Positions 1 to 32,000 of a stretch of DNA of 32,000 nucleotides are shown here, one piece after another (within the stretch, counting starts at the first letter, position 1; the number at the start of each line of letters is the position of its first letter). This DNA is from Nostoc punctiforme PCC 73102 (GTDB lineage Bacteria > Cyanobacteriota > Cyanobacteriia > Cyanobacteriales > Nostocaceae). Position numbers and translations under genes: made by a program. The notes below the pieces were generated by a model. The model was not told the DNA's origin. It saw nothing but the letters and a program-made list of their open reading frames with translations, and did not search any database. The stretch lies in contig NC_010628.1 of assembly GCF_000020025.1 (NCBI RefSeq), positions 4,710,001-4,742,000 of the forward strand. Reading direction: 5' to 3'.

Positions 1-32
1 TAAAGTAATCTCAATGCCTTAGAAGTTCTCAT

Positions 33-93
33 AAAAAAACGCAAATATACGCATTAAACGCAATTTTTCAGCATTCTCATACGTATATTTGCG
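33..93 (-). terminator. Rho-independent terminator candidate downstream of the TPP-enzyme gene
   Basis: Perfect 12-bp inverted repeat CGCAAATATACG (40-51) / CGTATATTTGCG (82-93) with a 30-nt loop. On the minus strand the hairpin is followed directly by a T7 run (A-run 33-39 on plus). It lies about 25 nt past the stop codon at 118-120. Confidence 0.55.
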
Positions 94-117
94 ATAAAAT
101 AAAAGACAATCGCAGTT

Positions 118-2331
118 TTAATGCACTAACGCGCTCGCACGTTTTGTCAACGCTTCAGCAGTCAATCCATTAAATGCCATTAACTCACCAGCACTAGCTG
201 TAGTTTCGCCACGCTTCCATGCAAAGGTGTCGCGCTTGGCTGTACTCCGTAACAGAATTGGTTCCAGCATCCCCGCCGCACCACCTGTCACAGCAATTAG
301 CGCATCGCCATCAAACAATTCGGCAAATTTCGCATCATCTAAGAAACCGCCTTCGGGTTCTGAACAGGTATCCCATGCAGTATCATGAGGACGATACAAT
401 TGCCGAGGATTGATTACAGAAATAATTTTGGCACCAATACCTTCAGTTTCCAAAAAAGCCGCAGCTTCAAATACTGGCATTAATGTCATATCACCAATTA
501 CAGTAAATACAACTTGTTTATCACCAGCGATTTCATGTAATAACACTGCACCATCGCGCAACCCTTGACGAGTTTGTTCTAAAGTTGTCCGAATTGGTAA
601 CGGCGATTTACTTGCAGTAATTACAATTCCCTTATTCTTAGTTTTCAAAGCCCACTCATAACAGGCTTGAATACTATTAGCATCGGGGGGAAATAATGGG
701 AAAACATTTCCATTTCGCATCAATGAAGCAAAGTAAGCTTCAATTTCTGGACGTTGGTGAGTCCAACCGTTACGCCCTTGCTCTAATGCGCCTGCTGTGA
801 ATAAAGTAATAGTCGAGGGAGTTTGACGGCGCAATTCTGCCATTGATTGGGTTACAGTTTGCCAAATTGGTAATCCGTTGATAGCAAAAGATTCGTAAGA
901 ACACCACAAAGTTCTCGCACCCATTAACGCTAAACCCGCAGCTAAACCGGCACAAGCATCTTCACTCAATGGTTCATAAACTTGTCCATTTGGTGCTTGA
1001 TTATATAAGTCGTCGGTTGTGGGGTGGATAATCTTTAATGCTTGGTTGATATTGGCAATTCCTGATGCTTCGTTACCGTCGGCGTTGGTGACGAGGAAAT
1101 TTCGATCTTTATTCCCAACAATTCCTACCAATCGTCCCATTGCGGTTGTGGAAACTTTGGCTTCACCTCCAACTGCATATTCTTCTAAAGGTAATTCGCC
1201 TAATTCTGGTAATGGTAATTCAAATTCCGTAACTACAGTTTTCGCTGCTGGGCCACCGCCTGCGCGTTCGGCATTTGTTCTGACTAATTGCCAAGCTTCC
1301 GCAGACAAAGCACGGGTTTGCAATGCACTAATAATATGTGGCGCATCTAGCGTATCTTTAGGATACAAATTGTGAGATTTTGCACCCCGCGCGTGGACTC
1401 CTGCACCTTTGAGTTGTTTAATAATGAAGACGGTAAGTTTACCACCCAAAGCCGATCGCGCTGCTTTATCTACACCCGAAAGTACTGCTTGAGTAAATGC
1501 TAGGCGTTTCTCAAAGGAAAAGGCGGTGCTATCAACGTAATCCCCTGGCTGATCTCGATCGTCAAAGTCTTTGGCATCCACTAACACGACTTCATCAAAA
1601 CCATTACCTTGCCAATATGCTTGCATCTGTTCATTGGTTTTCAGAGAAACCATGCTGTGATGTTCTTGGCTGTAACCGTTCCACACCAACACCGGTAAGA
1701 AGTTGGTGACAGCAGGATAAGCAGTATGGAAGTGAGCGATCGCACTTACAATATAAGGCTCACCCAATCCACCATCACCAACTGTAAAGGGGAATAACTT
1801 ATCTTTGTGCAGGAGTGCTGCCGCCATTGCAAAGTGTTGTCCTTGTCCCAAAGGCCCAGCCGGTGCAAGAATACCGGGAATGAACCCAGAAAGGTGTCCT
1901 AAAAGTCCGTGTTTTTCTCGGAAGCGATCGCGCAATTCTTGGACTGTAAAAATTCCCATGTCCTCTAGCGAACGATCCAAGAACATGGCACTATAAAATC
2001 CGGGGGCGTGGTGTCCGACTTCGGTAATAATGTTCTTGTATCCCAGCATGACAAGAGATGCGTAAGCTTCCGCTTGGCTGGCGAATCCGCCGGGATGCCC
2101 AGAAGCCTTACTAGCGGTAACTTGCAAAGTCAGGTAGCGCAGGGCATCGGCAGCTAGTAAAGTTTGATATACAGCTGCTTTGTCTGTGGGAGATGCGATC
2201 GCTATTTTGCCCGACTCGATAGCAGGTGTTGCACCATAAGTTTCAAAATCTGGTAACGCTTCACCAAAATATTGAATTCCTTCAGAAAAATTGGGAAGCG
2301 CTGAAGATGCTTTTGGAGAGATTGCAGTCAT
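118..2331 (-). CDS. Thiamine-diphosphate-dependent enzyme of the phosphoketolase/transketolase superfamily (divergent, 737 aa)
   Basis: Full-length ORF. It has the transketolase-like SGHPGG motif and a TPP-binding GDG-X30-N motif (GDGGLGEPY...LVWNG). The C-terminal half has phosphoketolase-like motifs (NGWTHQRPE, FPPDAN). It is shorter than canonical XFP enzymes of about 800 aa. Confidence 0.7.
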   Translation of the reverse strand: MTAISPKASSALPNFSEGIQYFGEALPDFETYGATPAIESGKIAIASPTDKAAVYQTLLAADALRYLTLQVTASKASGHPGGFASQAEAYASLVMLGYKNIITEVGHHAPGFYSAMFLDRSLEDMGIFTVQELRDRFREKHGLLGHLSGFIPGILAPAGPLGQGQHFAMAAALLHKDKLFPFTVGDGGLGEPYIVSAIAHFHTAYPAVTNFLPVLVWNGYSQEHHSMVSLKTNEQMQAYWQGNGFDEVVLVDAKDFDDRDQPGDYVDSTAFSFEKRLAFTQAVLSGVDKAARSALGGKLTVFIIKQLKGAGVHARGAKSHNLYPKDTLDAPHIISALQTRALSAEAWQLVRTNAERAGGGPAAKTVVTEFELPLPELGELPLEEYAVGGEAKVSTTAMGRLVGIVGNKDRNFLVTNADGNEASGIANINQALKIIHPTTDDLYNQAPNGQVYEPLSEDACAGLAAGLALMGARTLWCSYESFAINGLPIWQTVTQSMAELRRQTPSTITLFTAGALEQGRNGWTHQRPEIEAYFASLMRNGNVFPLFPPDANSIQACYEWALKTKNKGIVITASKSPLPIRTTLEQTRQGLRDGAVLLHEIAGDKQVVFTVIGDMTLMPVFEAAAFLETEGIGAKIISVINPRQLYRPHDTAWDTCSEPEGGFLDDAKFAELFDGDALIAVTGGAAGMLEPILLRSTAKRDTFAWKRGETTASAGELMAFNGLTAEALTKRASALVH

Positions 2332-2520
2332 GCTGAGTACCTTGTGACGATGAGATGAAACTGTAGATGCTCGTTGAATTTAACAAAAATTTTACATCTT
2401 TCAGGCTGTAACAGTTTATTGCTTTTTTGTACCCTCAGTATAAGTAACTTCAATCAACAGAAATTTATAAGTTGCAGTTAGTTAAAGTAGGAACAAGACA
2501 TAAAGTAACAAAAGAATTTT

Positions 2521-3903
2521 ATGAAATTACCAAAAGGCCCGCAAAGCCCAGCAGTTTTACAGATGCTACGCTGGATTACTAGCCCCATGTCATTTATGGA
2601 AACTTGTGCCAAAAGATATGGGGATATGTTCACCATCAGGTTAGACAGCAAATCTCCGCCACTGATATTTGTCAGTAAACCTGAAGTGCTAGAGCAGATT
2701 TTGACAAACGATATCAAGGGGTTAGAAGCACCTGGTGATACAAATCTGGTGTTTGAATCTTTGCTTGGTAAGCATTCTGTGATTACCATCAGTGGTGCGG
2801 AACACCAACGCCAACGGCAGTTGTTATTGCCACCTTTTCACGGTGAAAGAATGCGAAGCTATAGTCAAATAATTAGTGATATTACCGAGAAAGTCATTAG
2901 CCAATACCAGATAGGGCAACCCTTCAATATCCGGTCTGTTACCCAAGCTATTACCCTGCGAGTGATTATGCAAGCTGTGTTTGGACTAGATGAAGGCCCA
3001 CGCGCCGAAAAATTACAGCATTGTTTGGCTGAAATGCTGGAAAAAGGAAGTTCTGTGTTGAGTGCCGCTTTGCTTTATTTTCCAGCTTTGCAAAGGGATT
3101 TTGGCCCGATTAATTTCTGGGGAAAGCAGATGCGCCGACAGCAGGCAGCTGACAAACTTATATACGAAGAAATTCGAGAACGTCAAGAACAACCAGACCC
3201 ATCACGCACAGATATCCTCAGCTTACTCATGGCAGCTAGGGATGAAGCAGGTCAACCAATGACTGATGAAAAGTTACGCGATGAATTAATGACTCTGTTG
3301 GTCGCAGGCCATGAAACCACAGCAACAGCCTTAGCATGGGCATTTTACTGGATTCAAAAAATACCAACAGTACGCCAAAAGTTACTGAAAGAACTAGATA
3401 GCTTGGGTGATAACCCTGACCCCAGCACCATTTTTAAATTACCCTACCTCAACGCTGTTTGTTCCGAAACTTTGCGAATTTACCCAGTAGCGATGCTGAC
3501 TTTTGCCAGAGTAGTCAGAACTCCTCTATCTTTGGGTGGCTACGAACTTGAACCAGGTATAGGTGTTATTGGTTCAATTTACTTGACCCACCACCGAGAA
3601 GATTTATACCCCGAACCTAAGCAGTTTAAACCAGAACGCTTTTTAGAACGGCAATTTTCTCCCTATGAATATTTACCTTTTGGGGGTGGTGCAAGGCGCT
3701 GTATTGGTCTAGCATTTGCCCAGTTGGAAATGAAGCTAGCACTCGCCAAAATCCTTTCCACCCGTGAATTAGAACTAGTTGACAATAGTGAAGTACGACC
3801 TAAACGCCGTGGTTTAGTGACAGGCCAAGATCGTCCCATCCAGATGGTTGTCACCAGCCAACGTCAGGTGAAGTTTCCTATCCTACAGACAGCCACTGTT
3901 TGA
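2521..3903 (+). CDS. Cytochrome P450 (CYP110-like cyanobacterial family)
   Basis: 460-aa ORF with the heme-thiolate loop FGGGARRCIGLAFA, I-helix AGHETT, ExxR (ETLR) and PERF motifs. The N-terminus LPKGPQSP...YGDMFT is typical of cyanobacterial CYP110 members. Confidence 0.9.
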   Translation: MKLPKGPQSPAVLQMLRWITSPMSFMETCAKRYGDMFTIRLDSKSPPLIFVSKPEVLEQILTNDIKGLEAPGDTNLVFESLLGKHSVITISGAEHQRQRQLLLPPFHGERMRSYSQIISDITEKVISQYQIGQPFNIRSVTQAITLRVIMQAVFGLDEGPRAEKLQHCLAEMLEKGSSVLSAALLYFPALQRDFGPINFWGKQMRRQQAADKLIYEEIRERQEQPDPSRTDILSLLMAARDEAGQPMTDEKLRDELMTLLVAGHETTATALAWAFYWIQKIPTVRQKLLKELDSLGDNPDPSTIFKLPYLNAVCSETLRIYPVAMLTFARVVRTPLSLGGYELEPGIGVIGSIYLTHHREDLYPEPKQFKPERFLERQFSPYEYLPFGGGARRCIGLAFAQLEMKLALAKILSTRELELVDNSEVRPKRRGLVTGQDRPIQMVVTSQRQVKFPILQTATV

Positions 3904-3985
3904 TGTTGAGGGCTTTGATGGTTGCGTTCAAGGAACCTTCAACTTTCATCTATATATTTAGATAGATTTTCAATGCTTTTAATTA

Positions 3986-4024
3986 ATCCCCCATAGTCCT
4001 CTTTTAAGGAGGTTTATGGGGGAT
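3986..4024 (+). terminator. Stem-loop (terminator or small palindromic repeat) after the first P450
   Basis: Perfect 10-bp arms ATCCCCCATA (3986-3995) / TATGGGGGAT (4015-4024) with an inner CCTC/GAGG pairing, followed by TTTAAT. It lies about 80 nt downstream of the stop at 3903. Confidence 0.45.
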
Positions 4025-4390
4025 TTTAATATATTGCAACTGTAAAAAGAATGAGTTTTAAGACTGAGTACATATAGCAATACCAAATCTTTTAACATCA
4101 CCAAAAGACGTAGTTTTCGTGGATATATCCCACAATAATTAATTAAGCTTCTTCTATAAATACCTCTAAAAATTTGGTAAAAAAATATTATTATCTTTGT
4201 AAAAATTCATGTTAATGCTTTGTAAGCATGATTAACTTAGCGGTAATTAACTCCCGAACATCTCCCCAAAGTATTAAAAATATTTGCTCTAATTCCCTAA
4301 TTAAAAATTAAGCCTAGGAAGGATCTAGGCTTACCTCAAGCTTATTGAATTATTTACAGCTTACTAAAGCCTAAAAGTATCGAATAAATA

Positions 4391-5767
4391 ATGAAAATAC
4401 TTGATAGTCTAACCACACCATCGTTGCTGCAAACTCTGCAATTAATCGCTAAACCCACAAAAACTTTAGAAAATTATGCTACCAAGTATGGTGACATTTT
4501 CACAATGCGGGTAATGGGTTTAAAGTCGCCACCGATAGTATTTTTTAGCCATCCCCAAGCAATTAGTGATTGTTTTGCCGTCCCTGCACACAAGTTAGAT
4601 TTTAAAAAAGCAACACATGTATTTAAACCCTTGTTTGGAGAGAATTCTATTGTATTTAAAGAAGCGCGATCACACCAACAACAACGGCAGTTATTACTAC
4701 CAGCATTTCATGGCGATAATTTAAAGTCTTATGGACAAGCAATTTGCCAAATTGCTGAAGAACTTACACAAAGTTGGACATCAGGTACAAATATTTGTAT
4801 ACACAAATTAATGTCAAAGATCACTTTAGAAATTATCTTACAAGTGGTATTTGGTATTACTCATGGTGTGCGTTACCAACAATTAAAAGAACAATTGAGT
4901 GCTTTATTAGAAGACGTAACTAAACCTTGGTATTCCAGCTTGTTTTTCTTTCCTTCGCTGCAAAAAGATTTAGGCGCATGGAGTCCTTGGGGAATTTTCT
5001 TAAAAAGACGAGAGCAAATTGATAAACTCATCTATGCAGAAATTTCTGAAAGACGTTGGCAAAATGATGCTATGCGTACAGATATTCTCAGTCTGCTGAT
5101 GTCAGCACATGACGTAAATGGGCAACAGATGACAGATGAGGAATTACGCGATCAACTCGTTTCATTATTGCTGTTGGGTTACGAAACTACATCTGGTGTA
5201 TTAGCCTGGATATTTTATTTAATTCACTCTCATCCAGAGGTTAAACATCGGCTAATGCAAGAACTAAGCACCTTGGACAACCTCACGAATCCTGAAGCAA
5301 TTACACAATTACCTTATCTCACTGCCGTCTGTCAAGAAACACTGCGAATTCATCCTATTGCTCTAATTTGCACACCACGAATGCTAAAAGAGCCAGTGGA
5401 AATTATGGGGCATAAATTTACATCAGAAACAGTTTTAGTTCCATGTATTCATTTAGCACATCGCCGAACAGACACTTACCCAGAACCAGAACAGTTTCGT
5501 CCAGAAAGATTCCTCAACCAAAAATTTTCACCTTACGAATATTTACCCTTTGGTGGAGGTTATCGCGGTTGCATTGGTGCAGCATTTTCTATGTATGAAC
5601 TGAAATTAGTAACAGCCATAATATTATCCCGTTTTGAATTAAGCCTTACTGATAAACGTCCAGCATATCCAGTCCGTCGTGGTATTACAATTGTCCCTAG
5701 CGGCGGTGTAAAAATGGTTGTTACTAAAAAGGCAAAATTTAAAAGACAAACAATACTTTCTACTTGA
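4391..5767 (+). CDS. Cytochrome P450, paralog of 2521-3903
   Basis: 458-aa ORF with Cys-loop FGGGYRGCIGAAFS, I-helix LGYETTS, ETLR and PERF. It is colinear with the upstream P450 along its whole length (e.g. YGD.FT, HQ.QRQLLLP.FHG, RTDILSLLM, MTDEELRD). Confidence 0.9.
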   Translation: MKILDSLTTPSLLQTLQLIAKPTKTLENYATKYGDIFTMRVMGLKSPPIVFFSHPQAISDCFAVPAHKLDFKKATHVFKPLFGENSIVFKEARSHQQQRQLLLPAFHGDNLKSYGQAICQIAEELTQSWTSGTNICIHKLMSKITLEIILQVVFGITHGVRYQQLKEQLSALLEDVTKPWYSSLFFFPSLQKDLGAWSPWGIFLKRREQIDKLIYAEISERRWQNDAMRTDILSLLMSAHDVNGQQMTDEELRDQLVSLLLLGYETTSGVLAWIFYLIHSHPEVKHRLMQELSTLDNLTNPEAITQLPYLTAVCQETLRIHPIALICTPRMLKEPVEIMGHKFTSETVLVPCIHLAHRRTDTYPEPEQFRPERFLNQKFSPYEYLPFGGGYRGCIGAAFSMYELKLVTAIILSRFELSLTDKRPAYPVRRGITIVPSGGVKMVVTKKAKFKRQTILST

Positions 5768-5869
5768 TTACTCAATCTTCCGATTTGCATATACCTAAAT
5801 ACAGATCCGCTCTTTAGCATATAGCCTTTACAGTAAATAGTAAGAGGACATTTAGGAGATTACTAATCC

Positions 5870-6628
5870 ATGCCTGATGAGCATCGGTTGGAGGAAAAAT
5901 TTTTATCCCAGGAAGCTGAAAGAAGAGTATCTGAAAAGCTAGATGAAGTAGAAAAAATAGAAATAGATGTACAAACCGATCTGTTTAAAATAGTTCAGGG
6001 ACAGGCGGATGGAGTTTCGGTTGCAGGACAAGGATTAACGATCGAAAAAGATATTCGCGTACAAGAAATAAAACTGCAAACAGAAAGTATTACCATTAAT
6101 CCCTTAAGCGCCCTTTTTGGCCAAATAGAACTTAACGATCCAGTAAATGCCATTGCTCGTATTATACTCACAGAAGTAGATATGAACCGCACCTTGGCAT
6201 CAGACTTTGTTCGCAGCAAGATGCAAGATTTTGATTTGGATGTAGATGGCAGAATTGTAAGTTTTGAAGCACAAAAAATTGAAATATTTTTACCTGGTGA
6301 TGGCAAAATAGAATGTAGGGGAAGAGTACTGTTAAAGGAAAAGGGAAATACTCGCCCTTTGGCTTACACTGCGATCGCACGTCCACGCACTCATTCACAA
6401 CCCGCGATGCTGGAGAGTTTTAACTGCACTGAGGGCGGGGGAATTTCCATAGAAGTAGTTACAGCTTTAATGCAGAAAGCAAAAGAGTTGATGAATATAC
6501 CATATTTTAAATGGAAAGATATGGTGTTTCATATTAAAGATATAAAAGTGGAAACTGGTAGTTTAATACTGATGGTAGAAACTCAAGTGAGGCAAATACC
6601 ATCATCGTCAAATTTTTCATCTACTTAG
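5870..6628 (+). CDS. DUF2993 / LmeA-like (putative lipid-binding) protein
   Basis: 252-aa ORF preceded by TAGGAGA. The sequence pattern (IEIDVQTD..K..QG.ADGVSVAGQGL...D.RVQE..LQT..I.INPLSA.FG.IEL..P) matches my recollection of cyanobacterial DUF2993 proteins. No search was run. Confidence 0.5.
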   Translation: MPDEHRLEEKFLSQEAERRVSEKLDEVEKIEIDVQTDLFKIVQGQADGVSVAGQGLTIEKDIRVQEIKLQTESITINPLSALFGQIELNDPVNAIARIILTEVDMNRTLASDFVRSKMQDFDLDVDGRIVSFEAQKIEIFLPGDGKIECRGRVLLKEKGNTRPLAYTAIARPRTHSQPAMLESFNCTEGGGISIEVVTALMQKAKELMNIPYFKWKDMVFHIKDIKVETGSLILMVETQVRQIPSSSNFSST

Positions 6629-6732
6629 TAGAATTAACCTTAATTAAAGATAATTTTTGTTACTGAAGGATGATGTAAAAGTAATAAAATGTTTCTACTA
6701 TTTAGAAAGCTACTTATTTCTAAATTCCAACT

Positions 6733-8427
6733 ATGCAAGAGTATGATGTTGTGCTGATCGGTGCTGGACACAATGGGTTAGTTTGTGCGGCTTACTTGTT
6801 GAAAGCTGGTTATAGCGTCCTGTTACTGGAAAAGCGCTCTGTTCCAGGTGGTGCAGCAACAACTGAAGAATGTTTACCGCAAGAGGCTCCTGGATTTAAA
6901 TTTAACTTGTGCGCTATTGACCATGAGTTTATTCACTTGGGGCCAGTTGTTGAAGAATTAGAATTAGAAAAATACGGCTTGCATTATTTGGAGTGCGATC
7001 CAGTTGTTTTCTGTCCTCATCCTGATGGCAAGTATTTCTTAGGGCATAAGTCGCTAGAAAAAACTTGTGCAGAAATTGCTCGTTATAATGAACGTGATGC
7101 CAAAAAATACGCAGAATTTGTAGATTATTGGCAACGAGCAATCGGTGCAATGATTCCGATGTTTAATGCACCGCCAAAGTCAATTATAGATATTGTTGGC
7201 AACTACGATATCAAAAAATTCAAAGATTTATTTTCGGTTATTGGTTCGCCAAACAAAACGCTGGACTTTATTCGCACTATGTTAACCAGCGCCGAGGATT
7301 TACTTAACGAGTGGTTTGATGAAGAATTTCTAAAAGCGCCACTAGCAAGGCTAGCATCAGAACTTGGTGCGCCACCATCGCAAAAAACCCTTGCCATTGG
7401 TGCAATTATGATGGCGATGCGTCATAACCCTGGCATGGCCAGACCTCGCGGCGGAACTGGCGCATTAGTGCAAGCTTTGGTGAATTTAGTCACAAGTAAA
7501 GGTGGCGTTATTCTTACAGATCAGCATGTTGAAAAAGTTTTAATTGATGATGGTAAAGCTGTTGGCGTGCGGGTTGCTGGTGGTAAAGAATATCGCGCCA
7601 AATATGGGGTTATTTCTAATATTGATGCCAAGCGGTTGTTCTTACAAATGACTGATAAAAGTGATGTTGATGGAGCCGACCCAGATTTATGGGAAAGGTT
7701 AGAACGCCGCATTGTTAACAATAACGAAACCATCCTTAAGATAGACTTAGCTTTAGACGAACCACTGCATTTTCCACACCACGCTCACAAAGATGAATAT
7801 CTCGTTGGTTCTATCTTGATTGCCGATTCTGTGGCTCATGTAGAACAGGCTCATAGTAAATGTACTTTGGGAGAGATTCCTGATGCTGACCCATCAATGT
7901 ATGTGGTGATGCCTAGCTACTTAGACCCTACATTAGCACCACCAGGTAAGCACACTGTATGGATTGAGTATTTTGCCCCTTATCAAATTGCCGGTGCAGA
8001 AGGTACTGGTTTAAAAGGTACTGGCTGGACAGATGAGTTGAAAAATAAAGTTGCAGATAGAGTGGTTGATAAGTTGGCAGACTATGCACCAAATGTCAAA
8101 AATGCAACTATCGCTCGTCGTGTTGAAAGTCCAGCAGAACTAGGAGAAAGATTAGGTGCTTACAAAGGAAATTATTACCATGTTGACATGACTTTAGATC
8201 AGATGATATTTTTCCGTCCATTACCAGAAATAGCAAACTACAAAACGCCAATTGATAATCTATTTTTGACTGGTGCTGGTACTCATCCAGGTGGTTCGAT
8301 TTCGGGAATGCCGGGACGCAATTGTGCCCGCGCCTTTTTACAGGCAAAACATCCTATTAGCCAAACCTTAAAGGATGCAAGAGATTCGATTAAGTCAACT
8401 GTCGAGTCAGTCTTTGGAATTAATTAG
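6733..8427 (+). CDS. crtO: CrtI-family FAD-dependent carotenoid ketolase (CrtO-type beta-carotene ketolase)
   Basis: 564-aa ORF. It has the N-terminal dinucleotide fold YDVVLIGAGHNGLVCAAYL..G..V.LLEKR..PGGAATTEE. It also has long conserved blocks recalled from Synechocystis CrtO (FNAPP, LDFIRTM, LNEWFD, KAPLARL, GAPPSQK, RRVESPAELGERLG, LTGAGTHPGGSISGMPGRNCA). Confidence 0.75.
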   Translation: MQEYDVVLIGAGHNGLVCAAYLLKAGYSVLLLEKRSVPGGAATTEECLPQEAPGFKFNLCAIDHEFIHLGPVVEELELEKYGLHYLECDPVVFCPHPDGKYFLGHKSLEKTCAEIARYNERDAKKYAEFVDYWQRAIGAMIPMFNAPPKSIIDIVGNYDIKKFKDLFSVIGSPNKTLDFIRTMLTSAEDLLNEWFDEEFLKAPLARLASELGAPPSQKTLAIGAIMMAMRHNPGMARPRGGTGALVQALVNLVTSKGGVILTDQHVEKVLIDDGKAVGVRVAGGKEYRAKYGVISNIDAKRLFLQMTDKSDVDGADPDLWERLERRIVNNNETILKIDLALDEPLHFPHHAHKDEYLVGSILIADSVAHVEQAHSKCTLGEIPDADPSMYVVMPSYLDPTLAPPGKHTVWIEYFAPYQIAGAEGTGLKGTGWTDELKNKVADRVVDKLADYAPNVKNATIARRVESPAELGERLGAYKGNYYHVDMTLDQMIFFRPLPEIANYKTPIDNLFLTGAGTHPGGSISGMPGRNCARAFLQAKHPISQTLKDARDSIKSTVESVFGIN

Positions 8428-8466
8428 GCGTTGCAAACATAAAGCCTATTATTATCTATTTTTTGC

Positions 8467-8519
8467 CTTCATGTCTTTGTACTGAAAATCGAATTTTGGT
8501 ATCACAAAGATATGAAGGT
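8467..8519 (+). terminator. Imperfect hairpin downstream of crtO
   Basis: CCTTCATGTCTTTGT (8467-8481) pairs with ACAAAGATATGAAGG (8505-8519), 14 of 15 positions, with a 23-nt loop. It starts about 40 nt after the crtO stop. There is no clear U-tract, so confidence is low. Confidence 0.3.
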
Positions 8520-9222
8520 ATTATTTAAAGTATCGTCTTAAATAGGAATCTGTTTTGATGTTTGTTCGTGCAACCTTGCGTAGACGTACTTATTTGCGTG
8601 GGTAGGAAAGAAGGTTTTTTAGTTGTACGGAGTTTTTTTTAAATAAAATATGAGTCCTATAGACTTTACAAGCGAGAAGTTACATTGATAGACTTCCCAT
8701 AATTTTTGCAAATATAACGCTGATAGTAATCATTGAGAATCAGTTATTGGCATCCCCCCAACGAGAGATGTTAATCTGATGCGGTTTTAAGTTGCATAGT
8801 TTCAATCGCTAAAAAGAGGCAAAGACGTAATTTGAATGATGATTAGCTTAGATAAATGCTTGAAAAATGAAGCAACTAACATCATTGTTTAGCGAAAACT
8901 ATTACGATCGCCTATGGCGGGTGGTATACCATTGCACTCTTAGTAATTACCAAACACTTGCAATGTCTACAACAGGCGACATTTACACAATATATACAAC
9001 ACAAATAATTGTTTTTTTAATGAAATAGGTACTAAGTAATTGCTTTATGTAGATTTAATATGATAATCTAGCCTACGCTTGATTTTAATAAACATCTATG
9101 CGTCGTCAACAAAGCTCTTTCTGAAAAGATAAGTGAATTAATGCGTAAAAACTAGTGTATTTTGATAATACTCAAAAAAAGAACGAATTTTAACATCATC
9201 TCATAAGTTTTGTAGGTAAAGC

Positions 9223-9966
9223 ATGATTGTTCAGCGCTGCTTCGTTGCATCTGGTTTGATAGCTTTCTTCGCATTTGGTTGTAGTGGTGGGGCAAACTCA
9301 TCAATAGAAAATACTACACAAGTTGTCCAAGAAAGTAATGTAACCCAGCTTTTCATAGAAGCGAAGGCTACCCAAAAAGCAGAAGACTTTTTTCATCAAG
9401 GTAATAATTTATTAGATGGACAACGTTATGAAGATGCAATAAAGGCATACGATAAAGCGATCGCCATCAAAGTTGAGAGTCCTGAAGCTTGGATTAACCG
9501 TGGCATAGCTTTAACATCGTTGCAACGTTACCAAGATGCTCTTGCATCCTATGATAAAGCGATCGCGATCAAACCCGATAAATATGAAGCCTGGTATAAT
9601 CGTGGCATAGCTTTGACATCGTTGCAGCGCTACAAAGACGCGATCGCATCTTACGATAAAGCGATCGCCATTCAACCCAACAAATATCAAGCCTTAATTA
9701 ACCGAGGCATTGCACTGACAAAGCTACACCGCTACCAAGACGCGATCGCATCTTATGATAGAGCGATCGTCATCAAGCAAGATTTGCACCAAGCATATTA
9801 CAACAAAGCTTGCTCTTATGCTTTACAAAGCAATTTAGAATTGGCAATTGAGAACCTAGACAAAGCAATTGAGCTTGTTCCTGATAAATACAAGAAATTA
9901 GCAAAAACTGATCCAGACTTTAGCAAAGTGCGTAGTGAAAAGCAATTTCAGGAATTAATCCAATAG
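9223..9966 (+). CDS. TPR-repeat lipoprotein / secreted TPR protein
   Basis: 247-aa ORF. The N-terminal hydrophobic signal ends in a lipobox-like FAFGC. It is followed by about five 34-aa TPR units with high internal similarity (AW.NRGIALTSLQRY.DA.ASYDKAIAIKP). Confidence 0.8.
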   Translation: MIVQRCFVASGLIAFFAFGCSGGANSSIENTTQVVQESNVTQLFIEAKATQKAEDFFHQGNNLLDGQRYEDAIKAYDKAIAIKVESPEAWINRGIALTSLQRYQDALASYDKAIAIKPDKYEAWYNRGIALTSLQRYKDAIASYDKAIAIQPNKYQALINRGIALTKLHRYQDAIASYDRAIVIKQDLHQAYYNKACSYALQSNLELAIENLDKAIELVPDKYKKLAKTDPDFSKVRSEKQFQELIQ

Positions 9967-10044
9967 TATTTGATCGCCACCACTCAGTGTAGAATATAAG
10001 CCTGCGGCAGCAAGGATTTTTTCTTGAGCGGTTTACGATTAGAC

Positions 10045-10917
10045 ATGAAAAAATTGTTAATCACCGGAGCAAGTGGTTTTTTAGGATGGCATCTTTGCCA
10101 GCTTGCAAAACCAGAATGGGAGATTTATGGCACTTATTTATCCCATCCTTTAGAGATTCCTGGCATTAAAACGTTAAAAGCAAACTTAACAAATTTCCAG
10201 GAATTAAAACGCATATTTAATGATGTTAAACCAGAAGCAGTTATTCATACTGCTGCCCATTCGCAACCAAATTTTTGTCAAACAAACCCCAAAGAATCGC
10301 ACGCAATTAACGTTATCGCATCATGCAATATTGCCGGACTTTGCGCGGATAATTCTATTCCTTGTGCTTTTACTTCAACCGACTTAGTTTTTGATGGCTT
10401 AAATGCTCCCTATCAAGAAATAGATGCCGTGTGTCCTGTCAACCTTTACGGTGAGCAGAAAGCGATCGCAGAAGCAGGTATGCTAGAAAGATATCCTCTG
10501 ACAGCAGTGTGTCGAATGCCCTTGATGTTTGGTGCAGCAACACCGACAGCAAAAAGCTTTATTCAGCCATTTATTCAAACTTTACAAGCAGAAAAAGAAC
10601 TAAATTTATTTATAGATGAATTTCGCACACCAGTAAGTGGAACAACTGCCGCTAAAGGACTTTTATTAGCATTAGAAAAAGTTAACGGCATCATTCACTT
10701 AGGTGGCAAAGAGCGGCTTTCGCGTTATGATTTTGGAAAAATATTAGTTGAGGTATTTCAACTCCCCACTACCAAGCTCAAATCTTGCCGACAAGAAGAT
10801 GTGAAAATGGCAGCACCTAGACCAGCAGATGTTTCTTTGGATAGTTCCAAAGCTTTTGCATTGGGGTATCAGCCTTTATCTTTAAAAGAAGAATTGCAGA
10901 ATTTAATCAATAGTTAA
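10045..10917 (+). CDS. NAD(P)-dependent SDR, RmlD-like (dTDP-4-dehydrorhamnose reductase family) sugar reductase/epimerase
   Basis: The Rossmann motif LITGASGFLGWHL sits directly after the ATG at 10045. The ORF track's TTG at 10024 is less likely to be the start. The catalytic YxxxK is present (YGEQK). The stop codon overlaps the stop of the convergent NTPase gene (TTAA at 10914-10917). Confidence 0.75.
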   Translation: MKKLLITGASGFLGWHLCQLAKPEWEIYGTYLSHPLEIPGIKTLKANLTNFQELKRIFNDVKPEAVIHTAAHSQPNFCQTNPKESHAINVIASCNIAGLCADNSIPCAFTSTDLVFDGLNAPYQEIDAVCPVNLYGEQKAIAEAGMLERYPLTAVCRMPLMFGAATPTAKSFIQPFIQTLQAEKELNLFIDEFRTPVSGTTAAKGLLLALEKVNGIIHLGGKERLSRYDFGKILVEVFQLPTTKLKSCRQEDVKMAAPRPADVSLDSSKAFALGYQPLSLKEELQNLINS

Positions 10918-12036
10918 TCATCAGGTTGTATTTGTTGTGTACCTAACCAATGACGGAAGCTGGAATGATAGAGACTATAATAAGTTTCTCCGTCAATTTG
11001 TTCTTGGTGTAAGAATTCAAGCCAACTTTCTAGAACTTCCTCAACTTCATATTCATCAGTATCAATGATTTCTGCAATTGCTTCTACTGAGATTGCTTTT
11101 TGCTGCTGAATTAGGACATTTAACACATCTGTGCTATGTTCCGTCCCTTGTTTGGGTGGAATCATTTGGTGTAAATGCTGCTGATAATATGCTTCTAAAG
11201 CAGGCGGGAGTTCATTGTACTGAAAAGGTTCCGCACTTATTATCTGACTGACATACATAAAATTATTCTCGCTCAAAGTGGTGATGCGATCGCAGAAATT
11301 TTCCTCATTAATCTGGTGATTACTCAACCAAGATTTAATATCCCCCCTTGTTAAGGGGGGTTGGGGGGATCTCTTCAACGCTTAGGTAACTTTGAATATA
11401 AGCTTGAATATCCCGCCGATTTTCTTCTGGATAATCTGCCAAATCCAGACTTTGCGATGGCGTTTCAATTAATAAACCCGACTTCTCCCGCAAAAAAGGT
11501 CTACGAGTGAGGAGAAAATAGACCCTATCGGGGAGATAGCGGGGGAGATAAAACAGATTTGTCCCAGGTGGTTGGCTATTGCGGTCAATGCAATTCAACC
11601 CATCAATGGCAATTATCAGTTTTTGATGAGGTTCTAACTCATCGCTGATTTGCTGGAGAAGACTAGAGAAAAACCAACTTCCCTCTGTGGCGTTATCTGG
11701 GAGGGAGGCGTAACTAAGCGAGTATTGATTAATTAGTTGCGTGCAGATATTTATGAGAAATTCGTCACCCCGATTTTTACCCTCAAGTTCGGCATTGTAA
11801 TAAATCACGTGAGGATTATCTGCCACATATTTGGCAAGGATGGCACTTTTACCGCTACCGGGTGCGCCAATGATGGTGAAATAACCGTGGCGATGGCGGT
11901 GGAGAAAGTTGTTAATAGCCGTGAAGACAAATTCACGACCGACAAAGTTGTGGCTTTTTTGTTGAATGATTTCCTCAAACTCCCTTGGATGTCCTCTGGA
12001 ATTGATTGCAGTGGGTGGTTTGGGTGATGAGTTCAT
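10914..12036 (-). pseudogene. NACHT-like STAND NTPase (paralog A), split into two ORFs by a 31-nt palindromic insertion
   Basis: The upstream ORF (11335-12036) carries Walker A GAPGSGKSA, Walker B LIIAIDGLN and FLLTRRP. The downstream ORF (10914-11378) is in another frame and continues the homology to the 507-aa paralog (SENNFMY, EWLEFL..Q.IDGE.YYSLYHSSF). Deleting 11340-11370 fuses them into a 363-aa ORF. Confidence 0.8.
11340..11370. repeat. 31-nt palindromic small dispersed repeat inserted in the NTPase gene
   Basis: The sequence is ATCCCCCCTTGTTAAGGGGGGTTGGGGGGAT. It has nested hairpins (CCCCCCTT/AAGGGGGG and ATCCCCCC/GGGGGGAT). Its length is 1 mod 3, which is exactly the frame offset between the two ORF halves. 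Confidence 0.75.
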
Positions 12037-12081
12037 AATTCTGAGGAATAATTAAAAGATAAGGCAAGGCTGGGGGTAGTC

Positions 12082-12645
12082 ATGACTGTGCAGTTATTAA
12101 GACGGAAGTTCACAGTTGAGCAATTTCATAAAATGATTGAGTCGGGGATTCTGTCAGAAGATGACCGGGTGGAATTGATTCGGGGAGAGATTATAGAGAT
12201 GTCGCCTATTGGGACAAAACACGCTGCTTGTGTCAATCGACTGATTAATTTGTTGATGCAGTTGTTGGGAAAGCGCGTCATACTTGCTGCTCAAAATCCA
12301 ATTGCATTGAACAATAACTCAGAACCTCAGCCAGATGTAGCATTACTCAAACCCCGTGATGACTTTTATGAAACCGCACACCCCCAACCCCAGGATATTT
12401 TTTTACTAATTGAAGTAGCTGATTCGACTGTCATGTATGACCGGGAAGAGAAAATTCCTTTATATGCCCAAGCAAACATAATTGAAGTTTGGTTAGTAGA
12501 TATTAACGAGCAAATTGTCGAAGTTTATCAACAGCCAACAGCTGCAAGATATCAGTTTATGCAAAAGTTTGCTAGCGGTCAAACTTTATCAATTCCAGCC
12601 TTCCTCGACGTGAATATTACCGTCAAGGAAATCTTTGGCAGATAA
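12082..12645 (+). CDS. Uma2-family (DUF820) putative restriction-endonuclease-like protein
   Basis: 187-aa ORF with the typical Uma2 N-terminus (FTVEQFHKMIESGIL.EDDRVELIRGEIIEMSPIG.KHA) and the later E-V-L/VD core (LLIEVADST..YDREEK.PLYA...I.E.WLVD). Its start is only 45 bp from the divergent NTPase A start. Confidence 0.85.
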   Translation: MTVQLLRRKFTVEQFHKMIESGILSEDDRVELIRGEIIEMSPIGTKHAACVNRLINLLMQLLGKRVILAAQNPIALNNNSEPQPDVALLKPRDDFYETAHPQPQDIFLLIEVADSTVMYDREEKIPLYAQANIIEVWLVDINEQIVEVYQQPTAARYQFMQKFASGQTLSIPAFLDVNITVKEIFGR

Positions 12646-12659
12646 CATTATTTCTCCCC

Positions 12660-13888
12660 TCATCCCTCTCTCATCCCTTCAAGGCGCAAAAAATGTACCC
12701 TACCTGATTGTTCCCCTGCGACAATTGTCATGCCATCTGGTGCAACAGCGCAGCAATTGATAGGATATTCCCCCGTGAAAGTGGTAATAACCTTTCCAGT
12801 TAAAAAATTCCAGACTTTCAGGGTGTTGTCATCGGAGGCAGAAATCACCTGTTGCCCATTGGGGGTGACGGCGACGGCTTTTACCCAGTCACTATGACCA
12901 TTGAGGGTGAATTGTTCCTCCCCTGTTGCCAGATTCCAGACTTTCAGGGTGTTGTCAGAGGAAGCAGAAATCACCTGTTGCCCATTGGGGGTGACGGCGA
13001 CGGCTTTTACCGAGTCACTATGACCATTGAGGGTGAATTGTTCCTCCCCTGTTGCCAGATTCCAGACTTTCAGGGTGTTGTCATCGGAGGCAGAAATCAC
13101 CTGTTGCCCATTGGGGGTGACGGCGACGGCTTTTACCCAGTCACTATGACCATTGAGGGTGAATTGTTCCTCCCCTGTTGCCAGATTCCAGACTTTCAGG
13201 GTGTTGTCAGAGGAAGCAGAAATCACCTGTTGCCCATTGGGGGTGACGGCGACGGCTTTTACCCAGTCACTATGACCATTGAGGGTGAATTGTTCCTCCC
13301 CTGTTGCCAGATTCCAGACTTTCAGGGTGTTGTCAGAGGAAGCAGAAATCACCTGTTGCCCATTGGGGGTGACGGCGACGGCTTTTACCGAGTCACTATG
13401 ACCATTGAGGGTGCGGAGTAAGCGTCCTCCTGCTGGAGTTAAACTACGGGTTAAGGGACACAGCCAAGGGGTAGTTTTCCCTTGCTTTATTTTGCCAATA
13501 ATGCCTGAATTTCCTCTGGCATTTTCTCATGTAGTAACCGTCCGTGCAATTGACTCGCTAATTGCTGCTTATCTATTACTAAAATATGTGCTGATAGTCT
13601 CAATACTCCTTGAATTAATTTGAGACTTTTAACTTTTTCAGAGTTATATTCTGGATAATTTAATGTCTCTACATCATCAATTAAATCATAATCTTCAATT
13701 AGCGACTGCACCCCCAATTCAGGATAGTTAATCTTGTCAGTGATGAATTTAAAATCAGTCAGAGTTGCATAATACTTCTCTAAATTTTCTGATTTGACCA
13801 GATTATAAGGATATCTATCTAGACGAGCTTTTTGGGAATAGGATTTTTTTGCTTTTGATTTTTTATGAGTCTTCATCATCTTCCTCAT
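12660..13888 (-). pseudogene. STAND linker domain plus six-blade WD40 beta-propeller, interrupted by a -1 frameshift at 13487-13493
   Basis: ORF 13487-13888 encodes the helical linker typical of cyanobacterial NACHT-WD40 proteins (YYATLTDFKFI...LKLIQGVLRLSAHIL...QLASQLHGRLL). The -1 frame continues without a start codon as IKQGKTTPWLCPLTRSLTPAGGRLLRTLNGHSD and then WD40 blades ending in GRVHFLRLEG. One extra A in the A4 run would give a 409-aa protein. Confidence 0.7.
12808..13413. repeat. 126-bp tandem repeat array (about 4.8 units) encoding WD40 blades
   Basis: Units start at 12842, 12968, 13094, 13220 and 13346. The units at 12842, 13094 and 13220 are identical base for base. The others differ only at one codon (TGG/TCG) and one codon cluster (GCT TCT / GCC GAT). 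Confidence 0.95.
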
Positions 13889-13921
13889 TCTCCCGTTCCC
13901 AGTAATCTACAATACGTTGAT

Positions 13922-15445
13922 TCACTTTTTAAGTAGCTTACGCTTTGTATTCAGAACTGGTTTAGATTTGAGAAAGTCTAGAAAACTAGCATGGTATATG
14001 CTGTAACAATTGTCTCCATCGATTGTCTGCTCCTTCAAATACTCAACCCACTCATCTAAAACTAATTGCACATCATATTCCTCCTGTTTAGCAATATCTG
14101 CTATCATCTTCCACGTAATTGGTGTGCCAATCTCCACTAAAATAAACAGGATAAATACTTTTACTTCTTGGGGCTTTACATCCATTCTCATCCGTACCCA
14201 ATGAACTTGATAATAGTCCTGAAGACCATCGGGTAATTGCGTTAAATTTAGGTCTTGATAGTCACCTTTAGCAATTCCTGGCAAAACATAGCGCAGGTAC
14301 ATGAAATTATTTTCGCTCTTAGTTGCTACCTGCTCAACAAAATCATTATCATCAATATTGCGGTCTTTAATCCATTGTCTAAGTGCCTTCTTATGGTCTT
14401 CATCGACATTCAAAAATAACCCAATATACTTTTTGATATCTTCACGGCTCAAATTAACATAGTCATTTGCCCTTAAATCTAGCTCCTCCATCGGGACATC
14501 TGGTGCAGACAAGCGTTTTTTATCTATAGTATATGGTCGTCTAGTCAGCAGAAAATAGACACGTTCCGGTAGCGCCGTTGGTAAATCTAAAAGATTTCCC
14601 CCAGCTTCTTGCTCCACTTCATCCAAAGCATCAACTACAATTACCAGACTTTCACTAACAGGAATTCTCTTACTAACTTGTTCTAGTAAATCAGCTAAAT
14701 TAGCCTTCTCGACATTCTGCAACTGGTAACGCTTACTTAATTGCTTGCGAATACTTTCAAGAAATAGCTCCGCTCGATTGCTACTAGTTTGGCGAATATT
14801 AAAATAGCATGGTGATTTATTATCCCAAACGTATTTAGCAGCAATAGTACTCTTCCCCATCCCCGCATCACCCGCTACTGTAAAATAACCACTGCGATTT
14901 TTATTGCAAAATTGCTTAAATGCGTCAAAAACAAACTGACGACCACAAAACGAGCGAATTTTTTCTCTAATTAACGACTTAAATTCTGTTGGATACTCAT
15001 CTAAATTCCATTCAGGGAAAGGCTCAAACTCTATTGATTTACTTCTTTTAGCAACCTGAATAAATATTTCCCCAAATTCCTCCAACTGCGATCGCAGTTC
15101 AATTTTCATCAATCGGATATCATATTCTGAATCCGTTCCCTGCAAAAACTTTTCTACTTTCTTGTAGAAACCCAAAGGATTATTTGAAGTATAAGCACTC
15201 CAAAAAGCATTTTTAATTTCTCTTTCTCGAAAAAGATTCAGCAGTACTTCCTGCTTATCCACACCATACTCAATTAAAGAATAAACATAAACACCATCAA
15301 CATCTTTAGGTGGTTGTACTGGGTCAAAATTGAATTGTTTTAAGGTTCTAACTACAGTTTCATTGCGTTGAGCTTGATTAATAACTAGAGAAGCCTCAGG
15401 TTTAGCAATACTTTTAAGTGCATTAACTACAGGGTCAATATTCAT
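13922..15445 (-). CDS. NACHT-like STAND NTPase (paralog B) with an N-terminal domain of about 175 aa and unknown function
   Basis: 507-aa ORF with Walker A GDAGMGKST, Walker B LVIVVDALDEVE, FLLTRRP, and a C-terminal winged-helix-like end (EWVEYL..QTIDG..CYSIYHASFLDFL). It is colinear with paralog A from FCGRQFVF onward. Confidence 0.8.
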   Translation of the reverse strand: MNIDPVVNALKSIAKPEASLVINQAQRNETVVRTLKQFNFDPVQPPKDVDGVYVYSLIEYGVDKQEVLLNLFREREIKNAFWSAYTSNNPLGFYKKVEKFLQGTDSEYDIRLMKIELRSQLEEFGEIFIQVAKRSKSIEFEPFPEWNLDEYPTEFKSLIREKIRSFCGRQFVFDAFKQFCNKNRSGYFTVAGDAGMGKSTIAAKYVWDNKSPCYFNIRQTSSNRAELFLESIRKQLSKRYQLQNVEKANLADLLEQVSKRIPVSESLVIVVDALDEVEQEAGGNLLDLPTALPERVYFLLTRRPYTIDKKRLSAPDVPMEELDLRANDYVNLSREDIKKYIGLFLNVDEDHKKALRQWIKDRNIDDNDFVEQVATKSENNFMYLRYVLPGIAKGDYQDLNLTQLPDGLQDYYQVHWVRMRMDVKPQEVKVFILFILVEIGTPITWKMIADIAKQEEYDVQLVLDEWVEYLKEQTIDGDNCYSIYHASFLDFLKSKPVLNTKRKLLKK

Positions 15446-15627
15446 CTTCGCTAGCAGTAGAGATAATTTTTACACCTGTAACATATCCTAACGACAGATG
15501 ACAAAATTAAGCAAAGATATACTTGTATAATAGCGATACCTTTGGTAAGCTGCGCTAACCCTCCCTCTTCTCTCTTCCTCTGCGTCCTCTGCGCCTCTGC
15601 GGTTCGATTTTCACACTCATTGCCAAA

Positions 15628-15685
15628 GCGCGTAGGCATAACCCTTCGTAGACATTGCCTAGCTATTTCGAGTTCCAAAGCTCAA
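15628..15685 (-). repeat. Dispersed Nostoc-type repeat (copy A), homologous to 23696-23752
   Basis: The reverse complement reads TTGAGCTTTGGAACTCGAAATAGCTAGGCAATGTCTACGAAGGGTTATGCCTACGCGC. It aligns by eye at roughly three quarters of positions with TTGAGTTTGGATCTCAAAAGGGCTAGGCAATATCTATGACGAGCTACGCCTACGCTC at 23696-23752. Confidence 0.7.
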
Positions 15686-15750
15686 CTTTGACCTTTTGAG
15701 GCTCAACTTTGACCTTCTGAGGCTCAACGTTGACCTTCTGAGGCTCAACT
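15677..15750. repeat. 21-bp tandem repeat, about 3.5 copies (GAGGCTCAACTTTGACCTTCT)
   Basis: Copies lie at 15677, 15698 and 15719, with a partial copy at 15740, and carry 1-4 substitutions each. The array sits between the gcvP terminator and the NTPase B start. Confidence 0.9.
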
Positions 15751-15900
15751 ATAAATCAATACGGTTCACTTAAGGGCTACTGGCAAAAATTTTGGGTTTT
15801 TGAGACGCGATAAATCGCCGTCTCTACAAGTGTTTTGGTCTTATCTGAACTGTATTGAACTATAAATATTTCTATCTTACGCAGAGAGAGAGTTTATTCT

Positions 15901-15941
15901 AAAAAAATCCCCCCAACTTTCTGTAAACGAGAGTTGGGGGG
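15901..15941 (-). terminator. Rho-independent terminator of gcvP
   Basis: Perfect 10-bp inverted repeat CCCCCCAACT (15909-15918) / AGTTGGGGGG (15932-15941) with a 13-nt loop. On the minus strand it is followed by a T7 run (A-run 15901-15907). It lies about 28 nt after the gcvP stop. Confidence 0.8.
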
Positions 15942-15968
15942 AGCAAGCTTTAACTAAACTGTATGGTT

Positions 15969-18908
15969 TTATGAGGAATAAGCATCCATTGGCAGACATG
16001 AGCAAACAAAATTCCGATCGCCAAAAGCTGCATCAATGCGACCGACAGCAGGCCAGAATTTATACTCACGAGTCCAAGGTGCAGGATAGGCAGCTTGTTC
16101 ACGAGAATAGGGATGCTGCCATTCTCCGGTGATGAGACTTTCGGCAGTGTGGGGTGCGTTCTTCAAAACATTATCTTGAGCATCCACCTTGCCAACTTCT
16201 ATTTCGGCAATTTCTTGGCGAATAGCAATCAACGCATCACAGAAACGATCCAACTCTTGCTTAGATTCACTTTCTGTAGGTTCCACCATGATTGTACCCC
16301 CTACAGGCCAGGAGACAGTCGGCGCATGGAAACCATAATCCATGAGACGCTTGGCGACATCATCGATTTCGATCGCAGCTGATTTTTTGAGCGATCGCAA
16401 ATCTAAAATACATTCATGGGCAACTAGACCATTTTTCCCCTGATACAAAACCGGATAGTACGATTCTAGTTTTTTCGCAATGTAGTTAGCGTTGAGAATC
16501 GCCACTTTAGTAGCTTGGGTTAAACCATCTGCACCCATCATGGCGATGTACATCCAAGAAATCACCAAGATACTTGCACTACCCCAAGGCGCAGCCGCCA
16601 CAGCACCAATATGTGAGTGCTGAGTTGAGTCGTTGATAGTAACAACAGGATGTCCGGGTAGAAAAGGCACAAGATGAGAGGCTACCCCAATGGGCCCCAT
16701 ACCAGGGCCACCGCCACCATGAGGAATACAGAAGGTTTTGTGCAAGTTTAAATGGCAGACATCCGCGCCAATATCTCCAGGACGGCAAATTCCCACTTGG
16801 GCATTCATATTTGCCCCATCCATGTAAACTTGTCCGCCATGACTATGGACAACAGCGCAGATTTCCTGAATTGGTTCCTCAAACACACCGTGAGTTGAGG
16901 GATATGTCACCATTAAGGCGGCGAGTTCATGGCTGTGTTTTTCTGCCTTTGCCTTCAAGTCATCAACGTCAATATTACCTTGTGAGTCACAGGCAACTGC
17001 CACCACCTTCATCCCACACATTACCGCACTTGCTGGGTTTGTCCCGTGTGCCGAGGTAGGAATCAAACAAACATTGCGGTGTGCTTCACCCCGATTTTCG
17101 TGATATTGACGAATTACTAAAAGTCCAGCATATTCACCCTGAGAACCAGCATTTGGTTGCAGAGAAATTCCGGCAAACCCGGTAATTTCAGCTAACCATG
17201 CCTCAAGTTGCTGGAATAGGATTTGATAACCCTGAGTTTGCGACGCAGGGGCAAATGGATGAATCTTGCCAAATTCTTCCCAAGTTACCGGAATCATTTC
17301 AGCAGTTGCATTCAACTTCATTGTGCAAGAACCCAAAGGAATCATCGATGTCGTTAGCGACAAGTCCTTGCTTTCCAGCTTGTGCAGATAACGCAACAAC
17401 TCAGTTTCTGAGTGATAACGGTTAAATACAGGATGGGTAAGATAGTTACTGGTGCGGGCAAAGGTTGAGTTTTGTAGAGATGATTTGCGCCGTGCTGCAA
17501 TTAAGTCTCCAATTTCTTTAAAACCGAACAATAGACTATCAGGTGCTGCAAAAATCTCGAAAAGCTCTATTAAATCATCTGCTGTAGTTGTTTCATCTAC
17601 AGAGATACCAACGGCAGTGTCATCAAAAATCCGCAGGTTAATATTCCGTGCTTGACAAGCTTCGAGAATTACCTCTAGGCTGCGTGTTCCCAATTCTACT
17701 CGCAGTGTATCAAAGAAATGTTCAGAACTAATTTTGTAACCCAGATGCTTTAGTCCTGCTGCCAACATTAAAGTTAGCTGGTGGATATTCTCCGCAATTT
17801 GCTTAAGTCCATCTGGCCCATGATAGACGGCGTACATACTCGCCATTACCGCCAGTAGCACCTGTGCAGTACAAATATTACTAGTAGCTTTCTCGCGGCG
17901 GATGTGCTGTTCGCGGGTTTGCAACGCAAGACGTAATGCAGGCTTACCTTGAGCATCTTTTGATACTCCTACAATTCGCCCTGGAACCAGCCGCTTATAC
18001 TCTTCCTTCGTAGCAAAGTATGCCGCATGAGGTCCCCCAAACCCCAACGGAATACCGAAACGCTGGGTGCTGCCCACAGCAATATCAGCGCCAAATTCCC
18101 CAGGAGGGGTGAGCAAAGTTAAACTTAAAGGATCTGCTGCTACCGTCACCAATGCACCCTTAGCATGGGCTTTTTCTATAAAAGCGCGGTAGTCGTAAAT
18201 GGTGCCATCACTTGCAGGGTATTGCAAAACAGCCCCAAAAATTGCTCGATCAAAATCAAATGTTTGATGATCGCCGACAATGATATTAATCCCTAATGGT
18301 TTAGCACGTGTTTGTAACACGTCAATAGTTTGGGGATGGCAGTCATGAGAGACAAAATAGGCATTTGCCTGATTTTTGGAGACACCATAGCTTAGACTCA
18401 TTGCTTCAGCTGCGGCTGTGGCTTCATCTAGTAACGAAGCATTGGCGATTTCCAAACCTGTAAGATCAATAATCAGGGTTTGGAAATTTAGTAGCGCTTC
18501 CAGTCGTCCTTGGGCAATTTCTGGTTGATAAGGAGTGTAAGCAGTATACCAACCTGGATTTTCTAAGATGTTACGCCCAATTACAAGCGGGGTAATAGTG
18601 TCGTAATATCCCATACCGATATATGAGCGGAAAACCTGATTTTTAGCAGCAATTTTTTTTAAGGATGCCAGTGCTGCATACTCACTTTCGGCTTCTGGTA
18701 ACTTTAGCGGTTGCTTCAGGCGGATTGTCTGGGGAACTGTTTTGTCAATTAGGGCATCCAGGCTGGGAAATCCCAAAACCTTAAGCATTTGCTGGATGTC
18801 GTCGGAGTTAGGGCCAATGTGTCTTGGCGCAAAACTACTTAATTTTTGACTTTTTTGATTCAGCACTTGCTGCTCATTCGATTTGAGAATAGGGGCGTTC
18901 AATACCAC
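15969..18908 (-). CDS. gcvP: Glycine dehydrogenase (decarboxylating), glycine cleavage system P protein
   Basis: 979-aa ORF (GTG start in the track) with unmistakable GcvP blocks ([25 protein letters not shown](A)[28 protein letters not shown](V)SWPV). It lies in an operon with gcvT and gcvH. Confidence 0.95.
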
Positions 18909-19079
18909 AAATTACTCTCCAGATGGTACTCTTTCATATTTTGCAATAAATACTCATGAGAAGTAGGTGTAAATTTCTAATTCATCTAAATTTCATGACT
19001 TATCTTCGAGTGGAGTGGTAAGAGGACACGGTGACGCAGGGAAATTTCATTCTCTGCGTCCCTGCATCTTTTTTCTTCT

Positions 19080-19469
19080 TTACTCGCCTTCCACCTGTGC
19101 ACGATACTCATCTGCTGTCAAGGCATCCTCAATTTCACCAGGGTCATTGACGCGCACTTTCAAAAACCATCCCTCACCATAGGGGTCTTCTGAAACTTCT
19201 TCAGGAGAATTAATTAAGGCTTCATTGCGTTCTATAACAGTGCCTGTGACTGGTGAATTCAGTTCTTCAACGGCTTTCACTGATTCAATTGTGCCAAAGT
19301 TTTCTCCCCTGGTAAGAGCATCGCCAATTTCTGGCAGTTCCAAAAAGACGATATCACCCAATTCATGTACGGCAAACTCAGTAATGCCAATAGTGGCAAT
19401 TTCGCCATCTATTCGAACGTATTCATGAGAATCGAGGTATCTAAAATCTTGAGGATATTCAAAAGACAT
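19080..19469 (-). CDS. gcvH: Glycine cleavage system H protein (lipoyl carrier)
   Basis: 129-aa ORF with the lipoyl-lysine motif ([11 protein letters not shown]), plus YLDSHEYV and GITEFA..ELGD.VF.ELPE. Confidence 0.95.
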
Positions 19470-19594
19470 ATCACTTCCTCTCCCTTATCAAAAAAATTAT
19501 TGCCCCAAAAGTCATCCAAGCCATATTTGGTAATGAACCTTACTGTAGATTGAGTAACTCACAACACATTATTCCTTAAAAACCCCAGCGCTTA

Positions 19595-20773
19595 TCAGTT
19601 GGCAGCACGATTTTTTGACCGATAAAAGGGACGTTTAACTACAACTGCTGGGTAAGCTTTGCCGCGAATTTCGACTTCTAGCTGTTGACCAACGGTTGCT
19701 AATTGGGTAGGAACGTAAGCTAAAGCAATGGGATAACCCAGTGTAGGCGACAGAGTGCCACTAGAAACTTCTCCCACAACTTTACCTGTGGATAACACTT
19801 GGTAGCCATGACGGGCAATATTGCGTCCTTGGGTTTGTAAACCTACCAATCGACGCTTCACTCCCTTGGATTTTTGCTCTGCTAAAACTTCTCTTCCAAT
19901 AAAATCACCTTTGGTATCTAAGTGGACTAGCCACCCCAAACCTGCTTCTAAGGGTGTGGTGGTGTCATCAATATCTTGTCCGTAAAGTGCCATTGCTGCT
20001 TCTAGGCGCAGAGTGTCTCTCGCACCAAGTCCACAGGGGATAACACCACTTTTATGGAGACTTCGCCACAATTCTACTCCCACATCTAGGTCTACCATCA
20101 CCTCAAAGCCATCTTCTCCGGTGTAACCTGTGCGGGCCAGGAAGGCAGGTTTACCTAGTAAGGTTGCTTCTAAATGTCCGAAGGCTTTGATTGGTTGTAA
20201 GTCTTCTTGCACTAAAGGTTGGAGATATTTAATCGCTTTTGTCCCTTGCACCGCAATTAAGACTTTATCTGGTGAAAGGTCTTGGAATTGCACTTTATCC
20301 AGGTCAAGATGTTGTAAAATCCATGCTTTATCTTTACCAGAGGTTGCTGCATTGACGATAATAAATGCCTTTTGTATACCAGTGGTGTCTTCACCTTGGT
20401 AATAAACAATGATGTCGTCAATAATTCCCGCTTGGTGGTTTAACAATACGGTGTATTGTGCTTGACCGGGTTGCAATCGGCTCAAGTCTGAAGGCACTAG
20501 AGACTGGAGTTGGGAAATGAGATTTTTACCTTGGAGGGTAAATTTACCCATGTGGGAAATATCGAACATTCCGGCTGCATTTCTTACAGCCTCATGTTCT
20601 CGGCTAATGCCACTAAATTGCACGGGCATTTCCCAACCACCAAAGCTGGTAAAGCGGGCTTTGAGTTCTACACCCACTTGATATAAAGGGGTTCGCGCCA
20701 GAGATTGGGTGTTGTCTTCTTGATTAGCCACAGGTAATTTTGCGTAGATGCGGAGCAACTTGCCTTTAGGCAT
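19595..20773 (-). CDS. gcvT: Aminomethyltransferase, glycine cleavage system T protein
   Basis: The ORF has GcvT motifs (FGGWEMPVQF, MFDISHMGKF, GYTGEDGFE, RDTLRLEA). The true start may be the internal GTG near 20731 (VANQEDN...), so the 392-aa length is an upper bound. Confidence 0.9.
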   Translation of the reverse strand: MPKGKLLRIYAKLPVANQEDNTQSLARTPLYQVGVELKARFTSFGGWEMPVQFSGISREHEAVRNAAGMFDISHMGKFTLQGKNLISQLQSLVPSDLSRLQPGQAQYTVLLNHQAGIIDDIIVYYQGEDTTGIQKAFIIVNAATSGKDKAWILQHLDLDKVQFQDLSPDKVLIAVQGTKAIKYLQPLVQEDLQPIKAFGHLEATLLGKPAFLARTGYTGEDGFEVMVDLDVGVELWRSLHKSGVIPCGLGARDTLRLEAAMALYGQDIDDTTTPLEAGLGWLVHLDTKGDFIGREVLAEQKSKGVKRRLVGLQTQGRNIARHGYQVLSTGKVVGEVSSGTLSPTLGYPIALAYVPTQLATVGQQLEVEIRGKAYPAVVVKRPFYRSKNRAAN

Positions 20774-20859
20774 CGCACCTCAACATCTATCATCCTACGA
20801 GATGCTTTCTGGTTTTACAGTCTTGTGTATCAAATTAGGGCATGGGGCATTGGGCATTG

Positions 20860-21030
20860 AACATGAAGAAGAGACAAGGGAGACAAGGAAGAGGGGGGAG
20901 ACAAGGAAGAGGGGGGAGACAAAAGAGAGACTTGTTCAATAATTCCCCCTTGTCTTCCTGGCTCCCCTGCTGCTCCCTGCCCCACGCACTCTCTCCACTC
21001 CCCACTCCCTTGTCCCCTTCTGTGAGGTTT
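20860..21030. repeat. Purine-rich 18-bp tandem repeats followed by a pyrimidine-rich imperfect inverted copy
   Basis: GAGACAAGG occurs at 20871, 20880 and 20898, with a diverged GAGACAAAA copy at 20916 (unit GGAGACAAGGAAGAGGGG). From 20945 to 21030 the sequence is C/T-rich with complementary CCCCCTTGTCTTCC and CTCCCTTGTCCCC. The region lies in the divergent gcvT / pentapeptide-gene intergenic space. Confidence 0.8.
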
Positions 21031-21073
21031 AATAGTTAATGGTAGAAGTGTTGAGATTTATTAAGAAGAGATT

Positions 21074-21571
21074 ATGAAATATTGGCGACTGTTAGCTAGC
21101 TTTGTTTTAGCTATGGTTCTTTTTTTGTTTCCCCTATCGGCGGAAGCTGCAAGTTCTTCTAGCATTACCCGTTCTATGGGTAATGATGAACTAAAGGCGA
21201 AGGATTACTCTGGTCAAAATTTAGTTGGTAGTGAGTTTACCAATCTCAAATTAGAGAATGCTAATTTTAGCAATGCTGACTTACGTGGTGGCGTTTTTAA
21301 CGGTACCCTATTGGAAGGAGTAAATCTGCATGGTGTTGATTTTAGTGAAGGCATAGCTTATCTCACAAGGTTTAAGGATGCTGATTTAAGTGATGCTGTC
21401 TTGACCGATGCAATGATGCTACGTTCTACTTTTGACGATGTAAATGTCACAGGCGCTGATTTTACAAATGCAATTTTAGATGGAACGCAAGTGAAAAAGC
21501 TTTGTGTTAAAGCAAGTGGGGTAAATTCTAAAACTGGTGTAGATACTCGTCAGTCTTTAGGATGTAAGTAA
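21074..21571 (+). CDS. Pentapeptide-repeat protein with N-terminal signal peptide (thylakoid-lumen/periplasmic type)
   Basis: 165-aa ORF. A hydrophobic signal ends in SAEA-A. It is followed by consecutive A(D/N)LxX pentapeptides (ANFSNADLRGGVFNGTLLEGVNLHGVDFSE...). Confidence 0.85.
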   Translation: MKYWRLLASFVLAMVLFLFPLSAEAASSSSITRSMGNDELKAKDYSGQNLVGSEFTNLKLENANFSNADLRGGVFNGTLLEGVNLHGVDFSEGIAYLTRFKDADLSDAVLTDAMMLRSTFDDVNVTGADFTNAILDGTQVKKLCVKASGVNSKTGVDTRQSLGCK

Positions 21572-21578
21572 AATCTAA

Positions 21579-21616
21579 CCCCTCTTCTTGGCTGGTGGAG
21601 AGGGGGATATTATTTT
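21579..21616 (+). terminator. Terminator candidate after the pentapeptide-repeat gene
   Basis: CCCCTCT (21579-21585) / AGAGGGG (21599-21605) form a 7-bp stem with a 13-nt loop, followed by a T-rich GATATTATTTT. The hairpin starts 8 nt after the stop. Confidence 0.45.
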
Positions 21617-21681
21617 AACTAATAGGGGTAGGACAGACTCAGGAAGAATCGTGGTCTAACTAAGAGTCTGAAACAGTCTTT

Positions 21682-21709
21682 AATTACGAATTACGAATTA
21701 CGAATTACA
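21682..21709. repeat. Heptamer tandem repeat (STRR-like), AATTACG x4
   Basis: AATTACG occurs at 21682, 21689 and 21696, with AATTACA at 21703. Short tandemly repeated heptamers are characteristic of heterocystous cyanobacteria. Confidence 0.9.
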
Positions 21710-21759
21710 CGCAGCGATGTCTAACGAAAAGTCGCTACCGCTTCGCTAATGCGTCTACG

Positions 21760-23526
21760 CTAGCGATATGCTTCTTTTAAAAAGCTGGCATAATTTGCCC
21801 GAATTGTCATAGTAGTAGGATGACCTACACCTAAAGTTCGTTCGCAAATTTTCAAAGCTTGTTCAAATAAGGGTTTGGCTTTCTTATAGCGTCTTGTCTG
21901 ACGGTAGAGTGCTGCAAGATTGTTCAGGCTAATGGCGACATCGGGATGTTCCTCTCCCAGTAGGCGTTTACTCAGTTCTAAAGCTTGCTGATACAAAGGT
22001 TCGGCTTTACTGTAACGTCTTGTAGATTCGTAGAGTTGTGCTAAATTATTCAGGCTAGTGGCGACATCAAGATGGTTGTCTCCTAGCAGGCGTTTTCTCA
22101 TTTCTAAAGCTTTTTTCAGCAAGGGTTCGGCTTTGCTATAGCGCCCCATATAACAGTACAATGCTGCTAAATTGTTCAGGGTAGTGGCAACATGGGGATG
22201 TTCTTCTCCCACTAGGCGTTTCCACAGTTTTAAAGCTTGCTGATACAAAGGTTCAGCTTCTTTGTAGCGTCCTGTAGATTCATAGAGTAATGCTAAATAG
22301 CTCAAGGTAGTGGCAACATCGGTATGTTCCTCTCCCAACAGGCGTTTTCTCAGTTCTAAAGCTTGCTGATACAATGGTTCAGCTTCGCTGTAACGTCCTG
22401 TAAAATCGTAAAGTTGCGCTAAATTGTTCAGGCTAGTGGCGACATCGGGATGTTCTAAACCAAGACGATTTTTAGTTAGTTCTACACACTGTTGTAACCA
22501 AGATTCTGCTTGCTGATAAAGTCCTTGACCTTGATAAAACCAGGCTAATTTGGTAAACAGAGTAATGAGATTTTCATCGCTCACATACTGGGATAGGTGG
22601 GTTGCAACTTCTGTTATGTGCGGGATATGTGGAGTGAGATTGGCAATATCTTCAGGGGTAAGCTGTTGCGGAATTAGCTTTGCTACCTCTAACATCATCG
22701 CTGCAAATTTAGTTTTTGCTTCATCCGCCTCGCCTGACTTCTCCAACTTCATTTGGAAAAGTTGCCGAATCATTGGATTTAGACGATAAATTCCTTGACT
22801 TTCCTGTTGTAGTAAATGTAATTCGAGTAAGTCGGCTATAGCTTTATCCCAAAGTTCTTGTTTTTTATCATCTTCTACCGTCCCAATAGATAAGGGAATG
22901 TTAGCTAAGGCAGACAAACTTAGCAAACAGCCAAAGCTTTTTGCATTTTCATCCAACAGTTCCCAACTCAACTCAAAAGCTTCAGCTACACCGTCTTTAT
23001 CAAACATCAATGAGCGATCATTGACCACGTTTTCATGTTCCACTCGCTTTTTCTCTAGCCGCTTCAGTAGTGTTTCCAGAGACAAATCTGGCATCTTATT
23101 CAGATATTGTCCTACTAACTCTAACGCTAAAGGTAAATATCCTAAAAATTTACAAATCCTTCTCGCAATCCAAGGTTCTTTTTGCAGTCTTTCCCGAGCC
23201 ACTAGCGTTTTTAATAATTTCATCGCCGCTAATGGTTTGAGGATATTCAATTCGGTATTATATTTTGCTGTCAGGTAAGATTGTAACTTTTGTAGTTTGT
23301 CCTGACTTTTGGAAATTGTTAACTCAGGATAGTTTTGGGCAAACTTGTTATATACTTCACCTAGTAATTTTTTGAAATCAGCAATATCAACATTTAATTC
23401 GCTAGCAAGTTCCGCTTCATTTTTACCTAAGTTTTCAGTCTGAAAATACTCTATAAAAGCTGCCGTTTGCTGTATGGATAAGCCATGAGTAGCAGCTTCT
23501 TTGGCTAGAAAATTAGCCCATTGCAT
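21760..23526 (-). CDS. HTH - ARC (NB-ARC C-terminal subdomains) - TPR protein lacking the P-loop nucleotide-binding core
   Basis: 588-aa ORF. The N-terminal 90 aa or so resemble a LuxR/sigma70-region-4-like HTH (LSIQQTAAFIEYF...NEAELASELNVDIADFKKLLGEVYNKF). This is followed directly by the ARC motif KFLGYLPLALELVGQYL and a winged-helix part, then about six 42-aa KLC-type TPR units (H.DVATSLNNLA.LY...GRY..AEPLYQQALE..KRLLGEEH). No GxxxxGK[ST] occurs anywhere in the ORF. Confidence 0.75.
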   Translation of the reverse strand: MQWANFLAKEAATHGLSIQQTAAFIEYFQTENLGKNEAELASELNVDIADFKKLLGEVYNKFAQNYPELTISKSQDKLQKLQSYLTAKYNTELNILKPLAAMKLLKTLVARERLQKEPWIARRICKFLGYLPLALELVGQYLNKMPDLSLETLLKRLEKKRVEHENVVNDRSLMFDKDGVAEAFELSWELLDENAKSFGCLLSLSALANIPLSIGTVEDDKKQELWDKAIADLLELHLLQQESQGIYRLNPMIRQLFQMKLEKSGEADEAKTKFAAMMLEVAKLIPQQLTPEDIANLTPHIPHITEVATHLSQYVSDENLITLFTKLAWFYQGQGLYQQAESWLQQCVELTKNRLGLEHPDVATSLNNLAQLYDFTGRYSEAEPLYQQALELRKRLLGEEHTDVATTLSYLALLYESTGRYKEAEPLYQQALKLWKRLVGEEHPHVATTLNNLAALYCYMGRYSKAEPLLKKALEMRKRLLGDNHLDVATSLNNLAQLYESTRRYSKAEPLYQQALELSKRLLGEEHPDVAISLNNLAALYRQTRRYKKAKPLFEQALKICERTLGVGHPTTMTIRANYASFLKEAYR

Positions 23527-23695
23527 AAACAGTTTGCGAAGTTTATTTTAGATTTTACTTTGTCTGTATTTGGAAATCTCCTCTCTTGGGGGTAGAAATC
23601 CTATTTACATAGAAAGATTTCAAAGCAGTGGCTTGTGGTTAAGAATCTTCATTTCAGCTTCTAAGGGTGAAGATTGAGCCTTTTAACCTCAAATT

Positions 23696-23752
23696 TTGAG
23701 TTTGGATCTCAAAAGGGCTAGGCAATATCTATGACGAGCTACGCCTACGCTC
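23696..23752 (+). repeat. Dispersed Nostoc-type repeat (copy B), homologous to 15628-15685
   Basis: See copy A. It has the shared core GCTAGGCAAT(G/A)TCTA(C/T)GA...GCCTACGC. Related shorter cores occur at 8940-8975, 21716-21760 and inside mutS (26590-26625). Confidence 0.65.
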
Positions 23753-23890
23753 TATTTTTACTGTAATTTGGATAAATTTGGATAGAGATATTAAATATTA
23801 CTGGGAAATGATAATATCGCTCATAACTTAGGAACGAATTCAGCAATATTTGCCTCTTGACTAATGACCCCTAACCTTGACCATTAACTA

Positions 23891-25219
23891 ATGACTCAAG
23901 TAGATATTCTCATCCTATCAAATGGCCCTGGTGAGGTAACAACCTGGGTGCGCCCAGTAGTAAGGGCATTGCGACAACAATTCGGCGATGACCGAAATCA
24001 AGTGAGGATCAGCGTAGTTTTATCACCTTGCTCAAATGCTAGTGGTAAAGAAGCTGCGATCGCACTTTCTTATCCAGAAGTAGATAGAGTACAGGCGGCA
24101 GAGCATTTTTGGCAATTTTTGCTCTGGGGTAAAACTATTGACAATTGGGACTGGAGAAGTCGCGGTGTAGTTGTTTTTCTCGGTGGCGATCAAATTTTCC
24201 CCGTAGTCATAGGCAAAAAGCTCGGATATCGCACAGTGGTTTACGCTGAATGGGAGGCCAGGTGGCATAACTGGATTGATCGTTTTGGCGTGATGAAACC
24301 TGAAGTTGCTGCCCGCGCTCCCCATAAATATGCTCACAAATTCACCGTTGTGGGTGATTTGATGGTAGAAGCTAATAGTCATTCGTCATTAGTCATTGGT
24401 GATTTGTCCAACGACAAAGAACTAATGACTAATGACATAGACGCTTCAACGACTTCCCACAGCGTAGGACAAAAGACTGAATTGATTGGTCTACTCCCTG
24501 GATCAAAAGCAGCAAAATTAGCCCAAGGAGTACCATTGTGTTTAAGCATTGCCGAATATGTTCACGCAAAAAGACCGCAAACTAAATTTGTGATTCCTGT
24601 AGCCCCAACTTTGGATTTACAAACTTTAGCTAGTTTTGCCGATCCTCAAAGGAACTCTATTGCTGAAATATTTGGTTTTGGTGGTGCTGCCTTAATTGTC
24701 CCAGAGGACGATAGAGACAAAGCATTGCTCAAAACAGCAAAGGGCGTAACTGTGGAACTGTGGCAAGAAAACCCCGCATATCACTTGTTATCCCAGTGCT
24801 GCATCTGCTTGACTACGGTGGGGGCAAACACTGCCGAACTCGGTGCTTTAGGAGTGCCAATGATTGTTTTGCTGCCAACCCAGCAACTTGATGCCATGCG
24901 TGCTTGGGATGGTTTACCTGGGTTGTTAGCAAATCTGCCAGGGGTGGGTACACCCTTTGCTAACACGATCAATTGGCTATTCCTAAGATTCGTAAGGCGC
25001 AAAGGTTTATTAGCATGGCCAAATATCTGGGCACAGGAAGAGATAGTGCCAGAACTTATGGGTAAACTTCAACCGCCAGAAATTGGGGAAATGGTTGTAG
25101 AGTTATTAGCCCATCCAGAAAAATTGGCTGATATCCGCGCTAAACTCCGTAATATTCGTGGCGAAAGCGGTGCAGCTCTGAAGATAGCACAGATTGTTTG
25201 CGAGGAAATGGGGAAGTAG
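23891..25219 (+). CDS. Lipid-A-disaccharide synthase-related glycosyltransferase (LpxB-like, cyanobacterial clade)
   Basis: 442-aa ORF. The N-terminus ILILSNGPGEVTTWVRPVV matches my recollection of the cyanobacterial LpxB-related family, and GT-B-like C-terminal motifs are present (TTVGANTAELGALGVPMIV). No search was run. Confidence 0.5.
   Translation: MTQVDILILSNGPGEVTTWVRPVVRALRQQFGDDRNQVRISVVLSPCSNASGKEAAIALSYPEVDRVQAAEHFWQFLLWGKTIDNWDWRSRGVVVFLGGDQIFPVVIGKKLGYRTVVYAEWEARWHNWIDRFGVMKPEVAARAPHKYAHKFTVVGDLMVEANSHSSLVIGDLSNDKELMTNDIDASTTSHSVGQKTELIGLLPGSKAAKLAQGVPLCLSIAEYVHAKRPQTKFVIPVAPTLDLQTLASFADPQRNSIAEIFGFGGAALIVPEDDRDKALLKTAKGVTVELWQENPAYHLLSQCCICLTTVGANTAELGALGVPMIVLLPTQQLDAMRAWDGLPGLLANLPGVGTPFANTINWLFLRFVRRKGLLAWPNIWAQEEIVPELMGKLQPPEIGEMVVELLAHPEKLADIRAKLRNIRGESGAALKIAQIVCEEMGK
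24378..24436. repeat. Heptamer-repeat-flanked small element embedded in frame in the LpxB-like gene
   Basis: The left arm is GTCATTCGTCATTAGTCATTGGTGATTTGTCC. The right arm is ACTAATGACTAATGAC, the reverse complement of GTCATTAGTCATTAGT. Together they encode the low-complexity segment SSLVIGDLSNDKELMTND. Boundaries are approximate. Confidence 0.55.
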
Positions 25220-25258
25220 AAGAAGTTACAGTAAGTTTTTCCTTCTTCATCTCTCTAC

Positions 25259-25645
25259 TTAATCGGAAGATTCTCCATCCCTGCGGCCAAGTTCATAAAT
25301 GCCGGCACCCATACAAGCTAATATTCCTGTACTAATTCCCCAACTTTCACCTAAACTAATTTCCAGACCCCAGTTACATAAAGCACCAACTACCAAAAAA
25401 GGCGTGATGCTAAATAATGAGGCGTAGAAAGCATTTTGGGATTCTCTGCCTTTTCGAGTCTTTTCAAACTCTGTCTGGCTGGTATAAAGCGATCGCTCGG
25501 CAAAGTTAAACCAACGGTTGAGTTGTTCGATTACCCATTGATTAACCGGGGAAAAACCTATATATAGCGCCAATGACCACAAACTCGCTCCTGCGATCGC
25601 GATCGTGTCTAACTCAAAGGAAAAAGGCAAAATTTCAGTCAGCAT
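25259..25645 (-). CDS. Small integral membrane protein, function unknown
   Basis: 128-aa ORF with three or four hydrophobic segments (IAIAGASLWSLALYIGF, FYASLFSITPFLVVGALCNWGL, ISTGILACMGAGIY). I recognised no family. Confidence 0.6.
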   Translation of the reverse strand: MLTEILPFSFELDTIAIAGASLWSLALYIGFSPVNQWVIEQLNRWFNFAERSLYTSQTEFEKTRKGRESQNAFYASLFSITPFLVVGALCNWGLEISLGESWGISTGILACMGAGIYELGRRDGESSD

Positions 25646-25792
25646 TGCTTATGGGAGTCCTGCAAAGGGTCAACTTTAGCTTTTAGTAGATGCTAAAAAA
25701 ACCTCTTGTGCAATTTTAAGCATAAAGGTTATCAATATTTCAACTACTTGGCAAATCTCCTGCTCCTTTAAGCTAGGATGTAATTTATCACG

Positions 25793-25917
25793 CAATGCAT
25801 CGGCTGCATCGTTAATGCACTGGCTTACAATCTTAATGCATCGGCTTACAATCTTAATGCATCGGCTTACAATCTTAATGCGTCGGCTGCATCGTTAATG
25901 CATCGGCTTACATTGTT
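25793..25917. repeat. Tandem array of six 20-21-bp units, most carrying an ATGCAT palindrome
   Basis: Units of TAATGCATCGGCTTACAATCT (21 bp) alternate with TAATGC(A/G)TCGGCTGCATCGT (20 bp). Unit starts are near 25793, 25814, 25835, 25856, 25877 and 25897. The array lies between the mutS stop (25937) and the downstream membrane-protein gene. Confidence 0.9.
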
Positions 25918-25936
25918 AAGGAAATGCGGTGAGATA

Positions 25937-28615
25937 TCAATCCAGATTTTGCAGCCCCATCGCAATCTTACTATGTTTCTCAATTTGCCCCATCACTTGT
26001 TTGGCTCGTTGAATCACCACTGCTGGTAAACCCGCTAATCTTCCCGCTTCAATACCGTAAGACTTATCTGCGCCTCCTGGTTGGACTTGGTGTAAAAAGA
26101 TAATTTGGTCGGGTAATTCTTTCACTGTCACTTGATAATTAGCCACATTCGGTACAATGCTAGCTAGCTCATTCAATTCATGGTAATGAGTCGCAAAAAT
26201 CGTTCGCGCCCGAATATCCACTGCGATATATTCCGCCACTGCCCAAGCGATGGAAAGCCCATCAAATGTTGCTGTTCCCCGGCCAATTTCATCTAATAAT
26301 ACCAGCGACCTAGATGTAGCATGGTTGAGAATATTCGCCGTTTCATTCATTTCCACCATGAAGGTAGATTGACCAGTTGCTAAATCGTCTACTGCACCTA
26401 CACGGGTAAAAATGCGATCGCATATTCCCAATTTGGCCAATCTAGCTGGTACAAAACTACCAATCTGCGCCATTAACTGAATCAATCCCACCTGACGCAA
26501 ATAACAACTTTTGCCGCTAGCATTTGGCCCGGTGAGGATAATCAAATCGGGATTGTCATTGGTCATTTGTCCTTGGTCACTTGTACTGAGCGTAGTCGTT
26601 GGCGCAGCCTCTCGTAGAGAAGTATTTGTTATTTGTTCTTGATTATCTGCTAATGACAGATGACTACTGACTAATGACTCTTGACCTAATTGAGTCGAAT
26701 TCGGCACAAAGAAACCCGCAGGTAAAGACTGTTCCACCACCGGATGACGGCCATCAACAATGTTTATTTCCCTTCCCGACAACATTTCTGGACGACAGTA
26801 ACCTTGATGCACTGCCAACTCAGCCAAACCACACAATACATCTGCCGCCGCCACTGCACGAGATAGATTGCGAATTACTTCCGCTTCTTGTGCTACCTCT
26901 TCCCGCAACGCCGTAAAAATTTCATATTCCAACTGATTTAAATCATCCCGCGCCGAGAGAATCCGGGCTTCTCGTTCCTTCAAATCTGGGGTGATATAAC
27001 GTTCCTCATTGGTCAGGGTTTGCTTGCGGATGTAATTAGCAGGTACTTGGTCAGCTTTGGTACGAGAAATACTGATGTAATAGCCAAAAGTTTTGTTGAA
27101 TCCTACCTTTAATGTCGAAATTCCCGTCTTAGCCCTCTCATCAACTTCTAAGTTGGCAATCCATTGCTGGTCTGCTTCTACAGTTGCTTTTCTCTCATCC
27201 AAAAGAGGATTGACGCTAGGACGAATTAATCCGCCTTCTTTGATTAGTATGGGTGGCGACTCCACAAGGTGCGCGTGTAACTTTTGTGCTAATTCTTCCA
27301 ACACACTTGGGACTTTCTGCAGAGCTTTGAGGAATGGAGAATGTGATTCAGTTACTAAGTGCGATAATTCTGGTAAACGTGAGAGGGAATCTGCCAAAGC
27401 TACTAAATCTCTAGCATTGGCTGTACCAGAACCTGCCCTTCCAGTGAGGCGTTCTAGGTCATAAATTTGGCGTAACAACTGCCGTAAATCTTGACGCAGG
27501 GGTGTATTTTCCATCAATTCTTGGATAGTATCTTGCCGCGCCCGAATGCCTTTAATATCGAGTAGTGGTTGCAATAACCACCGCCGTAAAGCCCGCCCAC
27601 CCATAGCTGTACTAGTTCTATCCAATGACCAGAGTAGGGAACCATGAAAAGTTCCATCCCGGACGGTTTGGGTAATTTCCAGGTTACGGCGGGTTTGACT
27701 ATCAACAATTAGGTAATCGGTGACAGTGTAGGTGCGGAGTCTCTGAAGGGGAACTGGGTTTTCCTTTTGGGTATCTTCCAGGTATTCTAAAAGACCGCCA
27801 GCCGCACGAACAGCGAGGGGAAAACGATCGCAACCGAGTCCTTCGAGCGATCGCACCTTAAATTTCTGCAATAATCGAGGTCTAGCTTCGCCTTGAGAAA
27901 ATGGAACTTGCGATCGCAAACTATAGCAAAATGATGGTGGCAAACACTCCGGTAGATGAGGCGAAGTTTCTCCCGGACGCAGCAAACTACCTAAATCAGG
28001 CGCATTTGTTGGAACTAACACCTCTGAAGGTTGCAAGCGCATTAATTCCTGTGTCAGATGTTCTAAATCACTACCTTGAGTCGTGAGAAATTCGCCTGTA
28101 GAGATGTCTGCATAAGCTAAACCCCAATGATTTGCGGCAATTACCACTGCTGCAAGGTAATTATTGCGACTGGATTTCAGCATTCCTTCTTCCAGCAAAG
28201 TGCCTGGGGTAAGAATGCGCGTTACTTCCCGCCGCACCAATCTACCAGCAGCTTCCGAAGCATCTTCTACTTGGTCGCAAATTACGACTGCATAACCCTT
28301 TTCTACTAGCAGCGTCGCGTAGCGTTCCCAAGCGTGATGCGGAACACCAGACATCGCCACCCGTCCCTGTTCGCCAGCTTGTTTACTAGTGAGAACTAAT
28401 TCCAATTCTTGCGCTAGTTTTACAGCATCTTGGAAATAGCATTCAAAGAAATCTCCTACCCGATACAGCAATACCGCGTGAGGATATTTATCCTTCGTCT
28501 CGACATAGTGCAAGTACATTTGACTTAGCTTACTTCGATCCACCTGTAGATGGTCAGAAATAAAAGTACTCGCGTCGGGTTTGGTAGATGGAGTTTCAGA
28601 GTGAGAGGCGGTCAT
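25937..28615 (-). CDS. mutS: DNA mismatch repair protein MutS
   Basis: The ORF has canonical MutS blocks ([16 protein letters not shown], Walker [11 protein letters not shown], Walker [18 protein letters not shown]). I place the start at the ATG at 28615 (MTASHSE...) rather than the GTG at 28636. Confidence 0.95.
26555..26677. repeat. MITE-like composite repeat of about 123 nt inserted in frame in mutS, just upstream of Walker A
   Basis: It encodes [41 protein letters not shown], between [11 protein letters not shown] and [16 protein letters not shown]. The ends are imperfect inverted heptamer-type repeats (GTCATTAGTCAGTAGTCATCTGTCATTAG versus GTCATTGGTCATTTGTCCTTGGTCAC). The core resembles the dispersed TCTACGA..GCC..ACGC repeat. 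Confidence 0.65.
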
Positions 28616-29020
28616 AGATGCTATCGAGTTACGCACGGAAATTCCACAATATCCGATGATAACGTGATGTGAAAGTTGAATGGCGATCGCTCAAGGATAT
28701 TTTACCTTTTTGGTGCGATCGCTTCGACGCGTATGAAAGCTACATAGATATTGTAGTGCTTTGTAGCTGCCAAATAAGACCAAATCGCTGATTAAGAATT
28801 TATAAATCAGCCTTTTGATATAAGCTATGTTTCTTCTTATATGCTGTTTCTAAGTAACTTGTACATAATTTTGTCTATAGATTTACCGCCTTACACAACA
28901 ACTCAAAATAGATCAAAAAAATTAGCAAAATCTTATATAAAACATCCCCTTTTGATAGTAAATTATTATATTATTGTCAGATATTGGATATGTAAAAACA
29001 TTAAGAAGACAAGTTAAAAA

Positions 29021-29146
29021 AAGTAGGTTTTAAAAAGCAAGAAAAGTGGGAAAAATAGGTTTTAAAAAGTAGAAAAGTAGGTTAAGTAATAAAAGTAGGA
29101 ACTTTTGTATAAACTGTTGACAAGCTTTTAGATAAATTGCTATTTA
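29021..29146 (+). promoter_or_regulatory. Direct-repeat array (AAGTAGG-type) plus a possible sigma70-type promoter upstream of the small peptide gene
   Basis: AAGTAGGTTTTAAAAAG (29021-29037), AAGTGGG (29044), AAATAGGTTTTAAAAAG (29053-29069), AAGTAGGTTAAG (29075) and AAGTAGGAAC (29093). These are followed by TTGACA (29117-29122), an 18-nt spacer, and a weak -10 TATTTA (29141-29146). The promoter call is tentative. Confidence 0.35.
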
Positions 29147-29194
29147 TAAGTATATACAAGGCACAACTGCCTAAGTAACTTTCTGGAGAAAATT

Positions 29195-29293
29195 ATGGCT
29201 AACGATAAGAATTTGGCACAACTCACCAATCAAGAAGCTATTTTGGAGGAAATTAATGAGGATGAATTAGAAGGAGTATCACGAGTTCTGTAA
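29195..29293 (+). CDS. 32-aa peptide resembling a double-glycine-type bacteriocin leader but lacking the GG site and core
   Basis: MANDKNLAQLTNQEAILEEINEDELEGVSRVL. GGAG lies 6-7 nt upstream of the ATG. The acidic L..EE..EE(L/I)..EELE.V pattern matches leaders processed by C39-peptidase ABC exporters. It sits immediately upstream of the HlyD/ABC genes. It is not in the ORF track because it is under 60 aa. Confidence 0.45.
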   Translation: MANDKNLAQLTNQEAILEEINEDELEGVSRVL

Positions 29294-29676
29294 GCTCTGT
29301 TTTATACTAGGGTGTATAAATGTACAAGAGATTGATTATTTACGTTTAAGTAAAAGTTTTTTCCCTAAACCTTTAGACCATTTTTTAAATGCTGTAAAAA
29401 CTTGGCTGCATTTCTCCTGAATTTATAAGCAAAGGCTTCTTCGCTGAGAATTAAAATCATAATCTAAAACAATCAAAATTTTAAAGATATTTAATTTCTA
29501 GTTTTCTGAATTTTCATAAGATGAGATGATATTTGAACTTCTATATTTGGGTATTAGTACTGTCAAATAAGCAACCATTGTATTGCATATTTTCTATTTA
29601 GGTTGCAACTCCCAGTGATTGCAGCAGCAGTATTGTAATCACTCAAAACTGTTTTTTGTTTTCATTCCCATAGAGA

Positions 29677-31270
29677 TTGGGACGGTATTCGGTGATTAAT
29701 CAAAAAAGCGACCTATTCCGCAAAGAAGCTTTAGAGCGCGCTTCTTCGCCTGAAGAACTAGATCAAATTATGCAAGTAGTCAGCCCGAAAAAGTGGCTAC
29801 CTCTAGTTGCTGGTGGTTCGTTGGTGGCAACGGGGCTGACTTGGAGTTTTTTAGGTCGAATCCCAATTACAGTGACGGGTACTGGAATAATAGTCTATCC
29901 CAGTACAATTACCTCATTCCAGTCACCGATCGCAGGTAAATTACGAACAATCAACGTCCGGGCTGGCGACTATGTAAATAGAGGAGATGTGCTGGCGACG
30001 CTAGACCAAGGCGAACTGATGAAACAGCTACAACTAGTCCGCTCTAAGTTAGGGCAACTACCAACAGAAGATAGCGCTGCTAGCTTAGTCCAAGGACAAC
30101 GGCAAAACGCAGACAAAGAAGCGATTAAACAGCAACGCCAATCTTTGCAGCAAAACCTCCAAGCGGTACAGAAACTCACCCCGATTTTAAGAGAGAAAGG
30201 GCTAAATTCGATTCAACGCGATCGCGCCAATCAAACCCAAAGCTTACAAGCACTGCGGGATCTCTTACCTACCTTCAAACAGAGATTGACCAACCGCCAG
30301 CAGCTATTGCAGGAGGGAGCAATTTCTGGCGATACAGTCCTACAGTCACAGCAAGACTACTTAAATGCTGTGACCCAAATTAATGAAGCCGAATCGCAAC
30401 TCAAGCAACTGGATGTCAAGGAAGCAGATGCCCAACGACAATACCTAGAAAATTTGAACTCAATAAAAGATTTACAAGCGCAATTAAAACAACTAGATAG
30501 CAAAGAAGCGACCGCGGCGCAACAAGACTTAGAAACTGTAACTACCCGCAAAAAAGAAATTCAGGAAGTCCAGCGGAATATTGTTCAATTAGCACTGCAA
30601 CTATCGAGCAACAGCTTAGTCAAGAGCAGTTACTCTGGACGAATTTTAGAAATCTCGGCAAGTCCGGGACAGGTTGTTTTACAGGGTACACCAATAGGAG
30701 CGATCGCTGCACAAAAGCGATCGGCTCAACCTGTGAGTGTGGCATTTTTTCCCGTTGGCGATGGCAAGCAAATTCAACCAGGGATGAAGTTACAAGTCAC
30801 ACCTAGTACAGTACAACGCGAACGCTTTGGTGGCATCATCGGTGCTGTCACAGAAGTCTCAGCCTTTCCCGTGACTAAAGAAGGTGCATTAAGTGTAGTC
30901 GGCAATTCGGAATTTGTGGAAGCTTTGATGTCACAAGGGCCACAGATCCTAATTACTGCGCGACTGCAACCAGACAATTCGACCTTCAGCGAGTACAAAT
31001 GGTCTTCTTCCCAAGGGCCACAGACGAAAGTCACTTATGGAACTACTACCTCAGTACAAGTCACCGGATACTGTTGGCGAAAGTGTTACAAACGCATAAA
31101 CAAAAGTGTTACAACTAAAAGCTGCAACGGCAGATTGAAGGTTTGAGCTTACATAATACTTTCAAATACAAGTATGTATTACATTCGCCAACAGTATCGT
31201 CACCGTGGAAGAACGCGCCCCGATTACTTTTGTCCTGCCGATTCTGAGATCCTGGAGTGGCATTTCTTGA
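29677..31270 (+). pseudogene. HlyD-family (bacteriocin/NHLM-type) membrane-fusion secretion protein, disrupted by a MITE
   Basis: The ORF has LFRKEALERASSPEELDQIMQVVSPKKWLPL, one TM segment, a long coiled coil and a beta-barrel domain. Its reading frame leaves the homology at 31067. Removing 31067-31205 (the element plus one target copy) restores ...VQVTVEERAPITFVLPILRSWSGIS* ending at 31270 (484 aa). Confidence 0.8.
31067..31198. mobile_element. 132-bp MITE with perfect 15-bp terminal inverted repeats and a 7-bp target-site duplication
   Basis: The TIRs are GATACTGTTGGCGAA (31067-31081) and TTCGCCAACAGTATC (31184-31198). They are flanked by direct GTCACCG copies at 31060-31066 and 31199-31205. 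There is no transposase ORF. AAGTGTTACAA subrepeats occur inside. Confidence 0.9.
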
Positions 31271-31436
31271 TATTGGCGATAAGAGGAATTGAGGAAGAAA
31301 TTATTAAAAATTTTACCCATCGAATCAACCTTGACGCTGTACTAGAGTGCGGAATTTACTTAAATAAGAATGCATTTTGACGTACTGGGAAAACAATGTA
31401 TCTAATTATTTTCAGAAAACACTAAAATGAATACGC

Positions 31437-31562
31437 AATCTACTGAAATGAGAAAGTATTTAGGCAAAATGAGAAAGCAATATGTCTTTTTGCTTGCTGA
31501 ATCTACTGAAATGAGAAAGCATTTAAGCAAAATGAGAAAGCAATATACCTTTTTACTTATTA
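31437..31562. repeat. 63-bp direct duplication containing four AAATGAGAAAG boxes
   Basis: Copy 1 starts at 31437 and copy 2 at 31500 (AATCTACTGAAATGAGAAAG.ATTTA.GCAAAATGAGAAAGCAATAT...). The boxes lie at about 31445, 31467, 31508 and 31530. The duplication is 140-260 bp upstream of the ABC transporter start. Confidence 0.85.
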
Positions 31563-31702
31563 ATTTGGCTCAATCAATACAATCAAGAATTCCGAAGATA
31601 ACAGTAGTGTAATACAGCAATTTTAGTCAGTTGAAAAATAACTAAAAATTTATGTTTAAACGCTTAAATTAAGCCAAAGTCCAAGTTTTAAAAAATATTT
31701 TT

Positions 31703-32000
31703 ATGTTCTGGCGAAATCTGCAAAATATATTAGGGCGTTTGCGTAAAAACAAGCGGTGTCATACTCCTACTCTGCTGCAAATGGAGGTAGTAGAATGCGG
31801 CGCTGCTGCTTTGGGAATTATTCTCGGTTATTACAATCGCATTGTCCCACTGACAGAACTGAGGCAAGCGTGCGGTGTCTCGCGAGATGGAGTTAGTGCC
31901 TTAAATATCTTGAAGGCTGCCAGAAATTATCGACTCAGCGCTAAAAGCTTTAAAACCAACTTAGCTGGCTTGTTGCAGTTAAAATTTCCCTACATTGTAT
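31703..32000 (+). CDS. Peptidase-C39-domain ABC transporter (bacteriocin processing and export), 5' part only
   Basis: The frame is open from the ATG at 31703 to the window end. The sequence [56 protein letters not shown] contains the catalytic Cys motif (Q.E..ECG) of double-glycine peptidase domains. Confidence 0.85.

Follow-up and report, generated by a model that had tools for sequence, protein, structure and literature searches.

A locus of Nostoc punctiforme that is probably a partly inactivated copy of a conserved split three-gene NLR-like cassette of cyanobacteria

bNACHT proteins are single polypeptides, which are only rarely located in operons, and such operons are poorly conserved; the NACHT signature consists of Walker A GxxxxGK[ST] and Walker B hhhhD[GAS]hDE, and clade 11 contains proteins with the arrangement NNH5+NA-iREase1+NACHT+Pentapeptide+beta-propeller (Kibby et al., bioRxiv 10.1101/2022.07.19.500537). 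Ulva UM033_0004 is a stand-alone protein of chlorophyte algae in which WD40 repeats accompany an HD2-like (APAF1_C) domain and an NTPase domain is absent; the ancestor of the algal APAF1_C/WD40 proteins is thought to have been a full NB-ARC-WH-APAF1_C-WD40 protein, and the possibility of a partner NTPase at another locus has been considered (PMC8891106). The locus at positions 10914-15445 of a stretch of 32,000 nucleotides (the window) from Nostoc punctiforme ATCC 29133 is probably a partly inactivated copy of a split three-gene NLR-like cassette conserved in cyanobacteria. This confidence, which is good, covers the structural and evolutionary claims, namely that the split three-gene cassette is conserved and that the N. 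punctiforme copy is decayed. The genes are termed G1 (NTPase B of the original prediction), G2 (linker and WD40) and G3 (paralog A). No description of the G1-G2-G3 architecture was found in the literature, as far as it is searchable. The features of the locus are as follows.

10914..11378, minus strand: G3 3' fragment, helical lid and winged helix, 154-aa ORF in a shifted frame (Pfam HTH_TANC1, E=3e-4)
11335..12036, minus strand: G3 5' fragment, NACHT-like NTPase without effector or sensor, 233 aa (WP_234710953.1; Pfam AAA_16, E=8e-9)
11340..11380, minus strand: lesion 3, frameshift in a palindromic CCCCCCAACCCCCCTT..AAGGGGGG mini-insert (DNA alignment; motif search of the window)
12037..12081, no strand: divergent spacer of 45 nt from the Uma2 start to the G3 start
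12082..12645, plus strand: intact gene of the Uma2 family with predicted PD-(D/E)xK nuclease fold, 187 aa (ACC82137.1 / B2J425; Pfam Uma2, E=4e-36)
12660..13526, minus strand: G2 3' fragment, PWLCPLTRSLTPAGG junction motif and 6 WD40 blades (translation; Pfam WD40, E=1e-56; TRF)
12807-13413, minus strand: near-identical 126-bp repeat array of G2 (TRF)
13487..13888, minus strand: G2 5' fragment, HD2-like helical linker, 133 aa, stop TAA at 13489-13487 (APAF1_C, E=0.0011, weak)
13487..13496, minus strand: lesion 2, 1-bp deletion (C) between 13493 and 13492 (GGCA-AAATAA versus GGCACAAATCAAG; alignment)
13863..13931, minus strand: lesion 1, 1-bp deletion between 13931 and 13930, and out-of-frame G1 tail (CTT-AAAAAG versus TTTCAAGAG in orthologs)
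13922..15445, minus strand: G1, NNH5-NACHT NTPase-winged helix, 507 aa (ACC82138.1 / B2J426)
13924-13922, minus strand: premature stop TGA of G1
about 14618-14632, minus strand: G1 Walker B, DALDE
about 14846-14872, minus strand: G1 Walker A, GDAGMGKST
about 15035-15439, minus strand: G1 NNH5 domain (Pfam PF22736, E=7e-46)

The two paralogous P-loop NTPases of the original prediction were both recovered as ORFs with the motifs read for them, FLLTRRP being common to G1 and G3. The N-terminal domain of NTPase B had been regarded as uncharacterised, but it belongs to a named Pfam family, NNH5 ('NACHT N-terminal helical domain 5', 155.9 bits). The HMM search that had been proposed as a check also detects NPHP3_N, a model of the NACHT clan, on G1 (35.6 bits, cutoff 24.8) and the NACHT model itself at a borderline score (25.9 bits, cutoff 26.7), and further detects WD40, Uma2, and an AAA_16/NACHT-like domain with a TANC1-type winged helix on paralog A. 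The NACHT Walker signature of G1 (GDAGMGK[ST] and DALDE) is invariant in 76 of 76 orthologs. The AF2 model of G1 (pLDDT 84) ends in a winged helix composed of a helix and a beta-hairpin, and Foldseek with this model detects NRC/Sr35 resistosomes, Apaf-1 and CED-4 at E 1e-7 to 1e-5, with a probability of 1.00 for Sr35, NRC, Apaf-1, CED-4 and ORC/Cdc6. Thus, G1 is predicted to assume the NBD-HD1-winged-helix (NOD) fold. Neither a PDB relative of G1 by sequence profile alone nor a structural neighbour of NNH5 in the PDB was found. Nearly all of the best 120 G1 homologs, from Nostoc, Calothrix, Scytonema, Coleofasciculus, Okeania, Kamptonema and other genera, are stand-alone proteins of 517-537 aa (typically about 521 aa) with 55-91% identity, and the majority of the best-scoring 150 representatives of its clade terminate directly after the winged helix. 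In sensor-less relatives within this NACHT clade, NNH5 is replaced by TIR, CHAT, trypsin, HEPN, PNP, kinase or EAD. Such swapping is typical of conflict systems, and the effector slot appears to be the swappable N-terminus of G1. G2 is also found downstream of CHAT-, CbiA/EAD10- and HTH-NACHT genes, with or without G3.

The cassette resembles bNACHT proteins in the NACHT Walker A, the D[GAS]hDE Walker B, the winged helix, the N-terminal NNH5, the WD40 beta-propeller sensor, the same swapped N-terminal effectors (TIR, caspase/CHAT, trypsin, HEPN, PNP, EADs) and the enrichment in multicellular cyanobacteria. It differs from them in that the sensor is encoded by a separate, translationally coupled gene and that a third gene, encoding a NOD-only paralog, is added; unlike the clade 11 proteins, G1 has no NA-iREase1 between NNH5 and NACHT. 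AVAST/Avs systems share with the cassette STAND NTPases and a sensor-plus-effector logic, but differ from it in clade, sensor type and gene organisation. Avs1b matches G1 weakly and only in the NTPase region (PADLOC E=2e-11; NCBIfam 27.9 bits versus a cutoff of 1500), and G1 does not match the full-length Avs model. No PADLOC or NCBIfam system model matches the cassette; the proposed PADLOC check gave, besides the partial Avs1b match, a candidate match for Uma2.

The linker and WD40 ORFs predicted downstream of NTPase B are present, but they are two pieces of one gene, G2, broken by a 1-bp deletion. In P0196, a homolog in which NACHT and WD40 are fused, the linker aligns with residues 542-643, located after the winged helix and before WD40 (E=1e-13), and G1 and G2, which are colinear with P0196, are probably a split version of this fused layout. 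All of the 105 linker homologs start with the linker, and none of them has a NACHT domain. Intact G2 orthologs are 743-756 aa long and have about 14 blades, and the propeller is hypervariable, the number of blades ranging from 7 to more than 14 across cassettes. The array of N. punctiforme (4.8 tandem copies of the 126-bp unit, 97% identity) encodes 6 blades according to the genome sequence, a count that lacks independent confirmation because the short-read contigs all break within the repeats. Like Apaf-1, Dark and CED-4, the cassette combines NBD-HD1-WHD, an HD2-like helical domain and two WD40 propellers (about 14 blades in intact G2), with Foldseek matches of the NOD at E 1e-6 to 1e-4 and a weak APAF1_C match on the linker. 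In contrast to these proteins, its NTPase belongs to the NACHT clade rather than the AP-ATPase clade, its chain is cut between WHD and HD2, it has no CARD, and it has an extra NOD-only subunit. The scores for NB-ARC (E=0.015, 15 bits versus 23.5) and APAF1_C (19.3 bits versus 22.8) are below the cutoffs, and the resemblance to Apaf-1 is limited to architecture and fold. The Ulva proteins are like G2 in having an HD2-like domain and WD40 without an NTPase; no partner NOD has been found for them, whereas the partner of G2 in cyanobacteria is encoded by the gene immediately upstream, and the coupling is conserved.

Paralog A is a paralogous NTPase as predicted, with about 35% identity to the NOD of G1, but its gene is itself split by a frameshift into ORFs of 233 and 154 aa. 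The 3' fragment aligns colinearly with the C-terminal half of G3 in L001 and in L003, where the gene is intact, and it overlaps the convergent epimerase gene at the stop of the latter. Intact G3 orthologs are 360-460 aa long, typically about 400 aa. The 5' fragment has Walker A GAPGSGKSA and Walker B IDGLN, which has no acidic pair, and its orthologs read DGLNC, DGCDR or DALDA in place of D[GAS]hDE. The second acidic residue of Walker B is missing in 52 of 52 G3 sequences and both are missing in the Nostoc clade, while Walker A is kept. Paired and helper NLRs (NAIP-NLRC4; plant sensor/helper pairs and the NRC network) are similar in that two NOD paralogs with unequal domains are co-encoded, G1 carrying the putative output domain and G3 having neither effector nor sensor and a degenerate catalytic motif, and the best structural matches of G1 include the NRC2, NRC3 and NRC4 resistosomes. 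However, the known partners in such pairs are each full NLRs that carry a repeat domain themselves, and hetero-oligomerisation of the cassette proteins, for which co-encoding and coupling are observed, is putative. These systems are eukaryotic, and the resemblance is an analogy and not orthology.

For comparison across cyanobacteria, 82 non-duplicate loci (80 from a genome scan together with loci fetched earlier) from more than 15 genera were used. In 20 of these loci a contig end truncates the sequence, in or just after G2 in 19 cases and at the end of G1 in 1. The order G1 (about 521 aa), G2 (linker and 7-14 or more WD40 blades) and G3 (about 400 aa) is conserved in 58 of the 62 informative loci, the remaining 4 being without G3 or G2. 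Syntenic orthologs in Nostoc CCY 9925 and UHCC 0302 are intact, with the order gcvTHP, G1 of 521 aa, G2 of 743 and 756 aa respectively, Uma2 on the opposite strand, G3 of 403 and 410 aa respectively, and epimerase; Scytonema PCC 7110 has a non-syntenic cassette without Uma2. The gap between G1 and G2 is 10 nt or less in 42 of 80 loci (mostly TGAnATG), and the genes overlap in 10; of the 27 cassettes without Uma2, 19 have −17 to +4 nt between G2 and G3. Because G1, G2 and G3 are separate ORFs, mostly 1 nt apart or overlapping, the split between NTPase and sensor is probably native and does not result from decay. The cassette flanks are mostly housekeeping genes with few PADLOC matches, so that a defence-island context gives an immune role no support.

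A pseudogenised single-polypeptide NLR (NTPase-linker-WD40) beside an unrelated Uma2 gene is scarcely tenable for the locus. Rare fused NTPase-WD40 relatives do exist at about 38-44% identity (P0196, P0229 and P0230), and clade 11 of Kibby et al. includes fused NNH5+NA-iREase1+NACHT+beta-propeller proteins. However, no G1-G2 fusion occurs in any intact locus examined, and the sole single ORF that spans G1 and WD40, in L037, is a deletion remnant; the stop and restart between G1 and G2 are kept across genera in which G1 identity is 52-100%, the linker homologs begin at the linker, and most clade representatives end after the winged helix. Relatives with one intact fused gene at this position, which according to the original prediction would reduce the locus to plain pseudogenes, were therefore not encountered, since the split is conserved, G1 and G2 are never fused in intact loci and the junctions are tightly coupled.

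The additional breaks in N. punctiforme are strain-specific 1-bp deletions relative to the intact syntenic orthologs. Lesion 1, mapped by DNA alignment with Nostoc CCY 9925 and UHCC 0302, removes the conserved C-terminal helix of G1. When the base is restored, shifted-frame translation gives the tail KVNQRIVDYWERENEEDDEDS followed by a stop, which overlaps the G2 start, and this type of tail is also present in L090, L100 and P0125. Lesion 2 creates an immediate TAA and places WD40 out of frame, severed from the linker; the resulting 133-aa ORF is found in 63 contigs of independent runs. Lesion 3, a 1-bp deletion relative to orthologs, in which the mini-insert varies in length and is read in frame, splits G3 in two. 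Most relatives are intact, disruption being found in about 6 of 82 G1, about 4 of 58 G3 and at least 4 of 57 G2 genes; L001 and L003 have intact, tightly coupled cassettes, and N. punctiforme has G1 without its tail and frameshifted G2 and G3. It is hardly credible that errors of sequencing or assembly produced these lesions and the short WD40 array and that the strain has an intact cassette, even though all three indels adjoin short homopolymer runs and near-identical 126-bp repeats collapse easily in assembly. Exactly these truncated proteins are encoded by 29 and 76 blocks from assemblies of independent SRA runs (76 for the 233-aa G3 product), with all three lesions reproduced, which contradicts an indel artefact, the repeat number apart, and no other split-looking gene exists in the window. 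Being strain-specific and confirmed by independent runs, the deletions indicate that the N. punctiforme copy is probably decaying. The original prediction had posed a decaying cluster and a split NLR-like system as alternatives; each is partly right at a different level, the copy being decayed and the family natively split.

It is very improbable that the five separate ORFs of N. punctiforme constitute a working multi-subunit system in which NTPase B, the linker, WD40 and both halves of paralog A are functional. G1 and Uma2 are intact as ORFs, the same sequences persist over many sequencing runs of the strain, and a slippery A_AAA_TAA is located at the G2 frameshift site. However, G2 and G3 are each a single intact gene in the nearest orthologs, which occupy the same chromosomal position, the breaks are located within conserved domains, and the slippery sequence is not conserved, because relatives read CAAATC. 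In addition, the first start codon in the WD40 frame is GTG at 13352, which falls within blade 1, and 6 blades do not form a canonical propeller.

The alternative that survives best, though still unlikely, is that the system has Uma2 as a working fourth member, which would act in trans as nuclease effector or as regulator. Uma2 is located as predicted, convergent with G2 (14 bp from the WD40 stop) and divergent from G3. It fits the Uma2 family profile (PF05685) with 124.5 bits versus a cutoff of 27 over profile positions 1-171 of 172, has relatives with solved structures (9y1l and 6okh), retains the PD..EVxDS..K motifs in 25 orthologs, and matches the PADLOC defence candidate PDC-S03 (E=1.6e-19). 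In 21 cassettes an ortholog (67-93% identity) separates G2 from G3 on the opposite strand, in 3 it follows G3 directly, fragments are present in 5 further cassettes, and 6 close metagenome relatives are located in cassettes, including HTH-NACHT variants. This linkage recurs in several genera and in 5 or more different flanking contexts with tight spacings, the spacer being exactly 45 nt in 13 of 20 cassettes with Uma2 between G2 and G3, including that of Calothrix brevissima (L061). However, vertical co-inheritance of a compact block could account for much of this linkage, and the position at which effectors vary within the family is the N-terminus of G1. The NTPase / linker-WD40 split recurs in the synteny comparison, but the Uma2 neighbour is in or beside about half of the complete cassettes: 29 complete cassettes have no Uma2, 5 with intact G1-G3 have only Uma2 fragments, and at least 8 close orthologs with good flanks are located amid housekeeping genes without a cassette, as in L093, where Uma2 lies between HisF/RuvB and gcvTHP. 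Because Uma2 decays independently of cassettes and occurs without them, it is probably a facultative neighbour, often but not obligatorily linked, and not the effector in trans that had been proposed.

For the split three-gene cassette, a mechanism can be proposed tentatively, with somewhat less than even confidence and less certainty than the structural claims. Translational coupling would provide matched amounts of G1 and G2, which would reassemble non-covalently into an Apaf-1-like receptor. A ligand on the WD40 sensor would release NTP-dependent oligomerisation of the NOD modules, G3 may join the assembly as a hydrolysis-impaired partner (nucleator, helper or threshold-setter), and the clustered N-terminal domains, NNH5 in G1, would trigger the output. 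Truncated G1 of N. punctiforme could keep some activity alone. The only full ORFs left in this strain are truncated G1 and Uma2, and therefore the system is most probably non-functional there. The intact three-gene operon, as judged from genome sequences, is widespread in filamentous cyanobacteria, in which the ATPase, the WD40 sensor and the second ATPase appear to be separate proteins by design.

The locus consists of G1, an NNH5-NACHT-winged helix gene; G2, a gene for a helical linker (HD2-like) and WD40 repeats; G3, a NACHT-only paralog of G1; and Uma2, a PD-(D/E)xK nuclease-fold gene on the opposite strand. G1-G2-G3 is termed the cassette, and the NBD-HD1-winged-helix module is termed NOD. 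The features of the window are as follows.

15445..13922, minus strand: G1, 507-aa ORF (ACC82138.1/B2J426)
13888..13487, minus strand: linker fragment of G2, 133-aa ORF
about 13526 to 12660, minus strand: open WD40 reading frame, with GTG at 13352 as its first start codon
12082..12645, plus strand: Uma2, 187-aa ORF (ACC82137.1/B2J425), flanked by the WD40 stop and by the 5' end of the 233-aa ORF
12036..11335, minus strand: 5' fragment of G3, 233-aa ORF
11378..10914, minus strand, in a different frame from the 233-aa ORF: 3' fragment of G3, 154-aa ORF
neighbour gene: gcvP (ACC82139.1)

According to Pfam, the 507-aa G1 protein contains NNH5 ("NACHT N-terminal helical domain 5") at residues 3-137 (E=7e-46), followed by NPHP3_N/NACHT/AAA_16 and then by a TANC1-type lid. 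The 133-aa ORF weakly matches the APAF1_C helical domain (E=0.0011), the WD40 frame matches WD40 (E=1e-56), the 187-aa ORF matches Uma2 (E=4e-36), the 233-aa ORF is AAA_16/NACHT-like, and the 154-aa ORF matches a TANC1-type winged helix (E=3e-4). The two NACHT-type paralogs, linker/WD40 region and Uma2 gene of the original prediction, with the motifs quoted for them, are all present in the window, so that the observation itself is confirmed, including the two spacers, 14 bp from the WD40 stop to Uma2 and 45 bp from Uma2 to the beginning of the 233-aa ORF. The N-terminal domain of G1, which had been called uncharacterised, is NNH5. The WD40 DNA forms a 126-bp tandem array of 4.8 copies with 97% identity (12807-13413), and differences between the blade copies are confined essentially to two codons, GHSD[S/W]V and A[S/D]DN. 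Concerted evolution is expected to give such a "high internal conservation" repeat pattern, and the variable positions are presumed to face the ligand. No Rfam family is matched over the whole window, and a promoter and terminator scan gives no enrichment relative to shuffled sequence. A sigma-70-like hexamer pair, TTGTCC-16-TATAAT, a consensus match only, lies inside the Uma2 coding region (12190-12217, minus strand) and is oriented towards G3, whose ATG is some 150 nt further downstream. Transcription of G3 from this putative promoter would run antisense to Uma2.

Whether the locus is a split NLR-like system or a decaying NLR cluster had been left as an alternative; the split holds for the family, and decay holds for the N. 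punctiforme copy. The best 120 G1 homologs come from many cyanobacterial genera and are nearly all 517-537 aa long, with 55-91% identity. At the same chromosomal position, Nostoc sp. CCY 9925 and UHCC 0302 carry gcvT-gcvH-gcvP, G1 (521 aa), G2 (743/756 aa), opposite-strand Uma2, G3 (403/410 aa) and an epimerase gene. Thus, these relatives have separate G1, G2 and G3 genes, not the single intact NTPase-linker-WD40 gene that would be expected if the locus were merely a set of fragments. Scytonema hofmannii PCC 7110 has G1 (524 aa), G2 (547 aa) and G3 (394 aa) in an unrelated context without Uma2. A one-genome-per-species scan yields 80 loci, and addition of previously fetched loci gives 82 non-duplicate loci. 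G1, G2 and G3 are colinear in 58 of these 82 loci; the contig ends in or just past the G2 repeats in 19 and at the G1 end in one, G2 is present without G3 in three, and both are missing from one. The interval from the G1 stop to the G2 start is 0-10 nt in 42 of 80 loci, typically as TGAnATG, and the two genes overlap by 4-17 nt in another 10, the remaining loci carrying insertions. The distance from the G2 stop to the G3 start is -17 to +4 nt in 19 of 27 cassettes without Uma2. No intact locus contains a G1-G2 fusion, the sole ORF spanning both genes being a deletion remnant in a Scytonema locus (L037). The 133-aa linker aligns (E=1e-13) to residues 542-643 of a fused NACHT-WD40 homolog of 1226 aa (P0196), between its winged helix and WD40 repeats, and G1 and G2 together are colinear with such rare fused relatives. 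All 105 linker relatives start with the linker, and none contains an NTPase domain. These gene structures indicate that the separation of G1, G2 and G3 is native to the family. Recoding at the G1-G2 junction is rejected, because the geometry of the junction differs by locus (1-nt spacer, -4 to -17 nt overlaps, same-frame 9-nt gap, or 100-500 nt inserts), and recoding at the A_AAA_TAA site in G2 is rejected because relatives have an unbroken frame there. In two loci, insertions of about 150-170 nt at the G1-G2 junction (L032, ~11560-11730; L051, ~11560-11650) are bordered by duplicated junction sequence (GGCGTGAAATGGGA). They look like MITE-type insertions with target-site duplication, which would uncouple G1 from G2.

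DNA alignment of the N. punctiforme copy with the intact syntenic orthologs reveals three 1-bp deletions, one each affecting the G1 tail, G2 and G3.

G1 tail, minus strand: base lost between 13931 and 13930 (CTT-AAAAAG), resulting in a premature TGA and loss of the conserved C-terminal helix
G2, minus strand: C lost between 13493 and 13492 (GGCA-AAATAA vs GGCACAAATCAAG), resulting in an immediate TAA, so that the WD40 part is untranslatable
G3, minus strand: frameshift in a palindromic C6AAC6TT..G6 mini-insert at 11340-11380

Sequencing error is ruled out as the source of these indels, because they recur in assemblies from independent sequencing runs: 29 blocks of the assembly collection contain the exact truncated G1 with the 133-aa ORF, and 76 blocks contain the truncated G3 in its Uma2/epimerase context. 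As assembled, the WD40 array has six blades, as compared with about 14 in the Nostoc sp. CCY 9925 locus (L001), and the contigs of independent runs all end inside the repeats. No split genes are seen in the rest of the window. Disruptions are exceptional among the relatives, affecting about 6 of 82 G1 genes, about 4 of 58 G3 genes and at least 4 of the 57 G2 genes. The N. punctiforme copy is thus an unusually decayed member of an otherwise maintained family. Decay of another kind is seen in two Scytonema genomes: a 642-aa ORF joins G1 to the last WD40 blades in L037 (9989-12152), and only a C-terminal remnant of G3 is left in both L037 and L036 (14244-14537). With its frame restored, the N. 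punctiforme G1 tail reads KVNQRIVDYWERENEEDDEDS and then a stop. This restored tail (13863-13931) and the first ~30 codons of G2 (13800-13888) are very unlike those of the closest NNH5 orthologs, and both stretches resemble the tail type of HTH-NACHT/CHAT-NACHT cassettes (…NQRIVDYWERE..EDD…; loci L090 and L100, homolog P0125). This resemblance suggests recombination between paralogous cassettes at the G1-G2 junction. The palindromic mini-insert, CCCCCCAACCCCCCTT...AAGGGGGG, occurs in the G3 coding sequence at 11340-11380 of the window, ~13100-13200 of L001 and ~13140-13230 of L003 (UHCC 0302). Close relatives carry this insert in different lengths, each read in frame, and the insert resembles a small dispersed repeat that has invaded an ORF.

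An exhaustive profile-free search yields 3,347 relatives. The NACHT and winged-helix core is located at the C-terminal end in most of the 150 top-scoring representatives, and the N-terminal regions are very variable in length. A Pfam scan of 83 sensor-less proteins of this clade detects NNH5 (7), TIR_2 (7), TIR (4), CHAT (7), trypsin (4), protein kinase (2), PNP phosphorylase (2) and Swt1-type HEPN (2) at the N-terminus, and further EAD4, EAD7, EAD10, caspase, SMEK_N and HTH. G2 follows CHAT-NACHT in L085 and L086, the latter also with a G3-like gene, and CbiA/EAD10-NACHT in L089; in L090 and L100, G2, Uma2 and G3 come after HTH-NACHT. Such swapping of effectors is characteristic of conflict systems, here with the sensor presumably supplied in trans. 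Five loci (L050, L076, L078, L081 and L086) contain two tandem G2 genes, with a single G1 ahead and a single G3 behind or enclosed, and these G2 genes may represent alternative sensors for one shared NOD-effector. The G1 model (pLDDT 84) contains the NBD-HD1-winged-helix module, and its best PDB neighbours are the plant Sr35 and NRC resistosomes, Apaf-1, Dark, CED-4 and ORC/Cdc6 (E 1e-7 to 1e-4); a search of the PDB with the G1 sequence profile detects no related solved structure. NNH5 alone is predicted to form a nine-helix bundle (pLDDT 83), with no significant neighbour in the PDB. G3, which has neither an effector domain nor a sensor, shares ~35% identity with the NOD of G1. Walker A is kept across 52 intact G3 orthologs. 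Their Walker B is DGLNC, DGCDR or DALDA, the second acidic residue of the NACHT motif D[GAS]hDE being present in none of the 52, and that of G1 is DALDE in all 76 sequences. G3 is predicted to bind nucleotide, hydrolyse it poorly and act as a structural or regulatory NOD partner.

Uma2 had been proposed as a nuclease effector acting in trans. In 21 cassettes, a Uma2 ortholog (67-93% identity) separates G2 from G3 on the opposite strand; another five retain only Uma2 fragments, and in three the gene directly follows G3. Cassettes with Uma2 are scattered over the G1 tree (Nostoc clade, L044, and the deep branches L061, L063, L064/65 and L074), and their flanking contexts are of at least five kinds. 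In most loci, 2-41 nt separate the stop codons of G2 and Uma2. The spacer from the Uma2 start to the G3 start is exactly 45 nt long in 13 of 20 loci, and the catalytic-type motifs are conserved. The split of NTPase and linker-WD40 recurs throughout these comparisons; the Uma2 neighbour recurs only in some cassettes, being missing from 29 complete ones and decayed in five that are otherwise intact. In a reverse search of metagenome contigs, six close Uma2 relatives are located in cassettes, and at least eight with adequate flanks are located among housekeeping genes. In L093 (5989-11298), an 80%-identical ortholog lies between HisF/RuvB/pentapeptide genes and gcvT-gcvH-gcvP without an NLR cassette. 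Because the cassette of other genomes has these very housekeeping genes as its flanks, Uma2 seems to belong to the neighbourhood itself and to persist where the cassette is lost or absent. The linkage is above chance, yet facultative in both directions. Uma2 is treated as a probable accessory or passenger gene, not as the effector, and the proposal of a nuclease in trans is not supported, because the effector position of the family is the N-terminus of G1 and the linkage is facultative.

The cassette is flanked mostly by housekeeping genes (Na/H exchanger-Usp, GDSL lipase, HisF, RuvB, PheT, IF3, gcvTHP), and only a few of 129 flank families match PADLOC models. In contrast to these flanks in Nostoc, the setting in S. 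hofmannii (L004) is mobile and defence-like: the cassette is bordered by a GmrSD-type gene and an NB-ARC/TPR STAND gene with an NCH2 fragment on one side (1-7200), and by a Tn7-like tniQ/tniB/transposase module and an integrase on the other (12950-17575). PADLOC and NCBIfam have no model for the system, giving only a weak partial match to Avs1b and a match of Uma2 to the candidate PDC-S03. NNH domains have been defined by Kibby et al., who report NNH5 only in fused clade-11 architectures and bacterial NACHT genes only rarely in operons, which are poorly conserved (bioRxiv 10.1101/2022.07.19.500537). The three-gene layout is not described in the searchable text of Kibby 2022, Kaur 2020, Kaur 2021 and the 2026 Nature STAND survey. 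The protein accessions of the locus are not mentioned in the literature searched. A stand-alone APAF1_C/WD40 gene of Ulva is a eukaryotic parallel to G2 (PMC8891106).

The family architecture combines an effector-bearing NOD with a sensor in trans and a degenerate NOD-only partner, and seems to represent a variant of bacterial NLR-like systems that has not been described before. Its mechanism is deduced only from gene organisation, domain content and motifs. Tentatively, and with somewhat less than even confidence, the intact cassette is interpreted as an undescribed heteromeric bacterial NLR, in which an effector-bearing NACHT protein would function with a translationally coupled, trans-acting HD2-WD40 sensor and a hydrolysis-impaired NOD-only partner, with exchangeable N-terminal effectors, tandem alternative sensors in some loci and a facultative link to Uma2. 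Such a cassette would correspond, in prokaryotes, to the sensor/helper NLR complexes.

For annotation, the boundaries between G1, G2 and G3 should not be called pseudogene breaks, and the breaks inside G2 and inside G3 of N. punctiforme should be. Because N. punctiforme ATCC 29133, a model strain, is genetically tractable and its cassette is naturally broken, this strain is a possible null host for complementation with intact orthologous cassettes. Bacterial NLR-like proteins have so far been treated as single-chain receptors. If this large cyanobacterial NACHT clade systematically encodes the sensor and the catalytically degenerate NOD as separate coupled genes, it would provide a tractable bacterial model for NLR sensors acting in trans, for co-assembly of NOD paralogs as in sensor/helper NLR pairs, and for the evolution of modular sensor and effector exchange.

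Follow-up and report, generated by a model that had tools for sequence, protein, structure and literature searches.

Near-identical WD40 repeats in the frameshifted NACHT locus of Nostoc punctiforme PCC 73102

Is an array of WD40 repeats that are almost identical in DNA, and vary at two codons, part of a working bacterial receptor? The question is raised by a 32,000-nt stretch of the cyanobacterium Nostoc punctiforme PCC 73102 (contig NC_010628.1, positions 4,710,001 to 4,742,000, forward strand), referred to here as the window and numbered from its first letter. A previous sequence-only reading took the array for a rapidly reshuffling recognition surface with cassette-like switching and an unstable number of blades. 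We favor a different account, to which we assign a probability of roughly three in four: the array is the WD40 sensor of an NLR-like (NACHT) conflict locus, which was amplified recently, after which the locus decayed.

Two unit types in a 126-bp array

Tandem Repeats Finder and translation place the array, encoding WD40 repeats 1-5, at 12807-13413 on the minus strand (period 126, 4.8 copies, 97% matches, score 1158). In agreement with the sequence-only reading, which described three identical 126-bp units and others varying at two codons, the units at 12842-12967, 13094-13219, and 13220-13345 (plus-strand starts as used there) are the same across 126 bp without a mismatch. Four nucleotides are changed in the unit at 12968-13093 (13012, 13084, 13085, and 13089), which on the coding strand read TGG to TCG, TCT to GAT, and the synonymous GCT to GCC; this fourth unit carries three non-synonymous nucleotides within two codons and one linked synonymous change. 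TCG is also present in the partial unit 13346-13413. Units are 97-100% identical in DNA and differ at no more than two of 42 residues. Chance is ruled out as a source of the array: a 38-mer of the unit occurs five times, against zero expected, and none of 50 shuffled windows contained any repeated 20-mer.

Translation of the minus strand gives blades with the GHSD-x-V / SAS-x-D states S/S, W/S, W/D, S/S, and W/D, and after these five near-identical blades the degenerate closing repeat FLTGKVITTFTGEYPINCCAVAPDGMTIVAGEQSGRVHFLRLEG, matching the order given previously (S/SS, W/SS, W/DD, S/SS, W/DD, and a degenerate closing blade). When the units are phased from SASxD to QQVI, only two haplotypes appear, alpha (S...W, three copies) and beta (D...S, one full copy). 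The array edges show the beta 3' state in the first partial unit and the beta 5' state in the last unit (12663-12842, minus strand); the first 36 nt of the latter are repeat in the beta state (GCC..GAT), while its remainder encodes a closing blade that has not been amplified and the C-terminal tail, both conserved among orthologs.

The DNA identity among units implies very recent amplification or homogenization, which supports the earlier proposal of recent duplication or concerted evolution. In their near-identity and their scarcity of synonymous differences, the blades are those of a recently amplified WRAP-like propeller, and the array lies above the threshold for repeat identity (0.7 or more) that defines Highly-Repetitive WD40 proteins (Hu 2017). 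Unequal recombination or slippage, acting on a single 126-bp unit, may have formed or homogenized the five blades; over five units, the S/W and S/D states do not tell a single unequal crossover from a block duplication.

Variable codons and the predicted propeller

The array lies within an open WD40 frame of 288 codons plus TGA (12660-13526, minus strand), made up of the linker TPWLCPLTRSLTPAGGRLLRTL, the five amplified repeats, and the closing repeat. The frame matches PF00400 in five stretches (E=7e-66, 216 bits versus a cutoff of 27), and its AlphaFold model (pLDDT 93.7, pTM 0.88) contains 24 strands, predicting six four-stranded blades arranged as a propeller. The model superposes on the 7-bladed WRAP-T, PkwA, and 2YMU at 1.5-1.7 Å over about 250 columns. 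Among solved structures, the nearest relative is WRAP/2YMU, a protein that PCC 73102 itself encodes (E=5e-147, about 47% identity, rmsd 1.5 Å). Apaf-1 also appears among the sequence hits.

To place the variable codons on this fold, hotspot definitions were taken from Wu et al. 2012 (PMC3419727), in which R1-2 sits just before strand a and D-1 belongs to the turn that joins strands b and c. The V-K-A-V of the blade is the eta-R1-R2-eta bulge, and by these definitions the two variable codons correspond to R1-2 and D-1. In the AlphaFold model, S28 is directly ahead of strand a (29-34) and S46 lies between strands b (40-45) and c (49-54). This mapping, based on DSSP positions and homology, supports R1-2 and D-1 as top-face positions of the array, where the sequence-only reading had put its variable residues. 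The alignment of orthologous repeats that it had proposed as a check also places both among the five most variable positions: across 191 orthologous repeats, D-1 ranks first and R1-2 fifth in entropy among 42 positions, and the five highest-entropy positions are 39 (D-1), 16, 20, 23 (R1), and 21 (R1-2). Within the PCC 73102 array, amino-acid differences have been kept only at R1-2 and D-1, the putative specificity-determining positions of the family. The parallel drawn earlier with fungal HET-E/NWD repeats is apt, and has already been published, including for bacteria (PMC13449251, PMC5587647).

Decay of the locus

Lying directly downstream of an NNH5-NACHT gene, the array takes the place of a C-terminal sensor in a STAND ATPase system. 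This gene, A (13922-15445, minus strand, 507 aa), was assigned NNH5, NACHT NTPase, and winged-helix regions from Pfam and motifs. NNH5 (PF22736) is matched at E=7e-46 (155.9 versus a cutoff of 27), while NACHT (PF05729) scores 25.9 versus a cutoff of 26.7 and the NPHP3_N match is weak. In translation, Walker A reads GDAGMGKST and Walker B VVDALDE, fitting the NACHT signature (GxxxxGK[ST] and D[GAS]hDE, here DALDE). Gene A also matches Avs1b in PADLOC (2e-11), in the NTPase region only.

The order A|B(|Uma2|C) was found in more than 40 loci. The sensor gene, B, is separate in all of them, and in intact relatives its start abuts or overlaps the gene A stop; gene A is about 520-533 aa long in almost every complete locus, with 521 the commonest value and the approximate length in syntenic orthologs. 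Almost every complete locus departs in this from the canonical NLR, whose NOD module and repeat sensor form a single chain. In intact relatives, gene A codes for an NNH5-NACHT-winged helix protein, and gene B for WD40 repeats preceded by a helical domain resembling Apaf-1 HD2. The proposed role of the propeller top face, drawn from the analogy with Apaf-1, Avs, and bNACHT proteins, is to bind a ligand signaling non-self or danger and so license NACHT oligomerization. Domain homology suggests an immune function for the locus, and the defense-library matches (Avs1b, PDC-S03) are weak.

In PCC 73102, this locus has decayed: A is truncated, the propeller is detached from B, and gene C is broken in frame. 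The 5' part of gene B (13487-13888, minus strand) encodes an all-helical domain of 133 aa ending in a premature TAA, with a weak match to APAF1_C (PF17908, E=0.0011, below cutoff); a homolog model has eight helices ahead of the propeller. Alignment to orthologs locates a 1-nt deletion between 13493 and 13492 (13490-13495, minus strand), where the window reads TTGGCA-AAATAAAG and all orthologs TTGGCACAAATAAAG, shifting the WD40 domain into the -1 frame. The same deletion is present in a Logan contig (L001) recovered from 13 samples. Gene A is truncated by a second 1-nt deletion, located by alignment between 13931 and 13930 (13928-13933, minus strand; CTACTT-AAAAAG versus CTATTTCAAGAGG in orthologs); restoring the Desmonostoc-type frame would give a product of about 526 aa with the end ...VNQRIVDYWERENEEDDEDS. 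Independent Logan assemblies carry the two deletions as well. Gene C, a second STAND ATPase gene (10914-12036, minus strand) of about 400 aa in orthologs, is split here into 233 and 154 aa inside a variable C/G-rich insert. Between C and B, directly after gene B, lies a conserved Uma2-family endonuclease gene on the opposite strand (12082-12645, plus; Pfam E=4e-36), which matches the PADLOC candidate PDC-S03 (1.6e-19). The PCC 73102 proteins at the locus are ACC82138, ACC82137, and ACC82139, and for the stretch separating Uma2 from the NACHT gene GenBank has no protein accession.

PCC 73102 gene B has no uninterrupted frame from a start codon through the sensor and, because the deletion at 13493/13492 cuts off the remainder of the gene, the array does not belong to a functioning receptor in PCC 73102. 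No ATG, GTG, or TTG occurs before 13352 in the WD40 frame, and hence none ahead of the first blade. An own promoter for the WD40 ORF was considered and dropped, as a consensus scan was near background (14 sites versus 8.9 expected, none convincingly placed). The WD40 frame itself is fully open over its 288 codons, which fits very recent decay and also residual expression. Given the deletions in A and B and the break in gene C, we regard the array as a young relic of birth-and-death turnover in an immune-type sensor rather than an active switching device, with amplification probably coming first and the frameshift later in the PCC 73102 lineage.

Related arrays and alternative readings

Elsewhere, an uninterrupted gene carries the same unit: gene B of Nostoc sp. 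S13 (L032) is intact and contains the PCC 73102 unit in 4+1 repeats, at 96-97% DNA identity. This speaks for amplification while the gene was still functional. The two versions differ only at codons 20, 21, 23, and 39 and at two linked synonymous sites; all four amino-acid differences are at hotspots. Four-fold sites of the unit show 0/22 differences from S13, versus 29/150 in the adjacent NACHT gene A; in the genomes closest by gene A, the blades have diverged by 0.30-0.38 at such sites. The junction of A and B is itself a mosaic: a tract covering the gene A 3' end and the gene B 5' start (13805-14043, minus strand) is 0.82-0.87 identical to a Desmonostoc-type cassette (L047), versus 0.40-0.75 to syntenic orthologs. 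These three observations led us to consider that blade DNA might be a scaffold moving between paralogous and orthologous sensor genes and between lineages, with R1-2, R1, and D-1 setting specificity and the frameshifted array serving as a silent reservoir, donor or recipient; we hold this extension tentatively, and as rather unlikely. The contig collection scanned for relatives, which is without the PCC 73102 genome itself, gave a best match of 92%, and JGI metagenome contigs contained no same-unit arrays (0 matches to a 66-nt degenerate and a 38-nt exact pattern).

Hotspot variation, discordant histories of gene A and array, the mosaic A/B junction, and units identical at synonymous sites between strains are also what a functioning, actively reshuffled surface would produce, switching cassette-like at two codons and unstable in blade number. 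Syntenic orthologs contribute to this case with arrays of 1 to 15 WD motifs. Part of that range may be short-read collapse, which is likely enough in metagenome-assembled genomes that their arrays of 1-4 repeats were not counted as length variation. Against active reshuffling in PCC 73102 stands the frameshifted gene B with no canonical start ahead of blade 1. Cassette-like switching is not supported: only two unit haplotypes exist, both accounted for by the variant states at the array edges, and no donor is present in the window. Allowing up to 3 mismatches, the 32-kb window contains no further copy of the unit, and a Pfam scan of its 16 larger ORFs gave no reverse-transcriptase family; a DGR or donor-cassette mechanism was rejected on these two grounds. 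Nor do six blades point to unstable length, as had been suggested, for the closest intact homolog, from Desmonostoc muscorum (same subtype, 8.86-Mb contig), likewise has 5+1 repeats. Taken together, active reshuffling appears improbable.

Could the sensor still be made? Translation might slip by -1 at GCA AAA TAA (13487-13495) or start separately at the propeller, with gene A read through at CTT AAA AAG TGA. Both breaks are indeed 1-nt deletions in A-rich runs, with a Lys codon followed by a stop and a -1 shift needed, and the three frames are uninterrupted apart from them; the slip product would read ...ALLAK-IKQGKTTPWL versus the orthologous ...ALLAQIKQGKTTPWL. However, neither deletion occurs in any of 43 related loci, leaving no hint of a conserved programmed frameshift site. 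Runs of A4-A5 are short for efficient slippage, separate translation would lack a canonical start ahead of blade 1, and gene C is broken as well. Programmed frameshifting was judged unlikely, its sites being shared by no ortholog, and we see little prospect that the sensor is produced by any of these routes.

The reverse order of events, in which the frameshift came first and slippage or unequal exchange then expanded the repeats without selection in a dead gene, draws on the ease with which tandem repeats expand and on the position of the array in a broken gene. Such neutral expansion is hard to reconcile with a unit showing hotspot-only differences in the intact B of Nostoc sp. S13, with the 5+1 count of the intact Desmonostoc homolog, or with a frame in which all structural residues are kept, and it too has only a slim chance of being correct. 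That unit number or order is an assembly artifact, through collapse or expansion, is barely credible: short-read assemblies do fragment at the array (window position 13360 is as far as the Logan contigs reach, some ten related contigs stop within roughly 600-850 bp of the gene A end, where the array begins, and some metagenome-assembled genomes have suspiciously short arrays), but at 606 bp the array could be spanned by a single Sanger read, the genome presumably having been finished by Sanger sequencing, the frame of the array is intact with a count equal to that of the intact homolog, and contig L001 confirms the unit sequence.

Recent amplification followed by decay, the reading we prefer, has precedents. 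Amplified WD40 propellers of cyanobacterial STAND ATPases have reportedly been described by Chaudhuri (2008), Dunin-Horkawicz (2014), Afanasieva (2019), and Pereira and Lupas (2022). Recently amplified WRAP-like propellers on such ATPases are often disrupted by frameshifts (PMC9218822), and the array is a further case of this published kind, whose type example, the WRAP of Npun_R6612 (PDB 2YMU), lies in the same genome. Both have near-identical 42-residue blades with almost no synonymous differences and belong to STAND NTPase systems, and relatives of WRAP are often frameshifted. WRAP has 14 blades, whereas the array has five amplified blades and one non-amplified closing blade; the array's sensor is in a gene (B) separate from the NTPase gene (A), its partner is an NNH5-NACHT protein rather than a TIR-STAND operon, and the PCC 73102 array is itself frameshifted. 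The array also resembles the highly repetitive WD40 proteins of Hu et al. 2017 (PMC5587647), whose hotspots vary: its internal identity is far above 0.7, and its variation is concentrated at predicted interaction hotspots. As the array ORF has no GenBank protein accession, it is probably absent from the UniProt-based catalog of those authors.

The fungal HNWD proteins (HET-E, HET-D, HET-R) resemble the locus in combining NACHT with WD40 repeats that are 80-100% identical, in having a few hypervariable top-face sites while the repeats are otherwise conserved (seen here over 191 units), and apparently in repeat gain, loss, and exchange with frequent pseudogenes. In contrast, the present locus is bacterial, has an NNH5 N-terminus without a HET domain, shows no RIP, and encodes NTPase and sensor on separate polypeptides. 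With Apaf-1, bNACHT, and Avs it shares a STAND NTPase with a C-terminal repeat sensor and a helical domain ahead of the propeller, but it is split between genes, has six repeats, and owes its putative defense role to homology.

For annotation, the locus is best treated as a set of frameshifted genes, and it adds a documented case of amplification, diversification, and decay for NLR-like sensors in multicellular cyanobacteria. Three leads emerge: NACHT module and sensor are conserved as two genes with abutting or overlapping stop and start, blade DNA may be exchanged separately from the NTPase gene, and the six-repeat sensor form recurs among intact genes. These can guide the choice of intact homologs, such as that of Desmonostoc muscorum (P0048) with its partner, for tests of NLR ligand recognition. 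Models of six-repeat B proteins give six blades in seven-fold geometry, a predicted arrangement in which the propeller could be completed in trans.

Array structure and its precedents

The tandem array at 12807-13413 encodes, with a probability of about 0.75, an NLR-like WD40 sensor that was amplified within a functional gene and then recently inactivated in PCC 73102. The array lies on the minus coding strand and has a period of 126 bp, 4.8 copies and 97% matches (score 1158). Three units are identical (plus-strand coordinates 12842-12967, 13094-13219 and 13220-13345), while that at 12968-13093 differs from them by four bases (13012, 13084, 13085, 13089), read on the minus strand as TGG to TCG (W to S), TCT to GAT (S to D) and a silent GCT to GCC; TCG is also present in the partial first unit (13346-13413). 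Translated at GHSD-x-V and SAS-x-D, the repeats are S/S, W/S, W/D, S/S and W/D; a divergent repeat closes the series. Coordinate check and translation thus confirmed exactly the unit identities, variant codons and blade order of the sequence-only reading. Because shuffles of the window contained no repeated 20-mer and one 38-mer from the unit is found five times against zero expected, a chance origin of the repeats is excluded.

The array was classed as WD40, as highly repetitive WD40 and as a WRAP-like recently amplified propeller. By both sequence and structure it is matched best by 2YMU, the WRAP domain of Npun_R6612, likewise a recently amplified WD40 propeller and encoded in the same genome. 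Pereira & Lupas 2022 (PMC9218822), citing Dunin-Horkawicz 2014, describe such propellers on cyanobacterial STAND ATPases, many broken by frameshifts or stops, which they read as rapid turnover tied to innate immunity. Hu et al. 2017 (PMC5587647) compiled a catalogue of highly repetitive WD40 proteins whose hotspot sites vary, and a 2026 survey (PMC13449251) places high-internal-conservation repeats in NLR architectures, bacteria included. Near-identical WD40 repeats with variable sites are also the pattern of the fungal HNWD literature (PMC13449251). Since these bodies of work cover the pattern, the phenomenon is already published and the locus adds one further case. Unlike fungal HET-E/NWD genes, it is bacterial, split and without a HET domain, which rules out identity with them.

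Read in the phase SASxD...QQVI, the array has two unit haplotypes only: alpha, S...W, is present three times, and beta, D...S, once in full. At the edges, the beta 3' state is seen in the first partial unit and the beta 5' state in the last, so that each variant found inside the array also occurs at an edge. With so restricted a repertoire, active cassette switching is an improbable account of the array.

A split locus with recent frameshifts

Gene A (ACC82138; 13922-15445, minus), deposited as a 507-aa "hypothetical/NACHT" protein, matches Pfam NNH5 (E=7e-46) and, weakly, NACHT, NPHP3_N and AAA; its translation contains GDAGMGKST and VVDALDE, the latter fitting the NACHT signature D[GAS]hDE. 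Gene B comprises a helical part (13487-13888, minus; weak Pfam APAF1_C match) and the WD40 ORF (12660-13526, minus; Pfam WD40, E=7e-66). Pfam further identified an antisense Uma2 gene (ACC82137; 12082-12645, plus) and gene C (10914-12036, minus), which encodes another STAND-type ATPase and is present as two pieces. GcvP is ACC82139. Exact sequence matches assign the window to the chromosome of Nostoc punctiforme PCC 73102 / ATCC 29133. No protein accession was found between ACC82137 and ACC82138, and the WD40 ORF was therefore not deposited as a CDS.

Gene A, used as query against species-representative genomes, retrieved 43 related loci, most of them from Nostoc. The gene A product is ~520-533 aa long (commonest 521) in nearly all complete loci, and gene B starts at, or overlapping, the stop of gene A. 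The junction (window 13860-13930; loci L005-L045, ~9540-9570) reads ...ATGGCGTGAAATGGGAGAA... (...ATGGCGTGAAATG...) in the syntenic type, and in the Desmonostoc type (L047) the genes overlap by 14 nt (6001-6014). In the gene B product the linker PWLCPLTPSLTPPGG-LLRTL joins a helical domain to n WD40 repeats, and a closing repeat that is conserved (...CCAVAPDGMTIVAGExSGRVHFLRLEG) comes last; gene B is followed by the antisense Uma2 gene and, in syntenic Nostoc loci, by gene C. Because the NACHT and helical-WD40 genes are separate, as is conserved from Nostoc to Coleofasciculus, the family is a "split" NLR-like system with NOD module and sensor on different polypeptides; a single-chain NLR is thereby ruled out. 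The Uma2-family endonuclease gene always follows gene B directly in antisense orientation, including where the cassette occupies another genomic site (L047 7224-7787), and the window copy has a PADLOC match to the candidate defence family PDC-S03 (E=1.6e-19). In Desmonostoc (L047 4144-4410) the NACHT gene carries an HTH-like N-terminus in place of NNH5 and has a CyanoTRADDas_TM gene divergently upstream, so the effector/adaptor end has been swapped and the B sensor type kept.

DNA alignment of the window with six orthologues located two 1-nt deletions. The first, between 13931 and 13930 (CTACTT-AAAAAG against CTATTTCAAGAGG in the orthologues), truncates gene A. The second, between 13493 and 13492 (TTGGCA-AAATAAAG against TTGGCACAAATAAAG), stops the helical part at TAA and leaves the entire WD40 domain in the -1 frame, where no ATG, GTG or TTG occurs ahead of 13352, already within blade 1. 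The frame of gene C is lost inside a length-variable C/G-rich insert (CCCCCC...GGGGGG), different in every orthologue, that splits it into 233 + 154 aa at 11290-11400; its Walker B region, IIAIDGLNC, is without the NACHT DE pair. Logan contig L001, which recurs across 13 read sets, carries both the A and the B deletion, and 29 index blocks contain the 507-aa product; the deletions therefore belong to the strain itself and are no sequence error in the window. Nothing else interrupts the three frames, so that the decay is recent. Slippage by -1 at GCA-AAA-TAA would give back ...ALLAK-IKQGKTTPWL and rejoin the helical part to the WD40 frame, but the frameshift sites are absent from every other related locus, and residual sensor expression by such slippage is unlikely.

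Variable residues and repeat number

Wu et al. 2012 (PMC3419727) defined the top-face hotspots R1, within the bulge pattern eta-R1-R2-eta, R1-2, two residues ahead of R1, and D-1, the residue ahead of the tetrad Asp. The bulge in GHSD[W/S]VKAV is V-K-A-V, making K the R1 residue and the W/S site R1-2; the variable site of SAS[S/D]D is D-1. An AlphaFold model of the 270-aa WD40 product (12663-13472; 22-sequence alignment; pLDDT 93.7, pTM 0.88) places S28 immediately ahead of strand a (residues 29-34) and S46 between strands b (40-45) and c (49-54), in the b-c turn. In WD40 propellers, the top face is made up of these loops. Across 191 42-residue units of orthologous arrays, entropy is highest at positions 39 (D-1, 3.46 bits), 16, 20, 23 (R1) and 21 (R1-2). 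On these grounds, the proposal that both variable residues lie on the top face holds.

The suggestion that six blades betray an unstable length fared differently. The closest intact homologues with the window-type B N-terminus (MTKTEKKS..KKSYSRKAYLGRYPYNLV), P0048 (Desmonostoc muscorum LEGE 12446, 8.86-Mb contig; unit identity 0.90-0.94) and P0050, are both 402-403 aa with five amplified repeats and a closing repeat, and five, six or seven repeats are each common among 46 complete helical-WD40 homologues. Six repeats are therefore no evidence of instability but a recurrent intact form. Models of the window WD40 domain and P0048 (pLDDT 90.2) contain six four-stranded blades, the last strand being the N-terminal WLCP segment, and can be superposed on propellers of seven blades with 1.2-1.7 A over ~250 columns, which would imply a seven-fold-like geometry with one slot empty, whether real or predictor bias. 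The models suggest an open 6-of-7 ring, its last blade closed by the WLCP strand. In vitro, a WRAP construct of six blades assembled into homo-tetramers.

Mosaic history of the locus

Orthologous arrays contain 1-15 WD motifs (commonest 13-14) with mean inter-unit DNA identities of 0.58-0.87; 0.98 is reached only in the window and in Nostoc sp. S13 (L032, a short-read MAG), which is syntenic with intact A and B genes. The four S13 units are 96-97% identical to those of the window, while aligned flanks average ~83-92%, and all differences lie at codons 20 (D/N), 21 (W/S), 23 (K/N) and 39 (S/F/D), apart from two silent changes that go with the GAT variant. At four-fold sites the two differ at 0/22 positions in the unit and 29/150 in gene A (probability ~0.01 under equal rates). 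Conversely, the genomes L005, L006 and L009, whose gene A is closest to that of the window (0.07-0.11 at four-fold sites), have far more diverged blades (0.30-0.38). In a sliding comparison the window follows L005 and L009 from 14700 to 14044 (0.87-1.00), and the Desmonostoc cassette from 14043 to 13805 (0.82-0.87, against 0.40-0.75 for syntenic orthologues). This four-fold-site discordance and mosaicism indicate that NTPase and sensor have different histories, and blade sequences are exchanged or homogenised faster than the remainder of the locus, in agreement with published accounts of rapid turnover.

The Desmonostoc-type tract (~240 bp) spans the 3' end of A and the 5' start of B, includes the gene A frameshift, and suggests recombination between paralogous cassettes. 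The exact unit 38-mer (GTCGCCGTCACCCCCAATGGGCAACAGGTGATTTCTGC) occurs in 12 of 46 loci (L004, L006, L008, L011, L012, L013, L015, L020, L032, L040, L041, L043); fully matched gene A proteins of these species are only 83-92% identical to that of the window, so the blade DNA is unusually conserved across lineages.

By analogy with Apaf-1, NLR, Avs and bNACHT, the propeller top face of intact relatives would bind ligand and control NACHT activation. The sequence patterns suggest that unequal recombination or slippage amplified or homogenised the units inside a functional gene, with recent inactivation following in PCC 73102. Neutral expansion after gene death has little probability. Short-read assemblies end at the array start (L001-L003, L004, L008, L012, L013, L018, L020, L022, L023, L040, L041), as an assembly artefact might lead one to expect, yet such an origin is very improbable. 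The Logan contig breaks off at window position 13360, and some metagenome-assembled genomes with 1-2 repeats only (L007, L011, L042, L043) may contain collapsed arrays.

Other repeats occur in the window. A second 126-bp (42-aa) tandem repeat (21904-22455, 75-80% identical; ORF 21760-23526, minus) encodes TPR_12, TPR_10 and NPHP3-type TPR units of a 588-aa protein that may be another repeat sensor. TPR repeats of 102 bp (34 aa; 9448-9776, 77% identical) lie in ORF 9223-9966 (plus), encoding a small protein whose N-terminus resembles a signal or lipoprotein sequence. Tandem repeats of 21 bp are found at 15680-15750, intergenic, upstream of gene A and partly conserved in Nostoc sp. S13, and at 25794-25919, just downstream of mutS.
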